A stretch of 64,000 nt of DNA, taken from the sequence record MZ501109. One strand, written 5' to 3'. This document shows positions 1 to 64,000 of the stretch, one piece after another. Within the stretch, counting starts at the first letter, position 1. Every line of letters begins with the position of its first letter. The translations under genes were made by a program, and so were the position numbers. The notes below the pieces were generated by a model. That model was not told the DNA's origin. It was given only the letters and a program-made list of their open reading frames with translations, and did no database searches. Source of the DNA: Escherichia phage TrudiRoth.

Positions 1-1058
1 GCAAGTACACAAGGTCCGCCCTCCGCTACATCTTTCTGGATTCTCAATCGATCATCCAAAGGAGTTGCACCTATAATCTCATAGGTTGTAACACCACGTT
101 GTGCGAGAGCTTCTAGTATTGTTTGAATTAGTTCTGTTCTATCACTTACAAAGAGAACCTTATGCCCCATAGACACATATAAATGAGCTAGATTTATAAT
201 AGTCTCTCGATATTCAGGATGGTTATACACATCGTTAGCACGTAATGCCCACGGTACGTTCTGGTTTCCTGATAACTCAACAGGCACGGAGTACCTATGG
301 ATTGTGGGTGGAACAGTGTTATTAACAGGCGGACTAAAGATCTTATATCCAAAGAAATCTTTGAACATAACTTGTAGGCCGTCTTTACGCTTTAACGTAC
401 CTGATAAACCAATCTTGTAGCGAGCACACGAGATCTCTAGAAAATTAGTGAAAGTTGTAGCCACACAGTGGTGAACTTCATCAACTATAACAGTACCGAA
501 CACCTTAGAAAGATTATTCGCATGTTTATTCACGGTTTGTATATTACTGACCACGATTGGTGGATCAATATTATACTTTCCAGAACCTATAATACCAGGC
601 TCGAATCCAAACCATTTACGAACTTCTGCAGCCCACATTTCACGAATGGATGTGTTGGTACAGATTACCAGAGTTTTCTGGCCAAACTTATATGCAAGAG
701 CTAGCGCTAAGATAGTTTTACCAAATCCAGGCTTACCATTAATAATACAAGTATCATCACACTCTTCATATATAGGAAGCTGATCTTCTTCACGTAGCTT
801 GAACTGAGGTTCTGGTATTTCTACTGGAGCTAACGTGCGTTTATCAACTAATTCGTATTTCACTCCCTTAGCATCTAGTAAATCCAGACGCGTAATGGGG
901 ATCCACTTAATCTCTTTAGCCACAACACCACTATTCTTATACATAATAGGGTATTTACTAGTCATTGTCTCAATGTGATAAGTGGTTTGCTTACTACAAT
1001 AATCCCAGAGTTCATCATCGGGCTTGAAATAGGCTTTATTAGATATAACAACCTTCAT
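1..1058 (-). CDS. SF2 (DEAH-box) helicase, partial; C-terminus lies beyond the window start
   Basis: Own translation from ATG at 1058: Walker A NGKPGFGKT and DEVH box VIVDEVHH; start overlaps stop of upstream gene (ATGA). Not in ORF track because truncated. Confidence 0.7.
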   Translation of the reverse strand, partial: MKVVISNKAYFKPDDELWDYCSKQTTYHIETMTSKYPIMYKNSGVVAKEIKWIPITRLDLLDAKGVKYELVDKRTLAPVEIPEPQFKLREEDQLPIYEECDDTCIINGKPGFGKTILALALAYKFGQKTLVICTNTSIREMWAAEVRKWFGFEPGIIGSGKYNIDPPIVVSNIQTVNKHANNLSKVFGTVIVDEVHHCVATTFTNFLEISCARYKIGLSGTLKRKDGLQVMFKDFFGYKIFSPPVNNTVPPTIHRYSVPVELSGNQNVPWALRANDVYNHPEYRETIINLAHLYVSMGHKVLFVSDRTELIQTILEALAQRGVTTYEIIGATPLDDRLRIQKDVAEGGPCVL

Positions 1059-1552
1059 AATTTTATTCTAAGTCTAGGAATTTCAGGCTCCTCTTGATGG
1101 ACTTGATAAATAACAGGGCTATTATTTACCAGAATATAGCTTATATAAGCTGGAACATAGGATAGCACGAATGGATACGGGACTTTAGCCACATAGCATT
1201 GATACTTTCCATTATAAATTCTTGCAGAATGCAGAACTTTAGACGTGATAACATCATAGAACGTAGTTTTCTTCCAGTTAATGAGATTTCCATCAGAATC
1301 TATGAACTGGCTACGCTTTGACCCAACTAATTGGGACAACATTGATATTCTACCACGAATAGGATAGAGCTTATAAGGTAATTCTTTCCGCTTCTCAAAT
1401 AAGGCTAACCTACGTTGAGAGAATGTGCCAGGCAACTCCCTGTTATCCAGCACATATTTATTATATCTTGTTGTAATTACGGAATAATCACCTTCCTGCT
1501 CAATTGATACAAACGCCCGTAAAGCATATACGGGCAATTTGAAATCAAGCAC
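1055..1552 (-). CDS. hypothetical protein (165 aa)
   Basis: ORF track; 8-nt overlap with polymerase gene, operon context. Confidence 0.55.
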   Translation of the reverse strand: MLDFKLPVYALRAFVSIEQEGDYSVITTRYNKYVLDNRELPGTFSQRRLALFEKRKELPYKLYPIRGRISMLSQLVGSKRSQFIDSDGNLINWKKTTFYDVITSKVLHSARIYNGKYQCYVAKVPYPFVLSYVPAYISYILVNNSPVIYQVHQEEPEIPRLRIKL

Positions 1553-4112
1553 CTAAAATCCTTTTCACATTATCCAGATCTTTACATACAGCAATAAACT
1601 TATCATCCTTGTACTTGCTGTGGTCTGGATGCTCTTTATCCATTGCAGCTAACTTCTTATACTCGAAATCTGCATCGAGTAATACACCCTTAACATAACG
1701 AGTATACTCATCATCATCAATACAAGCGATTGATGGGTGCTGTTTCTTCATCTTACCACAAGAGTAGTCACGAGAACCACCTTTCTCGGAATCAGAATCA
1801 ATACCGATTGGGCAGCCAGGGATACTAATACCACGATCCTTCTGGATGCTACGAATCAGAATCTCGTTATACTGATCGATCAGATCTTCACGTACAATGG
1901 CAACCACGGAGTCGTGAACCAACATGACGATCTTCATCTCTTTTCCTAGACCCAGTGACAGGATTTCTTCATCAGCATCAATAGCACCTAACAACAGGCT
2001 ATCAGAAGATGCAGACTGAATGATTGCGTTAAATCCAGAACGGATTTCTTCACCCTGAACACCACGATCTTCGGAATGGATGTTGTGCAGACGACGCTTA
2101 CGACCAAAGTGACTATAGATGAATCCAAAGTTCTTGATCTGATCGTGGCACTTATCAATCCAACGCTTAAGCTGAGGGAACTGACCGAAGTAAGTTTCGA
2201 TATAGTCCTTAGCATCTGCAACGGTACATTCAACAAACGGTTCGCCTGTCTTAGCAGCCTGTTCCAGAAGAGCTTCGTTAACAGAATGAGCTACTTTCGC
2301 TGGGCCAGAACCATACAGAATACCGAAGGTAATTGCCTTAGCAGCTTGACGCAGAGCTGGGAACAATTTCTTAACATCACGCGGTTCACAGGTCAGTTTA
2401 AATACCATGTGTGCGATGTTAGAGTGGAAGTCAGGGTATTTATCCGGCTCATTCTTCATGTTGATAAATACTTGTTGCATGTTTCTGTCACCAGACAGTA
2501 CAGCAGCGTAATAAACTTCCGCAGTTGTTAAGTCCCATGCGATTACACGGTATCCCGGAGGAGCTACTACACAACCCTTGATAATAGATTCATCACGTGG
2601 TAACTGTTGCAGGTTCAGCTTACCAGAAGAACTCAGACGACCAGAAGTAGTCATATGTTCATGGAAACCAGTACGAATGCAACCATCTGCATCGATGCTC
2701 AGAAGAATCTTCTCAACATAAGTAGAGATCAGCTTAGTCAGCTTACGAATCTCTAGCAGAGTTTTCGCAATCGGGTGCTGAGTAGCCAATTCATTCAGAG
2801 CTTCTGCGTTTGTAGAATCTGCACCTGTATCCGTCAATTTACCCGTTGGAGTCAAACCAACATAATCAAACAGAAGAACACGGAGTTGCTTAACAGAGTT
2901 CGGGTTAAACGCTTCGTTCTGATTCTTCTCCAGCTGAACGACTTCTGGATAAGTATACAGCTTCTCACGAGCCATATTTAATCGATGTGTCAACTGATAC
3001 TGAGCTTCTTTCAAGCGATCAACGGAAATCGGTACACCACGATCTTCAACACGTTGCAGGAATACACAACCAGGCATCAGAACTTCGTAGTATAGACTGC
3101 AAAGCTTTTCGTTCTTCTCAATTTTTGGTAAGAAGAAGTTATGCAGACGCAGAGTAGCATCGGTATCTTTTGCAGCATATGGCCACATAATATCAAAAGG
3201 AATCAGATCATAGCTGAAATCCTCTTTTTTGATCTTATGTGCCTTGCAATAATCATCCTTGAACTTATCCAGTTCAAAGTCATAGTCACCCATGTCAGTG
3301 TACTTCATAGCCAGAGATTTCAAGCCGTGAGTACCACGACGTTCATCGAGAACATAGTGTTGTAACATGGTATCGTGAAGTCTACGCTCTTTATGTGCTT
3401 TCTCGAAGGAAAGTCCTAGATGATAGGAGTAAAAGTGCATATCGAACTTCAAGTTATGAAAAACGATCTGATGATTCTTGCTATCCAGAATTTTCTGGAG
3501 ATAATGTACAGCTACTTCGGTGATGCTGTCAGAGTCAATATAGACACCCTGATACTCTTGGTGAGACATAGAAACACCAAGAAGATAACCATCACGAGCA
3601 TACAGAGCTGAGGTTTCGGAGTCGAATGCGATAGGTCCGATAACCATATTATACACCATCTTGATGTATTCTTCAGCTTCATCTGGATCAGTAATAGGAC
3701 GATAATCACCAGCTTTTGCAATCTTCTCACGACCATTAATAATGTCATGAATACTTTCAACAGTAGCATCGAAAACTGGTTTCATTTCAGGTTTAAAGTG
3801 TAGCTGAGCTGGACTAATACTTGCAATCCAGTTGGCATAGCCACCATGCTCTACACGTTTACCAGTATAATCACCTATACCTTTCTTACCTGCGAAATAC
3901 AGGAAAGGTTCAGCACCGACTAGCACAACAAAATCGTAATCGTTCGGATCGAACGGGTTATCTGGAGTTCCGATTGTAATATGCTTTTTCAGCAAACGAC
4001 CAGATAACTTCTCGTTACACATATGGAATACATCAACTTCCTCACCATAAAGCTGGAAGTGTTTATCATAACGAGTGTTATTTAGAGCTTTATCAACTAC
4101 TGCAATTTTCAA
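1545..4112 (-). CDS. DNA polymerase, family A (855 aa), with N-terminal 3'-5' exonuclease region
   Basis: Pol A motif B RQAAKAITFGILYG and motif C MLVHDS; 855 aa matches the size I recall for T5 DNA polymerase. Confidence 0.85.
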   Translation of the reverse strand: MKIAVVDKALNNTRYDKHFQLYGEEVDVFHMCNEKLSGRLLKKHITIGTPDNPFDPNDYDFVVLVGAEPFLYFAGKKGIGDYTGKRVEHGGYANWIASISPAQLHFKPEMKPVFDATVESIHDIINGREKIAKAGDYRPITDPDEAEEYIKMVYNMVIGPIAFDSETSALYARDGYLLGVSMSHQEYQGVYIDSDSITEVAVHYLQKILDSKNHQIVFHNLKFDMHFYSYHLGLSFEKAHKERRLHDTMLQHYVLDERRGTHGLKSLAMKYTDMGDYDFELDKFKDDYCKAHKIKKEDFSYDLIPFDIMWPYAAKDTDATLRLHNFFLPKIEKNEKLCSLYYEVLMPGCVFLQRVEDRGVPISVDRLKEAQYQLTHRLNMAREKLYTYPEVVQLEKNQNEAFNPNSVKQLRVLLFDYVGLTPTGKLTDTGADSTNAEALNELATQHPIAKTLLEIRKLTKLISTYVEKILLSIDADGCIRTGFHEHMTTSGRLSSSGKLNLQQLPRDESIIKGCVVAPPGYRVIAWDLTTAEVYYAAVLSGDRNMQQVFINMKNEPDKYPDFHSNIAHMVFKLTCEPRDVKKLFPALRQAAKAITFGILYGSGPAKVAHSVNEALLEQAAKTGEPFVECTVADAKDYIETYFGQFPQLKRWIDKCHDQIKNFGFIYSHFGRKRRLHNIHSEDRGVQGEEIRSGFNAIIQSASSDSLLLGAIDADEEILSLGLGKEMKIVMLVHDSVVAIVREDLIDQYNEILIRSIQKDRGISIPGCPIGIDSDSEKGGSRDYSCGKMKKQHPSIACIDDDEYTRYVKGVLLDADFEYKKLAAMDKEHPDHSKYKDDKFIAVCKDLDNVKRILGA

Positions 4113-4174
4113 ATTTAGTCTCCTTTTGGTAAGTAAGTATAACTTCAGTGTTTCTTCTCTAACTTACCAATATA

Positions 4175-5065
4175 TTATACCAAATCTTTGAGCGATTCGG
4201 CAACTAAAATTTCAATACGTTGAGCCAACATATCGATCTCTTCTTTATTTAAATCACCTGGGTCTTTACCTTCTGGAAGAAGGAAGTTACCAACTACAGG
4301 TGTTAAACGTGTTTTTGTACGAATTAGCTTCGCTAGTGCTTGAGCAGCTTTATTACCAGAGGCATCATTATCTAGCAAGATAACAACTACTCTTACTCCA
4401 GCAATAATGTAAGGACTGAACTTATCAGCAATGTTATCAGATGTAAACTGATGTGTACCAAAGCAGCAAGAAGCATAATCCACACCGTTGTCTTCTAGAT
4501 TTAACATATCAAAGATACCTTCAACTAGAACAAGAACTGGTGTATTATATCGTACGGGGAAAATCGGTGGTGAAACTTGTTTTGGTTTTACTAAGTATTT
4601 AGGAGGGGCAGAACTGTTTATAGAACGTCCCAGGAATAGGATATTGCGTCCAACAGCATCTGTTATTGGGAATACAATTCTGCCTTCCCAGTCTGCTTGA
4701 TGTTGGAAAGCAAAATATTTCTTCAAGGTCTTAGAACTGATACCTCGGAAATCACCTTCGAAAAGGTAAGCAGATTCAGGAATTGCAAGATTCGTAGATC
4801 CATTCCTAATCTCTGAAATCTTTTTACGTACTTGTGACAATCTTGGTGACTGTCTGTACTGAGTCTCATTAAAATAATGGTAAATGCTCGGTATTCCTCT
4901 ACCGAAGCCACAGCTCAAGCAATGCATAATACCTGATTCAGGATCAATACGCAAGCTTGGGTGTTTATCATCATGATCTGGATTGAGACAACAGATGAGG
5001 ATGTCCCCACCTGTGTCTTTGTATTCAATGCCTTTCAGATCAAGTAGTTCTGTTATTCTACTCAT
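4175..5065 (-). CDS. DNA primase (zinc-finger + TOPRIM type)
   Basis: Zn-binding CLNPDHDDKHPSLRI...CLSCG and acidic TOPRIM-like LVLVEGIFDM / ILLDNDASG. Confidence 0.7.
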   Translation of the reverse strand: MSRITELLDLKGIEYKDTGGDILICCLNPDHDDKHPSLRIDPESGIMHCLSCGFGRGIPSIYHYFNETQYRQSPRLSQVRKKISEIRNGSTNLAIPESAYLFEGDFRGISSKTLKKYFAFQHQADWEGRIVFPITDAVGRNILFLGRSINSSAPPKYLVKPKQVSPPIFPVRYNTPVLVLVEGIFDMLNLEDNGVDYASCCFGTHQFTSDNIADKFSPYIIAGVRVVVILLDNDASGNKAAQALAKLIRTKTRLTPVVGNFLLPEGKDPGDLNKEEIDMLAQRIEILVAESLKDLV

Positions 5066-6585
5066 ATATCACTGGCCTGTTCACCTGTTGAATTTTCAGC
5101 TTTGTCTTTCTTAGCACGTTTAGGTTGAGCTGGTTTATCCTTTTCAATAGGAATAACGAACTCAGCTTCCATTTGCGCAATATCTTCCATTGCTAGGTTG
5201 GTAGTGTTATCCATTCGCAGAGTTTCCCAGTTCATCTTAGGCATAAACTTCACGCTATCAGAGGAACGAGTCTTAACGAAGTCAAACATAATAGCACCTT
5301 GACCATTATCAGCTTTTGCAGCATTAAGGTTGGCAGCCATGTCCGCGGAATCTAGGATACCTTTAGACATACGCGTTCTACCATCTTGGTCAATCTGGTA
5401 AGGAGCAACACCAGCCACGTTATATTTCTGGCAGATAGATTTGAAAGACGAACTAACAACCATCTGTTCCTTCCAGTCATACATATCAATGGTCTTTGAA
5501 TCTGGAAGTCTTGTTTGGTTAATATAGTCTAGAAGGGCTACAGTAACCTTATCACCATACTTAGCAACTAGTTTATTTAATTCTACGTCAACCGTCGTAA
5601 TAGACAGTTCAGGATCGTAAACGATGATCATAGGAGTGTGAAGTTCATAGCTTTCAAGTAGTTTACTTTCCATATCATAGAAGTCACTCATTTTAGCCAT
5701 AGTGTATTGCTTAACGAAGTTATCGAAAAGCTCTTCACCACCATTAAACATCCTAGCCCTAGTTCTGGCTAATCTCAACAGAGCAGCACCTTCAAGAGTG
5801 TTATTACGCATTGCTAATGCAGATACTCCAGCCAACATAGCCAGATTACGTCTAAACACTTCGTGCTCTTTCATCTCAATTGAAAAATATGGAGCAATGT
5901 CTCCATTCAAATATTGCTGAACCTGTATGTTTGAACAGATAATGGATTTACCAGTACCACGCCAACCACCAAGCAGTAACGTTTCTGTGCGAGCTAAACC
6001 AATTTGAGCGTCGAACTCATTACAAATACCAAGAGCGATCAAGTTCAGTTTGGTATCTTCTTCTCTCTGGAAAATACGCATTGTGTCTGCGTTGAATACC
6101 TTTCCAGTATTCGTTACTTTCTCTTCTAATTTTAAGTGAAGGGAGGCAACTCGGTTGAGAATTTCTCCCTGATCCAGCATTGTTAAATCTTGAAGCACGT
6201 CTGTTTCTAGAAGTTTCAGGAATAGATCCTGTGTATATTCGGCTTCTAGGACTTCAAGCGCCTGTTCCATGCTCACTTCTGGAATTTGAGTGTTAGCTAA
6301 GACGATAAGAGCTTGAGAAAGGCGGGCGTTCCTATTGGCCTCAAGCATCAGTGCGTCAATGGACGGCATTGCGTTATATTTCTTATAATAATTCTGGACG
6401 GCTTGGTAAATTGAGGAGAAAGCGTCATTAAAATGATCTTTATGCAGTTTTGAGAATGTTTCCAATGCTATTTGCTTCTGTTCAGAAGCGAGAAGCATCT
6501 TCAACACTACAGCTTGCACGTTAAACAAGGTCATTCTCCTTTGCACGCTTTCGTGCCTTCTAAATGCAAAAAGGGGAAGGAGCAT
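5062..6585 (-). CDS. DnaB-like replicative helicase (507 aa)
   Basis: Walker A LLGGWRGTGKS and Walker B IIVYDPE; position next to primase. Start uncertain: annotated ATG lies inside a terminator-like hairpin, alternative ATG at 6534. Confidence 0.65.
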   Translation of the reverse strand: MLLPLFAFRRHESVQRRMTLFNVQAVVLKMLLASEQKQIALETFSKLHKDHFNDAFSSIYQAVQNYYKKYNAMPSIDALMLEANRNARLSQALIVLANTQIPEVSMEQALEVLEAEYTQDLFLKLLETDVLQDLTMLDQGEILNRVASLHLKLEEKVTNTGKVFNADTMRIFQREEDTKLNLIALGICNEFDAQIGLARTETLLLGGWRGTGKSIICSNIQVQQYLNGDIAPYFSIEMKEHEVFRRNLAMLAGVSALAMRNNTLEGAALLRLARTRARMFNGGEELFDNFVKQYTMAKMSDFYDMESKLLESYELHTPMIIVYDPELSITTVDVELNKLVAKYGDKVTVALLDYINQTRLPDSKTIDMYDWKEQMVVSSSFKSICQKYNVAGVAPYQIDQDGRTRMSKGILDSADMAANLNAAKADNGQGAIMFDFVKTRSSDSVKFMPKMNWETLRMDNTTNLAMEDIAQMEAEFVIPIEKDKPAQPKRAKKDKAENSTGEQASDI

Positions 6586-6600
6586 AGCCCCCTCCCCTTA
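6565..6600 (-). terminator. terminator-like hairpin after the abundant DNA-binding protein gene; overlaps annotated helicase start
   Basis: Minus strand aaggggaggg-ggctatgct-ccttcccctt followed by ttttgc. Confidence 0.45.
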
Positions 6601-6616
6601 GGTTTAATTTACCAGA

Positions 6617-7384
6617 TTATTCAGCAGCCGCAGCTTTTGCATCCAGTTTAGCACGCTTAGCAGCACCATCATAGTCCTTAGCAACCAGACCACGACGAGA
6701 CAGCATAGATTTAACACCGCGCTCAGACTTACCAGTTTTCTCAGCGATCTCAGCAACAGTCATGTTAGCCAGATCCAGACCTTCTAACAGATCTTCACGA
6801 GTCTTAGCACTTGATGTTTCCTGTACCGGCATAGCAGCGATACGACCTTCACGAAGCAGGCTCAGAGCTTTACCACGGATCTGCTTAATATTACGACCGA
6901 AGTGAGCAGCGATAGCTTCAATAGTAGCACCAGCAACAACCTGATTAACGAAATCAGTTTCTTCGTCAGGAGTGAAGGAACGAACAGCAGCAGCTTTTTC
7001 AGTTGGCTTAACAGAAGCAGTCATTTCCAGACTCAGGATCTTACCCTGTACCTGCTTAGCACCGAACTGACCACCAGCTACAGCAGCAGCGATTTCAGCG
7101 TAAGTATACTGACCAGCATGAGCGTTCAGGAAATCAACCAGTTCAGCTTCCTGCTCAGGAGTCCACGGGGATTTCTGTACTTCGTTAGCTTTCTGTACTT
7201 CGAAACCTTCTTTACGCAGCTTAGAGCCAACAGAGCGAGCGGTAACGTCTTTACCAGTCTCGGTAGCCAGTTCAGCAGCGATAGCAGCTACTTGTTCTTG
7301 AGAGATTACAGCAACACCCAGAGCAGTGGCTTTTGCTTTCAGAGACTCGGTTACACCTTCTACGTTCCAGTTCAGTTTAGACAT
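6617..7384 (-). CDS. abundant Ala-rich DNA-binding protein (255 aa), possibly the T5 D5-type DNA-binding protein
   Basis: Strong host-like high-expression codon usage (cgt/ctg/ggt/gct), repeated HTH-like segments, own terminator; size consistent with ~29 kDa. Confidence 0.45.
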   Translation of the reverse strand: MSKLNWNVEGVTESLKAKATALGVAVISQEQVAAIAAELATETGKDVTARSVGSKLRKEGFEVQKANEVQKSPWTPEQEAELVDFLNAHAGQYTYAEIAAAVAGGQFGAKQVQGKILSLEMTASVKPTEKAAAVRSFTPDEETDFVNQVVAGATIEAIAAHFGRNIKQIRGKALSLLREGRIAAMPVQETSSAKTREDLLEGLDLANMTVAEIAEKTGKSERGVKSMLSRRGLVAKDYDGAAKRAKLDAKAAAAE

Positions 7385-8159
7385 TATTATTTTTCTCCAA
7401 TAGTTCTTTAATCGACAGGATTTCTATCCCATTCGTTTCGGCTTTCTTATAAGATGAGGAAGAACGTTTTGATTCATCCTCACAGATTAGGTATTTGACG
7501 TCTTTGGTAACGGACTTCTTAACCGTATATCCTAGACTTTCTAAATAGTTTGTTGCATCCGTTCGATTTGCAAAATCTTGCAAAGATCCGGTAATACAGA
7601 CCGTGATTTCATTTGGTTGGGCAACTAAATCATCTGTAATGATGATATCAGCTTTAGTACCTCGAATACCAGTTGAGAATTTCCACGGTAATTCAATAAC
7701 ATCCTTGCCTTGTGGGGAATTTAGCCAGGTTTTGTAATTTTCTCCAGCCTTGCCGTCAGCCTTCACATCGTAGAAGCTAGTGCAATTTTGGGACAGTTTC
7801 TTTGCTGCAACCTCTCCAATAAGAGGAATTCCTAAAGAACCTAGAACTGAACCAAAGTCAATGTCTCCGCGAACCTTAGTATTTAACTCGCTAATCAACT
7901 TAGTGGCAACCTTGCTACCCACAGCTCCGACCAAATCTTCTTCGGTCAGGTAAAACAGTTCTGAGATCTTAGTCAGTTCCAGCTTCTCAATAGTTTTCGG
8001 GCCAAAGCCCTTTAACTTCATTTTTGTGCAGAAGTTCTCGATTAACTTACTTGATTGCGCTGGACAGTTGGACTTATTCCTACAGAATAATTGCCCGTTG
8101 ACAAGATCTAGCTTAGAACCACAAGAGGGACATTGTGTTGGAATTTCGATTTTCATCAA
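7377..8159 (-). CDS. NAD-dependent DNA ligase, C-terminal portion (Zn finger, HhH, BRCT)
   Basis: Begins with CPSCGSKL...C...C zinc finger, followed by HhH-like and BRCT-like segments. Confidence 0.8.
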   Translation of the reverse strand: MMKIEIPTQCPSCGSKLDLVNGQLFCRNKSNCPAQSSKLIENFCTKMKLKGFGPKTIEKLELTKISELFYLTEEDLVGAVGSKVATKLISELNTKVRGDIDFGSVLGSLGIPLIGEVAAKKLSQNCTSFYDVKADGKAGENYKTWLNSPQGKDVIELPWKFSTGIRGTKADIIITDDLVAQPNEITVCITGSLQDFANRTDATNYLESLGYTVKKSVTKDVKYLICEDESKRSSSSYKKAETNGIEILSIKELLEKNNNV

Positions 8160-8327
8160 ATTTCTTCCTTATCAATTTATATAAATATTATAGCAAGTAT
8201 TTAAGCATTTAGCAACTACAATTTTAACTAACTTTGCTTACCATCGCCATAACTTTCTATCCCTCAACTGAATGATAATAGTATATACCTAAGCGGCGAA
8301 AATGTCAATAGCTACTTTATAATTTTA

Positions 8328-8522
8328 CTATGGAGAACGGGCAAATTTACTATACGCACATTCATATCCTAGGGGTGTTAACATAATGTACACATTTCCT
8401 AGCTGCTTTTCCTTTGCTAGGCCAAGCTCTATAAGAGAAGTATAGTCACCAAGCATATCCCATACTTTAGTGGGACCATTCCAAAATAATTTCTCTAGTG
8501 CCTCGAGCATACTGCTATTCAT
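8328..8522 (-). CDS. hypothetical 64-aa ORF inside the spacer between the two ligase ORFs
   Basis: ORF track only; no recognisable motif. Confidence 0.3.
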   Translation of the reverse strand: MNSSMLEALEKLFWNGPTKVWDMLGDYTSLIELGLAKEKQLGNVYIMLTPLGYECAYSKFARSP

Positions 8523-9486
8523 AAACTCGCTCCACGATACAAGGTATTACACCACCAGCACGAATCACTCGAATCTGGCAACCGATCTCTAAATCGAGAG
8601 CGTTAATATAATCAACGTTATTAAGAGTTGCTTTAACAATTGTGGCATCATCAATAATCACCGGCTCGAAATAACCAACTGGAGTTACTTTACCAGAAGC
8701 CCCTACTTGCCATTCAACTTTAACAAGTGTGGTAATTTCGCCTTCTTCATCCTCTTTAATAGCAAATGCACCACGAGGAAATTTATTAGTCCAACCTTCA
8801 CGGAAGAATTTATTGTTGTCGTTAATGCGAACAACTTTACCATCTGTCGGAATCCATTTAAAGAAGGAACGAACATTAATAACTGTCAAGAAGTTCTCAT
8901 TCTCTAGCCAAAGCATATCTTTTAAATAGGCTTCTGTAATACCGACTGTTTCCGCTGAACACTGGATACCATATGCAACGAAGATTAAACCACCTTCACC
9001 AATACGTTGGATGAAATCATCGCTGTCTTTCAGGTTAATAGCACCTGAAGCGTAGTTACGCTTGTTCTCTACTTCTTTAGTAATGAGAACTTCACCAGTG
9101 ATTTGAGTTGGTACTTTTTGGGAAATAGTTTTGGGGATGTTCAGCATTTTAACATTATGCGTTACATCATTCCCTAGAATACCGTTACCACGAGTTAATG
9201 CTTGAACAAATTCACCATTAATATATAATAGAGAAATCGCACAACCATCTAACTTATCAGTTTCAACCTGACCTAATGGATTGAATGGAGCTTTATCACC
9301 ACGACCGTAATAGACTTTCTGCAAAGAATACATACGATACAAATGAGGAATATCACCTTTCGGTCCGATTTCTTCCTCTAGAGGGAATCTTTTAATCAGA
9401 CGATCATATTCTTCATCGGAAATAAGACTCATTCCCTGGTAGTACGCTTCTTGACAACGTTTGATAAAGTCTTTTACATTATTCAT
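8515..9486 (-). CDS. NAD-dependent DNA ligase, N-terminal portion (adenylation domain + OB fold)
   Basis: Ligase KxDG motif ETDKLDGCAIS; OB-fold end ...VIRAGGVIPCIVERV. Confidence 0.85.
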   Translation of the reverse strand: MNNVKDFIKRCQEAYYQGMSLISDEEYDRLIKRFPLEEEIGPKGDIPHLYRMYSLQKVYYGRGDKAPFNPLGQVETDKLDGCAISLLYINGEFVQALTRGNGILGNDVTHNVKMLNIPKTISQKVPTQITGEVLITKEVENKRNYASGAINLKDSDDFIQRIGEGGLIFVAYGIQCSAETVGITEAYLKDMLWLENENFLTVINVRSFFKWIPTDGKVVRINDNNKFFREGWTNKFPRGAFAIKEDEEGEITTLVKVEWQVGASGKVTPVGYFEPVIIDDATIVKATLNNVDYINALDLEIGCQIRVIRAGGVIPCIVERVYE

Positions 9487-9682
9487 CGTCTGTGATTTCC
9501 ATTTTGAGTTCTTTATTATACTGAGCAGCCATACCAGCCATACCAGCTAAATCAGCAGCTTCTTTCAACCACGCATCTTTGCACGCTTTCTGGTTTGGAA
9601 TGCCGATACTATCCTGATAGTTGATTCTTGCTATGGAGGGCAAATTAAATTTTGCTTGAATCTTTGGAAGTGTTATTGCCAT
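9479..9682 (-). CDS. hypothetical protein (67 aa)
   Basis: ORF track, operon context. Confidence 0.45.
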   Translation of the reverse strand: MAITLPKIQAKFNLPSIARINYQDSIGIPNQKACKDAWLKEAADLAGMAGMAAQYNKELKMEITDDE

Positions 9683-9970
9683 TTACTGTACCTCATATGC
9701 TTTAGGCTGAATAGTATCCCCCTGCCATGTAAAGTTCTTACATAAGCAAAGATAGGTAGTCCTTCCCACTCTTTGAGTTATTGGAGAGTAAATATCAGCA
9801 ACTAATGTGTTTGCTTCGTAAGCGAGAGATATAAGTTTATATCCCTGTCGAACCATACGTACCTTCTCTCCATTGAGCTTTTCTTCCCAGGAAAGAACTA
9901 AAGACTGTCCTATGTACGGTAAAGGTTTGAGTGGACTTATTTTTATCTTTTTCATATTCACCCCTCTCAT
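9683..9970 (-). CDS. hypothetical protein (95 aa)
   Basis: ORF track; canonical minus-strand promoter immediately upstream. Confidence 0.55.
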   Translation of the reverse strand: MRGVNMKKIKISPLKPLPYIGQSLVLSWEEKLNGEKVRMVRQGYKLISLAYEANTLVADIYSPITQRVGRTTYLCLCKNFTWQGDTIQPKAYEVQ

Positions 9971-9984
9971 TAATTTATATAACT

Positions 9985-10013
9985 ATTATATAAGAAAATA
10001 GGGATGAAAGCAA
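9985..10013 (-). promoter_or_regulatory. early-type sigma70 promoter (TTGCTT-17-TATAAT)
   Basis: Reverse complement reads tgtacTTGCTTtcatccctattttcttaTATAATagttatataaattaatgagagggg. Confidence 0.6.
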
Positions 10014-10022
10014 GTACATTTA

Positions 10023-10056
10023 TAAAGAAAAAGCCAAGAACTAGGCATTCTTGGCT
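10023..10056 (-). terminator. Rho-independent terminator
   Basis: 9-bp stem agccaagaa/ttcttggct followed by U-tract on minus strand. Confidence 0.6.
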
Positions 10057-10349
10057 TTGAGTTCTTCAGCTCGTTTCTGTACTTCATGCAAGACCTCTGA
10101 TTCACTGAGGATTTGCGTAAAAGCGTAGAATAGCTGTGATGTAGTTTCTAGGGTATAAGGAAAAGAGAAGCCTGATTTCGTTGGAAACCACTCTCCAGTA
10201 ATATCTTGGAGCCAGTAACGAATTCCCATGTATAGATTCCCACGAAATTCAGATACGGTTAGTCTTACTTGTTCCCCCTCCTTCTCCCAAAGCATGATGG
10301 ACTGGTCGTCAACGTGTCCTTCATAGTTTTGATTTACCTGATCGCTCAT
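10041..10349 (-). CDS. hypothetical protein (102 aa)
   Basis: ORF track. Confidence 0.55.
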   Translation of the reverse strand: MSDQVNQNYEGHVDDQSIMLWEKEGEQVRLTVSEFRGNLYMGIRYWLQDITGEWFPTKSGFSFPYTLETTSQLFYAFTQILSESEVLHEVQKRAEELKAKNA

Positions 10350-10363
10350 TTACATATCCCAAA

Positions 10364-10389
10364 TACACAAAAAGCCCCATATAGGGGCT
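10364..10389 (-). terminator. Rho-independent terminator
   Basis: Hairpin agcccc-atata-ggggct followed by tttttgtgt on minus strand. Confidence 0.6.
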
Positions 10390-10399
10390 AATTGGTTTC

Positions 10400-10696
10400 T
10401 TATCGGCCTACTGGAGAAGCACGATCTAACTCTGACTGGAGGCTCGTCACACGGCGAACTTTCGCAACAGGAATAAAACGGAAGCTATCATTAGTACGAG
10501 AGAAAACGAGGATTTCATCTTCTTTCGGCTTACGGATGCGCTCACGTTTAATACGCTCAGCCAGGTATTTATCCTGAGCTGGATCAAATTCCATCGTACC
10601 CTGAAGGTACGTGGTTCCTTTCTGACGAAGTTTTTCGTAATGAAGATAAAACTCACCAAATTTTTCGCATTGAGCAATAATTTCAGCTTTATTCAT
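10400..10696 (-). CDS. hypothetical protein (98 aa)
   Basis: ORF track; overlapping opposite-strand ORFs judged shadows. Confidence 0.5.
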   Translation of the reverse strand: MNKAEIIAQCEKFGEFYLHYEKLRQKGTTYLQGTMEFDPAQDKYLAERIKRERIRKPKEDEILVFSRTNDSFRFIPVAKVRRVTSLQSELDRASPVGR

Positions 10697-10732
10697 AACT
10701 GTATTCCTTGTGTTGGTGGATTTATCTAAGAA

Positions 10733-11143
10733 TTACTTAGTGATAGCTCGGATAGCTTCCGCCAGATGAGCAGCTGCTTTACCGGTCAGCTTGTCGATGA
10801 TTGCGTCGTCCAGGAAGTCCGGTGCTAAGCCAGCATCAGAGAATGCAGAGCGAAGATCGGAGTGAGCCTGAGCTTTGGAAGTACGAGAACCACCAGAAGC
10901 TTTTTCTCCAGTAGATGCGTTTGATTTAGAAGTAGAGCCAGCAGCTTTCTTGATATACAGACCTGCTTTGGTCAGCTTCATACGGAAACCGTTCGGAGTT
11001 ACACCATTTTCCTGAGCAATTTCGCTAACAATTTCCATGCTAACGCCCGGACGCTCATCTTCTGGGAATTGCTCCATACGAGCAACGTAGTCGGAAGACA
11101 TTTTTTCGAACAGTTCATCAGTCCACTGAGTTGGAGTAGTCAT
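10733..11143 (-). CDS. hypothetical, apparently highly expressed protein (136 aa)
   Basis: Host-like high-expression codon bias; canonical promoter directly upstream. Confidence 0.6.
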   Translation of the reverse strand: MTTPTQWTDELFEKMSSDYVARMEQFPEDERPGVSMEIVSEIAQENGVTPNGFRMKLTKAGLYIKKAAGSTSKSNASTGEKASGGSRTSKAQAHSDLRSAFSDAGLAPDFLDDAIIDKLTGKAAAHLAEAIRAITK

Positions 11144-11201
11144 ATTTTTCGATTTCCTTAATTAAGAATTAAACAGAATAGTTCTTTCAAACTATGAGAA
11201 T

Positions 11202-11230
11202 ATTATATCAAGAATTACAGGATTAAGCAA
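11202..11230 (-). promoter_or_regulatory. early-type sigma70 promoter (TTGCTT-17-TATAAT)
   Basis: Reverse complement reads cagTTGCTTaatcctgtaattcttgaTATAATattctc. Confidence 0.6.
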
Positions 11231-11250
11231 CTGAAATTTTTCAGTAACTG

Positions 11251-11514
11251 CTACACATCTAGTTCAACGATCTCCCAATCGTCGGCCAGAGCTTCGTCTA
11301 GGGTTAGGGAGGTGGTTTTCCATGTTGCGTCTTTTATATCGAACTTGGTATACCCATCTACATCAGGCCACCAAGTAAATTCGATAATATCATTATTATC
11401 AACATCTACCTTTATAATGGTAGAGTAGCAGCTACGAACATCCCAGTTAACCCAACTATCTCGCTGGAGATATTTTACGTCTCCAGCTTTTAACAGATCA
11501 GTTAGTTTACTCAC
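11251..11514 (-). CDS. hypothetical protein (87 aa)
   Basis: ORF track. Confidence 0.5.
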   Translation of the reverse strand: MSKLTDLLKAGDVKYLQRDSWVNWDVRSCYSTIIKVDVDNNDIIEFTWWPDVDGYTKFDIKDATWKTTSLTLDEALADDWEIVELDV

Positions 11515-12211
11515 GGCGTTTTCCTTTCTCTTTATCGAGTTTCAAGGCAGCTTTAACAGCTTCATTAACCAACGTGATAACTTCTTCACGACTCCACTTA
11601 AATCCTAGAGCTTTAACATCAACTCCCAGCTTTTCCAGATGTTTAACAGAAGCTAATTCGTAGTGCATATAGTGAACGTTCTGTTGTTTACCTTCTGATA
11701 ACAACCAAACACGGTAGCAGCCAACTGGGTTAGTCATTGCTTTCTTGATTTCACCAATACACTGATAGCCAGGAACCCAAACAAGTTCACCAACTTCAAA
11801 TTCTTCTGCCATTGCATCATCAGGAATCAGCGGTGGATTCAATGGATCAACAATATCGTTTAAACGAAGCAAAGCACCATAACGTTCCAGAACAGATTTA
11901 ATCATCGCTACAGAACGATAATTACGATCTGCGATTTCTTCAAAAGAATCACCAGAAAGATACTGTTCAATTACGTTTGCAAGCTCAACACCCTCAATCA
12001 GTGTTCCGCGCTTCTTCTTTTTCATTTCCGCAACTTGAACCTGACGATCTCTCCATTCTTCGATCATTCGTTCCATAGTTGGGTTAGAAGAAACACCGAG
12101 CATTTCACATGCTGCTTTCTTAGTACCACCATTCTCCAGATGTTCAATAACCTTTTTAAAGGTTTCATCAGGGATTTCATGGATAAGTTTCTTTCTACGA
12201 GAACCAGCCAT
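11507..12211 (-). CDS. putative HTH DNA-binding protein (234 aa)
   Basis: HTH-like segment TKKAACEMLGVSSNPTMERMIEEW; canonical promoter upstream. Confidence 0.5.
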   Translation of the reverse strand: MAGSRRKKLIHEIPDETFKKVIEHLENGGTKKAACEMLGVSSNPTMERMIEEWRDRQVQVAEMKKKKRGTLIEGVELANVIEQYLSGDSFEEIADRNYRSVAMIKSVLERYGALLRLNDIVDPLNPPLIPDDAMAEEFEVGELVWVPGYQCIGEIKKAMTNPVGCYRVWLLSEGKQQNVHYMHYELASVKHLEKLGVDVKALGFKWSREEVITLVNEAVKAALKLDKEKGKRRE

Positions 12212-12242
12212 ATTTAAACTCCTCTCTCAAATTTATGAATCT

Positions 12243-12271
12243 ATTATACAGAAAAATTTTCCTAAAAGCAA
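12243..12271 (-). promoter_or_regulatory. early-type sigma70 promoter (TTGCTT-17-TATAAT)
   Basis: Reverse complement reads ttatTTGCTTttaggaaaatttttctgTATAATagattcataaatttgagagagga. Confidence 0.6.
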
Positions 12272-12280
12272 ATAAATTTT

Positions 12281-12514
12281 TTATGATTCTTTGAGCAAAG
12301 AAGCAAGTTCAGCATAGACTTTATCTAACTCAAAGCCAATGCGAAGAGACACACGAGTCTTCCGTTGTTTAAGTAACCACTCGGATATGTTAGGGATGCC
12401 AGCTAATCTATGCGGTACCACCCTACATAGCTTTTCCGCAGTATCGTAAACAGAAGTTTTACGTTCTTTTACTGGGAACTTCCTTGTTTCCCACTTTTTA
12501 TTCTTCGCTGTCAT
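12281..12514 (-). CDS. hypothetical protein (about 77 aa; start adjusted to internal ATG)
   Basis: Track ORF 12281..12565 overlaps upstream gene by 68 nt; internal Met with G-rich RBS preferred. Confidence 0.4.
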   Translation of the reverse strand: MTAKNKKWETRKFPVKERKTSVYDTAEKLCRVVPHRLAGIPNISEWLLKQRKTRVSLRIGFELDKVYAELASLLKES

Positions 12515-15410
12515 TTCTAGCCCCCAATTCAGCAAGAGCTTCCTCATGCATCTGACGTTCTTCATCTGTCATAAACTTAACTGGAATCGGCATACATTCG
12601 ATCTTACAGTAAGTTCTGTACCAGTCCACAATCTTTTCCGTATCCAGATCTTTACCGATACCCATCATGCCAAGATACATACGAGCATATTTTGGGTTAG
12701 CGCTCTGACCTGTCTTAAGGAAGAAATCCTTCTTCTTATTCTTAAGAGCTTCGATAAACGGTTTGATTGTTACGTTTGAACACTTTTTAATATCTTCCCA
12801 GAACATGTCGTGCATCTTATGGAAGAATGCAGCTCTATCGTTTGGTTTATCCTTAATATACTGTTCAACGTGTTCCACTATTACATCTTTAATAGAATCC
12901 AGATGATAATAGCGAACCAGAAGTAACTTGGCTTCATAGGCATCTGCATGACGTGGTGCGCAATATTCAGGAGTTGAGTGCAAAATAGCTTTGATTCGCT
13001 CTTCTATATACTCGTTGCCTGCACCTTCGATAGTTCCCCAGCTTTCGCTGAAAATATCGATAGTTGCACCCTGATCAAGCAGATAATAACGCAAAGTACT
13101 AGTATAGTTTCTAGATTCCAGCTCACGACGACGTGCGTACAGTTGTTGGGCTAACTCAATCCAACCTTCGTCAATATTATATTGCTCGGAACCCGCAGAA
13201 AATCCACTCGTAGATTTATCAATAAAATAATAAATGTTCTGAGCACCACGGTCGCGCCTGATTGCTTGGAAACGCATGTTTGGCGCTTGGTTTGAGGTTC
13301 TAGTGATTACGAATACGTTATCAAAATAGTTAAAGTCAACACCACTCGTTACAGATGGACTACATAATAAACAATCAATCTGTTGATCAATTAGCTCATT
13401 AGTTGTATAATCCAGAATACGTCGGATATCTACATCAGACGTAGAGTTTGAGTGAATTTCTTTAACTAACGCACCAGTATTACGACGTAATGCCATTCCC
13501 TTCTCATTCAGTTCATCAGGGCCACAATCAGATACTAGGATTGATTTCTCCCCCATCTCTAAAGATGTTTGAAGTGCAACCCAAATACTGGATTCATCAG
13601 GGAATTCATAAGCATGAGCTTTTGCCAGCATTTTACGGTGATGATTATAGAACGCAACCGGTTTATCAAAATCAATCAAAGAACCATAGGCTTCAATCGT
13701 TTCTGCACTGATATCCCCATCAGATAAGATCACCGTTTTTGCAGTAATAAGAATATCACGAAGAACCTGAATACATTCACGACGGTTTTTAACAACCGGA
13801 GCGAATAACAGATCATTCATTACTGCGTCACATTCATCAATAAAGATCGTATCAATCTGACCCACAAAGCTCTTGAACTTATGTATAGAGTGAATAGTTG
13901 AAGACATACGATCAATAGCACCACGTTTGAAGTTCAGCATATCAACTGACTTATCATACTGGCCAGCACCGAATTTCTTCGCGTTAGAAGATACAAGTGC
14001 CCTAGTATTTGTGATTGCAATAAAGTTTCCTGGAAGAACACCTGCATCTAGCCACTTAGTTACTGCGGTAGTTTTACCCGTACCAAGACTTGCCTTAACA
14101 AATGTTAAATGTCCTTTTGGTGGTACAATATTAATTTTCAGGTATGGAACTTCTGGTGGAGAATCTGTGTCTAGACGTTTTAATGGTACACCTTTTAAGT
14201 TTGGTGGAATCTCACGTTTGGAGTTATTTACAAAGGCTTTGAGAGCCTGCTTACGACCGTTATTAAAGTAATCTTGAATATTACGACTATTATCCTTAGT
14301 TGCAATATATTCAGATAAGGCTGGTTTAATCTCACGTTCCAACCACGTAAAATCAACACCATCTTCTAACGCTCTGTGATAAAGTTTTGGGATAATACGC
14401 AGGTACACTCCATCCTCAGCTTCTTCTAGTTCGCTGATGGTTTCTTCCACTTTATCAGATGCAGCCTTCTTACCTTTAATTTGGTCAAGTAAGGAGTAGA
14501 ATTCTTCTTTGAACTCGCCTCTAGTTGTCTCAAAGTCAACTAGGTTATTAGGTAGATTCACCTTCGAACCCTTAACGTACACAAGACGTGGTTTATTCTC
14601 CGCTTTAAACGGATCGACTATACCATCATCAAATAAGGGATCTGCGAAATAGTGAAGCTGAACAGAAGAATAATAAGCTAAGTCAGCAATATCAAAGCCA
14701 TACTTTTGCTTACTACTGTCATTGATAGATGTAAATAAGAACTTTAACTGTCCCTGCGTTACCTTGACATTAGATTCTAGCATTAAGTGCATTCGGATAC
14801 CTAGTTTTAGGCCAGCCGAAGACGATGCATGAGCAATAAACCCTGCATCAAGAGGGAACATATCCTCACTAATACTATTCAACATCTTAATAATATGACG
14901 TGCCATGCCAACAAGATTAAACTTGTCATAGCCACCAGTATCTACAATACCATCCACGTCCATAGCAATAATATGACTAGGATTGGATACGTTAAAGTTT
15001 CCTCTGGTACGACGCACATTATCTTTTGGAGCTAGACATTTACCACGAATAGCTACAATATGCGGGTCTTTGGTAAGACGACGCATGATAGGTAACATTT
15101 CAGCAAGGTTTTGCGGGTCAAGTTCTTCAAGTACGTCAAATTTGAAGGGCATGGAAGCTGGTTTACCTTCTGGATGCTCTTTAGAGAATCGCTTTGCAAA
15201 GGTGTAATCTTCCACTTTGATCTCTTTCCAGATGCCAGTGGCTTTATCTCTGGAAAATCCTGCGTGACCTTGTAGGATTGAGAACACAACAATACTCCTA
15301 TGTTGGTTATTCGAATATCTTTCTTTAGGACTATTCAAAAGAATAGAACAACTATTACTACCATTTACACAAACATTAATCATCATCAAGCAGTATGAAT
15401 AAGTTATCAT
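12498..15410 (-). CDS. large SF2 helicase-domain protein (970 aa), putative replication initiation / origin-binding helicase
   Basis: Walker A KASLGTGKTT and DExD-like IFIDECD in central region. Confidence 0.65.
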   Translation of the reverse strand: MITYSYCLMMINVCVNGSNSCSILLNSPKERYSNNQHRSIVVFSILQGHAGFSRDKATGIWKEIKVEDYTFAKRFSKEHPEGKPASMPFKFDVLEELDPQNLAEMLPIMRRLTKDPHIVAIRGKCLAPKDNVRRTRGNFNVSNPSHIIAMDVDGIVDTGGYDKFNLVGMARHIIKMLNSISEDMFPLDAGFIAHASSSAGLKLGIRMHLMLESNVKVTQGQLKFLFTSINDSSKQKYGFDIADLAYYSSVQLHYFADPLFDDGIVDPFKAENKPRLVYVKGSKVNLPNNLVDFETTRGEFKEEFYSLLDQIKGKKAASDKVEETISELEEAEDGVYLRIIPKLYHRALEDGVDFTWLEREIKPALSEYIATKDNSRNIQDYFNNGRKQALKAFVNNSKREIPPNLKGVPLKRLDTDSPPEVPYLKINIVPPKGHLTFVKASLGTGKTTAVTKWLDAGVLPGNFIAITNTRALVSSNAKKFGAGQYDKSVDMLNFKRGAIDRMSSTIHSIHKFKSFVGQIDTIFIDECDAVMNDLLFAPVVKNRRECIQVLRDILITAKTVILSDGDISAETIEAYGSLIDFDKPVAFYNHHRKMLAKAHAYEFPDESSIWVALQTSLEMGEKSILVSDCGPDELNEKGMALRRNTGALVKEIHSNSTSDVDIRRILDYTTNELIDQQIDCLLCSPSVTSGVDFNYFDNVFVITRTSNQAPNMRFQAIRRDRGAQNIYYFIDKSTSGFSAGSEQYNIDEGWIELAQQLYARRRELESRNYTSTLRYYLLDQGATIDIFSESWGTIEGAGNEYIEERIKAILHSTPEYCAPRHADAYEAKLLLVRYYHLDSIKDVIVEHVEQYIKDKPNDRAAFFHKMHDMFWEDIKKCSNVTIKPFIEALKNKKKDFFLKTGQSANPKYARMYLGMMGIGKDLDTEKIVDWYRTYCKIECMPIPVKFMTDEERQMHEEALAELGARNDSEE

Positions 15411-15783
15411 ACCTCAGTGCTGCGCTCTCTTAACTCTTATCCAGATCAGAACCTAGGTCATTGGCCGCTAAGCCGATTCTGATTGCCCTCACTATCCTAT
15501 TGGTAGGTGGCTACTGGACGTGTCACCATTCGCTGCTCTTTTCGTTCGCACCCCCATATAAAGCTCTGCCTATATAACGAGCTAAATATGCACGGTTTGG
15601 ATTTACCTTTCCGAATTCAGGGTACGCAGATCACTTAATTGATAATTAACTAATGCAGTATAAACACTAGTAATAGTTAAAACAACCCTTAATGGGGCAG
15701 CCTAACTGTTCCGTATTGCGGATTGTAAACAAGAAAAATTAGCAAAATCAATTTTTACTAATGTCTCTCAATTCAATATAAAT

Positions 15784-15812
15784 ATTATATCAAGATTTTG
15801 AGCATCCTGCAA
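15784..15812 (-). promoter_or_regulatory. sigma70 promoter (TTGCAG-17-TATAAT) for the 970-aa gene, leaving a ~350-nt leader
   Basis: Reverse complement reads ttacTTGCAGgatgctcaaaatcttgaTATAATatttat. Confidence 0.5.
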
Positions 15813-15850
15813 GTAAAATTTTTCCGAAGGTGCTATCAGTGTCCTTGAGC

Positions 15851-15880
15851 ACAGAGAAAACCGAGTCATTTTGACTCGGT
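15851..15880 (-). terminator. Rho-independent terminator
   Basis: Perfect 9-bp stem accgagtca/tgactcggt, 3-nt loop, then tttctctg on minus strand. Confidence 0.65.
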
Positions 15881-15903
15881 AATCAGGATTGAGCTAATGA
15901 AAA

Positions 15904-16299
15904 TCAATCATCATTTAGGCCTGGGACATAGATTCCAATGCGATTTAATTGACCTTTAGCTTCTTCGAGAATATCTTCGGTGTACTCCCAAATATCATCT
16001 TCTACTTGCAAAAGATAAGGGGATTCACCAGTTTCGGGGTCACGTGTAATGGCTAAGCCACGTGGATGGAATATAGAGAAGTTGAGGGCAACAATCAAGC
16101 CCATACTGGACAATTCATTCCAGTCAGCTTCCCAACCATCATCTTCATCTTCGTCCACAAAGACACCTACACTAGGGTCTGTTACAGAAGTAAACGGAAA
16201 TGTTACACTAACCTTGTCAACCCCCAACCAACGTGCAAGGAGCCCTTCAGCACGCTCTACCAAACTAGGATCTATCTGACGCCAAAATACTTGTTCCAT
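15904..16299 (-). CDS. hypothetical protein (131 aa), paralog of the adjacent gene
   Basis: Shared segment W.ELS.MGL..ALN...F.P........TGE.P...V.....W.Y. Confidence 0.6.
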   Translation of the reverse strand: MEQVFWRQIDPSLVERAEGLLARWLGVDKVSVTFPFTSVTDPSVGVFVDEDEDDGWEADWNELSSMGLIVALNFSIFHPRGLAITRDPETGESPYLLQVEDDIWEYTEDILEEAKGQLNRIGIYVPGLNDD

Positions 16300-16308
16300 T
16301 CTGCCTCC

Positions 16309-16737
16309 TTAAGCAGTTAAACCTGGGATCATATACCCGAAACGACGAAGTTTCTGAATCCCCTCATTTACTTCCTCGGGCGAATATGACCAGCCCTCAC
16401 TTTCATTTACCTGGAAAGCAGGAGCTTCACCAGTGCGATAATTTACAATAAGACGGTGATTTGCAGGCATAAACAGCTTATGGTTCAAGGCAAAAACCAG
16501 ACCCATTTCATCGAGTTCTTTCCAGTCTACAATCTCTTCTACTCCCTCCCCTAAATCCACGCTAACTCCAATACACGGAGCTTCCTCTAGTGGGCCTTTA
16601 AAAGACAGGAAGATATCGTTATTCTCACACCAAATCTTAAGCAGATTGATGGTTTCATTGTACATACCATTAGGGAGAGAACGCCAGAAGTTGAGGAGCA
16701 TAGGATTTACCTCTTTCATGAAAATATTATTGAACAT
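16309..16737 (-). CDS. hypothetical protein (142 aa), paralog of the adjacent gene
   Basis: Alignable by eye over ~70 residues with the 131-aa neighbour. Confidence 0.6.
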   Translation of the reverse strand: MFNNIFMKEVNPMLLNFWRSLPNGMYNETINLLKIWCENNDIFLSFKGPLEEAPCIGVSVDLGEGVEEIVDWKELDEMGLVFALNHKLFMPANHRLIVNYRTGEAPAFQVNESEGWSYSPEEVNEGIQKLRRFGYMIPGLTA

Positions 16738-16739
16738 GC

Positions 16740-17255
16740 TTATACCTTAAGTTTCTGAAGAGCCTTACACATTTCAAGATCTGGACTAAATTCCAGCATA
16801 TAGCTTATAGCATTTAAATCTTGAAGGTTTATTCCAGTCCTGCCATTTACAATAACAGTAGGAAATTGGTACATCATAGCACCAGCATCATCTAGGACGC
16901 ACCAATGCTTGAGCTTATGTTTTTCTACGAAACGTAAGACAGAATTACCTCGAGATAAACCACCTCCAGTAAAATCTGTTGTACCAAGAAAACGATCGAT
17001 CAAACCGAGTCCGGTCATAATCTGAACGTTCTCCATTTCATTTCGTACAGAAAACCATGAAGAGACCCCAACAATCATTATTGGGGAGGGTTTAAGAAAG
17101 TTCTGAAAAGCCTGGAGTAATGGCTTATAAACCCAATCACTGCCAAAGAACAGCTTTTCACTGTCTGGAGCATAATGGTGAGAGATGCTCGAATTGAGCA
17201 CCCCATCAATATCCAGGAAAATCACAGGAGTATTACTTATTTCCACCAGTAGCAT
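16740..17255 (-). CDS. HAD-superfamily phosphatase (nucleotidase-like)
   Basis: HAD motif I FLDIDGVLN near N-terminus and motif IV VLDDAG; start probably the internal Met (MLLVEI). Confidence 0.6.
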   Translation of the reverse strand: MLLVEISNTPVIFLDIDGVLNSSISHHYAPDSEKLFFGSDWVYKPLLQAFQNFLKPSPIMIVGVSSWFSVRNEMENVQIMTGLGLIDRFLGTTDFTGGGLSRGNSVLRFVEKHKLKHWCVLDDAGAMMYQFPTVIVNGRTGINLQDLNAISYMLEFSPDLEMCKALQKLKV

Positions 17256-17418
17256 CCCACGTCCAGACTTTAACTTCATCAGTAAAAGGAACTGGAACCT
17301 TCAATTCACCTTTACCCCACATAACAGATAGGAACAGAGAATAAATGGTAATCATACCGATTAGGTTGACAAACCATACTAGACCTTTCCAGATACCCTT
17401 AAAAATCTTCTTCACCAT
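17233..17418 (-). CDS. small membrane protein (about 61 aa)
   Basis: Hydrophobic helix WFVNLIGMITIYSLFLSVMW; strong RBS aaggaggg before internal Met. Confidence 0.4.
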   Translation of the reverse strand: MVKKIFKGIWKGLVWFVNLIGMITIYSLFLSVMWGKGELKVPVPFTDEVKVWTWDATGGNK

Positions 17419-17581
17419 ATTCTCCCTCCTTAATAAGGAACTCTTTCCATTCTGCTGTATCCTCATAGATAACGCAGAAATCATCACTCTTCCATGAGAA
17501 GTCATCGGTAGCAAATTCGAAACGGTAGCACCAACTACCGTCCGGCCATACTAAAAGATCACACATGCTCTTGCGGTGCAT
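17399..17581 (-). CDS. hypothetical protein (60 aa)
   Basis: ORF track; RBS ggaagg upstream. Confidence 0.4.
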   Translation of the reverse strand: MHRKSMCDLLVWPDGSWCYRFEFATDDFSWKSDDFCVIYEDTAEWKEFLIKEGEYGEEDF

Positions 17582-18410
17582 AAATAGTTCCTTCCATAAA
17601 GGCTTCTACTTGACCAATGAAATGCTTGTTACCAAAAACTTCGGCAGCTCCAGCCCGCCATACAGTAACACCACGTTTCTCATACTCAAGCTGTTCATCA
17701 TAACGAACTTGAGGGTTAACAACCATCATCTTAGTTCCACGACATACAGCAGGAAATAGCTCCCAGTTGAAGTCGATTACTTGGTTGCTACAACCTACTA
17801 CAATAACCATATCATTGCTAGTAAGTGTATCAAACAGGTTAATCTGACCCATATACCACGGAGCCGTCTCACCAAAGAATGTTACGTTTGGTTTTACCCA
17901 TTCGTAATCCTCAGGGGCAATCGCAGTATACCCAACATCTTCGATGATTTGGTTGCGACCCTGACGATAGATCACCTCTTTCAAGTACCCGTGAGCGTGA
18001 ATGATTTCATCACGAGGGATACCAGCACGTTCCAGAAGGTCATCAACGTTAGTAGTGAAGTTCTTCACGCTATCCGCACCATAACGCTGGAACCATTCTG
18101 CAATTCGCAGATGGGCAATGTTAGGCTCAACAGTCTGTAATTCCTGACGACGCATGTTGTAGAACTCATGAGTCTTGAGATACAGATCGTTACCATCTTT
18201 ATCAATGCCAGGGAAACGAGCACTGAAGTAGTTAGGATCATCTTCACCACAGAAGCGACGGAAGCCAGCTTCAAAGTTAGGCAAGCTACATACTTCCTCT
18301 AGATCGTACTCATCCCACAAGGATTTCCCACTAGCAGTATCAGTACGGAAAGCACGAACACCACTATCTACACTCAAACCTGCACCACTAACAACGATTA
18401 GTCTACGCAT
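17559..18410 (-). CDS. Sir2-family (sirtuin-like) NAD-binding protein lacking a Zn-ribbon
   Basis: Sirtuin motifs GAGLSVDSG...FR, TTNVDDLLERAG...HAHG, VTFFGE, VVGCS; no CxxC pairs. Confidence 0.65.
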   Translation of the reverse strand: MRRLIVVSGAGLSVDSGVRAFRTDTASGKSLWDEYDLEEVCSLPNFEAGFRRFCGEDDPNYFSARFPGIDKDGNDLYLKTHEFYNMRRQELQTVEPNIAHLRIAEWFQRYGADSVKNFTTNVDDLLERAGIPRDEIIHAHGYLKEVIYRQGRNQIIEDVGYTAIAPEDYEWVKPNVTFFGETAPWYMGQINLFDTLTSNDMVIVVGCSNQVIDFNWELFPAVCRGTKMMVVNPQVRYDEQLEYEKRGVTVWRAGAAEVFGNKHFIGQVEAFMEGTIYAPQEHV

Positions 18411-18604
18411 TATACGATTCCTTGCTTGAATCCTTCGATGATATTTTGGAGCAGAATTGCTTCTTCTGGGCGAACCTTCTCTTGCTTAATAAGCATATCC
18501 AAACCAGCAATACAGGTAGCTACTCCAGCATTATACCCAGCATTCCACTGCTCCATGAGCATATTTTCTAAATTACTTTTTAGATTCTGATTCAAGAAGT
18601 CCAT
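18410..18604 (-). CDS. hypothetical protein (about 64 aa; start adjusted)
   Basis: Track ORF 18410..18688; internal Met preceded by ggagg RBS. Confidence 0.4.
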   Translation of the reverse strand: MDFLNQNLKSNLENMLMEQWNAGYNAGVATCIAGLDMLIKQEKVRPEEAILLQNIIEGFKQGIV

Positions 18605-18776
18605 AAAGTTTTTCCTCCAATTCCATAATACGATTTTCGTAAGAAGCACGCAGCTTCTCGATGGACAAAGCACGAACTGTAACTTCATCTGAATTGATCG
18701 CTAGCTGAGCTAGATCTTCTGTTTCCATACGTCCGTTGTAAATTAAGCGATATTTAAGATGTTTTACGTTTTTCAT
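18573..18776 (-). CDS. hypothetical protein (67 aa)
   Basis: ORF track. Confidence 0.4.
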   Translation of the reverse strand: MKNVKHLKYRLIYNGRMETEDLAQLAINSDEVTVRALSIEKLRASYENRIMELEEKLYGLLESESKK

Positions 18777-18785
18777 TCTTGTTCC

Positions 18786-19067
18786 TTAGTTCTGTACTGT
18801 AAATTCATTCTTATCACAGTGAGCATAATAATACCCATACATACGATAAATTTTCACAGCCTTAGTAGACCCCTTCGATTCTTCATAATCAATCCAGAGC
18901 CACTTGTCTTTACCTACATAATGTACCCGAAACTTCTTAACTTTCTTATCATTCCATGTTGCAACAACACGACGATAATCAAATCCGCCCAACCAATCTA
19001 GAGCCTTACGTTCTTCACTAGGCTCTCCAAGATGGGAAACATCTACTTTTGGAAGCAATTCGCTCAT
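18786..19067 (-). CDS. hypothetical protein (93 aa)
   Basis: ORF track; canonical promoter upstream. Confidence 0.5.
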   Translation of the reverse strand: MSELLPKVDVSHLGEPSEERKALDWLGGFDYRRVVATWNDKKVKKFRVHYVGKDKWLWIDYEESKGSTKAVKIYRMYGYYYAHCDKNEFTVQN

Positions 19068-19095
19068 AGCTTTCTCCTCTCAAATTTATAAATCA

Positions 19096-19124
19096 ATTAT
19101 ACATAAGTTTTAGTTCGAAAGCAA
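19096..19124 (-). promoter_or_regulatory. early-type sigma70 promoter (TTGCTT-17-TATAAT)
   Basis: Reverse complement reads ttatTTGCTTtcgaactaaaacttatgTATAATtgatttataaatttgagaggag. Confidence 0.6.
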
Positions 19125-19125
19125 A

Positions 19126-19159
19126 TAAAATAAAAGCCAGGTCGACTAGCAACCTGGCT
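19126..19159 (-). terminator. Rho-independent terminator downstream of nrdD
   Basis: 7-bp stem agccagg/cctggct, then U-tract on minus strand. Confidence 0.6.
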
Positions 19160-19165
19160 GATTCA

Positions 19166-21040
19166 TTATTTAGCGCGAATGTCTTGATGTTTCACTCGAC
19201 CCATAACCTCATGTTGTTTACCTGGGTTAAACGGACGAGCACCTGGATTTCCAAGATATCCACAAACTCGACGAGTTACCTCAAGAGTCTCAGGATCATG
19301 GTTGCCACAAATAGGGCATTTGAAACCATCCTCAGAAGCTATAGTTTCACCCAAGAACCCACATTCCCCACAAGAGTCTACTGGAGTATTAATACCGAAG
19401 TAATGAACTTTACTTGCAGCATAGTTAATAACCCATTCCAGTGCATCAGGGAATCGTTTCATATCCGGTAATTCCACATAGGAAATGCACCCACCAGAAG
19501 CAATAGGAGTAAAGTTAGACTCATAATCAAACTTCACATTTGGAGCAACCTTACGTTCTACATCAAGGTGATGGGAATTAGTGTAATATCCTTTAGCCAG
19601 AATATCTTCATGCTCTGGGAAATACTCACGGTCTAGGCGACAGAAGCGATCACATAGAGATTCAGATGGTGTAGCATACAGACTATACCCTAATTGAGTC
19701 TCTTCCTTCTTCTGATCAGCACGATCACGCATGTATTGTAGCACACGTTGAACGAACTTGATACAAGACTCAGACATTGTATCTACATCTTTACCAAACA
19801 TGAGTTGCAACATTTCGTGGCAGCCAATATATCCTAGGGATACAGAAGCACGCTTGTAGAAATGATCAAACACATATTCATCTGGCCCCAGACGTAATCC
19901 AAAGGCTCCTGACGTATAGAGGATGGGCGCAGCTTTAGCTTGAATGTATTTTAAGCGATCAACCCTCCACTCCAATGCTTTTAACGCGGTATCCACACGC
20001 AGCTCAAGCAGATCGAAGAATAGATCAATATTTCCTTCCGCTTCGATAGCGATTCGAGGAAGGTTTACGGAAACAACGCCTAAGTTGTTACGACCAGAAG
20101 TTTCACCATCTTCCGCAGCAGCCAGGAATGAACGACAGCCCATAGAGACTTTGTAGTCCCCCGTAACTTCTACAACCTTATCATAACTGATGTAGTCAGG
20201 ATACATACGTTCAGCAGTACATTTCATAGCTAACTTCTTGATATCATAGTTAACATCACCAGGTTTCATGTTTACGCCCTCACGCAAAACAAATACCAGT
20301 TTAGGGAAGATAGCTGTACGTTTATTGATACCCAAACCATCCATACGTACTTCTAGTATTGCTTTCTGTACAAGACGTGCTTCCCAAGAAGTTCCTAGAC
20401 CAAAACCAAAGGTAATAAACGGACTTTGACCATTAGAGTTGAACATCGTATTGATTTCATACTCCAGGCCCTGACAGGCATCGTAAACTTCTTTCTCAGT
20501 CATTTCCGTAGCCATTACAGATGCTTTAGCTTCATCCTTAGTCCAACGCTTTGCAAACGCATGATTCTTATCATAAGACTTACGAACATAAGGAGCCAAT
20601 ACTTCATCTAATCGGTCTACAGAAGTACCCCCATATTGATGTGAACTAACCTGAGTGATAATCTGAGCTGTGATAGCAGCCGCAGTAGTAATAGAGTTTG
20701 GTGTACTGATTTCAGCATTACCAACCTTCATACCATTCTTCAACATATCTTCCAAAGCAACCAGGCAACAGTTAGTCATACCTAACGCAGCGTAATCAGC
20801 ATCATGGAAGTGAATATCACCAATCATGTGAGCATTTCGAATCTGGATTGGCATTTCTTCCAGAATCAGATATTTACTCAATTCCCCTGCAAGCATATCC
20901 CTTTGTGTAGGGAAACGTTCTGAGGGCTTATTGGCATTATTAAACAGCAGCTCTTCATCTGCTGAACCTTCGATAATTTCTTTGCAGTTTCGAATCAAGG
21001 ACTGCATTCCTTTATACTTTAGTTCTTCATTGCGATTCAT
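19166..21040 (-). CDS. nrdD: anaerobic ribonucleoside-triphosphate reductase (class III RNR)
   Basis: C-terminal glycyl-radical motif TRRVCGYLGNP and upstream Cys-rich CGECGF...CPICG; 624 aa. Confidence 0.9.
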   Translation of the reverse strand: MNRNEELKYKGMQSLIRNCKEIIEGSADEELLFNNANKPSERFPTQRDMLAGELSKYLILEEMPIQIRNAHMIGDIHFHDADYAALGMTNCCLVALEDMLKNGMKVGNAEISTPNSITTAAAITAQIITQVSSHQYGGTSVDRLDEVLAPYVRKSYDKNHAFAKRWTKDEAKASVMATEMTEKEVYDACQGLEYEINTMFNSNGQSPFITFGFGLGTSWEARLVQKAILEVRMDGLGINKRTAIFPKLVFVLREGVNMKPGDVNYDIKKLAMKCTAERMYPDYISYDKVVEVTGDYKVSMGCRSFLAAAEDGETSGRNNLGVVSVNLPRIAIEAEGNIDLFFDLLELRVDTALKALEWRVDRLKYIQAKAAPILYTSGAFGLRLGPDEYVFDHFYKRASVSLGYIGCHEMLQLMFGKDVDTMSESCIKFVQRVLQYMRDRADQKKEETQLGYSLYATPSESLCDRFCRLDREYFPEHEDILAKGYYTNSHHLDVERKVAPNVKFDYESNFTPIASGGCISYVELPDMKRFPDALEWVINYAASKVHYFGINTPVDSCGECGFLGETIASEDGFKCPICGNHDPETLEVTRRVCGYLGNPGARPFNPGKQHEVMGRVKHQDIRAK

Positions 21041-21149
21041 TATACCCTCCTTCTCTAACTAAGACTACTATTATAACTCATTCGAAGGCGGATGTCAACA
21101 ATATTTTACTATAAAGTTCTGTAACATGATCTGAGTCAAAAAATTTTAT

Positions 21150-21178
21150 TTGCCAACCTCTACTAAAAATAGTATAAT
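21150..21178 (+). promoter_or_regulatory. sigma70 promoter (TTGCCA-17-TATAAT)
   Basis: ttatTTGCCAacctctactaaaaatagTATAATcacgc. Confidence 0.5.
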
Positions 21179-21290
21179 CACGCATCCGTGTACGCGATAT
21201 AAAATGATTATCTAGTACCATACATCTCCCAATAAAAGCAAGCAAATTTTTTATTTAAATGCAATATCATAGGCTTATTTAAAATTGTAG

Positions 21291-21319
21291 TTGCTTTCTC
21301 CCGTATATATTGGTATAAT
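21291..21319 (+). promoter_or_regulatory. early-type sigma70 promoter (TTGCTT-17-TATAAT)
   Basis: tagTTGCTTtctcccgtatatattggTATAATatatttgtaag. Confidence 0.6.
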
Positions 21320-21392
21320 ATATTTGTAAGTTGATAAACAAGATCTTTTTGTTGATCCTCTGTTAGCGAAGTACACTATAGGAGTGTTATTT

Positions 21393-22145
21393 ATGGGAAA
21401 AGCACGTCAAAAAAGAGAGAACCGCAATGGTTCAAGAAAGCGTGGCAACAAGTATGAGAGTAACGTAATTCAAGCAGATTTCTCTGGTGATTACGCCAAT
21501 CCAGTTGCTAAATCCCTAGTTGGTAAAAACCGTGAGCAAAAATCATATATCAATATGATCAAGAACAACACAGTGACTGTGGGTATTGGTGAACCAGGTA
21601 CTGGTAAAACCTTTATTCCGTCCGTTCTTGCAGCTCAGGAACTCGTAGACATTCACTCAGATATTGAGCAAGTGATCCTCGTGCGTCCGAACGAACCTCT
21701 AGGTAAATCTCTTGGTATGCTCCCAGGTGATCTGGCAGAAAAGCTAGAGCCTTGGTTGGAACCAATAACCGATGGTATGAAATGGGCAATCGGTGATCAC
21801 GCCTACAAAGGATATGTCGAACGTCAGAAAATTAAATTCCTGGCTATCGAACATGCCCGTGGCCGAACTTTCAACAACTCCTATGTAATTGTCGATGAAG
21901 CTCAGAATATCTCCGTTGAAGCAATGATCTGTCTCCTGACTCGTGTAGGACAAGATTGTCGTTTAATTATCTGTGGGGATATAGCTCAGAAAGACATCAA
22001 GGGTGATTCAGGTCTAGCACTTCTTATGGAAGTCTATGAGAAGTACGAAAACTCTCCTTTCTCTATGATCGAACTGATCGACAACGTTCGCTCACCAGAG
22101 TCTAAAGCATTCTACGATATCTTTAAGGATATGGGGAAGGTGTAA
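21393..22145 (+). CDS. phoH: PhoH-like ATPase
   Basis: Walker A GEPGTGKTF and Walker B-like VIVDEAQN; start moved from GTG 21384 to ATG 21393 with RBS taggag. Confidence 0.8.
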   Translation: MGKARQKRENRNGSRKRGNKYESNVIQADFSGDYANPVAKSLVGKNREQKSYINMIKNNTVTVGIGEPGTGKTFIPSVLAAQELVDIHSDIEQVILVRPNEPLGKSLGMLPGDLAEKLEPWLEPITDGMKWAIGDHAYKGYVERQKIKFLAIEHARGRTFNNSYVIVDEAQNISVEAMICLLTRVGQDCRLIICGDIAQKDIKGDSGLALLMEVYEKYENSPFSMIELIDNVRSPESKAFYDIFKDMGKV

Positions 22146-22146
22146 T

Positions 22147-22389
22147 ATGGGAAACGTCGTACATCTGCACCGCAAAACTAAGATCCACCGTACTTCACTG
22201 AGCGCTGCTAATATGATTACACGTAAGGAAGGGGAAGAAAGTCCTAAGACTACCCTAGCGTGGAAAATTGTAGCCTCTAATCCAAATCGGCCTTTCAACT
22301 ATAATGAACTGAGTACTTCTATAGACATTCTTATGGCTAAGGAAATACAACAGAAACTAACTGATATGACCGATAAACTTAAATGGTAA
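22147..22389 (+). CDS. hypothetical protein (80 aa)
   Basis: ORF track; terminator follows. Confidence 0.5.
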   Translation: MGNVVHLHRKTKIHRTSLSAANMITRKEGEESPKTTLAWKIVASNPNRPFNYNELSTSIDILMAKEIQQKLTDMTDKLKW

Positions 22390-22396
22390 GACAGAC

Positions 22397-22429
22397 GAGC
22401 CTGGGTATGAAAATATCCGGGCTCTTTTT
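22397..22429 (+). terminator. Rho-independent terminator
   Basis: 8-bp stem gagcctgg/ccgggctc followed by ttttta. Confidence 0.55.
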
Positions 22430-22445
22430 ATCTGTAAAATTGTAC

Positions 22446-22474
22446 TTGCAAAATGACCCAAAACAAAGTAGAAT
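22446..22474 (+). promoter_or_regulatory. sigma70 promoter (TTGCAA-17-TAGAAT) for nrdA
   Basis: tacTTGCAAaatgacccaaaacaaagTAGAATatttcc. Confidence 0.5.
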
Positions 22475-22512
22475 ATTTCCTAAATCCTGATAACTACAAA
22501 AAGGAAAGCCAA

Positions 22513-24846
22513 ATGAGCCATCGTATCGAAAAAGTAATTAAACGTGACGGTACTGTTCAGGACTTTGCTCCTGAAAAACTCAATGATTGGGCTGCATGGG
22601 CATGTAAAGATACTGACGTAAGTTGGTCTGCCGTAGTTATGGCTGCCCTGAAAAATCTACCCAAAGGTGTTGTAGACTCCGATACACTCCAAGATGTGTT
22701 AATTAAAGCCGCTGAAGGTCTTATCAAAGACAACCCAGCATATGATACTGTAGCAAAGGAATTACGTCTTGCGCAGATGCGTAAACGCCTATATGATTCT
22801 TTTGAACCTCCTTCTCTGCGTTTCTTCCACGATCATATGGTTCGTGTCGGCGCTTGGGAAGACATGAGTGCATGGATTAGCGATGATCAGTTTGAAGCTC
22901 TGAACCAAGTTATTGATCATGATCGTGATCGTTTATTCACCAGTGGTGGACTGAAACAGTTCTTCGACAAGTATTCCCGTCGTAATATTGCAACTGGTGA
23001 AATTTATGAAACCCCGCAGTTTGCCTACATGGGTATGGCAATGGCGATGTTATCTCAACCTAACTGGACAATTCTCGATGCAATCGACCTCTACAACGCA
23101 ATGTCACTCCATAAAATCAACGTGCCGACTCCACCTCTCGTGGGTCTTAGGAGCAGCGACCGCGGTTTTGCTTCTTGTTGTCTTGTTGATAGTACTGATA
23201 CCCTCGATTCAATCGACACAGCCGAGCACATCGTCTTCAAAATGGTCGCAGCCAGAGCGGGAATCGGGTATCATCTTGAAAGCCGATCAATTGCTGATCC
23301 GGTGCGAAATGGGGCATTCCCGCATTCCGGAAAACTGCCATATTATCGACACATTGACCGATCAGTAAAAGCTAACACTCAGCAAACCCGTGGTGGTTCT
23401 GCTACTGTGTCTTACCCATACTTCGATCCTGAAATCATTCAGTTGATGCAGGTTAAGCAGCAACGTGCTACAGACGAGAATAAAATCGATAAGATGGATT
23501 ACTCTCTGAGCTTTAACAACCTTCTGTTAAAACGTTACCTGAAAAATGAAGATATTACGCTAATGTCCTACTTCTACGCACCAGAAGTTCATGAAGCGTT
23601 TTATGGCGAAGATGAGGCTAAGTTTGAAGAAATCTACGTGGCAGCGGAGAAACGTGTGGCATCTCTTACAAAGATCGACCACGAAGGAAAAACAATTCCA
23701 GCAGCTCCTAGAATCTCTGCAAAAGAAATCCTAGATACTTGGTTACGTATCCGTATGGAAACAGGGCGTATGTATGCTCATCACATTGGTGAATCTAACC
23801 GTCATGGTAACTTCCTTGACCCGATTCGTATGACCAACCTTTGTGTTGAAATTACTCAGCCAACCCGTCCATTCCATCACATTACGGAGCTGTATAAGAC
23901 CCAAGATCAGTTAGACGATATGCGTCCAGAGGACATTGGTGAAGTATCTCTGTGTAACTTAGGTGGTGTTGTACTAGGTCGCATGGAATCTCTGGCTGAA
24001 TGGGAGAAAACTTGCTACATCCTTCTGAAATTCGTTGATACAATCATCGAGATTCAGGATTATCCATTCCCAACCATGGAATACACGGCTAAGAAACGTC
24101 GTAACGTTGGTATTGGTCTGATGAACGCAGCAGGTGCAATGGCAGCAGAAGGTTTGGCTTACGAAGGTGTTGAAGCACGTAACTGGATTCACCGTGAAGC
24201 TGAAAAGCTGTCCTACTTCCTGCACAAAGCCTCTGTACGTCTGGCCAAAGAACAGGGTGCATGTGACTGGTTTAATCGTACTAAGCCTTCACAAGGAACT
24301 CTGGTAATCGACACGTATAAGAAAACTGTTGATGAACTGGTAACTGTAGGTCTAGAAATGGATTGGGAATCTCTACGTGCAGATATCCTGAAATATGGTA
24401 TGCGTAACTCCGTTCTGACTGCTCAGATGCCGGGTGAAAGTTCCTCTGTACTGCTAGGTGTTACTAACTCTATTGAACCGCCTCGTAAGATTGTATCTAT
24501 CAAGGGTAGTGCAGTGAATAAAGTAATTGCAATTGCTCCAGGTGCAACTGATTGGGATACATTAATGAGCTATAAACTGGCTTATGATGTAGATCGTATC
24601 GAGTGGATCAAATGGGTAGCAACCATGCAGAAATTCTTCAGTCAGTCTATAAGTACGAATATGTACTATGACTACACCAAGTTTGAGAATGAAATTATTC
24701 CTGGCCCAGTAGTAGTTCGTGACTTCATGACTGCTGTTAAGTACGGTTGGAAAACTTTCTACTATGCAAACTTTAACACCGAGAATGGTGGTGGTGCAGG
24801 GGAAGAAACTGCTGCTGGATGCGCATCAGGTGGTTGTAACCTGTAA
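22513..24846 (+). CDS. nrdA: ribonucleoside-diphosphate reductase large subunit (class Ia)
   Basis: ATP-cone start MSHRIEKVIKRDGTVQDF; catalytic-region motifs NLCVEI and QMPGESSS; start placed at ATG 22513 after RBS aaaaaggaaag. Confidence 0.85.
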   Translation: MSHRIEKVIKRDGTVQDFAPEKLNDWAAWACKDTDVSWSAVVMAALKNLPKGVVDSDTLQDVLIKAAEGLIKDNPAYDTVAKELRLAQMRKRLYDSFEPPSLRFFHDHMVRVGAWEDMSAWISDDQFEALNQVIDHDRDRLFTSGGLKQFFDKYSRRNIATGEIYETPQFAYMGMAMAMLSQPNWTILDAIDLYNAMSLHKINVPTPPLVGLRSSDRGFASCCLVDSTDTLDSIDTAEHIVFKMVAARAGIGYHLESRSIADPVRNGAFPHSGKLPYYRHIDRSVKANTQQTRGGSATVSYPYFDPEIIQLMQVKQQRATDENKIDKMDYSLSFNNLLLKRYLKNEDITLMSYFYAPEVHEAFYGEDEAKFEEIYVAAEKRVASLTKIDHEGKTIPAAPRISAKEILDTWLRIRMETGRMYAHHIGESNRHGNFLDPIRMTNLCVEITQPTRPFHHITELYKTQDQLDDMRPEDIGEVSLCNLGGVVLGRMESLAEWEKTCYILLKFVDTIIEIQDYPFPTMEYTAKKRRNVGIGLMNAAGAMAAEGLAYEGVEARNWIHREAEKLSYFLHKASVRLAKEQGACDWFNRTKPSQGTLVIDTYKKTVDELVTVGLEMDWESLRADILKYGMRNSVLTAQMPGESSSVLLGVTNSIEPPRKIVSIKGSAVNKVIAIAPGATDWDTLMSYKLAYDVDRIEWIKWVATMQKFFSQSISTNMYYDYTKFENEIIPGPVVVRDFMTAVKYGWKTFYYANFNTENGGGAGEETAAGCASGGCNL

Positions 24847-24855
24847 TAAAAACAA

Positions 24856-24881
24856 GGAGATCTTCGGGTCTCCTTTTTCTT
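24856..24881 (+). terminator. Rho-independent terminator after nrdA
   Basis: Stem ggagatc/ggtctcc with ttcg loop, then tttttcttt. Confidence 0.6.
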
Positions 24882-24892
24882 TGAAATTTTAC

Positions 24893-24921
24893 TTGCTAAT
24901 CGCTACCAGATTTGCTATAAT
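24893..24921 (+). promoter_or_regulatory. early-type sigma70 promoter (TTGCTA-17-TATAAT)
   Basis: tttacTTGCTAatcgctaccagatttgcTATAATatctcc. Confidence 0.6.
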
Positions 24922-24947
24922 ATCTCCATTAGTTAAGGAGATTAGTT

Positions 24948-25463
24948 TTGATAACACAAGATGAATTAAAAAGGATTCTGGAGTATAATCCAGATGAAGG
25001 AACATTTACTTGGTTAAATAACCAAGAAGTACACAATAAAGTAAGAGGACTACCTGCTGGTTGTTTAAAACCCCACTCAGTAGATCCTAACCGAAAAGAC
25101 TTAGTAATACAAATCAATGGTAAGAAATATCCTGCACAAAATATTGCTTTCCTGTACATGACAGGAAACTTACCTAAAGTTATGGTTGATCATATAGATG
25201 GAGATTCACTAAACTATAAGTGGACTAATCTAAGAGAAGCAGACTGGCAGTTAAATAGTCAAAATAGAAAAACCAGTAAAAACAATATATTGGGTACTAA
25301 GAATATTCGGAAGAAAGGGTCTGGATTTCAAGTTAGAAAATCCATTAACGGAAAAGAATACGTGAAAACTCTTCCAACTCTCGAAGAGGCGATAGAGTAT
25401 CGAGATTCTTTAATCCTCTCTATAACCAAAGACCCAACACTACTTAGAAACACAGATAAATAG
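24948..25463 (+). CDS. HNH homing endonuclease with AP2-type DNA-binding domain (TTG start), inserted between nrdA and nrdB
   Basis: HNH segment HNKVRGL...VDHIDGDSLNYKWTNLR; AP2-like GTKNIRKKGSGFQVRKSINGKEY; three paralogs elsewhere in window. Confidence 0.7.
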   Translation: MITQDELKRILEYNPDEGTFTWLNNQEVHNKVRGLPAGCLKPHSVDPNRKDLVIQINGKKYPAQNIAFLYMTGNLPKVMVDHIDGDSLNYKWTNLREADWQLNSQNRKTSKNNILGTKNIRKKGSGFQVRKSINGKEYVKTLPTLEEAIEYRDSLILSITKDPTLLRNTDK

Positions 25464-25471
25464 GAGAACTA

Positions 25472-26617
25472 ATGACAACTTTACTTAACTTAAACTGGGA
25501 TCATACCAATAAAGATCTATTTCTCGGTGATTCTCTTGGTATTGCAGATTATGTACGAGTAGCTCATCCAGAGCTAGAAAGGCTGGCGTTATTAGCTCGC
25601 TCTCAATTCTGGACTGAAACTGAAATCAGTCTGGAAGCTGATAAGAAACAATGGCCAAACCTTCCGCGTGATATTCAGGAAATTACTCTCCTGAACTTAG
25701 CATGGCAGACCCAAACAGATTCTTTCATTAGCCGTGCTCCTGAAGCAGCTATTATGCCGCTTGTAAGCCGTCCTGAATTGGAGGGTATGCTCAAGCAGTG
25801 GAGCTACTTCGAAGATCTGCATAGCCGTGCATATAGTAACATTATTCGTAACGTTCTGACTGATCCAGCAGAATTTATTGATTCTGTAACTAAAAACCAA
25901 GAAGCATTTGCACGTATCGCAGATTCTGTTGAACTGTTTGATGAATTGTATCTGTTAGGTCAGTATTTCCTTGCAGTACGTGATCATCGTGGTGATAATA
26001 CTTATCCAGAAACTGAGTTCCCTGAAGTTAAACGTGAAACTCAGGCTAAGCTGTTAGATGCTTACTTTGCAATCTACGGTCTGGAAGCAATGCAGTTCTA
26101 CGCATCCTTTGCATGTACCTTTGCTCTAGCAGAGAACGATATTCTGCAAGGTATTGCCAAGAACCTGCAACTAATCGCTAAAGATGAAGCTCTACATACT
26201 CAAATGTCTAAAGCTATCATCCAGATTATGTTCCAGCAGTTTGATAAAGATCTGGTAGACGAAGCATTAGCTAAAGCACCAGCACAACTCCTAAAAACTC
26301 TGAAAACTGAGATTGAATGGGGCCACTTTATCTTTAAAGGCCGCAGTCTGATTGGTTTGAACGCAGAATTGCTTGAAGAATACCTTTACTTTGTAGGACG
26401 TAACGCATTTATGCACATTGGTGTAGAATGGCCAAGCCACTTACCTGTAATTACTAAGAACCCTATTCCGTGGATTATGAACTGGCTGGATACTACTTCC
26501 TTACAGCCTGCCCCACAAGAAATCCAGATTGGTGCAGCATATCGTGTGGGTCAGGTAACTGAAACTTCTGCTGATACCCTGAAAGATCTGGGTAACGAAT
26601 TTGAGGGCATGTTCTAA
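25472..26617 (+). CDS. nrdB: ribonucleoside-diphosphate reductase small subunit
   Basis: 381 aa immediately downstream of nrdA; acidic/His residues spaced as in di-iron R2 proteins. Confidence 0.8.
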   Translation: MTTLLNLNWDHTNKDLFLGDSLGIADYVRVAHPELERLALLARSQFWTETEISLEADKKQWPNLPRDIQEITLLNLAWQTQTDSFISRAPEAAIMPLVSRPELEGMLKQWSYFEDLHSRAYSNIIRNVLTDPAEFIDSVTKNQEAFARIADSVELFDELYLLGQYFLAVRDHRGDNTYPETEFPEVKRETQAKLLDAYFAIYGLEAMQFYASFACTFALAENDILQGIAKNLQLIAKDEALHTQMSKAIIQIMFQQFDKDLVDEALAKAPAQLLKTLKTEIEWGHFIFKGRSLIGLNAELLEEYLYFVGRNAFMHIGVEWPSHLPVITKNPIPWIMNWLDTTSLQPAPQEIQIGAAYRVGQVTETSADTLKDLGNEFEGMF

Positions 26618-27147
26618 TGATAGCAGCAATCTATGCAACTGGGCCGAATGGGGAGTTCGGCCTCAATGGTAAGCTCCCCTGGGGTTCTTTCAAAGAAGAA
26701 CTAGATATCTTCTATACTACTTTGGATTCTCTAGCACCTGATAATATTATTGTAGGTGCAGGAACTTGGTTAGCCTTCCCTGAGACTCTGCAAAAAAGAA
26801 TACTAGGAGATTCTGACCTATTTATTTATGCAAATAGATCACTACCTAACTCTGTAGGATCAGCTACACGCATAAGCAACATTGGATACCGTCTGCCTGA
26901 TTTTCTCAAGGAAGAGGTAACTGTAGTATTAGGGGGAGCAACTCTGCTTCTTGAAATGTATGTCAAAAATCATCTAGATATGGCGTATATCTCTACTATT
27001 ACTTCAGCCACACCATTATCTGCTGATGTACATCTGCATCATCATATTACTTTAACTAATTCAATGGCAACTAGAATGGACTATGTGGCAGGACAGAATG
27101 CAGATAAAACGCTTTCATTCTTACAAGAATTGGTGATATTTAAATGA
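26617..27147 (+). CDS. frd: dihydrofolate reductase
   Basis: N-terminal [21 protein letters not shown] and VVLGGATLL resemble DHFR; position between nrdB and thymidylate synthase. Confidence 0.65.
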
Positions 27148-27998
27148 AGCAATATATTGAAACTGGAAAACGTATTCTTGAAGAGGGTGTATGGGTAACG
27201 AATCCTAGAACAGGGGTTCGTTGCCTAACCATTATTGATGCAGACTTTACCTTTAACGTAGGAGCAGGAGAACTGCCGCTAGTAACTACTCGTAAAGCAT
27301 TTGCTAAACAAGCAATAATGGAAATGATCGGATATCTCCGTGGGTACGACTCAGCAGCACAATTCCGCGCTATTGGTGTTAATACATGGAATGCTAATGC
27401 AAATGAAAATATTGCCTGGCTAGGTAATCCATTCCGTAAAGGCGAGGATGATATGGGACGAGTCTATGGTGTTCAAGGACGTCATTGGACTAATTCTGAT
27501 GGTATGGTATTTGATCAGTTAGCCAAAGTCTATCATAATTTGAAAAGAGGGATTGACGATCGTGGAGAAATTTTAACTTTTTGGAACCCTGGGGAATTTC
27601 GTAAAGGATGCCTACGTCCGTGTATGCATACCCATCAATTCTCTATTTTAGGTGATACACTATACCTAAACTCTTTCCAGAGGTCTAATGATTTCTTGCT
27701 GGGCCAAGTATTTAATATGGTGCAATGCTATGCACTTCTAGCTATTATGGCACAGATTACAGGTCTTAAGCCAGGTATTGCTCGTCAAAAGATTATTAAT
27801 CTTCATATCTATGAAGATCAGTATAATGTTCTGATGGAGCACAAGCAATTCGATCGTGAACCTTTTGCACCTCCTACTTTAGAAATCAATCCAAATATTA
27901 GAACTTTGGATGATGTATTAACGTGGGTAAGTAAGGATGATTTTACTGTTCGTGGCTATGAACACCATCCTGCTATTGCATATCCATTTACGGTGTAA
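27144..27998 (+). CDS. thyA: thymidylate synthase
   Basis: Catalytic-cysteine region [12 protein letters not shown] and LGQVFNMVQ. Confidence 0.8.
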
Positions 27999-28046
27999 CA
28001 TATATTAATTATACTATTATTTGTCATATTCTTTCTAAAACATTTT

Positions 28047-28355
28047 ATGGCCGATTATCCACTCCAAACACCATATATGCTAAAAAAGACGCATAAAATA
28101 GGGTGGAAACTTCCATTATTAACCCATTCGCTAGTACATGCTGGATTAACATTTGCAATTCTAATCCTATTCACATCACCAGGAATGTCTATAGCTTTAG
28201 CTATTATGGAATTAATTCTACACTTTATTATAGATTATTGGAAAGCACAACGCTGTAAATACGCTATAAGCGATGCTAAGTTTTGGATAGCTTTAGGATT
28301 TGATCAGTTACTGCATTATCTGACATACGCCCTAATAATCTTGATTATAATCTAA
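28047..28355 (+). CDS. small membrane protein (102 aa)
   Basis: Three hydrophobic segments. Confidence 0.5.
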   Translation: MADYPLQTPYMLKKTHKIGWKLPLLTHSLVHAGLTFAILILFTSPGMSIALAIMELILHFIIDYWKAQRCKYAISDAKFWIALGFDQLLHYLTYALIILIII

Positions 28356-28360
28356 TTCAA

Positions 28361-28384
28361 ATAGCCCTTCGGGGCTATTATATT
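28361..28384 (+). terminator. Rho-independent terminator
   Basis: 7-bp stem atagccc/gggctat with ttcg loop, then T-rich run. Confidence 0.6.
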
Positions 28385-28394
28385 TAAATTTCAT

Positions 28395-28423
28395 TTGCTT
28401 ACTGAGTGAAATTCAAATATAAT
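28395..28423 (+). promoter_or_regulatory. early-type sigma70 promoter (TTGCTT-17-TATAAT)
   Basis: tcatTTGCTTactgagtgaaattcaaaTATAATatac. Confidence 0.55.
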
Positions 28424-28453
28424 ATACTTCTAATTTGACAGAAGGATTTAATA

Positions 28454-29032
28454 ATGACAGCCATAGTAGCATTTAAATATAAAGATAAAGTATACTTAGC
28501 CGGTGATCGTATGGGTTCTAATGGCTATACGAAACTGCTGGTTAAAAATCCGAAAGTATTCAAAATCTCTGATGATTTGTGCTTCGGATACACTAGTTCC
28601 TTCTACATGGGACAATTACTAGAGCATAGCTTTACTGTACCACCACGTTTAGCAGATATTTCTGATGATAAATATTTATATACGGAAATAGTACCTAAAT
28701 TACGTGATATGTTTAACCAGAAAGATTTTGGCGAAAAGAAAAATGAAAAATATGCTGAACCTAATCTGGGACAATTTATTATGCTCTACAAAGGAAGAAT
28801 CTTTATTTTCCAATCTAATGCTTCTATTCTAGAAGTTGAATATGCCGGTGTAGGCTGTGGAGGAGAAGATGTACTTTCCAGTATTCGTACAGGTTTAGCT
28901 ATTGCGGATTGTCGAGCCACAGATTTAGATGTAGATGATATATTTGAAATCATTGATCTGGCTTTTACGCATTGTGCAGATTATATGTGTGGTGTATCTT
29001 CTCAACATGATATTTTAGTAATTGGAGAATAA
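28454..29032 (+). CDS. putative Ntn-hydrolase / HslV-like peptidase fold protein (192 aa)
   Basis: N-terminus MTAIVAFKYKDKVYLAGD resembles HslV TTIVSVRR...VIAGD with Thr at position 2; GVGCGG near C-terminus; inference only. Confidence 0.4.
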   Translation: MTAIVAFKYKDKVYLAGDRMGSNGYTKLLVKNPKVFKISDDLCFGYTSSFYMGQLLEHSFTVPPRLADISDDKYLYTEIVPKLRDMFNQKDFGEKKNEKYAEPNLGQFIMLYKGRIFIFQSNASILEVEYAGVGCGGEDVLSSIRTGLAIADCRATDLDVDDIFEIIDLAFTHCADYMCGVSSQHDILVIGE

Positions 29033-29034
29033 AT

Positions 29035-29304
29035 ATGTCTATTCTTTTATCTGCTTTAGAAGCAAAACAAAATACTATTGCTAGCATTAAAAAGGAAGTA
29101 ATTGACCTAGAATCACTTATTGCCGTAGAGATTGACAAAGCTATTAAAGATAAAGAATTTAATTGTCACATCCAGGGATTAACTGAATACTCAGAAAACG
29201 CTAGAAATAGCGTCATGCAAAAACTTAGCAAACTAGGTTATGTTGTAGAAGCTAAGTATGAACAGCGTGAAGGTTTTTGGCTTGAAATTGATTGGAGCAA
29301 ATAA
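29035..29304 (+). CDS. hypothetical protein (89 aa)
   Basis: ORF track. Confidence 0.5.
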   Translation: MSILLSALEAKQNTIASIKKEVIDLESLIAVEIDKAIKDKEFNCHIQGLTEYSENARNSVMQKLSKLGYVVEAKYEQREGFWLEIDWSK

Positions 29305-29780
29305 TGTCGGTTTTCCACATATATACAGATGGTGCATGTAAAGGCAATCCTGGTTTAGGTGCGTGGGGATTCGTTGTCTATAATGATAATGATGATCGTA
29401 TTGGCTCTAAATCTGGCTTCAGCCCTAAAACTACTAATAACGAAATGGAACTTACTGCAATTGTAGAAGTTCTTCGTTGGTCTACTAAGAAAGATAATCG
29501 TCCAGTAATTATCTACACTGATTCTGCTTACTGCAAAAATGGTATGGAAAGCTGGATGTGGTCTTGGCAGAAGAAAGGCTGGAAGAAGGGAGATGGTGAA
29601 ACCCCTCTTAATCTAGAACTCTGGCAAGAAGCATTTAAACTAACCCAACAGTACATTAACTTCCATGATACCAATCCAACCTTTGTTAAGGTTAAAGGTC
29701 ACTCAGGTATTCGTGGTAATGAAGAAGTTGATGCTCTATGCAATACTGTAATTACTGAGCAAGAACTTGCTGAGATGTAA
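29304..29780 (+). CDS. rnhA: ribonuclease H
   Basis: MSVFHIYTDGACKGNPGLGAWG and TDSAY, VKGHSG...NEEVD; start may instead be 29292. Confidence 0.85.
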   Translation: MSVFHIYTDGACKGNPGLGAWGFVVYNDNDDRIGSKSGFSPKTTNNEMELTAIVEVLRWSTKKDNRPVIIYTDSAYCKNGMESWMWSWQKKGWKKGDGETPLNLELWQEAFKLTQQYINFHDTNPTFVKVKGHSGIRGNEEVDALCNTVITEQELAEM

Positions 29781-29800
29781 TAAATAAATTAAAAATTCAC

Positions 29801-29829
29801 TTGCTTAAAGCCCTCGAATTTAGTATAAT
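29801..29829 (+). promoter_or_regulatory. early-type sigma70 promoter (TTGCTT-17-TATAAT)
   Basis: attcacTTGCTTaaagccctcgaatttagTATAATattcg. Confidence 0.6.
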
Positions 29830-29856
29830 ATTCGTATTGAAAGTGAGGAGGGCTTT

Positions 29857-30135
29857 ATGCGAATTTACAACTCAAATTCATTAGGATTTAAACCTTTGAG
29901 AAAACGCGCACAATCTCCGCGTCAGATCAGAAAGGCAAATATTGGTGAGCCAGAAACTAGGCTTCCACCACCTCCGGAGCAACGTCTAGTTTACCTAGAT
30001 GAAGAGTTAGCCGAAAGGGAACGCAAAGCTCAAGAAGAAATTGAGCGTAAGAAACTGTGTACTGCTCCTGCGTATAACAAGGGTGGTTATCAATACGTTT
30101 CCAGTGAGGAACAAGCTAAGATGATCGGCAGATAA
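29857..30135 (+). CDS. hypothetical protein (92 aa)
   Basis: ORF track, promoter and RBS gaggaggg. Confidence 0.55.
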   Translation: MRIYNSNSLGFKPLRKRAQSPRQIRKANIGEPETRLPPPPEQRLVYLDEELAERERKAQEEIERKKLCTAPAYNKGGYQYVSSEEQAKMIGR

Positions 30136-30151
30136 TTTTTAAAAAATTCAT

Positions 30152-30180
30152 TTGCTAAACGCTTCAAAATTTAGTATAAT
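30152..30180 (+). promoter_or_regulatory. early-type sigma70 promoter (TTGCTA-17-TATAAT)
   Basis: attcatTTGCTAaacgcttcaaaatttagTATAAT. Confidence 0.6.
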
Positions 30181-30218
30181 ATATCTCATAAATTGATCAA
30201 CAAAAAGGAAAACAAATA

Positions 30219-30734
30219 ATGGCTAAGCAGAAAAACGCAAAAACTCAGGCAGCTCCGGCAGTTAAAACTTTCGCTCAGACCGAAGCCAATCGTAAGGCTC
30301 GTCTGGAACGTCATCTGCGTAAGCATCCTAGCGATGCTCAGGCTCAGACTGCTCTGAAGTCTCCGGTTCCGATTCGTCAGAAGCCGAAGGCTAAGAACTC
30401 CACTCGCGCAACTGCTAAGCAGGTTGTGTTCATCAAGGGTGAAGGTCATAAGTCTGTACCGGTAACTCTGAGCTTTAACGGAGGTGCTGAGATGTTCGCC
30501 CGCAACGGTATGGCTCTGAAAGATTACGAAAAAGCAGTCAATCAGAAGCGTAAGCCAATGGCTGACGTAATGCGTGAATCCCGTGGACAGTTTGGCTCCG
30601 TTAAACCGAATATCTTCGGGGTAGAGTATAGCCGTGACAACGTTCGCGCTCTGTGCTATGGTATCGGTATTAAGTTTACTGGTGCTTCTGATCGTAAATC
30701 CACTAAACCTGCTCGTAAGCGTAAAGCGAAGTAA
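30219..30734 (+). CDS. basic, apparently highly expressed protein (171 aa)
   Basis: Host-like high-expression codon bias, promoter, RBS; preferred over the overlapping minus-strand ORF. Confidence 0.6.
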   Translation: MAKQKNAKTQAAPAVKTFAQTEANRKARLERHLRKHPSDAQAQTALKSPVPIRQKPKAKNSTRATAKQVVFIKGEGHKSVPVTLSFNGGAEMFARNGMALKDYEKAVNQKRKPMADVMRESRGQFGSVKPNIFGVEYSRDNVRALCYGIGIKFTGASDRKSTKPARKRKAK

Positions 30735-30795
30735 TGATTGATGGGGCGAAAGCCCCATATACTAACTCTTTCTCTGACTAATTAAGGATATTTTT

Positions 30796-31011
30796 ATGTT
30801 CTCTAAGAAACCACGTTCCGTTACTGAAATCGTTGCTTCCTTTACCACTATTACTGATGAACTTCAAGCTCGTATTGAAGCTGACCAGAAAACTGCTGCT
30901 GATATTCAGAAACAGCAGGAAGAACTCGCTCTGAAACTGGCTGAAACCAATAAGAGTGAAAAATCTGCTCAAACTATTAAGGAAAATATCCTTAAACTGC
31001 TGGGCAAGTAA
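30796..31011 (+). CDS. hypothetical protein (71 aa)
   Basis: ORF track. Confidence 0.5.
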   Translation: MFSKKPRSVTEIVASFTTITDELQARIEADQKTAADIQKQQEELALKLAETNKSEKSAQTIKENILKLLGK

Positions 31012-31020
31012 TTTAAATCA

Positions 31021-31043
31021 GGGGGCGAAAGCCCCTCTTATTT
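31021..31043 (+). terminator. terminator-like GNRA hairpin
   Basis: gggggc-gaaa-gcccct followed by cttattt. Confidence 0.5.
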
Positions 31044-31052
31044 GGAGAAACT

Positions 31053-31265
31053 ATGCGTAACTTCGTTGCAAAGAATGATTTTAACCGTGCTAGCACTCAC
31101 AAGTCTGCTAGAGACTACACTCGTCTTTCTAAACATGAGCTTCTAGAAGAAATCATGGAAGAAAACTGGGATGTTAGTGAAAATGGAACAGACCTGTTTG
31201 AAGAAGGGGAACTTCCTCTGAAAGACCCCAAACAGTGGGAGTCTATTAAAGAGACAGCTCTTTAA
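31053..31265 (+). CDS. hypothetical protein (70 aa)
   Basis: ORF track. Confidence 0.5.
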   Translation: MRNFVAKNDFNRASTHKSARDYTRLSKHELLEEIMEENWDVSENGTDLFEEGELPLKDPKQWESIKETAL

Positions 31266-31295
31266 TAGTTTTCTACAACAATAAAGGACATAATT

Positions 31296-31997
31296 ATGAA
31301 ATTCAAGCCCTTTGGTATGCTGGACATTGAATCTCTAGGTACTCCAGGAAATTGCGGTACTACTCATATTGCAATGCCTTCTTTCGCTTTTGTAGCGATG
31401 CACGGAATTGATAAAGATCCTGATCTGGTATTCGTTACTCTAGACGTTCAAGATCAGCTTAATGCGGGTGCTAAGGTAACTGCCTCTACTATTGCATTCT
31501 GGATGGATCAAGCTAAAAACAGTCCATCTGCGCTCCATATTATGGAGGCTCTAAATGGTCGTAATCCTAAACTGATTGCCTTCCGTGATGGTAAGCATCA
31601 CTGCACTAATGACGTAGGCTCTAATTATGCTGCCTTCTCTATGGCTCAGAACATTATGGAATTGTCTCTAGGAGATAATGCTCTGTATTACGGCAATGGC
31701 CCAGAGTTTGATATGACTATCTACTCTGCAAATACGTTCCATGCCGGAACCCATGAAGAAGTAGTTCCGTGGAAATTCTGGAACTTAGGTAATGTTCGAT
31801 CTTTCCGTAATCAATGGATGCAAGCTGGTTATAGTTATAAAGATCTAGAAGCCGAAGGTGCTAGCTGGGCAAAAGCTAAAATGGAAAAGATGGATACCAT
31901 TCGTTATGGAATCTATCCAGTTAAACATGATCCAGCATTCGATGCTTTAGTTGAAAGTTATTGTGTAGCCATCATGATCGAAAAAATCAAAATTTGA
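31296..31997 (+). CDS. putative DEDDh-type 3'-5' exonuclease-like protein (233 aa)
   Basis: Candidate Exo I MLDIESLG, Exo II-like GNGPEFDM, Exo III-like KHDPAFDAL; inference. Confidence 0.45.
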   Translation: MKFKPFGMLDIESLGTPGNCGTTHIAMPSFAFVAMHGIDKDPDLVFVTLDVQDQLNAGAKVTASTIAFWMDQAKNSPSALHIMEALNGRNPKLIAFRDGKHHCTNDVGSNYAAFSMAQNIMELSLGDNALYYGNGPEFDMTIYSANTFHAGTHEEVVPWKFWNLGNVRSFRNQWMQAGYSYKDLEAEGASWAKAKMEKMDTIRYGIYPVKHDPAFDALVESYCVAIMIEKIKI

Positions 31998-31998
31998 T

Positions 31999-32027
31999 TT
32001 GCTTTCAGCTCCAAAATTCTGTATAAT
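31999..32027 (+). promoter_or_regulatory. early-type sigma70 promoter (TTGCTT-17-TATAAT)
   Basis: gatTTGCTTtcagctccaaaattctgTATAATatattcataaatttgagaga. Confidence 0.6.
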
Positions 32028-32067
32028 ATATTCATAAATTTGAGAGAACAACAAAAGGAAAATAATT

Positions 32068-32250
32068 ATGCCAGTATCTAAAAACGTCCGTAAAAATGGT
32101 AAAGTAGCAAAACGTAACCTGGGTCTGCGTCGTATGGCTGAGCGTCAGTCCGGCATCCAGAAAATCTTTAATGTACTGAATCGCACCAACCCGAATATTG
32201 ATAACAGTTCTGATACTGTTCTGCGCACTCTGCTCGCAATCGGTCTGTAA
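32068..32250 (+). CDS. small basic protein (60 aa)
   Basis: ORF track, promoter. Confidence 0.5.
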   Translation: MPVSKNVRKNGKVAKRNLGLRRMAERQSGIQKIFNVLNRTNPNIDNSSDTVLRTLLAIGL

Positions 32251-32304
32251 TAGACCGTTTTTAAAACAAGTTCAAATCTCAAACTTCATATAAGGAAGCA
32301 AATA

Positions 32305-32943
32305 ATGACTACTCGTATCTCTAAAACTCGTGCTCTGGCAACTATCAAGTCTCTGGAAGCTAAAATCCGTAAAGCTACTGAACAACAGCTTTTGATTGCT
32401 GTTGGTGAAGGTAAAGACAAGAATCAAGTTGTCGTTGGTGCTGCAATCGAAGTAGATGCTCTGTCTACTCGTATTAAAACTGATTTCCAGTCTCTGCTGG
32501 ATATGATGACCCAGCGTGATCATCTGAAAGCAGCGCTGATCAAGAGCAATGCTGAAACTGTTGTAGAGATCGGTTCCCGCTCTATGACTGTTGCGGAAGC
32601 AATCGAAGCTAAGCGTTCTATGGAACTCAAAGCTCAGTTGCTGGCTAACATGCGTAAGCAGTTCCATGCTGCTACTGTTAAGTTTAACACTCAAAAGGCT
32701 CAGTTTGATGCCAAGTATGAGCGTTTGCAGGATACCATGGCTACCCGTGACAAGAAGACTTCCGAGGATGAAGTTAAGATGCAGCTTAACCTGCTGGAAC
32801 TCAAGAACACTCCGTTCCTGATCGATCCGCTGGAGCTGGAAAAGCTGATCAAGCAACACGACGAAGAGTACCAGGACTTTGCAACCAACGTTGACTTTGT
32901 TCTGTCTGAGTCCAACGCCTCTACTTTTATCGAAGTAGAGTAA
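32305..32943 (+). CDS. hypothetical, apparently highly expressed coiled-coil protein (212 aa)
   Basis: Host-like codon bias; overlapping antisense ORFs judged shadows. Confidence 0.6.
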   Translation: MTTRISKTRALATIKSLEAKIRKATEQQLLIAVGEGKDKNQVVVGAAIEVDALSTRIKTDFQSLLDMMTQRDHLKAALIKSNAETVVEIGSRSMTVAEAIEAKRSMELKAQLLANMRKQFHAATVKFNTQKAQFDAKYERLQDTMATRDKKTSEDEVKMQLNLLELKNTPFLIDPLELEKLIKQHDEEYQDFATNVDFVLSESNASTFIEVE

Positions 32944-33327
32944 TAATTTAAAAGACTAGTAAATCGGTAGACGAAAGCCCAAGCATCTTACCTCGCAGCA
33001 GCGGTTGAAATACGAGGTTAAATAAGACCGCTGACCATACTATAAAGTATAATCTATTGGAGATTATGTTTATTACATCAGACATTTAATCTGACACGTA
33101 AAAACAAAAGGTCGTTGGTAGTACCAACACAACTTCAAAGATCAACGCTCAAGTATGAAAGCTGAAAAGTTAAAAGCACTCAAACTTCTAACCTTCTAAA
33201 GCTAAAAGATGCAAAGTATTCGTTGATGATTCAAACCCTAGATCAAAGGTACATGGCTCATAAGATATGGCCTGTGGCGCCTCTAGGCTGTTTATCGGTT
33301 TACTAGTCTCTCAATTTAAAAATGTAT

Positions 33328-33356
33328 TTGCTAATTAGTTTAGTTTTCTATATAAT
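33328..33356 (+). promoter_or_regulatory. early-type sigma70 promoter (TTGCTA-17-TATAAT)
   Basis: gtaTTTGCTAattagtttagttttctaTATAATatatttttaaattgatgagacgagg. Confidence 0.6.
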
Positions 33357-33386
33357 ATATTTTTAAATTGATGAGACGAGGCTATT

Positions 33387-33704
33387 ATGATTTTTCATAT
33401 TCTGATTGATGATGTGCGTAACCTTCATGGAATGGACATTATCATTCGAACCCCCGAAGCCGCTGTTGAGTTTCTGAATAAAACCGATACCACAGGTCAT
33501 TTCGTTTATATGGATAACGATCTGGCTGTAGATGGTATGGAAGGTTATCAAATTCTTCGTTTACTCCTAGAATTTGGTCAGAGACCCAAGAAAGTGGTAC
33601 TAGTAACCTCGAACCCAGTAGCTAAAGAGACCATGCGTAATGATCTCTTAGACGAAGGGTATCAAGAAAGCCCTAATCGTATTGAGTACGATTGGCCGGA
33701 GTAA
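33387..33704 (+). CDS. hypothetical protein (105 aa)
   Basis: ORF track. Confidence 0.5.
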   Translation: MIFHILIDDVRNLHGMDIIIRTPEAAVEFLNKTDTTGHFVYMDNDLAVDGMEGYQILRLLLEFGQRPKKVVLVTSNPVAKETMRNDLLDEGYQESPNRIEYDWPE

Positions 33705-33709
33705 ATAAA

Positions 33710-34159
33710 ATGAAGGCAGCTTTGCTTTTAATAGCTGCCCTAACCTATAGCTTCAATAGTCATGCGACCTACGACTCAAAGCAGATTGATTGCATTGCAA
33801 AAAATATCTACTTCGAAGCACGAGGTGAGGGCACTAAAGGAATGATCGCAGTTGCACAGGTTACTAAAAACCGTGTTAACTCTGGTACTTTTCCTAATTC
33901 TTACTGTAAAGTAGTATATCAGTCTAACCAGTTCTCTTGGGTGGCCAAGAGACCAAAAGTTGATAAAACCGATGAGGCTTGGCAAGTTGCTAAGAATTTA
34001 GCTAGAGTGATATACTACGTTGATTTACCACAAGATCCAACACATGGAGCGTTATACTTCCATAGTGGTAAAGATAAACCGTACTGGACAAAGAAGTTTA
34101 AGAAAACAACGAAGATTCAAGGCCATACGTTCTACAAGCCTGTGGTTAAGAAAACTTAA
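33710..34159 (+). CDS. secreted cell-wall hydrolase, SleB-like
   Basis: Signal peptide MKAALLLIAALTYSFNSHA; motif NIYFEARGEGTKGMIAVAQVTKNRV...FP.SYCKVVYQSNQFSW. Confidence 0.6.
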   Translation: MKAALLLIAALTYSFNSHATYDSKQIDCIAKNIYFEARGEGTKGMIAVAQVTKNRVNSGTFPNSYCKVVYQSNQFSWVAKRPKVDKTDEAWQVAKNLARVIYYVDLPQDPTHGALYFHSGKDKPYWTKKFKKTTKIQGHTFYKPVVKKT

Positions 34160-34167
34160 AAATTCGA

Positions 34168-34196
34168 TTGCTTAAAGCCTTAAATTTCTGTATAAT
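34168..34196 (+). promoter_or_regulatory. early-type sigma70 promoter (TTGCTT-17-TATAAT)
   Basis: ttcgaTTGCTTaaagccttaaatttctgTATAATactttcataaattaatgagagg. Confidence 0.6.
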
Positions 34197-34227
34197 ACTT
34201 TCATAAATTAATGAGAGGAAGCGAAAT

Positions 34228-34398
34228 ATGAAATCAGTTGTAATTATTGGTGTTAATACTCGTGGTATCCGTACTACGAAAACAGTTAAAACTACTAACG
34301 TTGCTGAAATTACTACAAACCCTAAGAAGTTTGATTTCGCTAAAGTCTCGGCAGTTATGACAGAACAATCTTTTAACCAAGCACTGGGAATTAAATAA
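34228..34398 (+). CDS. small ORF (56 aa), below ORF-track threshold
   Basis: Own translation MKSVVIIGVNTRGIRTTKTVK...; preceded by canonical promoter and RBS gagaggaag. Confidence 0.4.
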   Translation: MKSVVIIGVNTRGIRTTKTVKTTNVAEITTNPKKFDFAKVSAVMTEQSFNQALGIK

Positions 34399-34841
34399 TG
34401 GAAGAGAATATTCTAGATGTTTTGCGTAGGGCTTTGCAGGAATCTAAGGTTGATGGTTCTGATAAAGAAGTAGCTAAAAGCTACCAGACCATAATCGGAG
34501 ATCTTCAGCGTGTTGATAAAGACTTCATTACTTCTGAACAGTTTGTATCTTATATAAAAGCTCAACTGAAAAGCATTAATCAGACGAAAGCTAAACTTCA
34601 CGGTCAAGACCTTGATAATTATAGCTTGCAGTCTGCTCAGTATGAGTATATACTGAACAAATGGCTACAACAGTATCTGCCGCCTCAGTTATCTGATTCT
34701 GAGATTCGCAAATACTTTGCAGAATTAGTTAAGTTGAACCCTGGGATTACAAAAGGTATGCTGATGAAAGCGATTAAGGAAGAGTTTCCTGGTCGTTACG
34801 ACGGTGGCATTGCTGCTCAGGTTGCTGGCGAATTTAATTAA
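34398..34841 (+). CDS. hypothetical protein (147 aa)
   Basis: ORF track. Confidence 0.55.
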   Translation: MEENILDVLRRALQESKVDGSDKEVAKSYQTIIGDLQRVDKDFITSEQFVSYIKAQLKSINQTKAKLHGQDLDNYSLQSAQYEYILNKWLQQYLPPQLSDSEIRKYFAELVKLNPGITKGMLMKAIKEEFPGRYDGGIAAQVAGEFN

Positions 34842-34849
34842 AAATTGAT

Positions 34850-34878
34850 TTGCTAAACGCCTCAAAATTCTGTATAAT
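34850..34878 (+). promoter_or_regulatory. early-type sigma70 promoter (TTGCTA-17-TATAAT) firing into an ORF-free region
   Basis: aattgaTTTGCTAaacgcctcaaaattctgTATAATagattcataaattagagaac; no RBS/ATG follows. Confidence 0.6.
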
Positions 34879-34884
34879 AGATTC

Positions 34885-35764
34885 ATAAATTAGAGAACAG
34901 CGAGCCGATTACGCTGAGTGAGTTTAGTGATTCCTACTAGGATAGCTATTCCACTGAATAGAGTCGGTGAGTTTAGAATGATCACCTGTTAGAGTTCCGA
35001 GTCCAGTCCGGTATATCCGGCCAAGTGACTAGAGTAACGAATATAGGTTCGAGACTTCTTGTAAAACTCGGGAGCTGTCCCGAAATCTCGTAAACTCTTC
35101 TCTAGTTTATGTTAGTGGGGTGTCGAACTGACTTATGTGATAACACTGCCGTCCTAGTATAAACGGTAATATCAAACCGTAACTGGTGGAAGATGCAGGT
35201 TCGAATCCTGCGGTCGGAAAGAATCAGATAACTCGGGCTTATACCGGATAAGCATTCGCTGCTGGAGTACATACTATGACGGTTCAGGAGGTACGCCACC
35301 TGATCAGTATTAGGTTAGAATCGAAACAGCTAAACCACGAGGAAACCTGACGGCCTCAACCAAACTCGGAACTCGGGATCACTGCCTAGTGTGTGCCCCG
35401 TTTAACCTGAGACTAGGCATCCAGCTTCGCATCGAAAATCGGAGGTGCGATTCTAACAGACCGCGTGAATATGAGAGTGGGAAACGCTGACATGAGAGAT
35501 GTCACTAATGGTGCCCAATAGTACAGGTAATTCGCGATAATTCCTGTTGAGCGGCAGCAGTAGGCTGGGAGTCATGACCTAAGCCTAACCGAGTTCTTCA
35601 CATACGGAGAACATAACCACAAAGTCACCCTGACTTAAACTGGAAGATATTGTCTGACGGAAGGGCTGCAGAGCTTAATCTGAGGGGGCTGACCCTACCT
35701 ACCATCGGGTATCTTTAAGAGCTTTTTCGAGAGTTCTTAAAAATACCTAACAAAAGGAATCAAT
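34885..35764 (+). ncRNA. candidate large structured non-coding RNA or array of degenerate tRNA-like elements (~0.88 kb)
   Basis: No plus-strand ORF of 60 aa or more; appears GC-richer than flanks by eye; T-arm-like gcaggTTCGAATcctgc near 35194-35210 without pairing acceptor; recurring ACTCGG(G)/CCGAGT words. Confidence 0.4.
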
Positions 35765-36274
35765 ATGAATCTAGGAACAACTTGTATCTTTGATCATCAA
35801 GAAATGTGTTGCCCTCGTATTCTGCATATAGCACATTTCTCTGAACGATTGACACTTGATCAAGCTCGCGAGAAAATGAGTGAGATTACAGGATATAATT
35901 TTCGAGAAGGTGAATACTTTAGCGTAGCTTTGGATTACATCGACAATACTCGTCTTTATCACCTAGTTCAGCTTGGTGAAGAAACTGATGAAGTAAAAAT
36001 GGCGAAAGATACATTACGTCGTTATCGCCCGCAGATTCTAGAGAGTACACTTCGCGGAGAGCCTAGTGATTACTTCTATATGCGCTGTTATGACGCAGAT
36101 GCACAAGAATACATGGCACATCAACGTTTCTACCACGATATTAAAGAGTTCGTTAATATCAAGTATGACAAGCTATTGATTGACTCTAAAGCACAACGTG
36201 CAGCTAAAAATGCTGAGAAATCTGCTAAAGAAGCTGTTGAAAGTCAAACTAAATTGAATAAAGTCATTAAATGA
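35765..36274 (+). CDS. hypothetical protein (169 aa)
   Basis: ORF track; RBS aaaagga. Confidence 0.55.
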   Translation: MNLGTTCIFDHQEMCCPRILHIAHFSERLTLDQAREKMSEITGYNFREGEYFSVALDYIDNTRLYHLVQLGEETDEVKMAKDTLRRYRPQILESTLRGEPSDYFYMRCYDADAQEYMAHQRFYHDIKEFVNIKYDKLLIDSKAQRAAKNAEKSAKEAVESQTKLNKVIK

Positions 36275-36282
36275 TTAACTTT

Positions 36283-36357
36283 CGGGGTGTAGTCTAAGGG
36301 ATAGGCAGGAGTCTTCTAAATTCCTTTATGCAGGTTCGAATCCTGTCACCTCGGCCA
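36283..36357 (+). tRNA. tRNA-Arg (anticodon UCU)
   Basis: Hand-folded cloverleaf: acceptor cggggtg/cacctcg, anticodon loop cuUCUaa, T-arm gcaggTTCGAATcctgt, encoded CCA. Confidence 0.7.
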
Positions 36358-36383
36358 ATTTTATTAACTGCTAGGAAAATAAA

Positions 36384-36584
36384 GTGAAAACACGATATAT
36401 AGTAAAAGTAGTAGGTGAACATTCACAAGTAAATACCACCGATGTTACAGCGCTAGCATTTGAAGTAGTCTCCGGTATAGTCATATTTCATAACGGAGAT
36501 ATCAAAGCTCCTGAATTTGCTGTGGATGCTAGCCTGTTTATTTCTGCAACTAAAGTAACTGTAGTAGCTAACTCTTCTAAATAA
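36384..36584 (+). CDS. hypothetical protein (66 aa, GTG start)
   Basis: ORF track. Confidence 0.4.
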   Translation: MKTRYIVKVVGEHSQVNTTDVTALAFEVVSGIVIFHNGDIKAPEFAVDASLFISATKVTVVANSSK

Positions 36585-36595
36585 TAAGGAAATAT

Positions 36596-37540
36596 ATGTT
36601 TACTAAAAACACTAAAGAACTGACTTCCGATCAAAAAGTAATTCGTACTATTAAACGTTGGGGCGTTGGTGCTGTAGTTGGTCTTGGCGCTCTTATTCTG
36701 GCTCTCAATTCCTATACAGTTGTTCAGGACGGTACGGTTAAAACTCAGACTTTCCTGGGTAAAGTTAGTCCTAATCCTGTATTGCCGGGGTTCCATATTG
36801 TCAACCCATTCGCCTCTTTTGATACTTTTAGTACGAAAGATATTTCTATGAAACTGGATAAACTTCAGGTTCCTAGCCAGGATAAGTTTAAGTCCACTGT
36901 TGACATTACCGTTATGTTGCAGTTTGATGGTGCTAAAGCTCCTATGAACCGTGTTAACGCAGGTACTCAGGATCAAGCTCTGAACAAGTACGTTGAAGAG
37001 AAGATGCTATCTACGATTCGTGAGTTTGGTAAGTCTGTACCAAAAGCACAAGATCTGTTCGACGCTAAGATTCAGGCTCAACTGCAAACTGCTATTCAGC
37101 AAGAAGTAGAAGAGTACGCGCGTCCTTATGGTTACACGGTTAAGCAAGTATTCCTTCAGGATATTACTCTGCCACCTGTAATCATGGAACAGGTACAAAA
37201 CACAAAAGTTCGTGAAGAACAAGTTAACGCCGCTAAAGCTGAATTGGCTCGTGTTGAACAAGAAGCACAGCAGAAAGTTAAGCAAGCTGAAGCTGATCGT
37301 TCTGCTCGTGAAAACATGGCAGTAGCTAACGAACGTGACGCAGATGCTAAACTGTACGCAGCTAAGAAAGAAGCTGAAGCTAACGCCGCGCTGCAACGTA
37401 CCATTACTCCTGAAATGATTCGTTGGAAGCAGCTGGAAGTTGAAATGCTTCGTGCTGAAAAATACCAAGGTGGTGTACCGCAGACTGTTGTTGGTACTGG
37501 CTACGATGGTCAAATGATCATGGATATGCGTAACAAGTAA
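36596..37540 (+). CDS. SPFH/band-7 (prohibitin/HflC-like) membrane protein
   Basis: N-terminal TM helix, SPFH-like core, long C-terminal coiled coil. Confidence 0.65.
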   Translation: MFTKNTKELTSDQKVIRTIKRWGVGAVVGLGALILALNSYTVVQDGTVKTQTFLGKVSPNPVLPGFHIVNPFASFDTFSTKDISMKLDKLQVPSQDKFKSTVDITVMLQFDGAKAPMNRVNAGTQDQALNKYVEEKMLSTIREFGKSVPKAQDLFDAKIQAQLQTAIQQEVEEYARPYGYTVKQVFLQDITLPPVIMEQVQNTKVREEQVNAAKAELARVEQEAQQKVKQAEADRSARENMAVANERDADAKLYAAKKEAEANAALQRTITPEMIRWKQLEVEMLRAEKYQGGVPQTVVGTGYDGQMIMDMRNK

Positions 37541-37563
37541 TAGTTACACGTAATCTTCGAACC

Positions 37564-37596
37564 AAGCCCGCGTTTCCTCTGAGAGCGCGGGCTTTT
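37564..37596 (+). terminator. Rho-independent terminator
   Basis: 8-bp stem agcccgcg/cgcgggct, then tttctg. Confidence 0.6.
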
Positions 37597-37743
37597 CTGT
37601 ATTTAAGGCAAAAGAAAAGCCCATAAGTTATTCAACTAAGGTCTTTAGTATTTAATTCTTTAGAATCATATACTATTATTTCAGCAACAACGTGCTGCCC
37701 TTAAGTGCCCTGCGATTTTCCTCTAAAAAGTTAAAAAATTCGA

Positions 37744-37772
37744 TTGCTTGAATGCTAAATTCTCTGTATAAT
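37744..37772 (+). promoter_or_regulatory. early-type sigma70 promoter (TTGCTT-17-TATAAT)
   Basis: attcgaTTGCTTgaatgctaaattctctgTATAATatatttataaatttgagagagg. Confidence 0.6.
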
Positions 37773-37802
37773 ATATTTATAAATTTGAGAGAGGAATCAA
37801 AT

Positions 37803-38858
37803 ATGATTAAGACTGGTCTAGTAATTGGTAAGTTCGCACCATTAACACGTGGTCATATTAACCTAATAAACACAGCAGCAACTATGTGTGAACGAGTTAT
37901 AGTTGTAGTTAGTCATGATAATCGCTGGCTGGATAAACAAAACACACGTGATCAGGAAGTCTTACAGTTAAAGAACCGACTTCGTTGGTTAGAACAAACT
38001 TACGCGGATATTGAGCACATTTCGGTAGAGTACATTATTGAAGATGATATTCCTGAATATCCGAATGGTTGGCCGGAATATGCTAGAATACTTAATGAAA
38101 ATTATGGACATTTGCCTGAGATCACCATTTTCTCTAGCGAACTAGACTATGATGCAGAATATAAGAAATATCTGCCGAAGTTTGGTCATTATATTGTAGA
38201 TTCTGATCGGACTCGTGTTCCAATCTCAGCTACAATGATTCGTAATGATCTTATGAAGTATTGGGAGTTTCTTCCTAGCGTAGTTCGTAAAGATTACGTG
38301 CGTAAGGTTGTAATCATTGGGACTGAAAGCTCGGGAAAGACTACTTTAACAAAATACCTTGCGAAGCTATACAACACTTCGTGGGTAGAAGAATATGGTC
38401 GAACGTATTGTGAAGTTGATCTAGTTGGTAACGAAAATCTGCTTACCAGCGAAGATTATAGTAAAATTGCGTTCAGACACAAAGAGCTAGAGTTTGAAGC
38501 AGAACGTACTGCAAATAAGATCATGTTTGTGGATACAAATGCTTTTATTACTGAGTTCTACCACAGACTTTATGAACATAGTAAGAATCCTGTGGTTACA
38601 GCAATTGCAAAAGAAGAACATTATGATTTAGTAATTGTTCTAGCGCCTACTGTCAAGTGGGTAGATGATGGTTTACGTATTAACTCCGATCGTTCAATTA
38701 CTTCTGAACTGTTCGAGCAGATGAAGAAAGAATTTCCAAATCAGTTCCCTGAAGGGCGTACTGTTTACATCGACTCTCCGGACTACAAAGTTCGTATGGA
38801 CGAAGCAGTAAACGCAGTAGACTGGCTGATTCATCACTTTAACGTTGGAGAGTTTTAA
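37803..38858 (+). CDS. NadR-like bifunctional NMN adenylyltransferase / ribosylnicotinamide kinase
   Basis: Nucleotidyltransferase motif GKFAPLTRGH at N-terminus; P-loop kinase IIGTESSGKTT in C-terminal half; start moved to ATG 37803. Confidence 0.7.
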   Translation: MIKTGLVIGKFAPLTRGHINLINTAATMCERVIVVVSHDNRWLDKQNTRDQEVLQLKNRLRWLEQTYADIEHISVEYIIEDDIPEYPNGWPEYARILNENYGHLPEITIFSSELDYDAEYKKYLPKFGHYIVDSDRTRVPISATMIRNDLMKYWEFLPSVVRKDYVRKVVIIGTESSGKTTLTKYLAKLYNTSWVEEYGRTYCEVDLVGNENLLTSEDYSKIAFRHKELEFEAERTANKIMFVDTNAFITEFYHRLYEHSKNPVVTAIAKEEHYDLVIVLAPTVKWVDDGLRINSDRSITSELFEQMKKEFPNQFPEGRTVYIDSPDYKVRMDEAVNAVDWLIHHFNVGEF

Positions 38859-38859
38859 T

Positions 38860-39537
38860 ATGACTAACTATCTCGTAAATGACTTTAAAAACTGGAAACC
38901 TCTGGAATATCTGTGGCTGTTCATAGCGGTTGTCTTCATTAGTTTAGCAAACTATAATGGTACAGCTCTAGATTGGGCTACTGCAATAACCAATGTGGTT
39001 TGTGTTATTCTGGTTGCAAAAGGACGTGTTTCCAACTATATTTGGGGCTTAGTGGGTGTTCTTACATATGGTATTACAGCTTTAAACGCAGATCTTTATG
39101 GTAACGCTGCACTAAACCTGCTATACTACGTTCCTATGCAGTTTTATGGAATGTACTTATGGCATAAAAATAAGCCAAGTAATCTGCCGGATGTTCCAAC
39201 TAAGGTTCTGACTAAAGCCCAAGCTCTGCTGACTCTAGGGATTCTAGCAGTAGCCACGTTAGGGTATGGTAGTTTCTTAGCTACTACGGCTGATCCATTT
39301 CCAATGTTGGATGCATTTACTGCGGTAGGTAGTGTGATCGCTATGTGGCTTATGGTTAAGCAGTATGCCGAGCAGTGGCTGATCTGGATTGCTATTAACA
39401 TTGGTACTGTGTACATTTGGCTTGTAACTGCTCAATCTACAGGTGCATCTTATGCAATCCTAGCAATGTGGCTAGTATTCTTAGGTAACTCTATTATGGG
39501 AGCCTATAAAGGATACTTTGTACGCGTTAACAAATAA
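38860..39537 (+). CDS. PnuC-like nicotinamide riboside/NMN transporter
   Basis: Polytopic membrane protein immediately downstream of the NadR-like gene; multiple Trp/Asn-rich TM helices. Confidence 0.55.
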   Translation: MTNYLVNDFKNWKPLEYLWLFIAVVFISLANYNGTALDWATAITNVVCVILVAKGRVSNYIWGLVGVLTYGITALNADLYGNAALNLLYYVPMQFYGMYLWHKNKPSNLPDVPTKVLTKAQALLTLGILAVATLGYGSFLATTADPFPMLDAFTAVGSVIAMWLMVKQYAEQWLIWIAINIGTVYIWLVTAQSTGASYAILAMWLVFLGNSIMGAYKGYFVRVNK

Positions 39538-39544
39538 AGTAGTT

Positions 39545-39572
39545 ATAGCCCTCGCTTAGAGGGCTATTATAC
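39545..39572 (+). terminator. Rho-independent terminator
   Basis: 9-bp stem atagccctc/gagggctat, loop gctta. Confidence 0.55.
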
Positions 39573-39584
39573 AGAAATTTTCAC

Positions 39585-39613
39585 TTGCTTAATATAGAAA
39601 ATTTCTGTATAAT
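39585..39613 (+). promoter_or_regulatory. early-type sigma70 promoter (TTGCTT-17-TATAAT)
   Basis: ttcacTTGCTTaatatagaaaatttctgTATAATatatttataaatttgagagagg. Confidence 0.6.
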
Positions 39614-39643
39614 ATATTTATAAATTTGAGAGAGGAATCAAAT

Positions 39644-39940
39644 ATGAAACGCATTGTACTTGCATTGACTCTAGTATCTACTTCTGTATTTGCTGCTCCA
39701 CAACAGGAACTTTGTCAAGTTCAAGTTTGTAATAAGCTAGAACGATTTACTCTAGACATTTGGTCACATATTAAAGATAATATGGGTGAACAGTGTTTTG
39801 ATATTGTTCTGCCAAAAGAACAAGCTGTTCCTGGTGCTGTTCTCAGTTCAGAATCACGTTGGTGGCAGGGTTCTTCTATCAATCCAACTAAGAAGTCAGT
39901 GACACGTATCAAACAAGTATATCAGTGCAATGTTCAGTAA
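39644..39940 (+). CDS. secreted small protein (98 aa)
   Basis: Signal peptide MKRIVLALTLVSTSVFA; start placed after RBS. Confidence 0.55.
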   Translation: MKRIVLALTLVSTSVFAAPQQELCQVQVCNKLERFTLDIWSHIKDNMGEQCFDIVLPKEQAVPGAVLSSESRWWQGSSINPTKKSVTRIKQVYQCNVQ

Positions 39941-39948
39941 AATTTCAC

Positions 39949-39977
39949 TTGCTTAATGCCGAAATTTTCTGTATAAT
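39949..39977 (+). promoter_or_regulatory. early-type sigma70 promoter driving a tRNA operon
   Basis: ttcacTTGCTTaatgccgaaattttctgTATAATatattcataatttcggaag; tRNA starts ~15 nt after -10. Confidence 0.6.
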
Positions 39978-39991
39978 ATATTCATAATTTC

Positions 39992-40085
39992 GGAAGATTA
40001 ACCCTAAAGGTAAGGGAGCTGTTTGCTAAACAGCTAGTAGCTGTGGAAACACGGTGTGCCAGTTCGAGTCTGGCATCTTCCTCCA
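39992..40085 (+). tRNA. tRNA-Ser (anticodon GCU), long variable arm
   Basis: Acceptor ggaagat/atcttcc, anticodon loop uuGCUaa, variable-arm hairpin with GAAA loop, T-arm gccagTTCGAGTctggc, CCA. Confidence 0.7.
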
Positions 40086-40090
40086 AATTT

Positions 40091-40168
40091 GGTTCTCAAG
40101 CTCATTTGGTATGAGCCGTCGCCTCATAAGCGAAAGGTAGGTAGGTTCGAATCCTCCGGGAGCCACCA
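40091..40168 (+). tRNA. tRNA with CAU anticodon (Met, fMet or Ile2)
   Basis: Acceptor ggttctc/gggagcc, D-arm gctc-atttggtat-gagc, anticodon loop cuCAUaa, CCA. Confidence 0.65.
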
Positions 40169-40185
40169 ATTAACTAGGAGACGAT

Positions 40186-40371
40186 ATGTCTAAGTTTCAG
40201 GAATTGAAGCAGGAACTAGAAGAGTGTGCCTGCCCAAAATGCTTCGGAGCAGGTGAATGGAACGATGCTGAACCTGGTGATACATGGTATAATACATACG
40301 TTTGTACACATTGTAATGGTTCTGGTATTAATCCTGAATGCGGTATTTCTCTAGGTATTGAGCGAGGCTAA
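40186..40371 (+). CDS. small Cys-rich zinc-ribbon-like protein (61 aa)
   Basis: CACPKCFG ... CTHCNGSG. Confidence 0.5.
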   Translation: MSKFQELKQELEECACPKCFGAGEWNDAEPGDTWYNTYVCTHCNGSGINPECGISLGIERG

Positions 40372-40372
40372 G

Positions 40373-40705
40373 ATGGATATTTACACTACACCAGCAGTAA
40401 ACCTGATTGGCTCTTGCCTTGTGCATTTCCGCTTCTTCCAAACGGATGATAGCAAAGAGGAGTATACCTATCCTCTGATGGATTTTCAGATTGAGGACTT
40501 CTTCCGTGAAGTGCGTAATATCTCTGAGAACTTCTATTATGGCATGGATAAGGAAGACTTTGACATTGAGTTCCCTATAATCTCTCGTTATTTCCTAGAG
40601 CAGTCCGACGCTCGGTTTGAGAAGATTGAACACATGGAAGTAGCCTGGGCTATCCAGTTCGAAATTACTGGCTTTGCTCGATACATTCAAGGTTACGAAC
40701 TATGA
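40373..40705 (+). CDS. hypothetical protein (about 110 aa)
   Basis: Track ORF 40358..40705; start moved to ATG after RBS gagcgagg. Confidence 0.5.
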   Translation: MDIYTTPAVNLIGSCLVHFRFFQTDDSKEEYTYPLMDFQIEDFFREVRNISENFYYGMDKEDFDIEFPIISRYFLEQSDARFEKIEHMEVAWAIQFEITGFARYIQGYEL

Positions 40706-40797
40706 AATTAAAAGATTATTATATTGGTTGGTTTGTAGGACTAATAGTAGGATTTTCACTGGGCTACAACTTGTATCAACTGATAAACTGATTACAT

Positions 40798-40874
40798 GGG
40801 GGTGTAATCGAATTGGCATAGGTACTGGACTTAAAATTCAGGTTTTGTGGGTTCGAATCCCACCACCCCTACCA
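40798..40874 (+). tRNA. tRNA with UAA anticodon (Leu-type) but short variable arm; D-stem poorly defined
   Basis: Acceptor gggggtg/cacccct, anticodon arm ctgga-cuUAAaa-ttcag, T-arm gtgggTTCGAATcccac, A73, CCA. Confidence 0.45.
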
Positions 40875-41025
40875 AATTAAGGAAATAAAATGAAAGCTAT
40901 TAAGAAAGCACTGCGTAAATTTATGTATTGTCGTTTTCATAGCATCAAGGCTTCAACTAATGGTACTACTTACGATCGCTATGATCCTAAGTTTGGCTTA
41001 CATTCTAAATAACTGGAGAAAACAA

Positions 41026-41232
41026 ATGGCTAATCCTGAAATTACGGCACAACGCTTTATGCTGAAAGGAATTATTGCTGAAGCAGGCATGACAGAAGAA
41101 GTTGCAGATTTTCAAAAGCAATTCCTCAATATTCTCACTCAAGCCAAAGAGCTAGGAGAGAAAGAACATGGCGCGGCTATTATGGCAATCACATTGGTTG
41201 GGCTTGATCTGGCTGAAGAATCAGGAGTTTAA
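41026..41232 (+). CDS. hypothetical protein (about 68 aa)
   Basis: Track ORF 40960..41232; start moved to ATG after RBS ctggag. Confidence 0.4.
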   Translation: MANPEITAQRFMLKGIIAEAGMTEEVADFQKQFLNILTQAKELGEKEHGAAIMAITLVGLDLAEESGV

Positions 41233-41262
41233 CTCCTCCAAGCAGAAATTTTAAAAATGTAC

Positions 41263-41292
41263 TTGCTTTTTACTTAAGATTTCTGCTATAAT
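41263..41292 (+). promoter_or_regulatory. early-type sigma70 promoter (TTGCTT-18-TATAAT)
   Basis: gtacTTGCTTtttacttaagatttctgcTATAATagttatataagttgatgagagg. Confidence 0.55.
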
Positions 41293-41321
41293 AGTTATAT
41301 AAGTTGATGAGAGGAATCAGA

Positions 41322-41588
41322 ATGTTAAAACGTTTTGCAGCAACTGGTATTGAAAGCTCAGTATGTAAATCCTGGGGTGGTTGGGAAGGTGAGATCGAGT
41401 GGCTTTATTTCTACAATGTAGAACTTCTTCCAGAGATCAAAGCTCAATGTATTGAGGCTGGTATGGCTCCTGATGCTACGGCTGATGTTGAAATCAGCAT
41501 GAATAAGCTAGAGGGTCGAGTAGTCACTGTTACTGATGAAGGTGAAGAGGTATTCGAACTTCCATTCACTTTGAAAGTCACTCCTTAA
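41322..41588 (+). CDS. hypothetical protein (88 aa)
   Basis: ORF track, start after RBS. Confidence 0.5.
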   Translation: MLKRFAATGIESSVCKSWGGWEGEIEWLYFYNVELLPEIKAQCIEAGMAPDATADVEISMNKLEGRVVTVTDEGEEVFELPFTLKVTP

Positions 41589-41633
41589 TTTGATTAACTG
41601 ATACAGCACTGAGCAAGTTCTTTAAAATTTGAC

Positions 41634-41662
41634 TTGCTCAGTCCTTCAAAACTTGATATAAT
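41634..41662 (+). promoter_or_regulatory. sigma70 promoter (TTGCTC-17-TATAAT) driving a tRNA operon
   Basis: tttgacTTGCTCagtccttcaaaacttgaTATAATagttatc. Confidence 0.55.
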
Positions 41663-41726
41663 AGTTATCTAATTTGGAAAACATATTTAAAAGTGTTTAA
41701 ACTAGTATTTGAATATTTCTAAATAT

Positions 41727-41817
41727 GTTGGATTAGTATCGTAGAGGTAGCGAAGCAGACTGTAAATCTGCCGACTCGGAAGGGTCTCGGGTGGTTCGAC
41801 TCCATCATCCAACACCA
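41727..41817 (+). tRNA. tRNA-Tyr (anticodon GUA), long variable arm
   Basis: Perfect acceptor gttggat/atccaac, anticodon arm gcaga-cuGUAaa-tctgc, CCA. Confidence 0.7.
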
Positions 41818-41824
41818 AATTTAA

Positions 41825-41901
41825 GTCCTGTTAGACAAACTGGTAAAGTCACTACCCTTTCAAGGTAGGATTTGCGGGTTCGATCCCCGCACAGGACGCC
41901 A
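41825..41901 (+). tRNA. tRNA-Glu (anticodon UUC)
   Basis: Acceptor gtcctgt/acaggac, anticodon arm ctacc-cuUUCaa-ggtag, T-arm gcgggTTCGATCcccgc, CCA. Confidence 0.75.
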
Positions 41902-41904
41902 ATT

Positions 41905-41986
41905 TCTGCATTCCTAGAGTGTTACTGGACAGCATGTCGGTCTCCAAAACCGTACGGTCTAGGTTCGAGTCCTAGTAGGTTTGCCA
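41905..41986 (+). other. tRNA-like element lacking a pairing 5' acceptor strand (possible degenerate tRNA)
   Basis: Anticodon-like loop cuCCAaa, T-arm ctaggTTCGAGTcctag, 3' ...taggtttgCCA; no complementary 5' 7-mer found upstream. Confidence 0.3.
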
Positions 41987-41992
41987 ATATTT

Positions 41993-42067
41993 GCACCTTT
42001 AGCTGAGATGGATTAGCGCTTGCCTGAAGAGCTTGAGAGGTTCGTTCGATACGAACAGGGTGCACCA
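41993..42067 (+). tRNA. tRNA-Phe (anticodon GAA), weak anticodon stem
   Basis: Acceptor gcacctt/agggtgc, D-stem gctg/tagc, anticodon loop cuGAAga with two U-U mismatches in stem, T-arm gttcgTTCGATAcgaac, CCA. Confidence 0.55.
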
Positions 42068-42084
42068 ATTTGAAGGAGATGCTG

Positions 42085-42357
42085 ATGCATCCTGAAAACT
42101 TCTTTATTTACTGTGCGGATAAGTCACTGAAACGCAGAATTAACAAAGTCTATCATTATCGTGCTAGTCAACAGCCTTATGTTTATGCTTTTGATGGAGA
42201 TTACATCCCACTAGAACAGTTGGCCTGTGATTACATGGTTTTGAAGAACTTTGACGAGACAAAGATCTCAAGCGTTCATAATCGACAGAACCCGTTAACG
42301 TGGAAATATAAGAAGAAAAAGAAAGGCATCAAATTCTTAAAAAATGTAGTTGCTTAA
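42085..42357 (+). CDS. hypothetical protein (about 90 aa)
   Basis: Track ORF 42070..42357; start moved to ATG after RBS aaggag. Confidence 0.5.
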   Translation: MHPENFFIYCADKSLKRRINKVYHYRASQQPYVYAFDGDYIPLEQLACDYMVLKNFDETKISSVHNRQNPLTWKYKKKKKGIKFLKNVVA

Positions 42358-42378
42358 CCGCTTAAAGTTCTGTATAAT
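42350..42378 (+). promoter_or_regulatory. early-type sigma70 promoter (TTGCTT-17-TATAAT)
   Basis: tgtagTTGCTTaaccgcttaaagttctgTATAATtattacataaattgaactggag. Confidence 0.6.
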
Positions 42379-42407
42379 TATTACATAAATTGAACTGGAG
42401 AAGCAAC

Positions 42408-42632
42408 ATGACAGAACAAGAATTGAAAGAACGTAAGCTGGTAATGCTTCGCTTACTAAACATTTTCTCTGGTATGGATGGTGGTATTGACTTCATTCAA
42501 CTACGCACTTTTGTAGAAGAAGCAGAAGGCGAGGCTATCACTAGGATTCTTAAACATATGGGTTTGTTACTAGATGCTGCTAATGTGGCTACTCAATATA
42601 AACTCGAAGATTTACCGGAGCGTGTTAAATGA
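42408..42632 (+). CDS. hypothetical protein (74 aa)
   Basis: ORF track, start after RBS. Confidence 0.5.
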   Translation: MTEQELKERKLVMLRLLNIFSGMDGGIDFIQLRTFVEEAEGEAITRILKHMGLLLDAANVATQYKLEDLPERVK

Positions 42633-42820
42633 AAATGTTAGTTAAATTTAAGTGTTGTGGTTCTGAACATATTTTCACTCGTTATAGAGAGTTTAAGATG
42701 TGTGAGTGCGGTAAATCAGGCTACGATGCTGGAGATGGCTATTATGCTAGATCTATAGGACATTCTAAAGATCTAGAGTTTACTAATCTCGAAAAGCAAG
42801 ATAAATCGACCGTTGGCTGA
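42629..42820 (+). CDS. small Cys-containing protein (63 aa); 3' end overlaps a tRNA gene
   Basis: ORF track. Confidence 0.45.
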   Translation: MKMLVKFKCCGSEHIFTRYREFKMCECGKSGYDAGDGYYARSIGHSKDLEFTNLEKQDKSTVG

Positions 42821-42882
42821 ATGGCTTAGGCGGAGGCCTGCAAAACCTCCTTATGTGAGTTCGAATCTCATGCGGTCGTCCA
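42807..42882 (+). tRNA. tRNA-Cys (anticodon GCA)
   Basis: Acceptor cgaccgt/gcggtcg, anticodon arm gaggc-cuGCAaa-acctc (one C-A mismatch), T-arm gtgagTTCGAATctcat, CCA. Confidence 0.6.
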
Positions 42883-42889
42883 AATTTTA

Positions 42890-42972
42890 GGGTCGTTAGC
42901 CAAGCGGTTTGGCGGTGGACTGTTAATCCATGTCGAAAGACAACGTAGGTTCGAATCCTACACGGCCCGCCA
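42890..42972 (+). tRNA. tRNA with GUU anticodon (Asn-type) carrying an atypical 13-nt variable arm
   Basis: Acceptor gggtcgt/acggccc, anticodon arm gtgga-cuGUUaa-tccat, variable gtc-GAAA-gac mini-hairpin, T-arm gtaggTTCGAATcctac, CCA. Confidence 0.5.
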
Positions 42973-43075
42973 TATTCTGTGTAGAGTTAAGTAAACCGGT
43001 AGCCAACCAGCTATCATTGCTGATATCGAATTCAGTCACAGATACCATTTTTCATTAACAACTGAGGAAATAGAT

Positions 43076-43261
43076 ATGACAACTCGTGCAATTGCTCGAC
43101 TAGAAGCTGATCGTGATAATCTGATTAATAATATTAAGGTTCGTGGTAATATTATTAAGGCTCTGAAAGCTGAACTTCTTGAAGAACTTCAAGGTCAAGT
43201 AGAGCGTCGTGAAGCTCTAAAAGAGGTTGAGGAAGCTATCGAAAAACTCAAAACTGAGTAA
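43076..43261 (+). CDS. small coiled-coil protein (61 aa)
   Basis: ORF track. Confidence 0.45.
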   Translation: MTTRAIARLEADRDNLINNIKVRGNIIKALKAELLEELQGQVERREALKEVEEAIEKLKTE

Positions 43262-43264
43262 ATT

Positions 43265-43846
43265 ATGCACGGAATATCCTTACCCATTCCAGGGTTTGAG
43301 GAGTACTTAGTAAGTTTGGATGGGTTAGTATTTAGTATCAAATCAAACAAAATACTAACCCAAATAACCAGTAATTACGGATACTTATCTATACGTCTCC
43401 ATAAAAATGGTCAACAGAGAAATACCGGTGTACATAGGATTTTAGCATGTGCATTTAAGAAATTACCAAGTCTAGACTCTGAACTAGAAGTTGACCATAT
43501 TAACACAGACATTACTTATTGGGGTCTTAATAACTTACAAGTGCTCACAAAAGAGCAGCATCTAGAAAAGACTTTAAAAGATAAAGGATTTAGTAAACTA
43601 AACCATGATAATTGTTGTAAGGATTGTGGTAAAGCTATTTCTTTAAAAGCTGAAAAATGTCAGGAGTGCTCTTCACATAAACCAAAAGATATCTCTATAA
43701 CTAAAGAAATAATCGAGGTTACAGTAAGAGAGCTAGGCTGGTCAGGTGCAGGGAGAAAGTTAAGTTATTCAGATAATGGGTTGCGTAAAAGATACACTTC
43801 TTTAGGAGGCAATCCTAAAGAACTTAAAAAGTTAAAGGTACTATAG
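43265..43846 (+). CDS. HNH homing endonuclease (HNH_3-like); 3' end overlaps tRNA-Asp
   Basis: HRILACAF...EVDHINTDITYWGLNNLQVLTKEQH; Cys-rich CKDCGKAIS...CQEC. Confidence 0.7.
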   Translation: MHGISLPIPGFEEYLVSLDGLVFSIKSNKILTQITSNYGYLSIRLHKNGQQRNTGVHRILACAFKKLPSLDSELEVDHINTDITYWGLNNLQVLTKEQHLEKTLKDKGFSKLNHDNCCKDCGKAISLKAEKCQECSSHKPKDISITKEIIEVTVRELGWSGAGRKLSYSDNGLRKRYTSLGGNPKELKKLKVL

Positions 43847-43911
43847 TCTAACGGTTAGGATACTCCCCTGTCACGGGAGAGGTAGGGTTTCGATTACCCT
43901 TAGTACCGCCA
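43837..43911 (+). tRNA. tRNA-Asp (anticodon GUC)
   Basis: Perfect acceptor ggtacta/tagtacc, anticodon arm ctccc-cuGUCac-gggag, T-arm agggtTTCGATTaccct, CCA. Confidence 0.75.
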
Positions 43912-43917
43912 AATTAT

Positions 43918-43994
43918 ACATCCATAGCTCAATTGGTTAGAGCTACCGCCTCTTAAGCGGTAGGTTCTAGGTTCAAGTCCTAGTGGGTGTACCA
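43918..43994 (+). tRNA. tRNA-Lys (anticodon CUU)
   Basis: Acceptor acatcca/tgggtgt, D-arm gctc-aattggtta-gagc, anticodon arm accgc-cuCUUaa-gcggt, T-arm ctaggTTCAAGTcctag, CCA. Confidence 0.65.
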
Positions 43995-44207
43995 AACATC
44001 AGAGCAGCGTGATGTACTGCAAAGACCCAAAGTCCGGGGTGGACTTCTTGATTCAAAGGAGCAGGCACTAATTATCATTCTAGCGTGGTGGAGAGGGGAC
44101 ACCAGCTTGCCGAGGGTAGAAGCTCGTTCGATTCGAGTGAAAGAATGGTTCTCGTAAATCCGCACAAGTGATAGCAGGTTCAAGTCCTGCCTAGATTGAC
44201 TTATTAT

Positions 44208-44281
44208 GCGTTCGTAGTTAAAAGGTATAATTTTTGGTTGCCAACCAGAAGTTGAGGGTTCGATTCCCTCCGACCGCACCA
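44208..44281 (+). tRNA. tRNA-Gly (anticodon GCC)
   Basis: Acceptor gcgttcg/cgaccgc (one mismatch), anticodon arm tttgg-uuGCCaa-ccaga, T-arm gagggTTCGATTccctc, CCA. Confidence 0.6.
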
Positions 44282-44590
44282 AATCTATCAAACCAAGCCT
44301 GCGCATTCGTGTAACAACTTGTGCGTCTGTAAGGTGATAGTAAACAAGCCACGGAGTTCCGGCCGTTCAACGTGGTAAAATCTTCTGAATAACAGGTCGT
44401 GGATACCTCTTTGGAGGCTCAACGGAAACGCAGGAGTGTAAGTAAACGAAAGTTTACTTATTATGTAGGTTCCGATAGATCGGCGGGTCTATTCTGGCAT
44501 TTAAGAGAAGTCTCGCAAACTTCTTTGTCAGCCGTGGGGTTGGTAGCCTCCAGGTGGCCTACACAATAAGTAAATTTATTAAAAATTAAT

Positions 44591-44619
44591 TTGCTATTCT
44601 GCTTAATTATCTGTATAAT
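44591..44619 (+). promoter_or_regulatory. early-type sigma70 promoter (TTGCTA-17-TATAAT)
   Basis: ttaatTTGCTAttctgcttaattatctgTATAATatattttataaagtgaataga. Confidence 0.6.
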
Positions 44620-44653
44620 ATATTTTATAAAGTGAATAGAAGGAAGTTAACAA

Positions 44654-44893
44654 ATGAAAAAATATTCAGAAGAATTTCTAGAAGATATGGATTTACATTA
44701 CCTGTTAACTTTGGTTTTAGAAGAAAAAATCTATGACCAATTTGATCTAGAAGGTCTTACAAAAGTAGATTGTATTCGTGCCCTTCTCACTGTTGAAACT
44801 CGCTATTTCGAATGTCAACAGTGTGGTGAAGTTAATGAGTGCTCTTGGGAATGTCCAGAGTGTGGATATGACGATCTGCTTGAAACAGAATAA
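44654..44893 (+). CDS. small zinc-ribbon protein (79 aa)
   Basis: CQQCGEVNECSWECPECG. Confidence 0.5.
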   Translation: MKKYSEEFLEDMDLHYLLTLVLEEKIYDQFDLEGLTKVDCIRALLTVETRYFECQQCGEVNECSWECPECGYDDLLETE

Positions 44894-44896
44894 TAT

Positions 44897-44973
44897 CTCC
44901 GATTAGCTCAATTGGTTAGAGCTACCGCCTCTTAAGCGGTAGGTTCTAGGTTCAAGTCCTTCATTGGAGACCA
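44897..44973 (+). tRNA. second tRNA-Lys(CUU)-like gene with weakened T-stem (possibly degenerate)
   Basis: D-arm, anticodon arm and T-loop identical to the 43918 copy; acceptor ctccgat/attggag; T-stem only 3 bp. Confidence 0.45.
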
Positions 44974-44979
44974 AACAAT

Positions 44980-45057
44980 TGCGGGTTAGATCTTTGGTAG
45001 AGATCGCTAGTCTCATAAGCTAGAAAGAGGTAGGTTCGATTCCTGCACCCGCTTCCA
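44980..45057 (+). tRNA. tRNA with CAU anticodon (Met/fMet/Ile2), U1-U72 mismatch
   Basis: Acceptor tgcgggt/acccgct with mismatched first pair, anticodon arm ctagt-cuCAUaa-gctag, T-arm gtaggTTCGATTcctgc, CCA. Confidence 0.55.
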
Positions 45058-45078
45058 ATTTAATAGAAGGATTTCGAA

Positions 45079-45243
45079 ATGAAATTATTTCGTTTAAAAG
45101 TAAGTGATTTACGTTCTAGCAAAGATCGTAAGAAGTATCCACTAGCCCATTACGGTAAAGATGAAAACGAAGTGATGGCGGAATTTGGTATTAATCACCC
45201 TTACTTAAAAGTTTATTCTATTAAGGAAGTCTATGCTAATTAA
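45079..45243 (+). CDS. small ORF (54 aa), below ORF-track threshold
   Basis: Own translation MKLFRLKVSDLRSSKDRKKYPLAHYGKDENEV... Confidence 0.35.
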   Translation: MKLFRLKVSDLRSSKDRKKYPLAHYGKDENEVMAEFGINHPYLKVYSIKEVYAN

Positions 45244-45706
45244 TAAAGTTTTAGCTGCCTTAAACCTTCCTGATAACTTCATTATAGATGATAAGCTCAT
45301 AAGAGCTTATATGAGCAAATATAACGAAATTTCAGGTAAAGAAGGTAAGTTAAAAACTTCAGAGTTTAGATTCTGTTATCGAATGGCAGCCTTAAATCTC
45401 TTAAAATATAAAAGGGAGCATAAAATACCTATAACGGAAGGTTTTGTATATGTAATTGGTAATCCAGCATGGCCAGGCATGTATAAAATAGGTATGACTA
45501 TAGATGTGAATGAGAGGTTAACAAGTTATCAAACTTATTCACCTAATAGAGACTACAAGCTATACCATTTCAGATTTTCGTCGGATAAAAGACGTACAGA
45601 GAAAGAATTACATAATCTTCTTAAAGATTATAGAGTATCTGGAGAATGGTTTGAAGTACCTGTACTAGATGCTTTTAAATTATTAGTAGAAAAATTGGAT
45701 TGCTAG
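45233..45706 (+). CDS. T5orf172-like (GIY-YIG-related) putative homing endonuclease; 3' end overlaps a tRNA
   Basis: GFVYVIGNPAWPGMYKIGMT... and YRVSGEWFEV; recalled from the T5orf172 domain, not searched. Confidence 0.5.
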   Translation: MLINKVLAALNLPDNFIIDDKLIRAYMSKYNEISGKEGKLKTSEFRFCYRMAALNLLKYKREHKIPITEGFVYVIGNPAWPGMYKIGMTIDVNERLTSYQTYSPNRDYKLYHFRFSSDKRRTEKELHNLLKDYRVSGEWFEVPVLDAFKLLVEKLDC

Positions 45707-45774
45707 CTCAACTGGATAAGAGTAGCGGACCTTTAATCCGTCAGTTCTGGGTTCGAATCCCAGGCAATCCACCA
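45697..45774 (+). tRNA. tRNA-Lys (anticodon UUU) with C at position 33
   Basis: Perfect acceptor ggattgc/gcaatcc, D-stem gctc/gagt, anticodon arm gcgga-ccUUUaa-tccgt, T-arm ctgggTTCGAATcccag, CCA. Confidence 0.6.
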
Positions 45775-45778
45775 AATT

Positions 45779-45852
45779 GCTCGGTTAGTTTAATGGGAGA
45801 ACCCCGTCTTTACACGGCGGTTGCGATAGTTCGATTCTATCACCGAGTACCA
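45779..45852 (+). tRNA. tRNA-Val (anticodon UAC)
   Basis: Acceptor gctcggt/accgagt, D-stem gttt/gaac, anticodon arm ccgtc-uuUACac-gacgg, T-arm gatagTTCGATTctatc, CCA. Confidence 0.7.
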
Positions 45853-45870
45853 CTCAACTAAAATAAGGAA

Positions 45871-46113
45871 TTGCAAATGCAATTATCATCTAAAGTTCAA
45901 GGTTTCTTCGCACATGCAACAGCAGAATTTGCTATTAGCAAGGGTTGGGATTTTGAGCAAGAACTTTCTGAGTTCTATAAAGATATAGATATGAATACGC
46001 CATACATGGGACTCTCCACTGGTCAAGAGATCACAGAAGGCGATGTGTTCAAGGCAAGTCAAGGTGAGGTAACACCTAGTTTTGCCGCTTTTTTGGAGTG
46101 GCTTCACAATTAA
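45871..46113 (+). CDS. hypothetical protein (80 aa)
   Basis: ORF track. Confidence 0.5.
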   Translation: MQMQLSSKVQGFFAHATAEFAISKGWDFEQELSEFYKDIDMNTPYMGLSTGQEITEGDVFKASQGEVTPSFAAFLEWLHN

Positions 46114-46222
46114 AGAAGAAGCTCCAGATGATGATGTATTTATGCAAAGCATGCACTCTGGGAGTTCTGATATGTTATTTGTTAAAGATGTACGACATAT
46201 CCAAGAAGTGGTAAAAACGCAG

Positions 46223-46251
46223 TTGCTTAATGCTTAATTTCTTGTTATAAT
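46223..46251 (+). promoter_or_regulatory. early-type sigma70 promoter followed by ~330 nt with no ORF, then tRNAs
   Basis: cagTTGCTTaatgcttaatttcttgtTATAATatttatataaattgatgcg. Confidence 0.6.
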
Positions 46252-46585
46252 ATTTATATAAATTGATGCGAAAATAGCTGCCTAGATACCAGGTGTATGA
46301 CGTCTACACTAGCAGAGCTACCGAAAAAGAGATCCTCAGGATAAACGTCGTAGCAAAATTAGTCTGGTATCCATTAATTTAGTTCACTAAGGTATTAGCT
46401 CGACCTAGGACTGGCTGCCAAAAAGCACGATCCCTACGATTTGGGAGAAGTTCTAGATTAGTCCACTAGATTCAGCGGCAACTGAATAGTGTATCGGGTT
46501 TGTGAAGAGCAGCTATTCTCTACTGGCTAATGTCTGAGGTTAGTACGCACACCGAGCTAATAGCCTTAGTAAACTTAAAGAATTT

Positions 46586-46661
46586 GGGCGAATAGTGTCA
46601 GCGGGAGCACACCAGACTTGCAAGTCTGGTAGGGAGGGTTCGAGTCTCTCTTTGTCCACCA
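46586..46661 (+). tRNA. non-canonical tRNA (GCA-containing anticodon arm; loop of 8 or 6 nt)
   Basis: Acceptor gggcgaa/tttgtcc, D-arm gtgt-cagcggga-gcac, anticodon arm is a perfect 18-nt palindrome ccagacttgcaagtctgg, T-arm gagggTTCGAGTctctc, CCA. Confidence 0.45.
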
Positions 46662-46676
46662 AATTAAAAAGAATGC

Positions 46677-46753
46677 GCGCGATTGACGGAATAGGTATAC
46701 GTGTCAGCCTTAGAAGTTGAATTTTGAGGGTTCGAATCCCTTGTCGCGCACCA
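46677..46753 (+). tRNA. tRNA with UAG anticodon (Leu-type) but short variable arm
   Basis: Perfect acceptor gcgcgat/gtcgcgc, anticodon arm tcagc-cuUAGaa-gttga, T-arm gagggTTCGAATccctt, A73, CCA. Confidence 0.5.
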
Positions 46754-46878
46754 AATTTGATGGTCAGAGTAAATTAAACCTACTATCTCGGTTGAGCTGT
46801 TTTAATGGATTCGAATCCCAGCGAGGCGTAACTGCCTGGCGTGATAGAGGCATCATTCCACTAACATTGGAAAAACTA

Positions 46879-47109
46879 ATGAAACGAAAATTAAAAAAGT
46901 CTTATATAATTAAGATAAATAAGCTACGAAGTAGGGCAAAAGGATGGCCACTTCGAATATTAATTGCGGATAACCATATTAGATACCATGCGGAACAACA
47001 TCATTACAAACAGTGGGAGTCATACTGTCGCTCAAAAGCAGGTCGTTTAGATGGATCTTATGAGCTTCTATTTGGTAAGAAGCCTACTAGATTAGCTTTA
47101 GGTAAGTAA
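46879..47109 (+). CDS. small basic protein (about 76 aa)
   Basis: Track ORF 46717..47109 truncated to internal ATG because its 5' part overlaps tRNA/tRNA-like sequence. Confidence 0.4.
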   Translation: MKRKLKKSYIIKINKLRSRAKGWPLRILIADNHIRYHAEQHHYKQWESYCRSKAGRLDGSYELLFGKKPTRLALGK

Positions 47110-47114
47110 TACTT

Positions 47115-47208
47115 GGAAAAGCAAATAGACTGGCGACTAAACCCGATTGGAAATCGGTTGAGTAATAGCAATATTGCCTTATGGGTTCAACTCCCATCTT
47201 TTCCGCCA
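47115..47208 (+). tRNA. tRNA-Ser (anticodon GGA), long variable arm
   Basis: Perfect acceptor ggaaaag/cttttcc, anticodon arm ccga-uuGGAaa-tcgg, T-arm atgggTTCAACTcccat, CCA. Confidence 0.7.
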
Positions 47209-47223
47209 AATATTGGAGTATAG

Positions 47224-47739
47224 ATGCTAACACAACAAGAATTAAAATCCGTGTTGTTATATAAACCAGATACTGGAGAGTTTTTCTGGAAATATAGATC
47301 TGATTTAGATAGTCAATGGAATAGTAAATATGCTGGAACTAGGGCAGGATTTATTAATGAACTAGGCTATTGGAAGATAACTCTAGGAAATACTAGCTGG
47401 TTAGCACATCGTCTAGCATTCTTATACATGACTGGGGAAATACCAGATCTAATTGACCACAAGGATCAAGATAAGTCCAATACTAAATGGGATAACTTAC
47501 GAATAGCCACTGTATCACAGAATCAGGCTAATGCTAAATTAAGGGTAGATAATACCTCTGGGTACAAAAATGTAACTTGGCATAAGCAAAGAAATAAGTG
47601 GAAAGTAGAAGTACGTAAAGATGGCAAACTCCATTATGGTGGACTTTTTACAGAACTAGATAAAGCTGTAAATAAAGCTAATAATCTTAGACGTGAGTTA
47701 TTCGGGGAATTTGCAGTATATGAAGAGTTTATGGGGTAG
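47224..47739 (+). CDS. HNH-AP2 homing endonuclease (paralog); 3' end overlaps tRNA-Ser
   Basis: HRLAFLYMTGEIPDLIDHKDQDKSNTKWDNLRIATVSQNQAN and AP2-like SGYKNVTWHKQRNKWKVEVRKDGK. Confidence 0.75.
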   Translation: MLTQQELKSVLLYKPDTGEFFWKYRSDLDSQWNSKYAGTRAGFINELGYWKITLGNTSWLAHRLAFLYMTGEIPDLIDHKDQDKSNTKWDNLRIATVSQNQANAKLRVDNTSGYKNVTWHKQRNKWKVEVRKDGKLHYGGLFTELDKAVNKANNLRRELFGEFAVYEEFMG

Positions 47740-47829
47740 GTCAATCCAACGGCTGGCGCTGGACTCCGACTTGAAATCGGTTGATCGTAGTGATACGGTG
47801 TAAGGGTTCGATCCCCTTACCTACCTCCA
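47735..47829 (+). tRNA. tRNA-Ser (anticodon UGA), long variable arm
   Basis: Perfect acceptor ggtaggt/acctacc, D-stem tcca/tgga, anticodon arm ccga-cuUGAaa-tcgg, T-arm aagggTTCGATCccctt, CCA. Confidence 0.7.
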
Positions 47830-47849
47830 ATTAACTATAAGGAATCCTT

Positions 47850-48023
47850 ATGAGCAAAACAGCTACTGTAACAATGAAGGATGGTACAAAATTTAAAGCA
47901 TGTCTTCATGAAACAGATAATGGATGGAAGGCTTATTTGCCACACCTAGATTCCACTGGGTATGGAATGACCCAACGTGAAGCTATTGTTGATGCTTTAA
48001 ATGAGGCTTCCGCTGGTTTATAA
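47850..48023 (+). CDS. small ORF (57 aa), below ORF-track threshold
   Basis: Own translation MSKTATVTMKDGTKFKACLHETDNGWKAY...; RBS taaggaatcc. Confidence 0.35.
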   Translation: MSKTATVTMKDGTKFKACLHETDNGWKAYLPHLDSTGYGMTQREAIVDALNEASAGL

Positions 48024-48029
48024 AAATTC

Positions 48030-48160
48030 TTGGAATATGCCGGAATTGGTAGACGGGACTGCCGAATAGGTTTACTAGGAACATCCACTCCTAGAAATAT
48101 ACCTTAAAAGCGGTTGAGTTAAATGGTATAACTCATGAAGGTTCAAGTCCTTCTATTCCT
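48030..48160 (+). tRNA. tRNA-Leu(UAA)-like gene (type II) with ~40-nt insertion in the anticodon arm; 131 nt, no encoded CCA
   Basis: Acceptor tggaata/tattcct (6 of 7 bp), UG at 8-9, Leu-type D-arm ccg-GAATTGGTAGA-cgg, stem actgc(48057-61)/gcggt(48109-13) separated by 47 nt ending in cuUAAaa, 6-bp variable hairpin, T-arm gaaggTTCAAGTccttc. Confidence 0.4.
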
Positions 48161-48282
48161 TGATACATCAATGGCTCAAAGTGTAACGGTGCTATTTGAT
48201 GCTCTTGGCAAGACTTCCCCGACATGCGTTCGGGAGTAAGCTGCTAAGACTAGAGTAGAAGAGTTTCAACAAGACAACGATA

Positions 48283-48357
48283 GCTCTTAAAGCATTGCTG
48301 GCGATGCAGTTGCCTTGTAAGCATCTGAACCGGGTTCGATTCCTAGTGGGAGCACCA
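48283..48357 (+). tRNA. tRNA-Thr (anticodon UGU)
   Basis: Acceptor gctctta/tgggagc, D-stem gcat/atgc, anticodon arm gttgc-cuUGUaa-gcatc, T-arm ccgggTTCGATTcctag, CCA. Confidence 0.6.
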
Positions 48358-48373
48358 AAATTAAAAAATTCAT

Positions 48374-48402
48374 TTGCCTTCTCTCTTATTTCTTGTTATT
48401 AT
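48374..48402 (+). promoter_or_regulatory. sigma70 promoter (TTGCCT-17-TATTAT)
   Basis: ttcatTTGCCTtctctcttatttcttgtTATTATatttatataaattaatgagaggg. Confidence 0.55.
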
Positions 48403-48432
48403 ATTTATATAAATTAATGAGAGGGAAACCAA

Positions 48433-48726
48433 ATGAAACGTTATCTTTCTGTTATGTTCCAAACTGGTGGTCAACGCTATACTTATGAATTTCCATCTTC
48501 TTGGAAGATCAAAGAAGGTGATCAAGTAGTAGTGTTAACACCGCGTGATGGTTTCAAGGTAGTAACGGTTAAGCAAGTATTTCCAAAAGATCACGAACCA
48601 TCTAAGGCTATTCAGTACAAGATGATTCATGGTCTGGTACGAAAAGTACCTAGAACAGAAGTCGAAGTAGATAAAACTGGGGAAGCTAAATACCAGTATA
48701 CCTCTTACTTAGACGAGTTGTTATAA
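48433..48726 (+). CDS. hypothetical protein (97 aa)
   Basis: ORF track, promoter and RBS. Confidence 0.55.
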   Translation: MKRYLSVMFQTGGQRYTYEFPSSWKIKEGDQVVVLTPRDGFKVVTVKQVFPKDHEPSKAIQYKMIHGLVRKVPRTEVEVDKTGEAKYQYTSYLDELL

Positions 48727-48932
48727 TGGGAATTACTTTCACAGAAAAGATTATGGGCAATGGTGTTATGATCATTACCGCATGGGATGGTAATCAGTGG
48801 TGTAGTGTTTCAGGTATTAAGCCTGAAGAACAAACACTAGAAAATATCTCAAAGATTAAGCGAAGAATGGCAGAACGTGCACGACTTCCAGGTGCGCCTA
48901 GAAATGGTAAACGTTCTGCAATTAAATGTTAA
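48726..48932 (+). CDS. hypothetical protein (68 aa)
   Basis: ORF track. Confidence 0.5.
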   Translation: MGITFTEKIMGNGVMIITAWDGNQWCSVSGIKPEEQTLENISKIKRRMAERARLPGAPRNGKRSAIKC

Positions 48933-48934
48933 TG

Positions 48935-49011
48935 CTTCGGTAGCTTAGCGATCTAAAGCACTCGGCTGATAACCGAGAGATCGGGGGTTTAAATCCCTCC
49001 CGGAGTACCAA
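48935..49011 (+). tRNA. tRNA-Ile (anticodon GAU)
   Basis: Acceptor gcttcgg/ccggagt, D-stem gctt/aagc, anticodon arm ctcgg-cuGAUaa-ccgag, T-arm gggggTTTAAATccctc, CCA. Confidence 0.7.
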
Positions 49012-49104
49012 ATTTAGGAAGTAAGACTATGCGTCCAGGAAAGTTTAAAAAAAAAAAAAAGCTAATTGGTCTAAAGAGTATAAAGAATATTTACTTAGTC
49101 TAGT

Positions 49105-49180
49105 AAAACATAATAGTTAGTTGGCAGAGTGGTTATGCACCTCCTTCATACGGAGCGACTACAGTGGTTCAAATCCACTA
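49105..49180 (+). tRNA. tRNA with CAU anticodon (Met/fMet/Ile2)
   Basis: Perfect acceptor agttagt/actaact, anticodon arm ctcc-uuCAUac-ggag, T-arm agtggTTCAAATccact, CCA. Confidence 0.6.
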
Positions 49181-49228
49181 CTAACTACCATAAAAAAGAG
49201 CTAGAGATAGCTAAATATAGGAGCAAGT

Positions 49229-49423
49229 GTGTTAACTGTTAAAATAATGTCTGCAAATGGTGGTGAAGAAATTCATGATGGTAATAGCGTAGGATTTAAT
49301 CCTAAAAATAAGAGTATTCATGTCTCGGGATTAGATCAAGCCATATTCCTAAAAGAGGATGAAGTCGCCTACGTTATGAATCAGAACGGTAAAACAGTTT
49401 CTGTTTACTACGGTAAGCTGTAA
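49229..49423 (+). CDS. hypothetical protein (64 aa)
   Basis: ORF track. Confidence 0.5.
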   Translation: MLTVKIMSANGGEEIHDGNSVGFNPKNKSIHVSGLDQAIFLKEDEVAYVMNQNGKTVSVYYGKL

Positions 49424-49521
49424 AGAACAGAGGATCAGGTCATTGTACCAGATCCTGCTGAGAAGAGAGTCCACATTCTATAAATGGCCGGGCGTGACAG
49501 CAGGAAGTAGACTGCAACTCC

Positions 49522-49752
49522 ATGCTATCCAGGAGTATAAATGTAGAAGCTAAGACTTTAGATAGCCATTGTCTTAGCGTGAGCAATCACGTAGTTGCAA
49601 CAGACCTGGAAGATCGCAACGTTAAAATCAAAGCTCCTGTGCTTATTAAACTGAATGGGACTATCAATCCACAAGCCGGACTACGAGCGATTATCGGGTA
49701 TTCACTTAATAAGCAAGCCTGCCTTCCAGTTTTTATCTTGCTTCTGGGTTAA
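49522..49752 (+). CDS. hypothetical protein (76 aa), weak
   Basis: ORF track only. Confidence 0.3.
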   Translation: MLSRSINVEAKTLDSHCLSVSNHVVATDLEDRNVKIKAPVLIKLNGTINPQAGLRAIIGYSLNKQACLPVFILLLG

Positions 49753-49790
49753 CAAAAAGCTGAGCCAAATTCTAACATCAGGGAGATCTA

Positions 49791-50159
49791 ATGAAAGCAT
49801 ATCAAAGTCTTAAGTCTGGCGTAATTAACATTGTTCATAACAATCAGATCATTCAACTATATTCTAAAGATGGTGAACTTAAACAGAAAGTTCTAGTCGA
49901 AGATCTAGAAGGTATCACACCTCACTTTGACCCTGAGGCCTTTCGCATTGTAGATGTGGAAGTGGTTCCTCAAGTCGAGGGTGGTCAGCACCTAAATGTC
50001 AATGTGTTAAGCCGTGATCAGCTTTTGGATGCACAGAAACATCCTGAAAAATATCCTCAGTTGACCATCCGTGTCTCTGGCTATGCTGTTCGATTTAACG
50101 CATTGACGCGTGAACAACAGAACGACGTTATTAGTCGTACATTTACTCAGGCGATATAA
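49791..50159 (+). CDS. grcA: autonomous glycyl-radical cofactor (GrcA/YfiD-like)
   Basis: [11 protein letters not shown]...[36 protein letters not shown] closely matches E. coli GrcA as I recall it, including glycyl-radical motif RVSGYAV. Confidence 0.85.
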
Positions 50160-50240
50160 TGGGGTTTGGATACGATTTCTCCCAGCTACGCAAGGTAGTC
50201 GAGCAAACTCCATTTATCTCCCAAGTTTTAGGAGAAATGT

Positions 50241-50540
50241 GTGGATCGAGCATTAAGACGCCATCACCGGCAACGTGTGAAAAACAATCGCAAAAAGTAT
50301 TGGACAGTCTTCCCACATGAAGAAAGTCCTAAGCGGTTAGGCATTATCACTACCACTCCTTGCATCTGTTCTTGTTGGATGTGTGGGAATCCTCGCAAAT
50401 ACTATAAGAATAGTAAAGCAGGCATGAAAATCTCGGAGATTAAAAAGATGGATGCAATGATTATGGGCATCACCTTTACAGGTGGTATCTCTGATGAATT
50501 CGACGGTTTTGTAACTCAGGATATTGTCGAAATTATCTAA
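50241..50540 (+). CDS. hypothetical Cys-rich protein (99 aa)
   Basis: ORF track. Confidence 0.45.
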   Translation: MDRALRRHHRQRVKNNRKKYWTVFPHEESPKRLGIITTTPCICSCWMCGNPRKYYKNSKAGMKISEIKKMDAMIMGITFTGGISDEFDGFVTQDIVEII

Positions 50541-50550
50541 TTAATAATAA

Positions 50551-50587
50551 ACCCCAGCTATTGAATAGGTAGTCTGGGGTTTTCTTG
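50551..50587 (+). terminator. Rho-independent terminator
   Basis: 7-bp stem accccag/ctggggt, then tttcttg. Confidence 0.55.
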
Positions 50588-50604
50588 TATGTAGGATTTT
50601 CGAA

Positions 50605-50790
50605 ATGAAAATTTTTAAAGTGAACTATAGCGGCCTGTGGTTAGGTGGTACAGCTATTGTCGTTGCAGAAACTGCAGAAGAAGCAATCGAACTGACTAGA
50701 AACCATAGAAGTTCTATAGAATTCGAGGATGTGACAGTAGAAGAACTCCCGAGCAGTGGGGTAGTATACAACAACAACGGAGATTACTGA
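50605..50790 (+). CDS. hypothetical protein (61 aa)
   Basis: ORF track. Confidence 0.45.
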   Translation: MKIFKVNYSGLWLGGTAIVVAETAEEAIELTRNHRSSIEFEDVTVEELPSSGVVYNNNGDY

Positions 50791-50848
50791 TGTTATATTT
50801 TGAAGTTCGCCCACATTAAGTTAATTTAAAAGACTTAATGGAGGTAAT

Positions 50849-51244
50849 ATGAGCCGTACATATCGTAAACAATCTGGTGATCGTCACTGGCGTGATGCAC
50901 ATCGTTCTACTTATAATTTTCATAGCACTAATATCCGTATTCCGTATACCTACACGGATAGGGATGGTAAGCAGTGGAAGTATTATCAAGTTCGATCCAA
51001 TGAAGCATGGGCTAAAACTTGGGATGAAATTGAGAAGGAGATTCAGGAAAATATCATCCGTAACGAGAAGAAAGATGGGCACTGGTGGGATTCTGTTAGT
51101 AGGAATGTTAAGTGGCATTCTAACAAAATGGTTCGTCAGGGAAACCGTCGCGAACTTCATCGTGTGATGAAAGATCCAGAAAATTACGACTATAATCGCG
51201 ATCATGATCTGCGTAAGCGTGGGTTATGGTGGTGCTACGACTAA
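50849..51244 (+). CDS. hypothetical basic protein (131 aa)
   Basis: ORF track; RBS ggaggt. Confidence 0.5.
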   Translation: MSRTYRKQSGDRHWRDAHRSTYNFHSTNIRIPYTYTDRDGKQWKYYQVRSNEAWAKTWDEIEKEIQENIIRNEKKDGHWWDSVSRNVKWHSNKMVRQGNRRELHRVMKDPENYDYNRDHDLRKRGLWWCYD

Positions 51245-51261
51245 TTTCGTAAATAATTCAT

Positions 51262-51290
51262 TTGCTAAAACCCTCTCCTTTTGATATAAT
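51262..51290 (+). promoter_or_regulatory. early-type sigma70 promoter (TTGCTA-17-TATAAT)
   Basis: ttcatTTGCTAaaaccctctccttttgaTATAATatttatataaattgatgagaggg. Confidence 0.6.
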
Positions 51291-51320
51291 ATTTATATAA
51301 ATTGATGAGAGGGCTTTGAA

Positions 51321-51593
51321 ATGAAAGAAGCAGAAATTAATGAAATGGCTAGAATATTCATCGTTTCCTATATGCAAGGCAGTTGCAATAGTTTATTCGA
51401 GTCTGCTATAGTATTTCAGGAAATGTTAGCCGAGAAAGGCGTACATATGGAAGATACTGAAATTGAAGATCTTCTAATGGAAACTTGTAGTAGTGCTGAA
51501 GTCTTCCAGTGTGGTAACTGTAATTGGTGGTGTCCAGAGCATGATCGTTCTGAAGAAGGTTCCTACTGTTCCGATTGTGAAGGAGAAGAATAA
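51321..51593 (+). CDS. hypothetical Cys-rich protein (90 aa)
   Basis: ORF track. Confidence 0.5.
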   Translation: MKEAEINEMARIFIVSYMQGSCNSLFESAIVFQEMLAEKGVHMEDTEIEDLLMETCSSAEVFQCGNCNWWCPEHDRSEEGSYCSDCEGEE

Positions 51594-51892
51594 TGAATAA
51601 GTTTATTATTGCTCTAGTAATTTCAGCAGTTAGTTTCGGTTCTCTGGCATCTACCAAAGTTTCTATGAAAAATGGTAATGTTAAAGTTCAGCAGAATGGC
51701 ATTACCACCGAATATGGTAAAGTACGTGATGTAAAAGAACGTAATGGCAAAGTAGAAATATATACTAATAAAAACTTCTCTACTCCGGCTGTTACTGTTA
51801 GTAAACGTGGTGAAATCACTACTCAACGTACTAATAGTTCTGATTCTTTTACTTGCCGTTATGACTGCGGCTTTGAAGGTGAAGATGAGTAA
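51593..51892 (+). CDS. secreted small protein (99 aa)
   Basis: N-terminal signal-like MNKFIIALVISAVSFGSLAS. Confidence 0.5.
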   Translation: MNKFIIALVISAVSFGSLASTKVSMKNGNVKVQQNGITTEYGKVRDVKERNGKVEIYTNKNFSTPAVTVSKRGEITTQRTNSSDSFTCRYDCGFEGEDE

Positions 51893-52304
51893 TTTAGACC
51901 CTAGAATTAAACATGCAGTCGAAGAAATCCAAGATCAGATAGATGAGGACTTCACTGTTTGGTCAAGATTTGGCAATGGTGAAGGCTGTCAGCTTTATAG
52001 CATGAAAATGGGCATCTCGATTGAACTTAGTATCAATCCAGAGGGCAACGTAGAAGCCCAACCCATGTTCAGTGTTCCAGGCTTCTCTGGATTTGTTATG
52101 GGCATGAAACTATGTCTACCAAATAAACATCTTTACCGTGTTATCTGTCAGCTAGAAACAATTAAACATTTCTTGCCAGAAGATAACATTAATGACTACT
52201 ATCATGAAGTTGTAGCAGCTTACATGATGAAAGAACGCAAACGTCGGAGAGAAGAACGTGAAAGAGCTAAATCTCAACAGTCTAGTACAGATTCCAGCAA
52301 CTGA
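51885..52304 (+). CDS. hypothetical protein (about 139 aa)
   Basis: Track ORF 51807..52304; start moved to ATG 51885 to avoid long overlap. Confidence 0.5.
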   Translation: MSNLDPRIKHAVEEIQDQIDEDFTVWSRFGNGEGCQLYSMKMGISIELSINPEGNVEAQPMFSVPGFSGFVMGMKLCLPNKHLYRVICQLETIKHFLPEDNINDYYHEVVAAYMMKERKRRREERERAKSQQSSTDSSN

Positions 52305-52551
52305 TGCTGTACTAGAATATCTTAGAAAGGATCATGTTAAATTCTGGACTGATTATAGCTACGAGCATAACTCAGATTTAGCTACTGATTTTGCAAATAA
52401 ACGAATAGCTGAGTATACAGATCCTAGAGTTAAGAATGGTGTGATTACTTTACCACTTTGGGATGTGATGGAAAAGTTTGGTAAAGATTTGTGCCCAGGT
52501 TGTGTACCATTGTTTGTTACTATTCTAATTGATGAAAAGGATCTTAAATGA
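52258..52551 (+). CDS. hypothetical protein (97 aa, GTG start)
   Basis: ORF track. Confidence 0.4.
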   Translation: MKELNLNSLVQIPATDAVLEYLRKDHVKFWTDYSYEHNSDLATDFANKRIAEYTDPRVKNGVITLPLWDVMEKFGKDLCPGCVPLFVTILIDEKDLK

Positions 52552-52832
52552 TTATCTCTCCATTTGCTTTGTGGTTTGTTATTGGTGCAGTTGTCGCGAT
52601 TTACAGCCTGATTGATGATCTGTATATCTCTAAAAATAAAGATGTTATTCTTTATGTTATAAACAAATATCGTCCACCAGAATTAGCAGAATTTGACAAT
52701 GAAAAGATGTTCAAATTCATTATGTCAGGTATGCTTATCATGGACACCTTGTTCGGGCCAGTAGCTACTTACTTCTTCTTCCGTAAAACTCGTAAGATGA
52801 AAAAGTTTCGCGCTGAAATGCAGAGCAAGTAA
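52548..52832 (+). CDS. small membrane protein (94 aa)
   Basis: Two hydrophobic helices. Confidence 0.5.
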   Translation: MIISPFALWFVIGAVVAIYSLIDDLYISKNKDVILYVINKYRPPELAEFDNEKMFKFIMSGMLIMDTLFGPVATYFFFRKTRKMKKFRAEMQSK

Positions 52833-52907
52833 AGAACTCGCGTAGGACCGAGTTGCGTCACCTGCAACTGTTACGGATAAGGGAGTCGTGCCCCTTTAGT
52901 GCGGTAA

Positions 52908-53297
52908 GTGGTGAGTTGGTCGCTGACCTCAACTTTAACTGGAGATATCATGAGCTTTATTTTATTCAGTGTAGCAGCATGGTTTATTATTGGTTTAGGC
53001 TATGCTATTGCAGTTATTCGTCATCTGGATGAATATTCTGCTGAATGGTTTATTAAGTACCTACGTTTAGACGATCGAGAACACGAGTTCGACAGTGCTG
53101 AGGAAAGACAGGCTGTCCAGTCAATGACTCCCAAAGAATGCTTGCTTTACATGCGTGTAATTGGTTTCTTTGGACTGTTGGTAGTGGGGCCGCTAGGTCT
53201 TACTATTGCTCCCTACAAAGAAGTTGTTGACGACATTAAACTATGGAGAACCGCTGGATCGCTACGTCGTGCTAGAGAATTAAGTAAACAAGAGTGA
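52908..53297 (+). CDS. membrane protein (129 aa)
   Basis: Hydrophobic helices. Confidence 0.5.
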   Translation: MVSWSLTSTLTGDIMSFILFSVAAWFIIGLGYAIAVIRHLDEYSAEWFIKYLRLDDREHEFDSAEERQAVQSMTPKECLLYMRVIGFFGLLVVGPLGLTIAPYKEVVDDIKLWRTAGSLRRARELSKQE

Positions 53298-53382
53298 TGA
53301 TAATCACCTCCTAGCAAGAATAATAATGACAAAGCCCAGCCTGCAATTTTGCGACTGGGCTATTTTTGTAATAAAATTTCAG

Positions 53383-53411
53383 TTGCTCAGATGCCACAAG
53401 TATTGTATAAT
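53383..53411 (+). promoter_or_regulatory. sigma70 promoter (TTGCTC-17-TATAAT)
   Basis: tcagTTGCTCagatgccacaagtattgTATAATatgtttatagattgaggc. Confidence 0.55.
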
Positions 53412-53442
53412 ATGTTTATAGATTGAGGCAAAAGGATAATTT

Positions 53443-54141
53443 ATGAGAATCATTTCAAAGTTCAATGATGTATACGATTTGCAGAATAGTTTATTTGATC
53501 CAGATCGTGTCTGGGAGCGTAAAACTGAAGAGCTGCGAGTAAAAGTAACTGACGATGTAGAAAAGAATATCGTTCATAATCGTCAGGTGTTTCGTGAGGG
53601 TTCCTTATCCTTCCGTGGTGACTTCGAATACTCAGTAAATCCACTGTTTATTGCAGGCGAAGTTTACTGGTTACATGAACTGTCCTGCTGGCATCCAGCA
53701 TTCAGTTTCAAAACGTTCAACATCGATGCTGTGTTCGATAAAATGGAAGAAATGGGATTACATGCCCGTTCTTACTTACTAGATAAGAATCGTGGTGATG
53801 TTCGTGAAACCATGCGAGATATGTTGGTTGAAGCAAAACCTAAAGCAGAACGTATCTTATCTGAACTGCGCGTACCAATTGCATATGTGAAAGGTATTAA
53901 GAAGAACGATAACGATGATGTTCGTAACTTCGTAATTCAGACAAACATTCGTTTCCATCAGTCAGGTATTCCGTGGCAGGAAATTGAAAGTAACTTATAC
54001 CGTTTACACCAAGTTCTCGAACAGTATATCTTCGGTGTACTAGGAACTGGTGAGCCTGATATGATTACCGTATCAGATAAAGACAGGTTAGCAGCACATG
54101 GATTTGATACAAAAACTTCTTTCAGGAATATGGCAAGGTAA
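53443..54141 (+). CDS. hypothetical protein (232 aa)
   Basis: ORF track with promoter. Confidence 0.55.
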   Translation: MRIISKFNDVYDLQNSLFDPDRVWERKTEELRVKVTDDVEKNIVHNRQVFREGSLSFRGDFEYSVNPLFIAGEVYWLHELSCWHPAFSFKTFNIDAVFDKMEEMGLHARSYLLDKNRGDVRETMRDMLVEAKPKAERILSELRVPIAYVKGIKKNDNDDVRNFVIQTNIRFHQSGIPWQEIESNLYRLHQVLEQYIFGVLGTGEPDMITVSDKDRLAAHGFDTKTSFRNMAR

Positions 54142-54547
54142 GTGGTATATCCTGGGAGCTGGTCTTGCGATAGGTATCGGATTCGGTGCTTATCACTTAG
54201 TTAATAAGGTTGAGACTCTAGCAGGTGATCTTGCAGTTGCGACTAAAAAGATCTCCACTCTAGAGACTTCTCTTAATAAAGTGAAAACTGAGAGTGAACT
54301 TCGTGAGACTCGAATGAACCAGTATTTCACAATGAATAATATTTCGCAAGCAGATCTAGACAAAAAGATTAAGCAGTTAGATAAAGCTCTTAGTCGTCAA
54401 GATGTTATCGCTGCAAAGCCTGGATTGGTAACATTAATTGCTAAAAAGCAGAATAAAGAGTTCGAGGAAAGATTAGCGTGTTTAACTGGAAACTTGGAGT
54501 ACTGCTCGCAGCCGCAATCACAATCACAGGCTGTGCAGAAGAAATAA
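54098..54547 (+). CDS. i-spanin-like protein (N-terminal TM helix + coiled coil)
   Basis: TM WYILGAGLAIGIGFGAYHLV then coiled coil; 3' end overlapped by a lipoprotein gene. Confidence 0.4.
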   Translation: MDLIQKLLSGIWQGKWYILGAGLAIGIGFGAYHLVNKVETLAGDLAVATKKISTLETSLNKVKTESELRETRMNQYFTMNNISQADLDKKIKQLDKALSRQDVIAAKPGLVTLIAKKQNKEFEERLACLTGNLEYCSQPQSQSQAVQKK

Positions 54548-54831
54548 AACCGGAGCCATCCCATGAGTTAAAGCAAGCTCATATAGATTGGCCTAAAGGA
54601 CTTCAGCCGTGTAGCTTTGATTTCAAATTCGAAAAGAAATTAGCTACAAATGGTGAAGATGGCGTAGTAGTTGTTGTACCTTACAAAGATTGGAATGCAA
54701 AAGCAAAATGCGAGGAAGCAGTTTACTCTTACATTTCACGACTGACCGGTATGGTTTGCTTCTATCGTCAAGATTTACAAGAAAAACGTTGCTTAGTTTA
54801 TTATCCACCCATTACAAATAGGAAAGATTAA
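54478..54831 (+). CDS. outer-membrane lipoprotein, o-spanin-like (GTG start)
   Basis: Signal peptide with lipobox LAAAITITGC. Confidence 0.45.
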   Translation: MFNWKLGVLLAAAITITGCAEEIKPEPSHELKQAHIDWPKGLQPCSFDFKFEKKLATNGEDGVVVVVPYKDWNAKAKCEEAVYSYISRLTGMVCFYRQDLQEKRCLVYYPPITNRKD

Positions 54832-55583
54832 TGTCAGTATTAGTCGGTTTACACGGTGAGGCTGGTGCGGGAAAAGATACCGTTGCAGAATTAATGATTG
54901 ACTGGTGTAATGACACGTTCCCAACGTGTTTATCCCGTCGTTACAGTTTTGCTAAACCCGTTTACGAACTTGCATCCGTAATCCTCGGGGTAACTCCAGA
55001 GTTTCTGGGAGAGCGCAGGGGGAAAGAGATTGACCAATGGTTTACAGTCACACAATCTCAATTGGAGCGAGCTAGAGACATATGGTTTAAGTATGGTATC
55101 GATAAGTTTGAGGACTTCTCGTACGTTTGGCCTATTTTTGAAGGAAAATACCTTGATCCTCAGCAGTTAATTGGGCAAGCTGATGATGCGCTGTATAGCG
55201 TGTTTATCTCCCCAAGAAAAATGCTACAGCTTGTAGGTACTGAGTTAGGAAGGCAGCTGGTGCATGAACGCATTTGGCTCATAATTCTGGAGCAATCCAT
55301 CGATAAAGACGACCCAGACGTCGCAATCGTTACCGATGTGCGTTTTCCCAATGAGGGAGAGCTAATCATGGAAACCAATACTCTAGATATGGATTCCATA
55401 CTTATTAAGGTTGAATCTGGTATTACTAATAAGTATCGCATCGAGACAGATCATCCGTCTGAAAGCGGTATTCCTGAAAAATACATTTCTCATAAATTTG
55501 AGAATACCTTCAACGGACTTGATGCACTTCGTACCGATGTGTACCACTTCTGTGACTTAGAGCTAGAACCACTAGTTGGATAA
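54831..55583 (+). CDS. dnk: deoxynucleoside monophosphate kinase
   Basis: P-loop GLHGEAGAGKDT resembles T4 gp1 dNMP kinase SGVKRSGKDT; IVTDVRFPNE region. Confidence 0.65.
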   Translation: MSVLVGLHGEAGAGKDTVAELMIDWCNDTFPTCLSRRYSFAKPVYELASVILGVTPEFLGERRGKEIDQWFTVTQSQLERARDIWFKYGIDKFEDFSYVWPIFEGKYLDPQQLIGQADDALYSVFISPRKMLQLVGTELGRQLVHERIWLIILEQSIDKDDPDVAIVTDVRFPNEGELIMETNTLDMDSILIKVESGITNKYRIETDHPSESGIPEKYISHKFENTFNGLDALRTDVYHFCDLELEPLVG

Positions 55584-55595
55584 TTAAGGATCACT

Positions 55596-56195
55596 ATGAC
55601 TAACAAGAAAGAAGAAAAGACTAACCTGTTTCACACTGTTCGCCAATCTAATGAGTATACCTTTTTCTTTGACGAAGAGTTAGGCTCACCGGATGAGTAT
55701 CGTGATCTATCAATGATACTGATGCAGGCTGGTGAAGATGATGAAATTAATCTGATGATTAATGGGCCTGGTGGTTACGTTGATACTGCTGCACAGCTAT
55801 CTAACCTAATAGCTAACTGTCGTGGAACGGTTATTGGGCACCTGCTCGGTCCTAGTGCTTCTGCTTACTGCACAATCTTCCTATCTTGCCACGGTTGGGT
55901 TGTACATCCACATGCTACGCTTATGGGACATACGTTCTCTGGCGGATTCTGCGAGAAAGGTCAAGAAATCAAGAAAGCCTATGAATCCTACAACCAGTTT
56001 GTAGAAGATATGATGCTAGATATTTACTTTCCGTTCTTCTCTGTCGACGAAATCGAGGACATGGTAAAAGAGAATAAGAATATCTATCTCAACAGCAAAG
56101 AAATCAATAAGCGTATTGAAATTTTGGCGAATTATCGTAAAGAGCAGTGTAGTAAAGCTCAAGCCCCACATCCAGAAGAACATGGAGAAGTGTAA
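55596..56195 (+). CDS. ClpP-like serine peptidase-fold protein
   Basis: LMINGPGGYVDTAAQLSNLI...LGPSASAYCTIF resembles ClpP INSPGG...G.AaS. Confidence 0.55.
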   Translation: MTNKKEEKTNLFHTVRQSNEYTFFFDEELGSPDEYRDLSMILMQAGEDDEINLMINGPGGYVDTAAQLSNLIANCRGTVIGHLLGPSASAYCTIFLSCHGWVVHPHATLMGHTFSGGFCEKGQEIKKAYESYNQFVEDMMLDIYFPFFSVDEIEDMVKENKNIYLNSKEINKRIEILANYRKEQCSKAQAPHPEEHGEV

Positions 56196-56204
56196 GTAGT
56201 TTTA

Positions 56205-56237
56205 AGCCAGAGTTTAACGACTCTGGCTTTTCTTTTG
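56205..56237 (+). terminator. Rho-independent terminator
   Basis: 8-bp stem agccagag/ctctggct, then tttcttttg. Confidence 0.65.
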
Positions 56238-56298
56238 CCTAAAATTCTTCTTGACAACGACAAAAAATTGTGCTCCAGAAGTGATCTTAAAAAACACA

Positions 56299-56328
56299 TT
56301 GTAATTTTACTCTAGAATTAGTATAATG
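56299..56328 (+). promoter_or_regulatory. sigma70 promoter (TTGTAA-18-TATAAT) for lysis genes
   Basis: caTTGTAAttttactctagaattagTATAATggtagtg; perfect TTGACA lies ~45 bp upstream. Confidence 0.45.
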
Positions 56329-56351
56329 GTAGTGGTTAGAGGAGGTTACAA

Positions 56352-57008
56352 GTGGAAAAGTTTATACAACTATTAACGATACTGCTACAAGAAGCGAAAG
56401 ATCCAGCTTCACTACTAAAACGTCTGCTAACTATCTTAGTTGCTGTCATTATTTTCTTGTTTGTAAGTAACACTAGCGAGGTGATGTCATTTTTAAAGAC
56501 TTTCTCCACGTCTTCGGTTTTACAGGATGTTCAAACCCAAAGGATAGATAACTTTCCTAATGTAGCACGAGAAAAGAGTATGGTTCTTTTCTCCCAGACT
56601 GGTGCGGATGCCGTTTTTGTAGTAAAGTATAAACCAGATGCTATAAATGATTATTCAAACATTATTGCATGGGAAAGCAATGCGCAATTGGATAGGGCTG
56701 ACTTGGCCGATAAAGCAGTAAATAAGACGTCTGAACTTTATAGACGTCACCTGGAAGGCTTTAACTACGCTGCGGATTTAAGTGTAAAAGTAAATAAATA
56801 TACGGGGTCAAATATACCAGCGTTTAAGAACATTACTTTTAATTACGTCTACACTTGTCCATATTTCAACCTAAATAATATCTATGCTGGATACATAGGT
56901 ATTGCATGGAAGGATAAACCCGTAGATACAGCTGATTCGGAACAATTTAATGAGTACTTAGCAAAGCTCTGTTCCCCACAACGGAGATCATTAGGTAGAT
57001 CTATATGA
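56352..57008 (+). CDS. putative holin (218 aa, one N-terminal TM, GTG start)
   Basis: TM LTILVAVIIFLFV; sits directly upstream of and overlaps the endolysin gene. Confidence 0.5.
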   Translation: MEKFIQLLTILLQEAKDPASLLKRLLTILVAVIIFLFVSNTSEVMSFLKTFSTSSVLQDVQTQRIDNFPNVAREKSMVLFSQTGADAVFVVKYKPDAINDYSNIIAWESNAQLDRADLADKAVNKTSELYRRHLEGFNYAADLSVKVNKYTGSNIPAFKNITFNYVYTCPYFNLNNIYAGYIGIAWKDKPVDTADSEQFNEYLAKLCSPQRRSLGRSI

Positions 57009-57418
57009 GTTTTAAATTTGGTAAAAATAGCGAAAAACAATTAGCAACTGTTAAGCCCGAGCTACAGAAGGTAGCTCGTAGGGCTTTAGAATTATCTCCA
57101 TATGATTTCATAATCGTACAGGGTATTCGTACAGTAGCACAAAGTGCCCAAAACATTGCTAATGGTACTTCATTTTTGAAAGACCCTAGCAAGAGTAAGC
57201 ATGTAACTGGAGACGCTATCGATTTTGCACCATATATTAATGGAAAGATTGATTGGAAAGATCTGGAAGCATTTTGGGCTGTTAAGAAGGCTTTTGAACA
57301 AGCCGGTAAGGAACTTGGTGTCAAACTTCGTTTTGGTGCCGACTGGAATAGTTCTGGTGATTATCATGATGAGATCGATCGTGGTACTTACGACGGTGGT
57401 CACGTAGAATTAGTCTGA
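57005..57418 (+). CDS. endolysin, LAS-type Zn peptidase (L-alanyl-D-glutamate peptidase-like)
   Basis: SKHVTGDAIDF and GADW...DEIDRGTYDGGHVE; 137 aa. Confidence 0.75.
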   Translation: MSFKFGKNSEKQLATVKPELQKVARRALELSPYDFIIVQGIRTVAQSAQNIANGTSFLKDPSKSKHVTGDAIDFAPYINGKIDWKDLEAFWAVKKAFEQAGKELGVKLRFGADWNSSGDYHDEIDRGTYDGGHVELV

Positions 57419-57428
57419 TAATAAATCA

Positions 57429-57452
57429 AGGCGGGGTAATTCCCGCCTTTTA
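57429..57452 (+). terminator. Rho-independent terminator
   Basis: ggcggg-gtaatt-cccgcc then tttta. Confidence 0.65.
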
Positions 57453-57493
57453 AAGCAAAGGGGGCTTTAAAAACTTAATGATAGGAGAAAGCC

Positions 57494-57910
57494 ATGTTTG
57501 CAGAACTATTCACCATGATATTACTAGGAATATGGAAAATAAGCCTAGTAATTTTCATCTTAATGATAATTCTCACTGTTGTCGCACTAGTTACCCAAAA
57601 TGATACATTAAAGAAAGTCGTTCATGGGCTAGAGTATATAATTATGGGCACATTCGGCGTTTGCAAATGCAACTGTCAGAGGAATACGAAATATTGTTGG
57701 CTTTGGATGGAGTTAGAGAACTGCATCACAGTAGCCCTGGCTGTCTCATTCGGTATGATTCTTATGGCCCTAACTCTAGCATTGATACCACTAATGTTAG
57801 CTGGGGGAGTCACGGCTTATTTCACCCTTTTCTCCCCTATACTTATGTATTCAATATATCCAATAACTATGTACTTAGTTAGGAAGAGATTCCCACATCA
57901 AGCACACTAA
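57494..57910 (+). CDS. polytopic membrane protein (138 aa)
   Basis: Four hydrophobic helices. Confidence 0.5.
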   Translation: MFAELFTMILLGIWKISLVIFILMIILTVVALVTQNDTLKKVVHGLEYIIMGTFGVCKCNCQRNTKYCWLWMELENCITVALAVSFGMILMALTLALIPLMLAGGVTAYFTLFSPILMYSIYPITMYLVRKRFPHQAH

Positions 57911-57923
57911 TATAAAAAAGTAG

Positions 57924-57952
57924 TTGACTTTCCGCTGAAATTTTTATATAAT
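57924..57952 (+). promoter_or_regulatory. sigma70 promoter (TTGACT-17-TATAAT)
   Basis: tagTTGACTttccgctgaaatttttaTATAATatttgtataaattgaatcagagg. Confidence 0.6.
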
Positions 57953-57985
57953 ATTTGTATAAATTGAATCAGAGGAGTTTCACAA

Positions 57986-58393
57986 ATGTCAGATCGTTAC
58001 TATACTCAGATGGCTAACCATTACAATATGGCTCCGTATGAATTGAACATCGCATTACGTGACCTCGATTCACCAGAGCGTGCAAAACTTGAGAAAAAGG
58101 CGGGAATTCGTATGTCTAGCAAGGGCAAGAAACTTACTCGTATTGACTTAAATACCATGTTAATGGAAGAGCTTGGCGTGAATATTGAAGGTCAGAAGTT
58201 GCCTCTCAATGTTCTTGAAACGATGCTGGATAAAGTCAAAAAGAAAACCTATAAGAAAGTACAAGTACCGGAAGGCAGGCTAAAAGCCCCTTATCAGGCT
58301 GCTGTATCTGAGTGCTTAGGTGCTACCTTAGATCTTAGCACTGCAACTGTTAAAGTGATGCGTGCGTTTTTAGAGGCAGTTAATAAATTGTGA
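57986..58393 (+). CDS. hypothetical protein (135 aa)
   Basis: ORF track. Confidence 0.5.
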   Translation: MSDRYYTQMANHYNMAPYELNIALRDLDSPERAKLEKKAGIRMSSKGKKLTRIDLNTMLMEELGVNIEGQKLPLNVLETMLDKVKKKTYKKVQVPEGRLKAPYQAAVSECLGATLDLSTATVKVMRAFLEAVNKL

Positions 58394-58917
58394 TTACCCA
58401 AGAAAGATTGAAGGAGCTTCTAGAGTACAATCCAGATACAGGGATATTTATATGGAAGAGCCGAAAGATAGATAGAAGTGGTTTTAACAAGCAATTCGCA
58501 GGAAAAGTTGCTGGCAATCCTCAAAATAACGGTTATATCAATATTACTGTTGATTCCGAAGTTCATGGGGCACATAGATTAGCTTTTCTTTACATGGAAG
58601 GCTATATGCCTGCAAGGGTAGACCACGAAAACATGGTTAGGTCTGATAACAAATGGCTTAACCTACGAGAAGCTACAGTCTCTCAAAATGGTGCTAATGC
58701 GTTAAAGTATTCTAACAATAGTTCTGGATATAAGAACGTATACTGGACAAAGAAAACGTGTAAATGGCAAGTACAGGTTATGAAAGATGGTAAATCCTAC
58801 TCGGGAGGATACTTCACAAACCTCAAAGATGCTGTAGAAACTGCCAATGAGTTAAGATTTGAATTATTTGGGGAATTTGCCCTATATGAACCATTTAAAG
58901 GAGATAAACATGAGTAA
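58390..58917 (+). CDS. HNH-AP2 homing endonuclease (paralog, GTG start)
   Basis: HRLAFLYMEGYMPARVDHENMVRSDNKWLNLREATVSQN and AP2-like SGYKNVYWTKKTCKWQVQVMKDGK. Confidence 0.75.
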   Translation: MITQERLKELLEYNPDTGIFIWKSRKIDRSGFNKQFAGKVAGNPQNNGYINITVDSEVHGAHRLAFLYMEGYMPARVDHENMVRSDNKWLNLREATVSQNGANALKYSNNSSGYKNVYWTKKTCKWQVQVMKDGKSYSGGYFTNLKDAVETANELRFELFGEFALYEPFKGDKHE

Positions 58918-59200
58918 ATTAGTATATCTATTAAAGGGATCTACCTGCAATCCGTGCAAAATGTTCGAGCCTGTATTCGATAAAGTAGTACAGGACTACA
59001 GTCTAGAAGTTCATAAAGAGACTGATAACACAGAACTTATGCAGAAATTTGGCGTTCGTCAGGTTCCTGTAGTAGTTCTAGCAGATCGTCTCCCTAATGG
59101 TCGTGTGGAAGCCAACCACATTCTGATTGGTCGTCAGCTTCGTAAAGAAACTATGCACGATGCAATCAAAAACTTCCTGGAAGATAATCCAGAAGATTAA
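58877..59200 (+). CDS. thioredoxin/glutaredoxin-like protein (CxxC)
   Basis: MSKLVYLLKGSTCNPCKMFEPVF; start moved to ATG 58877. Confidence 0.55.
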   Translation: MPYMNHLKEINMSKLVYLLKGSTCNPCKMFEPVFDKVVQDYSLEVHKETDNTELMQKFGVRQVPVVVLADRLPNGRVEANHILIGRQLRKETMHDAIKNFLEDNPED

Positions 59201-59209
59201 TAAATCCAA

Positions 59210-59238
59210 CCCAGATCTTAGCTGATCTGGGTTTTTTA
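59210..59238 (+). terminator. Rho-independent terminator
   Basis: 8-bp stem cccagatc/gatctggg, then ttttttatt. Confidence 0.65.
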
Positions 59239-59242
59239 TTAC

Positions 59243-59271
59243 TTGCTTTCTGCTAAAAATTTTGATATAAT
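59243..59271 (+). promoter_or_regulatory. early-type sigma70 promoter (TTGCTT-17-TATAAT)
   Basis: ttacTTGCTTtctgctaaaaattttgaTATAATatatttataaattgatgagagg. Confidence 0.6.
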
Positions 59272-59302
59272 ATATTTATAAATTGATGAGAGGAGTATCA
59301 CA

Positions 59303-59683
59303 TTGAATTACGCATATCTTATAATACATAACAACGTGGTCTGTGGTACTCGTGCTGTAGAAATGGGAATCACAGAAGAAAAATATAAGTCACTACCTGA
59401 AAAAGAGCAAGAATATTACGTTGAGCAAGCTGCTTGGGAATATGCTGAAGTTTATCCCGAAGAACGTGAAGGTCGTGTTACTATTGTTGTTGCTCTGGGG
59501 CTGGTGGGCTGTGATACCGAAGTTGATACAGATCTAGAAACACTTGAAGAATGGGAAGAGCTGGATATTGCAGAGCAAAATGCTATTATCCGTGAATCTT
59601 TCTGGGAAGCAGTAGACTGTCACGTTGTCTTTGAGCCAAACGATACAGAAGCTGAAAAACATACTAATTGGATGACTCGATAA
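59303..59683 (+). CDS. hypothetical acidic protein (126 aa, TTG start)
   Basis: ORF track; RBS gagaggag 8 nt upstream. Confidence 0.5.
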   Translation: MNYAYLIIHNNVVCGTRAVEMGITEEKYKSLPEKEQEYYVEQAAWEYAEVYPEEREGRVTIVVALGLVGCDTEVDTDLETLEEWEELDIAEQNAIIRESFWEAVDCHVVFEPNDTEAEKHTNWMTR

Positions 59684-60546
59684 TGAAAAAAGAATTTAAC
59701 CTGCATGAAATGTTAGTAGTACCAGACGATGTTAACCTGTTCTTCGTAGGAGATATTCACGGCTGTAATGATATGCTGGAAGATGCTCTTAAACTAGCAG
59801 GATATAAAGAAAAGCGTGACTATGTTGTCTGTGTTGGCGACTTAATTGACCGTGGCCCGCAGAACTTACAGGTTCTAGCCAAATTCTTATATAACCCACG
59901 TTTCCGTAGCGTTCGTGGCAACCATGATCAGTTTATGATTGCCGGGGATTATGCCAACTGGATGTATAATGGTGGAATGTGGGCAATGAATGATCTGGAT
60001 ACCGATACAATTAAAGGTATCGCAGAAGATATGGCAGTTAAAATGCCAGTATTCATGACTGTACTCCATCGTGGCAAGAAATACGGTATTGTTCATGGTG
60101 GAATACCATTCCAGTATAAAGATGCGGGATTCGATGTACATACACCTAATTGGGACGATATTATTGATCATATCGCTGCAAGTGAAAATGATCCTAATGA
60201 TCATCCTAGTTATTACATTGAGCCATATCTATGGGATCGTGATGTAATTCAGGAAATTGGGTTCATCCTAGCACGTGGAGGAGCTACTCATGAGTACTTC
60301 AATCGTTATGCTAGCTTTAAGAATCAGTTAGTAGTTGAAGTACCTCCAGTTAAAGGTGTGGACTATGTATTCCATGGGCACACAGGTGTACCATACCCAA
60401 TCCTGTACCAGAACCGCGTATACCTAGATACTGGCGGTGTGTTCAACGGGAAGTTGACGGTTGCGCAAGTTAATGATGAAGCCGGTAAGATTATGACATT
60501 TACCACAGATAAAAATGATAGCTGTGGTGTACAGAGGATTCTGTAA
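59683..60546 (+). CDS. Ser/Thr protein phosphatase (calcineurin-like)
   Basis: GDIHGCNDML, GDLIDRGPQN, GNHD, and a His-rich C-terminal region; start could be 59668. Confidence 0.8.
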   Translation: MKKEFNLHEMLVVPDDVNLFFVGDIHGCNDMLEDALKLAGYKEKRDYVVCVGDLIDRGPQNLQVLAKFLYNPRFRSVRGNHDQFMIAGDYANWMYNGGMWAMNDLDTDTIKGIAEDMAVKMPVFMTVLHRGKKYGIVHGGIPFQYKDAGFDVHTPNWDDIIDHIAASENDPNDHPSYYIEPYLWDRDVIQEIGFILARGGATHEYFNRYASFKNQLVVEVPPVKGVDYVFHGHTGVPYPILYQNRVYLDTGGVFNGKLTVAQVNDEAGKIMTFTTDKNDSCGVQRIL

Positions 60547-61058
60547 TGGCCGGTATTTCTCAGGAATACCTGAAGAGTAGACTAACCTATAATCCTGAAA
60601 CATGGGAGTTTCGGTGGAAGCCTAACCCAAATGCTAGTAAAACATGGAATACTAGGTTTGCTGGTAAAGAAGCAGGTACTCTAAATAAAACTACCGGATA
60701 TATCAATTTAACAATTGATGGGGTTAAGCATGGTGCACATAGAATGGCTTTCTTATACATGGAGGGCTATTTACCTACTAAAGTGGATCACAAAGATACA
60801 ATAAGAACAAATAATGCTTGGAGTAACCTTAGGGCTGCTGATAATGCTCAGAATACTTGGAATGCTGGTATGAAAAGCTCCAATACTTCAGGATTTAAAG
60901 GTGTTTACTTAGATAAGCGTATAAATAAATATGTAGGTAGAGTTCGCTTTAGAGACAAAAGGTTCTCTACTAAATATTATGAAAATGCTGAGGATGCAGC
61001 TAAAGAGTTGGAAATCCTTAGAGAACAGTTACATAAAGAATTTGCGAGGAATGAATAA
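60546..61058 (+). CDS. HNH-AP2 homing endonuclease (paralog)
   Basis: HRMAFLYMEGYLPTKVDHKDTIRTNNAWSNLRAADNAQN and AP2-like SGFKGVYLDKRINKYVGRVRF. Confidence 0.75.
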   Translation: MAGISQEYLKSRLTYNPETWEFRWKPNPNASKTWNTRFAGKEAGTLNKTTGYINLTIDGVKHGAHRMAFLYMEGYLPTKVDHKDTIRTNNAWSNLRAADNAQNTWNAGMKSSNTSGFKGVYLDKRINKYVGRVRFRDKRFSTKYYENAEDAAKELEILREQLHKEFARNE

Positions 61059-61656
61059 TGCGTGTTAAATTCTGGTCGGATTTGCACTTAGACCACCCTG
61101 GAACTCTTCGCTTCCGTCCGTGGTTTAAGAATATGAAAGAACATGATGAATATATCCTAGATACTTTGTCCAAGCACATTGGCAAGCGTACTAAGCTCGT
61201 CTTGCTAGGGGATATTGCCGTGGGGCGTGAAGGGTTGGCTAAATTAAAGTCGGTTATCCACAATGTGCCTAACCAGTTAATCATGGGCAACCACGATGCT
61301 GAACGTCAGGGTCTGCATATTAAAGATCTTGTAGACGTTTATGATGATATTCAGGCTCTAGGTAAGCAAACAGGTGGTGGCAAGAAGTTTTGGCTGTCAC
61401 ACTGTCACACTGTCCATTGCACGAAGCAGAACTTCGTGGTAAGCTAAACATTCACGGACATGTGCACACCAATTCTGTGCGCGACCCACGTTATATCAAC
61501 ATCTCTTTTGAGATGAGTAAGACTCCTATTCCTCTAGAAGATATTGTATCTGGCAAGTTCACAAGCTATGATAGAGTAGTTAACTGCACTACTGGTGAAG
61601 TACTCCAAATCGATGAAGATGTGGCAGCAGTATTGAGGGGAGATATCAATGTTTGA
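61058..61656 (+). pseudogene. metallophosphoesterase gene split into two ORFs by a -1 frameshift at an 8-bp tandem duplication
   Basis: ORF1 has DLHLD and GDIAVG, GNHD; ORF2 (TTG-initiated in track) has HGHVH; tandem ctgtcaca-ctgtcaca at 61394-61409; removing one unit gives continuous ...FWLSHCPLHEAELRGKLNIHGHVH... Confidence 0.55.
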
Positions 61657-61758
61657 TTTTGATGGTATGGCTCGTGAGATATTTATAGCAATAGGGGTAG
61701 TAGTTCTTATCTCTTTCTTTACGGGCCTAGGCTTAGGCCTTTTATTTTAAAACTTCAT

Positions 61759-61787
61759 TTGCTAAAATGCTTAGTTTTCTGTATAAT
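61759..61787 (+). promoter_or_regulatory. early-type sigma70 promoter (TTGCTA-17-TATAAT)
   Basis: ttcatTTGCTAaaatgcttagttttctgTATAATtactttataaattgatgagaagg. Confidence 0.6.
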
Positions 61788-61817
61788 TACTTTATAAATT
61801 GATGAGAAGGAATCAAA

Positions 61818-62249
61818 ATGCAAAAGATTGATAAAGCACTTTTAATCGCAACAGCAGATAAGTTTGAGCAAGTTAAAGCTACTTTTAAGGCAGTCTTTCA
61901 GTCCTATGTTCAAGACAAATCGAACCCGATTTCTGAGCGTTTGATGATGTGGGAATGTTTTGCTTGCAATGCTCTGCTAATTTCCGATTATAAGGGAGAA
62001 GTATCTGAGGAATTGCATGAGATCTTTATTAATGAGGATACTCCACGCTATCAGTTAGTGAACTTCCAAGATCTAGCTGAGCAAGTTATTCCTGATGATC
62101 TTTGGGACAAGTATTACGGTGATCCTGAAGAAGATGGTATGGAACCTGAGAAGTGCATTGAACTGATCTGTAAAGATCATCCTGAAATTGCTGAGAAATT
62201 TGAGTTGGTATTTGCTTCGGAGTTCTCAGGTTTCGTTAACGATTGGTAA
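61818..62249 (+). CDS. hypothetical acidic protein (143 aa)
   Basis: ORF track. Confidence 0.5.
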   Translation: MQKIDKALLIATADKFEQVKATFKAVFQSYVQDKSNPISERLMMWECFACNALLISDYKGEVSEELHEIFINEDTPRYQLVNFQDLAEQVIPDDLWDKYYGDPEEDGMEPEKCIELICKDHPEIAEKFELVFASEFSGFVNDW

Positions 62250-62262
62250 ATAAATAATTTAC

Positions 62263-62291
62263 TTGCTAAATGTCCAGAAATCTTATATAAT
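62263..62291 (+). promoter_or_regulatory. early-type sigma70 promoter (TTGCTA-17-TATAAT)
   Basis: ttacTTGCTAaatgtccagaaatcttaTATAATatatttataaattaatgagagagg. Confidence 0.6.
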
Positions 62292-62323
62292 ATATTTATA
62301 AATTAATGAGAGAGGAAGTTCAA

Positions 62324-62575
62324 ATGGAAAACATGACTAAAACTGAAATGGCAAACGTATTGGCTATCCTGCTGGACATGCAAGGGTTTGAAGGTCAGCT
62401 CATGAAGATGTCTATTCCGGCAATGAAAAAGATGTACGATTCTCTGAACAAGAATGCTATGGCATTCAACCTCGCAAAACAGGAAGCACGTTTTGCGAAA
62501 GAGCATCAAGCAACTGCCGAACGTCGTGCAGCATCTTTTGAGCGTGAAGTTAAGCAACTAAAAGGTAAGAAATAA
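62324..62575 (+). CDS. hypothetical protein (about 83 aa)
   Basis: Track ORF 62306..62575; start moved past the RBS. Confidence 0.5.
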   Translation: MENMTKTEMANVLAILLDMQGFEGQLMKMSIPAMKKMYDSLNKNAMAFNLAKQEARFAKEHQATAERRAASFEREVKQLKGKK

Positions 62576-62949
62576 TGACTAACGGAAAATTCTTACTTGT
62601 ACTAGGGCTGAATGCCCTAGTTTCCCTGGCTATCACGCTTGGTGTTACCGATTTCACGCTCAACCAGCGTGAGAAGATGGAGGACTTACCTTTATCCTTC
62701 TCAGCGGTTGAATATACTAACCAAGAAGCAGATGTTATACGTTACCAAGCTAACCTAGACGAGGGTCTTTCGAAGTATTCTGGTGTGGAAGTTTTTGATG
62801 CGTATAAACTGAATGATATCGCTGAAGCTAAGCTTCAGATTGAAGAAGGTAAACTCTTCTGTAAAGCAAGTAACTCATCCCTAGTAAAAATTAAGTTTTA
62901 TGAAACTATAAGCCCCTACATTAAATGTAGTAATGGAGTAACGGATTAA
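62575..62949 (+). CDS. hypothetical protein with N-terminal hydrophobic segment (124 aa)
   Basis: ORF track. Confidence 0.5.
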   Translation: MTNGKFLLVLGLNALVSLAITLGVTDFTLNQREKMEDLPLSFSAVEYTNQEADVIRYQANLDEGLSKYSGVEVFDAYKLNDIAEAKLQIEEGKLFCKASNSSLVKIKFYETISPYIKCSNGVTD

Positions 62950-63230
62950 TGATTACAGAAATTTTAATTGGATTGCTGGTTCTCACGACTTTAGCAGCAA
63001 TTGGCGGAATCATTGGCATTATTAATGCTAATAAAAATATGGATAGGATGCGCCTCACTAATGATGGGCTAGTTAAACGTCTCGTTGAACAGGAAGAAGA
63101 TATCGAATTAGCACAAAGACGCTCAGATCTTCTTAAAGAAAAGCTAACGAATATTGAAACTCTTGTTGGTAACACTAAACTTCCTATTAAAGTCCTGCGC
63201 GCTCAGGTAATCACGGAGATTAAGAAATGA
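62949..63230 (+). CDS. small membrane protein with coiled coil (93 aa)
   Basis: N-terminal TM helix. Confidence 0.5.
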   Translation: MITEILIGLLVLTTLAAIGGIIGIINANKNMDRMRLTNDGLVKRLVEQEEDIELAQRRSDLLKEKLTNIETLVGNTKLPIKVLRAQVITEIKK

Positions 63231-63472
63231 TGTTAATTATCTTAGCTTTTTATCTGGTTATTGTTGGTGTTCTGGTTACTAAGTATCATACCTGGATCCC
63301 GAAGAACGTTGCTAAAGTAGCACTGTTTGTTCTGCCAGTTCCTATCATCATCGTTGCAATGCTGTTCACGATGTTGGCTGGTAAAGTGACAAAAACCGAC
63401 GTTAAACGCATTGTAGATGAACTACAGCAATCTTCTGACCTGATCGAGGATATTCTGAAAGATGAAGCTTAA
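63227..63472 (+). CDS. small membrane protein (81 aa)
   Basis: Two hydrophobic helices. Confidence 0.5.
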   Translation: MMLIILAFYLVIVGVLVTKYHTWIPKNVAKVALFVLPVPIIIVAMLFTMLAGKVTKTDVKRIVDELQQSSDLIEDILKDEA

Positions 63473-63794
63473 TTTTAGTGAATTAACCCTGCTGGACGAG
63501 TTTCTAGGTTTTGTTACTGAACGTGGGTTTATTAATGTAGATCCTCAGACACTAGAAGTTCTGCAATCTATCCAGAATAAAACTAGAACAGATCTAGAAG
63601 ACTTATGGCGACCGCTTTCTGAGCTAACTCCTCTTAACATGAAAGTGATTGTTAAAAATATTGAAACTGGTGAAGAACGCGAAATGGTTCGTAAAGAACT
63701 GGCTAATAGTTATTCTCCAGAGTCCTTAGTAATGCATCATGACGATGAACCAGAAACACTTTGGACAGCCCATTACGTTTGGCGTCTGCCTTGA
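63462..63794 (+). CDS. hypothetical protein (110 aa)
   Basis: ORF track. Confidence 0.5.
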   Translation: MKLNFSELTLLDEFLGFVTERGFINVDPQTLEVLQSIQNKTRTDLEDLWRPLSELTPLNMKVIVKNIETGEEREMVRKELANSYSPESLVMHHDDEPETLWTAHYVWRLP

Positions 63795-63895
63795 TTGATT
63801 TAACAACTGTTACGGCAATCCTAGTCTTCGGTTTAGTGGTTGCCGTTTTCATAATAGTTGAGCAGGCCAAAGTAATACGGAGACTTAAAAATAGA

Positions 63896-64000
63896 TGATT
63901 AATTTTTATAACCCTAAATTGCAGAAAGCAACGTGGGATTACTTTATAATTCTACCAGCTTTTATGTTAAGTTGTGCAATCATTAACATTATGTATCAAG
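63896..64000 (+). CDS. membrane protein, partial (continues beyond window end)
   Basis: Own translation MINFYNPKLQKATWDYFIILPAFMLSCAIINIMYQ... Confidence 0.3.

What the first reader, a model, noticed from the sequence alone, without database searches (positions are those of the whole stretch)
40798..46753. Type-I tRNAs with leucine-type anticodons, and a GUU tRNA with a long extra arm
Hand folds give 76-77-nt cloverleaves with short variable arms and A73 for anticodons UAA (40798-40874) and UAG (46677-46753), which in bacteria normally belong to long-arm type-II tRNA-Leu. Conversely a GUU (Asn-type) tRNA at 42890-42972 carries a 13-nt variable region folding as gtc-GAAA-gac. The 40798 D-stem is poorly defined. 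These may be phage tRNAs for rare host codons with altered identity or decoding.
Basis: seen in the sequence. Interest (0 to 1): 0.5.

Follow-up and report, generated by a model that had tools for sequence, protein, structure and literature searches.

The report
Armless leucine tRNAs, long-armed asparagine tRNA
A T5-like phage carries two leucine tRNAs that lack the usual long extra arm and an asparagine tRNA that has gained one; all three look like working tRNAs with normal identity, and these odd shapes are common in phage tRNA clusters but barely described.

Summary
ARAGORN and Rfam call tRNA-Leu(UAA) at 40798-40874, tRNA-Asn(GUU) at 42890-42972 and tRNA-Leu(UAG) at 46677-46753. They lie in a 23-tRNA array of a T5-like phage (Epseptimavirus).

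Both Leu tRNAs have a 5-nt variable loop. They keep the elements E. coli LeuRS is reported to use: A73, U8:A14, A15:U48, G18G19, A20a and a Leu-type 3-bp D stem. The "poor D stem" is simply that Leu architecture. With the anticodon masked, their bodies score as tRNA-Leu. Stems covary strongly across 74 viral relatives. The BF23 homologue is annotated as an effective amber suppressor.

The Asn tRNA keeps GUU and G73, plus a GUC-GAAA-GAC hairpin.

In related phages the same gene slots hold Leu(UAG) with 5-15-nt variable regions and Asn with 5 or 13 nt. The phage uses CUA about 5 times and UUA about 2 times more than E. coli.

Both shapes are widespread in viral contigs. The long-arm Asn pattern is nearly absent from bacterial genomes. 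I found no paper describing either.

Verdict: genuine Leu and Asn tRNAs of unusual structural class. Altered identity is not supported. Why the arms changed is unknown; nuclease evasion is plausible but untested.

The parts
36283..49190 (+). tRNA gene array of a T5-like phage: 23 tRNA genes, all with encoded CCA, interleaved with small ORFs, homing-endonuclease ORFs and T5-type 'stable RNAs'
   Evidence: ARAGORN. Rfam. 96.8% identity to E. coli phage Shin27, an Epseptimavirus. Segment parse.
40798..40874 (+). tRNA-Leu(UAA), type I. Anticodon 40832-40834, variable loop GTTTT, A73, D arm ATC-GAATTGGCATA-GGT.
   Evidence: 100% identical in most of about 290 phage records, where it is annotated tRNA-Leu. 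With the anticodon masked, the body scores Leu_I 59.9 and Leu_II 42.0.
42890..42972 (+). tRNA-Asn(GUU) with an expanded variable region. Anticodon 42922-42924, G73.
   Evidence: At least 99% identical in 206 phage records. Body scores Asn_long 49.1 and Asn_I 42.9.
42932..42944 (+). 13-nt variable region of the Asn tRNA: GTC-GAAA-GAC hairpin plus an AAC tail
   Evidence: Relatives have GTTC-GAAA-GAAC, one extra base pair. Across 98 distinct viral variable regions, 84% form a stem of at least 3 bp against 43% of shuffles, and GNRA loops dominate.
46677..46753 (+). tRNA-Leu(UAG), type I. Anticodon 46711-46713, variable loop ATTTT, A73, D arm ACG-GAATAGGTATA-CGT.
   Evidence: Body scores Leu_I 49.9 and Leu_II 43.0; the next model, Gly, scores 28.6. 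83% identical to BF23 tRNAL1, which is annotated as an effective amber suppressor after an anticodon swap.
43265..43846 (+). NUMOD4/HNH homing-endonuclease-like ORF inside the array (context for cassette exchange)
   Evidence: Pfam NUMOD4 at 3.5e-5; HNH_3 weak.
47224..47739 (+). HNH endonuclease ORF inside the array (context)
   Evidence: Pfam HNH_3 at 3.8e-13.

Best explanation
All three are genuine, expressed, cognately charged phage tRNAs of unusual structural class.

The two Leu tRNAs descend from ordinary long-arm tRNA-Leu and have lost the arm. They are still leucylated by host LeuRS because that enzyme reads A73 and the D/T-loop corner (U8:A14, A15:U48, G18G19, A20a), not the arm or the anticodon. 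They supply decoding of UUA/UUG and CUA/CUG, which this AT-rich phage uses 2-5 times more than E. coli.

The GUU tRNA is an asparagine tRNA. AsnRS reads GUU plus G73. A small structured hairpin is inserted in the variable region and is tolerated.

Armed and arm-less alleles circulate as interchangeable cassettes in the homing-endonuclease-rich tRNA arrays of T5-like phages.

Shown here: tRNA fold, identity elements, conservation, covariation, synteny, codon match. Shown only in a database note: translational function of the BF23 homologue. Inferred: charging with Leu and Asn, and expression of these exact genes.
For: (1) tRNA calls and scores.

(2) Leu identity set. A73, U8, A14, A15, G18G19, the A at alignment column 21 (which I take to be A20a; invariant) and the U48 column (at least 90% T) are conserved across 74 distinct viral type-I Leu tRNAs. 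The D arm has the same 3-bp-stem, 11-nt-loop layout as E. coli leuZ and leuW. The review PMC9976931 states that A73 is crucial for E. coli LeuRS, that the long arm and the anticodon are not, that A15-U48, G18G19 and A20a are essential, and that variants missing the arm stay active.

(3) Body identity. With the anticodon masked and the variable region removed, 113 of 152 viral type-I Leu score best against the type-II Leu model. E. coli leuZ and leuW score second-best on the type-I model, about 43 bits against about 30 for other models.

(4) Covariation. 99.2% of cells are paired, 19 of 20 pairs show changes on both sides, and 0 of 500 shuffles reach the observed values.

(5) Function. The BF23 record notes that its 77-nt tRNAL1 becomes an 'effective amber suppressor' after an anticodon swap.

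(6) Interchangeability. In 28 T5-like loci the slot Ala-Leu(UAG)-Ser/His holds variable regions of 5, 9, 11, 13 or 15 nt. The slot Cys-Asn-Asp holds 5 or 13 nt.

(7) Conservation. Leu(UAA) is at least 99% identical in 291 records and Asn in 206.

(8) Codon match.

(9) Asn. GUU plus G73 is a transplantable Asn identity set (PMC9976931). G73 is almost universal in about 100 distinct long-arm GUU tRNAs, and the arm covaries.
Against: There are no aminoacylation or expression data for these exact genes. The BF23 suppressor note does not say which amino acid is inserted, and amber suppressors are often mischarged. E. coli LeuRS did not charge the type-I tRNALeu(CAA) of Streptomyces coelicolor, and those authors state that it charges only type II (PMC6614811). 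The two Leu sequences do not reach the cloverleaf as their minimum-energy fold. This window's Leu(UAG) variant is rare, with a best full-length identity of 85.7%, and it sits next to an aberrant tRNA-Ala, so this corner of the array may be in flux. For the wider long-arm GUU class, body scores most often resemble Ser, Cys or Tyr rather than ordinary Asn. The sequences in the covariation set were found by ARAGORN, which itself requires a cloverleaf. They were also partly selected by my search pattern.
Confidence: 0.8

Rival explanations
1. Variable-arm remodelling is an immune-evasion adaptation layered on normal identity. Loss or shortening of the arm in Leu, and gain of an arm in Asn, would make the phage copies poor substrates for host tRNA-targeting nucleases or toxins that bind or cut the variable region or the adjacent 3' side of the anticodon stem. 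The synthetases would still accept them.
For: There is a precedent in the same phage family. [quoted passage not shown] Septu also cuts that loop (PMC13096335). The toxin MenT3 selects tRNA-Ser through arm length and orientation (PMC11541572). PARIS AriB cleaves host tRNA Lys, Thr and Asn at positions 40/41 (PMC12409363). At one syntenic slot, Leu(UAG) occurs with five different arm lengths, and Tyr also varies from 81 to 91 nt, which looks like diversification. Long arms in viral arrays concentrate in a few isotypes: Asn, Thr(UGU), Ile(UAU), Cys and Met. They are essentially absent from Gly, Arg, Ala and Phe.
Against: No nuclease is known to me that targets the arm of tRNA-Leu in enterobacteria. 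The window's Asn tRNA keeps the exact host AriB site context U36-A-A-U-C|C41. The PARIS authors report that Bas34, a T5 relative, is not rescued by its own tRNA-Asn and needs the T5 copy. Whether Bas34 carries the long-arm form was not verified. Neutral drift plus cassette shuffling would also produce length variation.
Confidence: 0.25
2. Altered identity or recoding. The type-I tRNAs with Leu anticodons would carry another amino acid. Or the long-arm GUU tRNA would be charged by a class-II-tRNA synthetase, most plausibly SerRS, so that AAY codons are partly read as Ser.
For: The Asn tRNA has a long arm, G73 and G1-C72/G2-C71, which overlaps the E. coli serine set. Bodies of the wider long-arm GUU class score best on Ser (36), Cys (20) and Tyr (15) models out of 104. 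Some annotators label type-I Leu homologues 'tRNA-Pseudo-TAG' or 'tRNA-OTHER'.
Against: The complete cognate identity sets are present. [quoted passage not shown] The arm here has only 3 bp and 13 nt, against 22-23 nt in this phage's own tRNA-Ser. This particular Asn body scores higher on ordinary Asn (42.9) than on Tyr (40.6), and Ser is not in its top five. Alleles with normal and abnormal arms swap at the same slot among sister phages. Asn codon usage in the window is unremarkable. tRNAscan-SE isotype models gave Leu as the top isotype for the Leu(UAG) of phage Sf14, which has the same CTTAGAA loop; its variable-arm type was not checked (PMC12482277).
Confidence: 0.05
3. These are decaying or non-functional tRNA genes, or tRNA-like relics, carried along in a mosaic array.
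For: The array does hold damaged-looking genes. One is a tRNA-Ala with an 8-nt anticodon loop at 46586. Another is a chimeric Lys(CUU) with a mismatched T stem at 44897. The Leu minimum-energy folds are not cloverleaves.
Against: The sequences are perfectly conserved over hundreds of genomes. Compensatory changes occur in every helix. All tertiary and identity nucleotides are intact. The BF23 homologue works in translation.
Confidence: 0.04

Closest known systems
tRNA gene region of phages T5 and BF23 (Ksenzenko laboratory records AY543070 and NC_042564)
   Same: Same array, gene order, promoters, stable RNAs and homing endonucleases. BF23 tRNAL1 is a 77-nt type-I Leu(UAG), 83% identical to the window's, with a functional (suppressor) note.
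   Different: T5 itself has an 85-nt long-arm Leu(UAG), an ordinary 78-nt Asn and no Leu(UAA). The window's Leu(UAG) sequence variant is rare. Neither record comments on the arm.
Type-I tRNALeu(CAA) of Streptomyces coelicolor (PMC6614811)
   Same: A bacterial-world tRNA-Leu with a short variable loop that coexists with type-II tRNA-Leu and a single LeuRS.
   Different: It is chromosomal, its anticodon is CAA, and it needs a Streptomyces-specific LeuRS feature. E. coli LeuRS did not charge it. The phage tRNAs must work with enterobacterial LeuRS, and they keep the E. coli-type D loop and A15:U48.
Animal mitochondrial tRNA-Leu(UUR)/(CUN)
   Same: Leu tRNAs without the long arm. Identity rests on A73 and A14.
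   Different: Separate compartment, dedicated LeuRS and degenerate structures. No evolutionary link is implied.
Engineered minimal E. coli tRNA-Leu lacking the variable arm (summarised in PMC9976931)
   Same: Shows that arm-less tRNA-Leu with A73 and intact D/T-loop contacts is an E. coli LeuRS substrate. The phage tRNAs look like natural versions.
   Different: These are laboratory constructs, tested in vitro.
Nematode nev-tRNAs and other V-arm tRNAs with non-Leu/Ser anticodons (PMC3333845)
   Same: A long variable arm on a tRNA whose anticodon belongs to a normally type-I family.
   Different: nev-tRNAs are charged with Leu, which is a changed identity. The phage GUU tRNAs have G73 and the Asn set, so unchanged identity is expected. 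Their arm is much shorter.
T5 tRNA-Tyr with a distinctive variable loop that resists Retron-Eco7 PtuAB (PMC13096335, PMC11555353)
   Same: Same phage family. A remodelled variable region leaves function intact.
   Different: That tRNA remains type II, and the nuclease and the benefit are demonstrated. Neither is known for Leu or Asn.

Membership tests
tRNA (Rfam RF00005) | Cloverleaf with T loop and a covariance-model score above the gathering threshold | tested here: met
   57.4, 59.0 and 55.6 bits against a threshold of 29, over the full model 1-71. ARAGORN cloverleaves.
tRNA-Leu (E. coli LeuRS identity set) | Discriminator A73 | tested here: met
   A73 in both window tRNAs. 153 of 158 unique viral type-I Leu have A73.
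tRNA-Leu (E. coli LeuRS identity set) | Tertiary corner: U8:A14, A15:U48, G18G19 at the Leu position, A20a, and T loop U54, U55, C56, A58 | tested here: met
   All are present in both window tRNAs. Columns T8, A14, A15, G18, G19 and A21 are invariant in 74 relatives, and the U48 column is at least 90% T. The D-loop length is the same as in leuZ and leuW.
tRNA-Leu (bacterial canonical form) | Long variable arm (type II, more than 10 nt) | tested here: not met
   The variable loops are 5 nt. The review reports that the arm is not an identity element for E. coli LeuRS.
tRNA-Leu | Actual aminoacylation with leucine | not testable with these tools
   Only indirect evidence: the BF23 homologue is noted as an effective amber suppressor.
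tRNA-Asn (E. coli AsnRS identity set) | Anticodon G34 U35 U36 plus G73 | tested here: met
   The set is described as transplantable in PMC9976931.
Type II (class II) tRNA | Variable region longer than 10 nt forming a stem-loop | tested here: met
   Met for Asn only: 13 nt with a 3-bp stem and GAAA loop. The stem covaries in relatives.
tRNA-Ser (rival identity for the GUU tRNA) | Long variable arm of tRNA-Ser size and orientation, with G1-C72, G2-C71 and G73 | tested here: inconclusive
   G73, G1-C72 and G2-C71 are present. The arm is 13 nt, against 22-23 nt in the phage's own tRNA-Ser. The Ser model is not among this tRNA's top five. Serylation itself was not testable.
Suppressor tRNA | Anticodon complementary to a stop codon (CUA, UUA or UCA) | tested here: not met
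   The anticodons are UAA and UAG, which pair with UUA/UUG and CUA/CUG.

The most novel reading that the evidence does not exclude
Switching of the tRNA structural class may be a widespread, isotype-specific phage strategy. The long variable arm is lost from Leu and gained by Asn, and in other phages by Thr(UGU), Ile(UAU), Cys and Met. Synthetase identity would be kept, while the surface read or cut by host tRNA-targeting immune nucleases and toxins would change. [quoted passage not shown]
Probability: 0.25. Interest if true: 0.7.

Novelty: new variant of a known kind. Interest (0 to 1): 0.45.

Why it matters
Textbooks and recent papers treat the long arm as a fixed feature of bacterial tRNA-Leu, and treat tRNA-Asn as strictly short-armed. 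Here both rules are broken by tRNAs that must work with ordinary E. coli and Salmonella synthetases. The same rule-breaking recurs in hundreds of sequenced phages and in many uncultured viral contigs.

In viral loci picked for an unrelated feature, about 30% of Leu-anticodon tRNAs were arm-less (36 of 121). In loci picked for the Leu feature, about 20% of unique Asn tRNAs were long-armed (8 of 41).

This gives natural test substrates for LeuRS and AsnRS recognition. It also flags a source of 'pseudo' and 'other' calls in phage tRNA annotation.

With T5 tRNA-Tyr, Lys, Thr and Asn now known to defeat specific defence nucleases, it points to the variable region as a place to look for further host-phage conflict. 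If there is no such conflict, the finding is a curiosity of tRNA evolution in mobile arrays.

Tried and rejected
1. Thermodynamic folding as support for the Leu tRNAs. The minimum-energy folds are not cloverleaves, with z about -1.2, so I did not use them.

2. Recent capture from the host. BLAST of the Leu(UAA) and Asn tRNAs against 5,426 E. coli genomes gave no match or only noise. They are not host copies.

3. Suppressor reading of 'UAA' and 'UAG'. Rejected, because these are anticodons for sense codons.

4. Origin of the long-arm Asn from tRNA-Tyr(GUA) through A36U plus A73G. Many members of the wider class do resemble Tyr or Ser in their D arm and arm layout. For this window's tRNA, however, the ordinary Asn model scores highest among the independent models, 42.9 against 40.6 for Tyr. 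I left this unresolved and make no claim.

5. The long arm as protection from PARIS AriB. The cleavage-site context is unchanged, so nothing supports it directly.

6. Literature searches for a prior description of type-I Leu or long-arm Asn tRNAs in phages. None was found. Older subscription and Russian-language papers from the T5 tRNA field are not in the library, so prior description cannot be excluded.

7. A control genome scan for ordinary-length Asn tRNAs with the same flanks. The rarity of the long-arm pattern in bacteria (16 hits) therefore lacks a matched denominator.

Full report
**What the window is.** The region matches T5-like phages (Demerecviridae, genus Epseptimavirus). The best hit is E. 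coli phage Shin27 at 96.8% identity, and 574 phage records match in all. ARAGORN finds 23 tRNA genes between 36283 and 49190. Rfam confirms them. All 23 encode CCA. The array is interleaved with small ORFs and with homing-endonuclease-type ORFs: NUMOD4/HNH at 43265-43846, HNH at 47224-47739 and a T5orf172 domain at 45233-45706. It also holds homologues of the T5 'stable RNAs of unknown function'.

**Checking the observation.**
- Rfam scores are 57.4, 59.0 and 55.6 bits against a threshold of 29.
- Both Leu tRNAs have 5-nt variable loops (GTTTT and ATTTT).
- The Asn tRNA has a 13-nt variable region, GTC-GAAA-GAC-AAC. RNAfold recovers it as an extra hairpin on a normal cloverleaf, z = -2.3.
E. 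coli leuZ (GTG-GAATCGGTAGA-CAC) and leuW (GCG-AAATTGGTAGA-CGC) have the same layout.

**Are the Leu-anticodon tRNAs really tRNA-Leu?**

Identity elements. A review of tRNA identity states four things about E. coli (PMC9976931):
- A73 is crucial, while the anticodon and the long arm are not.
- A15-U48, G18G19 and A20a are essential.
- D/T-loop contacts matter.
- Variants lacking the arm remain active.

Both window tRNAs have every one of these.

Body similarity. I built isotype profile HMMs from about 2,000 viral tRNAs that are not T5-like. The anticodon was masked and the variable region removed.
- The window's Leu(UAG) scores 49.9 on type-I Leu and 43.0 on type-II Leu. The next model reaches 28.6.
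- Leu(UAA) scores 59.9 and 42.0, although a non-Leu model (long-arm Asn, 41.6) comes close to the second value.
- E. coli leuZ and leuW score second-best on the type-I model, about 43 against about 30 for others.
- Across the class, 113 of 152 type-I sequences have type-II Leu as their best foreign model, and 109 of 117 do so in the reverse direction.

Covariation. In 74 distinct viral type-I Leu tRNAs, 99.2% of stem cells pair, 19 of 20 pairs show changes on both sides, and no shuffle in 500 reaches this. Positions U8, A14, A15, G18, G19, column 21 (which I take to be A20a), A35 and A73 are invariant. One caveat applies: ARAGORN's own cloverleaf requirement and my search pattern both favour pairing.

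Function. The BF23 tRNA-region record carries the depositors' note that its 77-nt tRNAL1 becomes an 'effective amber suppressor' when given a CUA anticodon. That tRNA is 83% identical to the window's Leu(UAG). The homologue therefore works in E. coli translation, although the inserted amino acid is not stated.

One published result cuts the other way. E. coli LeuRS failed to charge the type-I tRNALeu(CAA) of Streptomyces coelicolor (PMC6614811).

**Evolutionary setting.** In 28 T5-like loci the gene order is conserved but the alleles differ.
- The slot Ala-Leu(UAG)-Ser/His holds variable regions of 5 nt (16 loci), 9 (3), 11 (2), 13 (6) or 15 nt (1).
- The slot Cys-Asn-Asp holds 13 nt (17 loci) or 5 nt (10 loci). 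T5 and BF23 are among the 5-nt loci.
- Leu(UAA) is always 5 nt and nearly invariant, at least 99% identical in 291 records.
- The long-arm Asn is at least 99% identical in 206 records. At 78-92% identity it also occurs in phages of other groups that infect Proteus, Serratia, Klebsiella, Enterobacter, Cronobacter and Aeromonas.

Sister phages on the same hosts use either form, so the forms are probably functionally equivalent for translation.

**Breadth beyond T5-like phages.** Among 3,618 tRNAs called in the fetched loci:
- In loci picked for the unrelated Asn pattern, 36 of 121 Leu-anticodon tRNAs are type I.
- 153 of 158 unique type-I Leu have A73.
- Long-arm GUU tRNAs have variable regions of 8-21 nt. 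G73 is almost universal, and the stems clearly covary: GCGAAAGC, GCTTCGGC, GTCGAAAGAC, GTTCGAAAGAAC, GAGGGAAACCTC and others.
- 84% form a stem of at least 3 bp, against 43% of shuffles. There are 56 distinct stems, and GNRA loops dominate.

The same Asn pattern occurs only 16 times in one genome from each of 185,579 bacterial and archaeal species. Most of those hits lie inside dense tRNA arrays on metagenome-assembled contigs. No matched control scan was possible.

Long arms in viral arrays are isotype-specific. They are common in Asn, Thr(UGU), Ile(UAU), Cys and Met, and essentially absent in Gly, Arg, Ala and Phe.

**What the tRNAs do.** ORFs in the window use CUA for 17.8% of Leu codons, against 3.5% in a 50-kb E. 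coli sample. UUA is 21.3% against 11.2%, and CUG is 23% against 52%. The two Leu tRNAs therefore match the phage's demand. Asn codon usage is unremarkable.

**Why the arms changed is not established.** Immune evasion is an attractive reading.
- T5 tRNA-Tyr resists Retron-Eco7 because of its distinctive variable loop, and Septu also cuts that loop (PMC13096335).
- The toxin MenT3 selects tRNA-Ser through arm length and orientation (PMC11541572).
- PARIS AriB cleaves host tRNA Lys, Thr and Asn, and the T5 versions rescue infection (PMC12409363).

Against this, the window's Asn keeps the host cleavage-site context U36AAUC|C41. A T5 relative that encodes its own tRNA-Asn still needed the T5 copy. 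I know of no nuclease that targets the tRNA-Leu arm. I give this layer about 0.25.

Recoding is disfavoured, whether by non-Leu charging or by serylation of the GUU tRNA. The cognate identity sets are intact, the arm is short, and alleles are interchangeable. I give it about 0.05. Pseudogene status is contradicted by conservation, covariation and the BF23 note.

**Novelty.** The genes are routinely annotated as tRNA-Leu and tRNA-Asn, occasionally as 'Pseudo' or 'OTHER'. One homologue was tested functionally long ago, so the objects themselves are not new. I found no paper that describes type-I tRNA-Leu or long-arm tRNA-Asn in phages. A 2019 paper presents Streptomyces as the first case of one LeuRS serving both tRNA-Leu types. 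Older T5 literature is outside the searchable library. I therefore rate this a new variant of a known kind, of moderate interest.

Noticed in passing
window 46586-46661 (+): ARAGORN calls this 'tRNA-?(tgca)'. It is the T5 tRNA-Ala(UGC) sequence (G3:U70, A73; the Ala profile scores 42.7) with one extra G after the anticodon loop and a C-to-T change in the T stem. The result is either an 8-nt anticodon loop or a 6-bp stem with a 6-nt loop. It is unique to this window among 28 T5-like loci. It could be a sequencing error, a damaged gene or an unusual decoder.
   Followed up: partly
window 44897-44973 (+): A second 'tRNA-Lys(CUU)' sits where relatives have tRNA-Pro(UGG). Its body, positions 8 to about 62, is identical to the Lys(CUU) gene at 43918. 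Its acceptor stem is Pro-like (CTCCG...) and its T stem is mismatched (CTAGG/CCTTC). It looks like a gene-conversion chimera and is unique to this window.
   Followed up: partly
window 42975-43047, 44076-44200, 44463-44565, 46393-46505, 48029-48172, 48173-48267, 35093-35750: Homologues of the T5 'stable RNAs with unknown functions': rna3, rna2, rnaIV, rna2H, rna1, rnaI and rnaX, at 80-99% identity. rna3, described as tRNA-like, directly follows the Asn gene in both T5 and this phage, although the Asn alleles differ.
   Followed up: partly
loci L003, L007, L009, L010, L012 (T5-like) and many IMG/VR loci: Other normally short-armed isotypes also occur with structured long variable arms in phage arrays. 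One example is an 87-nt tRNA-Thr(UGU) in several T5-like phages. Others are Ile(UAU) of 91-94 nt, Cys of 83-91 nt, Met of 86-87 nt and Lys of 85-91 nt. This window's Thr(UGU) is the ordinary 75-nt form.
   Followed up: partly
window 47735-47825 (+) and 48093-48161 (+): There are sub-threshold Rfam hits that ARAGORN does not call as tRNAs: tRNA-Sec model at 38.3 bits (cut-off 47) and tRNA at 23.9 bits. The second lies inside the rna1 'tRNA-like' homologue. The first may be a degenerate long-arm tRNA.
   Followed up: no
window 41727-41817 (+) and T5-like loci: tRNA-Tyr(GUA) in this phage is 91 nt with an 18-nt variable region. Among T5-like phages it varies between 81, 87, 88 and 91 nt at the same slot. 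This parallels the arm-length variation of Leu(UAG), and the arm is the region implicated in Retron-Eco7 and Septu resistance.
   Followed up: no
locus L269 (Candidatus Solibacter MAG contig, 8.4 kb): A 23-tRNA array on a short MAG contig combines a long-arm Asn (89 nt) with four short Leu tRNAs of 77-79 nt (UAA, CAA, CAG, GAG). Both oddities therefore co-occur far from enterobacterial phages.
   Followed up: no

What the first reader, a model, noticed from the sequence alone, without database searches (positions are those of the whole stretch)
43918..44973. Duplicated tRNA-Lys(CUU) body with divergent ends; second copy has a degraded T-stem
A ~55-nt segment covering D-arm, anticodon arm and T-loop is identical at 43927-43981 and 44906-44960, but the acceptor strands differ and the second copy's T-stem drops to 3 bp. 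This suggests a recent duplication with one copy decaying or changing identity. The copies flank an ORF-poor stretch that itself contains T-arm-like hairpins.
Basis: seen in the sequence. Interest (0 to 1): 0.45.

Follow-up and report, generated by a model that had tools for sequence, protein, structure and literature searches.

The report
Proline tRNA gene overwritten by lysine tRNA
In this T5-like phage, the middle of the proline tRNA gene has been overwritten with a copy of the lysine tRNA gene 979 bases upstream, leaving a hybrid gene with a weakened arm; it is a tidy example of recombination reshaping a phage tRNA cluster, not a new kind of system.

Summary
An exact 57-nt direct repeat (43925-43981 = 44904-44960) links two genes that ARAGORN calls tRNA-Lys(CUU). 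The second has different acceptor strands and a 3-bp T-stem.

The interpretation needs correcting. The window is a T5-like phage (Demerecviridae, Epseptimavirus-like). In all ordinary relatives, the slot of copy 2 (between a 79-aa ORF and tRNA-fMet) holds tRNA-Pro(UGG). Copy 2 keeps that Pro gene's flanks, 5' acceptor strand and 3' T-stem/acceptor strand exactly. Its interior is identical to the phage's own Lys(CUU). At the 36 sites that tell Lys from Pro, the pattern is P×7, L×21, P×8. This is a short-patch ectopic gene conversion, with junctions in 12-nt and 6-nt shared stretches, and not a duplication followed by decay. The T-stem defect arises because its two strands come from different parents.

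The phage has no other tRNA-Pro. Salmonella phage beppo carries the same Lys→Pro junction as a one-piece fusion lacking the ~979 bp in between, which is the product expected from recombination between the window's two repeats.

The "T-arm-like hairpins" belong to a homologue of T5's tRNA-like stable RNA2. The chimera is probably a weakened Lys-type tRNA of little consequence. Interest is modest.

The parts
43918..43994 (+). Intact tRNA-Lys(CUU), the donor of the copied tract
   Evidence: ARAGORN call. Rfam 69.6 bits with no mismatched pairs. Identical to the Lys gene of bux and Shin27.
43925..43981 (+). Repeat copy 1 (donor tract): D-arm, anticodon arm, variable loop, 5' T-stem strand, T-loop and first base of the 3' T-stem strand
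   Evidence: Exact 57-nt direct repeat D4.
44897..44973 (+). Chimeric tRNA gene: tRNA-Pro(UGG) locus and acceptor stem with a tRNA-Lys(CUU) interior. The T-stem is reduced to 3 bp; CCA is encoded.
   Evidence: ARAGORN Lys(ctt). Rfam 55.5 bits with 2 non-standard T-stem pairs. Alignments to the Pro genes of relatives. Informative-site pattern P7-L21-P8.
44904..44960 (+). Maximal converted tract (repeat copy 2). The minimal tract is 44916-44954. The left junction lies within the shared TAGCTCAATTGG (44904-44915) and the right junction within the shared AGTCCT (44955-44960).
   Evidence: wild-type Lys and Pro share only 12 nt.
44961..44973 (+). Pro-derived 3' T-stem bases, 3' acceptor strand, A73 and CCA (TCATTGGAGACCA)
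   Evidence: Identical to 1Sgal2PP, bombadil and faergetype tRNA-Pro.
44076..44201 (+). Homologue of T5 'RNA2, tRNA-like stable RNA with unknown functions'. It contains the T-arm-like hairpins at 44120-44136 and 44172-44188.
   Evidence: 89% identity to T5 L005:3012-3138. T5 annotation. Conserved alignment. Outer stem plus T-arm fold.
44208..44281 (+). tRNA-Gly(GCC)
   Evidence: Rfam 61.1 bits.
44463..44565 (+). Homologue of T5 stable RNA 'RNAIV', lying within the strongly structured stretch 44449-44570
   Evidence: 95% identity to T5 L005:3144-3340. T5 and BF23 annotations. Fold z-score -3.5.
44591..44619 (+). Sigma-70-type promoter (TTGCTA-17-TATAAT), homologue of T5 promoter P13a. It heads the unit ORF79, chimera, tRNA-fMet.
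   Evidence: homology to the annotated T5 P13a.
44654..44893 (+). 79-aa ORF with two CxxC pairs, ending 4 nt before the chimera. It is present in 1Sgal2PP, bombadil and faergetype, and absent in bux and Shin27.
   Evidence: only a weak DUF7129 hit.
44980..45057 (+). tRNA-fMet(CAU), the downstream neighbour of tRNA-Pro in all relatives
43265..43846 (+). NUMOD4 + HNH homing-endonuclease-like ORF overlapping the 5' end of tRNA-Asp. It is a possible source of breaks in the cluster.
   Evidence: Pfam. 39% identical to the endonuclease that abuts tRNA-Pro in GEC_vB_N5.
45233..45706 (+). T5orf172/MUG113 (GIY-YIG-like) ORF overlapping the 5' end of tRNA-Lys(UUU)
   Evidence: Pfam E = 3e-18 and 6e-15.

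Best explanation
Copy 2 is the phage's tRNA-Pro(UGG) gene. A 39-57-nt interior patch of it was replaced, non-reciprocally, by the matching part of the tRNA-Lys(CUU) gene 979 bp upstream. This is ectopic short-patch gene conversion, equivalent to a double crossover.

The exchange resolved in the only stretches the two genes share in register. On the left this is TAGCTCAATTGG (positions 8-19 of the tRNA). On the right it is AGTCCT (end of the T-loop and first base of the 3' T-stem strand).

The product has four features:
- a Pro acceptor stem (C1-G72, A73, CCA) in the native Pro leader/trailer context;
- a Lys D-arm, anticodon arm (CUU) and variable loop;
- a hybrid T-stem, with the 5' strand from Lys and the 3' strand from Pro, which leaves U50·U64 and C49·C65 unpaired;
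- loss of the phage's only tRNA-Pro as a consequence.

The following steps are inferred, not shown. The trigger was probably repair of a double-strand break or a template switch in a cluster rich in homing endonucleases. The RNA, if it matures, would be charged by LysRS (anticodon plus A73) rather than ProRS (which needs G35/G36). It would work poorly because the T-stem pairs read by EF-Tu are broken. The event is most likely a neutral or slightly harmful accident in a dispensable region. The new 57-nt perfect repeat makes the 979 bp between the copies prone to deletion, which is the arrangement seen in phage beppo.
For: Synteny:
- More than 100 T5-like records, including T5 itself, have tRNA-Pro directly upstream of tRNA-fMet.
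- 1Sgal2PP, bombadil and faergetype have ORF79, Pro, Met in that order.

Sequence:
- The window is about 96% identical to these three genomes across 44436-45233.
- Within the tRNA, all 15 outer informative sites are Pro-type and all 21 inner ones are Lys-type.
- The interior is 100% identical to the window's own Lys allele (GCGGTAGG). It does not match the Lys allele of the genomes that carry this Pro type.
- The donor is unchanged. No reciprocal product exists in any phage record.

Rarity:
- No other tRNA pair in 4 complete clusters shares more than 16 nt.
- No tRNA-Pro or Pro-type anticodon arm occurs elsewhere in the 64 kb.

Structure:
- Cloverleaf energy is -18.7 kcal/mol for the chimera, against -22.9 (Lys) and -22.2 (Pro).
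- Rfam flags the two T-stem mismatches.

Second genome: beppo has the identical junction.

Context:
- HNH and GIY-YIG-like ORFs lie in the cluster.
- An HNH endonuclease gene ends inside tRNA-Pro's 5' end in GEC_vB_N5.
- Homing endonucleases drive conversion and microhomology rearrangements in T4/T6 tRNA clusters (PMC2330249, PMC13096335).
- The T5 tRNA region is deletable (PMC11464382).
- Identity rules are reviewed in PMC9976931. EF-Tu contacts T-stem pairs 49-65, 50-64 and 51-63 (PMC3239215).
Against: - The chimera is known from this one genome only. It is absent from INPHARED, IMG/VR, JGI metagenome contigs and GTDB genomes, and raw reads could not be checked.
- Nothing here shows expression, processing or charging.
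- The Rfam score of the chimera (55.5) equals that of the wild-type Pro it replaced (55.4), so the score does not show loss of function.
- MFE folding is uninformative, because even the intact Lys does not fold into a cloverleaf as its MFE structure.
- No cleavage site of any endonuclease is known at this locus, so the trigger is conjecture.
- Whether the patch arose within one genome or through a beppo-like intermediate cannot be decided.
Confidence: 0.85

Rival explanations
1. Inter-phage route. A beppo-like genome, in which Lys and Pro were already fused by a deletion at the AGTCCT microhomology, recombined with a normal phage. Downstream homology (Pro 3' end, Met) aligned the partners, and the exchange resolved in the 12-nt TAGCTCAATTGG. 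This put the Lys interior into an otherwise intact ORF79-Pro-Met locus. The final structure is the same as in the best explanation, but the order of events is reversed.
For: - Beppo carries the identical junction and the same pairing of a bux-type Lys allele with a bombadil-type Pro 3' strand.
- Its 717 nt to the left of the junction differ from the window at 1 position.
- The region is heavily mosaic between lineages.
- This route needs the same number of microhomology junctions as the within-genome route.
Against: - Beppo's right flank is no closer to the window than other genomes are: 11 mismatches in 273 nt.
- The differences nearest the junction are private to each genome.
- A 57-nt perfect repeat giving rise to a deletion is mechanistically easier than a 6-nt microhomology deletion (inference).
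- Beppo's deletion could be an assembly collapse of a 57-nt repeat.
Confidence: 0.25
2. One reading: tRNA-Lys(CUU) was duplicated, and the second copy is decaying or shifting identity through point mutations at its ends and in the T-stem.
For: There are two Lys(CUU)-anticodon genes with an identical core, and the second is structurally weaker.
Against: - All 15 'diverged' informative positions match the orthologous tRNA-Pro of relatives exactly, as do both flanks. Random decay would not recreate another gene's acceptor stem.
- The slot is occupied by Pro in relatives.
- Zero substitutions in the 57-nt core is incompatible with enough time for 15 changes at the ends.
Confidence: 0.02
3. Sequencing, assembly or polishing artefact: the true genome has a normal tRNA-Pro, and Lys reads were mis-placed.
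For: - The chimera is a single-genome observation.
- The same genome has another private oddity, a 1-nt insertion in the tRNA-Ala anticodon loop.
Against: - Wild-type Lys and Pro share at most 12 nt, too little for graph or mapping confusion at normal k-mer or read lengths.
- A mis-join would swap flanks, not insert a clean internal patch.
- An independent record (beppo) contains the same Lys-to-Pro junction.
Confidence: 0.06
4. Adaptive hybrid: the chimera is a functional tRNA kept by selection. It might serve as extra AAG-decoding capacity or as a Lys tRNA with an unusual body that escapes host tRNA-cleaving defences.
For: - Phage tRNA-Lys is a known counter-defence: T5 tRNA-Lys(UUU) neutralises PARIS (PMC11464382, PMC12409363).
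- AAG makes up 40% of Lys codons in this phage.
- The acceptor stem, anticodon arm, encoded CCA and promoter context are all intact.
Against: - The chimera's anticodon arm, where AriB acts, is identical to that of the Lys(CUU) already present, so nothing new is offered there.
- The T-stem is broken at pairs that EF-Tu reads (PMC3239215).
- The price is loss of the only tRNA-Pro, although CCA plus CCT make up 77% of the phage's Pro codons.
- It is found in one genome only, and the related beppo form is clearly dead: acceptor stem mismatched, 37.2 bits, cloverleaf -6.0 kcal/mol.
Confidence: 0.06

Closest known systems
Ectopic (intergenic) gene conversion between dispersed tRNA genes, e.g. the serine tRNA suppressor genes sup3/sup9/sup12 of Schizosaccharomyces pombe
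   Same: A short internal tract moves non-reciprocally from one tRNA gene to another. The donor is unchanged, the recipient's flanks are kept, and hybrid tRNA genes result.
   Different: The yeast examples involve near-identical genes for the same amino acid. Here donor and recipient accept different amino acids and share only 12-nt and 6-nt identical stretches. The product therefore changes anticodon identity and breaks the T-stem. The setting is a lytic phage genome.
Alloacceptor tRNA remolding / tRNA gene recruitment in mitochondrial genomes (PMC4783518)
   Same: A tRNA locus ends up more similar to a tRNA for a different amino acid than to its own orthologues, and the ancestral function at that locus is lost.
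   Different: Remolding is defined as duplication, then an anticodon point mutation, then loss of the ancestral gene. Here the anticodon arm and core were transplanted into a resident acceptor stem by recombination. There was no anticodon point mutation, no duplication of a whole gene, and no evidence that the product is functional.
Homing-endonuclease-driven conversion and rearrangement in phage tRNA clusters (T4 SegB, PMC2330249; T6 SegB amplification using microhomology, PMC13096335; T5 F-TflI/II/IV)
   Same: The genomic setting is the same: free-standing HNH or GIY-YIG genes interleaved with tRNA genes, mosaic inheritance, and microhomology junctions at tRNA ends.
   Different: Those cases transfer or amplify whole segments between allelic sites. 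Here the repair template would be a non-allelic tRNA gene, and no endonuclease cut site has been mapped at this locus.
Repeat-mediated deletions in the dispensable tRNA region of T5 (T5Mos, T5-123 and other deletion mutants cited in PMC11464382)
   Same: The region tolerates loss of many tRNA genes. Beppo's loss of Gly(GCC), the RNA2/RNAIV homologues and functional Lys(CUU)/Pro fits this pattern.
   Different: Here a candidate precursor state is visible: a freshly created 57-nt perfect repeat flanking exactly the segment that beppo lacks.

Membership tests
tRNA gene (Rfam RF00005 / canonical cloverleaf) | Score at or above the family gathering threshold (29 bits) | tested here: met
   55.5 bits, the same as the wild-type Pro of 1Sgal2PP at 55.4 bits.
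tRNA gene (Rfam RF00005 / canonical cloverleaf) | 7-bp acceptor stem, 4-bp D-stem, 5-bp anticodon stem with a 7-nt loop | tested here: met
   All pairs are canonical or G·U in the imposed cloverleaf.
tRNA gene (Rfam RF00005 / canonical cloverleaf) | 5-bp T-stem | tested here: not met
   Only G53-C61, G52-C62 and A51-U63 pair. U50·U64 and C49·C65 are mismatched.
Orthologue of the phage tRNA-Lys(CUU) | CUU anticodon and A73 discriminator | tested here: met
   sequence.
Orthologue of the phage tRNA-Lys(CUU) | Same genomic position and acceptor stem as Lys(CUU) in relatives (directly after tRNA-Asp) | tested here: not met
   It lies between ORF79 and tRNA-fMet. The acceptor strands are CTCCGAT/ATTGGAG, not ACATCCA/TGGGTGT.
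Orthologue of the phage tRNA-Pro(UGG) | Position directly upstream of tRNA-fMet, with identical flanks and acceptor stem (C1-G72, A73) | tested here: met
Orthologue of the phage tRNA-Pro(UGG) | UGG anticodon (G35 and G36, the major ProRS determinants; PMC9976931) | tested here: not met
   The anticodon is CUU, and no Pro-type anticodon arm exists anywhere in the window.
Short-patch ectopic gene conversion tract | Tract identical to a donor elsewhere, recipient identity kept on both sides, junctions in shared sequence, donor unaltered, no reciprocal product | tested here: met
   P7-L21-P8 pattern. Junctions lie in the 12-nt and 6-nt identities. The donor equals the bux/Shin27 Lys. No reciprocal chimera in the phage records.
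Gene duplication followed by divergence | Ancestral state lacks a gene at the second site, and differences are scattered new mutations | tested here: not met
   Relatives have Pro at the site. All end differences equal the Pro sequence.
Alloacceptor tRNA remolding (PMC4783518) | Whole-gene duplication plus an anticodon point mutation, yielding a functional tRNA of new identity | tested here: not met
   There is no whole-gene copy and no point mutation; an internal block was transplanted. Functionality cannot be tested with these tools.
Functional, aminoacylated tRNA | Expression, 5'/3' maturation, charging by a synthetase, EF-Tu binding | not testable with these tools
   Only context is available: a promoter homologous to T5 P13a lies upstream, the Pro leader and trailer are unchanged, and T-stem pairs 49-65 and 50-64 are broken.

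The most novel reading that the evidence does not exclude
The chimera is expressed, matured and aminoacylated, making it a naturally occurring hybrid tRNA with a proline-type acceptor end and a lysine anticodon. It would be kept because it adds AAG-decoding capacity under host tRNA-targeting defences. Alternatively, if ProRS still accepts its C1-G72/A73 end, it would insert proline at AAG lysine codons. A milder version of the novel reading is that the window shows the first step of a two-step route of tRNA-gene loss: a microhomology patch conversion creates a long perfect repeat, and deletion between the repeats follows, as in beppo.
Probability: 0.06. Interest if true: 0.7.

Novelty: new variant of a known kind. 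Interest (0 to 1): 0.33.

Why it matters
The finding shows, at single-nucleotide resolution, how a phage tRNA repertoire can change in one step. Recombination between two tRNA genes for different amino acids, using only 12-nt and 6-nt shared stretches, erased the only tRNA-Pro and produced a second Lys-anticodon gene.

There is a practical lesson for annotation. tRNA finders label the gene "tRNA-Lys" with a normal score, so repertoire counts would record a Lys duplication and miss the Pro loss. Only synteny reveals what happened.

Together with phage beppo, the locus suggests a testable route of tRNA-cluster erosion: conversion creates a long perfect repeat, and the repeat then mediates deletion. 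This matters because phage tRNAs, lysine tRNAs in particular, are now known to counter host tRNA-cleaving defences.

It is not a new biological system, and the hybrid is probably of little functional consequence.

Tried and rejected
- **Rfam on the inter-copy stretch.** At permissive thresholds (43700-45200) it found only tRNAs and chance hits. T5's RNA2 and RNAIV are not Rfam families.
- **Exact-pattern scans for the Lys→Pro junction.** Zero hits in IMG/VR, JGI metagenome contigs and GTDB genomes.
- **BLAST of the chimera against 50,697 phage records.** No full-length match better than ordinary Pro (86.3%). Only beppo shares the junction.
- **Search for the reciprocal product** (Lys ends with a Pro interior). 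None found.
- **Unconstrained MFE folding.** Uninformative, because the intact Lys also misfolds in silico. I used imposed-cloverleaf energies instead.
- **Rfam bit score as a proxy for function.** Rejected, because the chimera scores the same as the wild-type Pro.
- **Ordering the window-type and beppo-type arrangements from flanking differences.** Indecisive. The left flank is nearly identical, the right flank is not, and the nearest differences are private.
- **Codon usage as a driver.** No support: CCA plus CCT make up 77% of Pro codons and AAG 40% of Lys codons.
- **Duplication-and-decay and assembly artefact.** Considered and rejected for the reasons given under rival explanations.
- **Weak tRNA-like hit at 35148-35219.** It is not a Pro tRNA.
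Full report
**1. What is in the sequence**

The window carries a 23-gene tRNA cluster (35-49 kb) interleaved with small ORFs. Within it, 43925-43981 and 44904-44960 are an exact 57-nt direct repeat, 979 nt apart. ARAGORN calls the two host genes tRNA-Lys(ctt), at 43918-43994 and 44897-44973.

- Copy 1 is a clean cloverleaf scoring 69.6 bits in Rfam.
- Copy 2 has different but fully paired acceptor strands (CTCCGAT/ATTGGAG). Its T-stem has only three Watson-Crick pairs, with U·U and C·C at its base, and it scores 55.5 bits.

The repeat is far outside the background. The next-longest run shared by any two tRNAs of this phage is 15 nt, and the median over 253 pairs is 7 nt. In the complete clusters of T5, beppo and Shin27, the maximum is 14-16 nt, always in the T-arm.

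**2. What genome this is**

The region matches hundreds of T5-like phages of Salmonella, Escherichia and Klebsiella (Demerecviridae, mostly Epseptimavirus). The closest overall is E. coli phage Shin27, at 98.7% over 89% of 24 kb. No record is identical.

**3. The key comparison**

In relatives the gene order is Asp, Lys(CUU), [spacer], Gly(GCC), [spacer], (ORF), **Pro(UGG)**, fMet. T5 itself has Pro-fMet at the same place. More than 100 records align to the copy-2 locus as ordinary tRNA-Pro.

I aligned the window with 1Sgal2PP, bombadil and faergetype, which share the 79-aa ORF upstream. Everything from the promoter through ORF79, the 5' acceptor strand, the 3' T-stem/acceptor strand, the 6-nt spacer and tRNA-fMet is collinear and about 96-98% identical. 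The exception is the interior of the tRNA.

In tRNA register, Lys and this Pro allele differ at 36 sites. Copy 2 is Pro-type at the first 7, Lys-type at the next 21 and Pro-type at the last 8, with no exception.

- The minimal replaced tract is 44916-44954 and the maximal is 44904-44960.
- The left junction lies in TAGCTCAATTGG, the longest stretch the two wild-type genes share (12 nt).
- The right junction lies in AGTCCT.

The replaced interior carries the window's own Lys allele (…GCGGTAGG…, as in bux and Shin27). It does not carry the allele found in the genomes that have this Pro type (…GCGGAGGG…). The donor gene is intact, and no reciprocal product exists in any phage record.

This is the signature of a non-reciprocal short-patch conversion of tRNA-Pro by tRNA-Lys. 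It is not a duplication whose ends then diverged.

**4. Consequences that can be read from the sequence**

- The T-stem defect is structural bookkeeping. Its 5' strand (CUAGG) is Lys and its 3' strand (CCUUC) is Pro.
- The imposed-cloverleaf energy drops to -18.7 kcal/mol, from -22.9 (Lys) and -22.2 (Pro).
- The phage has no other tRNA-Pro. ARAGORN and Rfam find none, and a 3-mismatch search for the Pro anticodon arm finds nothing in 64 kb.
- CCA and CCT, the codons a UGG tRNA serves best, make up 77% of the phage's Pro codons. AAG is 40% of its Lys codons. Codon usage therefore offers no obvious reason to trade Pro for a second Lys(CUU).
- The chimera sits in an unchanged expression context. 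A TTGCTA-17-TATAAT promoter homologous to T5 P13a lies upstream, followed by ORF79, the chimera and fMet.

**5. Predicted behaviour (inference)**

According to the identity review PMC9976931:
- E. coli lysine identity rests on the anticodon and A73.
- Proline identity rests on G72, G35, G36, A73 and C1-G72.

The chimera has CUU and A73, and it lacks G35 and G36. If it matures, LysRS is the expected charging enzyme, and ProRS is unlikely to charge it.

EF-Tu reads T-stem pairs 49-65, 50-64 and 51-63 (PMC3239215), and two of these are broken. I therefore expect a poorly performing Lys-type tRNA.

Rfam cannot see this. The chimera scores the same as the wild-type Pro (55.5 versus 55.4 bits).

**6. 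A second genome with the same junction**

Salmonella phage beppo matches 44904-44985 at 100% but not the Pro 5' strand. Its order is Asp, [Lys 5' strand + Lys interior + Pro 3' strand], fMet. Gly(GCC), the spacers, ORF79 and the Pro 5' part are absent.

That fusion has a largely mismatched acceptor stem. It scores 37.2 bits, and its cloverleaf energy is -6.0 kcal/mol. Only beppo has it among 50,697 phage records.

Beppo's arrangement is exactly what recombination between the window's two 57-nt repeats would give. It also unites the same bux-type Lys allele with the same bombadil-type Pro 3' strand. The 717 nt left of the junction differ from the window at one position.

The right flank is no closer than in other relatives, so descent cannot be proved. 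The order of events (window-type first, or beppo-type first followed by a cross with a normal phage) remains open. Beppo's gap could also be an assembly collapse of a window-type repeat. Either way, the junction exists in an independent isolate, which argues against an artefact here.

**7. Likely trigger (inference)**

The cluster is mosaic at sub-kilobase scale:
- The window is 99.8-100% Shin27/bux-type up to 44287.
- It is then bastian/S126-type.
- It is 1Sgal2PP-type from about 44436.

The cluster contains a NUMOD4-HNH ORF overlapping tRNA-Asp (43265-43846), a T5orf172/MUG113 ORF overlapping tRNA-Lys(UUU) (45233-45706) and another HNH ORF (47224-47739). In Salmonella phage GEC_vB_N5, a NUMOD4-HNH gene that is 39% identical to the window's ends inside the 5' end of tRNA-Pro. 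The Pro locus is therefore a homing-endonuclease insertion site in this family.

Homing endonucleases in T4/T6 tRNA clusters cause co-conversion and microhomology-based rearrangements (PMC2330249, PMC13096335). Repair of a break in Pro, primed on the nearby Lys gene and re-annealed through the 12-nt identity, would give this product. A replication template switch would do the same. No cut site is known here.

**8. The stretch between the copies**

- 44076-44201 is 89% identical to T5's annotated "RNA2, tRNA-like stable RNA with unknown functions". It holds both T-arm-like hairpins and folds as an outer stem stacked next to a T-arm.
- 44463-44565 corresponds to T5 "RNAIV", and the surrounding 44449-44570 is strongly structured (z = -3.5).
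- 44572-44646 corresponds to promoter P13a.
- 44288-44435 is absent from the seven genomes fetched first but present in bastian, S126, S132 and others. BF23 annotates RNAIV and a promoter under its match to this query.

These are conserved features of the family and unrelated to the conversion.

**9. Comparison with known phenomena**

The event works like ectopic gene conversion between tRNA genes. I recall this being documented for near-identical serine tRNA genes in fission yeast, but I did not check it here. In outcome it resembles mitochondrial alloacceptor remolding (PMC4783518).

It differs from both. Donor and recipient serve different amino acids and share only short microhomologies. 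The anticodon arm, rather than a single anticodon base, was moved. The product is structurally compromised. I found no description of such a phage chimera in the searchable literature, but that library is incomplete.

**10. Verdict**

The finding is real and now explained. It is a recombinant Pro/Lys tRNA gene, most likely a recent, neutral or mildly harmful accident in a dispensable, recombination-prone region (T5 deletion mutants are described in PMC11464382).

Confidence is about 0.85 in the structural explanation. It is lower, about 0.6, for the functional prediction, and about 0.5 for a direct evolutionary link to beppo.

It is a new variant of a known kind of event, of modest interest. 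Its value is as a caution for tRNA annotation and as a candidate "caught in the act" intermediate of tRNA-cluster erosion.

Noticed in passing
window 46586-46661: ARAGORN's 'tRNA-??? (tgca)' is the orthologue of T5 tRNA-Ala(UGC) with a 1-nt insertion (G) that makes an 8-nt anticodon loop (CTTGCAA[G]), plus a C-to-T change in the T-stem. No phage record matches it above 97%, so the insertion appears private to this genome. It could be a decaying gene, a frameshift-type tRNA or a sequencing error.
   Followed up: partly
window 35000-49200 versus L011 (Shin27): The window's cluster has 23 tRNA genes against 29 in its closest relative Shin27. It lacks Pro, the second Ala, Ser(UGA), His, Arg(ACG), both Gln and Gly(UCC). 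Around 47115-47739 it instead carries a T5-type Ser(GGA) (100% identical to T5 over 96 nt) followed by an HNH ORF. This suggests ongoing erosion and replacement of the cluster.
   Followed up: partly
L004 2994-3070 (Salmonella phage beppo, NC_092682.1 86713-86789): The gene annotated 'tRNA-Lys' is a Lys-5'/Pro-3' fusion with a mostly unpaired acceptor stem (37.2 bits; cloverleaf -6.0 kcal/mol). Beppo has no tRNA-Pro, no Gly(GCC) and no intact Lys(CUU). The public annotation is misleading, and the 979-bp gap might be an assembly collapse.
   Followed up: partly
window 43991-44074: The segment just after tRNA-Lys(CUU) is 95-98% identical to Klebsiella T5-like phages (e.g. vB_KpnS_Boggle_ER46, VAC35), where it lies under 'hypothetical protein' annotations (H81-H85). 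It differs from bombadil and faergetype at the same position. Its fold is not better than shuffled sequence.
   Followed up: partly
window 35148-35219: A weak tRNA-like element: 29.3 bits in Rfam, with good acceptor, D-arm and T-arm but an unalignable anticodon region and no CCA. ARAGORN does not call it. It may be another T5-style tRNA-like RNA or a tRNA remnant.
   Followed up: partly
window 44994: There is a private T (all compared relatives have C) in the D-loop of tRNA-fMet, 34 nt downstream of the conversion junction.
   Followed up: no
L008 1833-2478 (Salmonella phage GEC_vB_N5): A NUMOD4-HNH homing endonuclease gene ends 8 nt inside tRNA-Pro(UGG). This tRNA is not annotated in the record but is found by ARAGORN. 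The slot upstream of tRNA-Pro varies across the family: it is empty in bux and Shin27, holds T5.066 in T5, ORF79 in bombadil and the window, and an endonuclease gene in GEC_vB_N5.
   Followed up: partly
window 44654-44893: The 79-aa ORF has two CxxC pairs (CQQCG…CPECG), like a zinc ribbon. It has only a sub-threshold DUF7129 hit, and its function is unknown.
   Followed up: no
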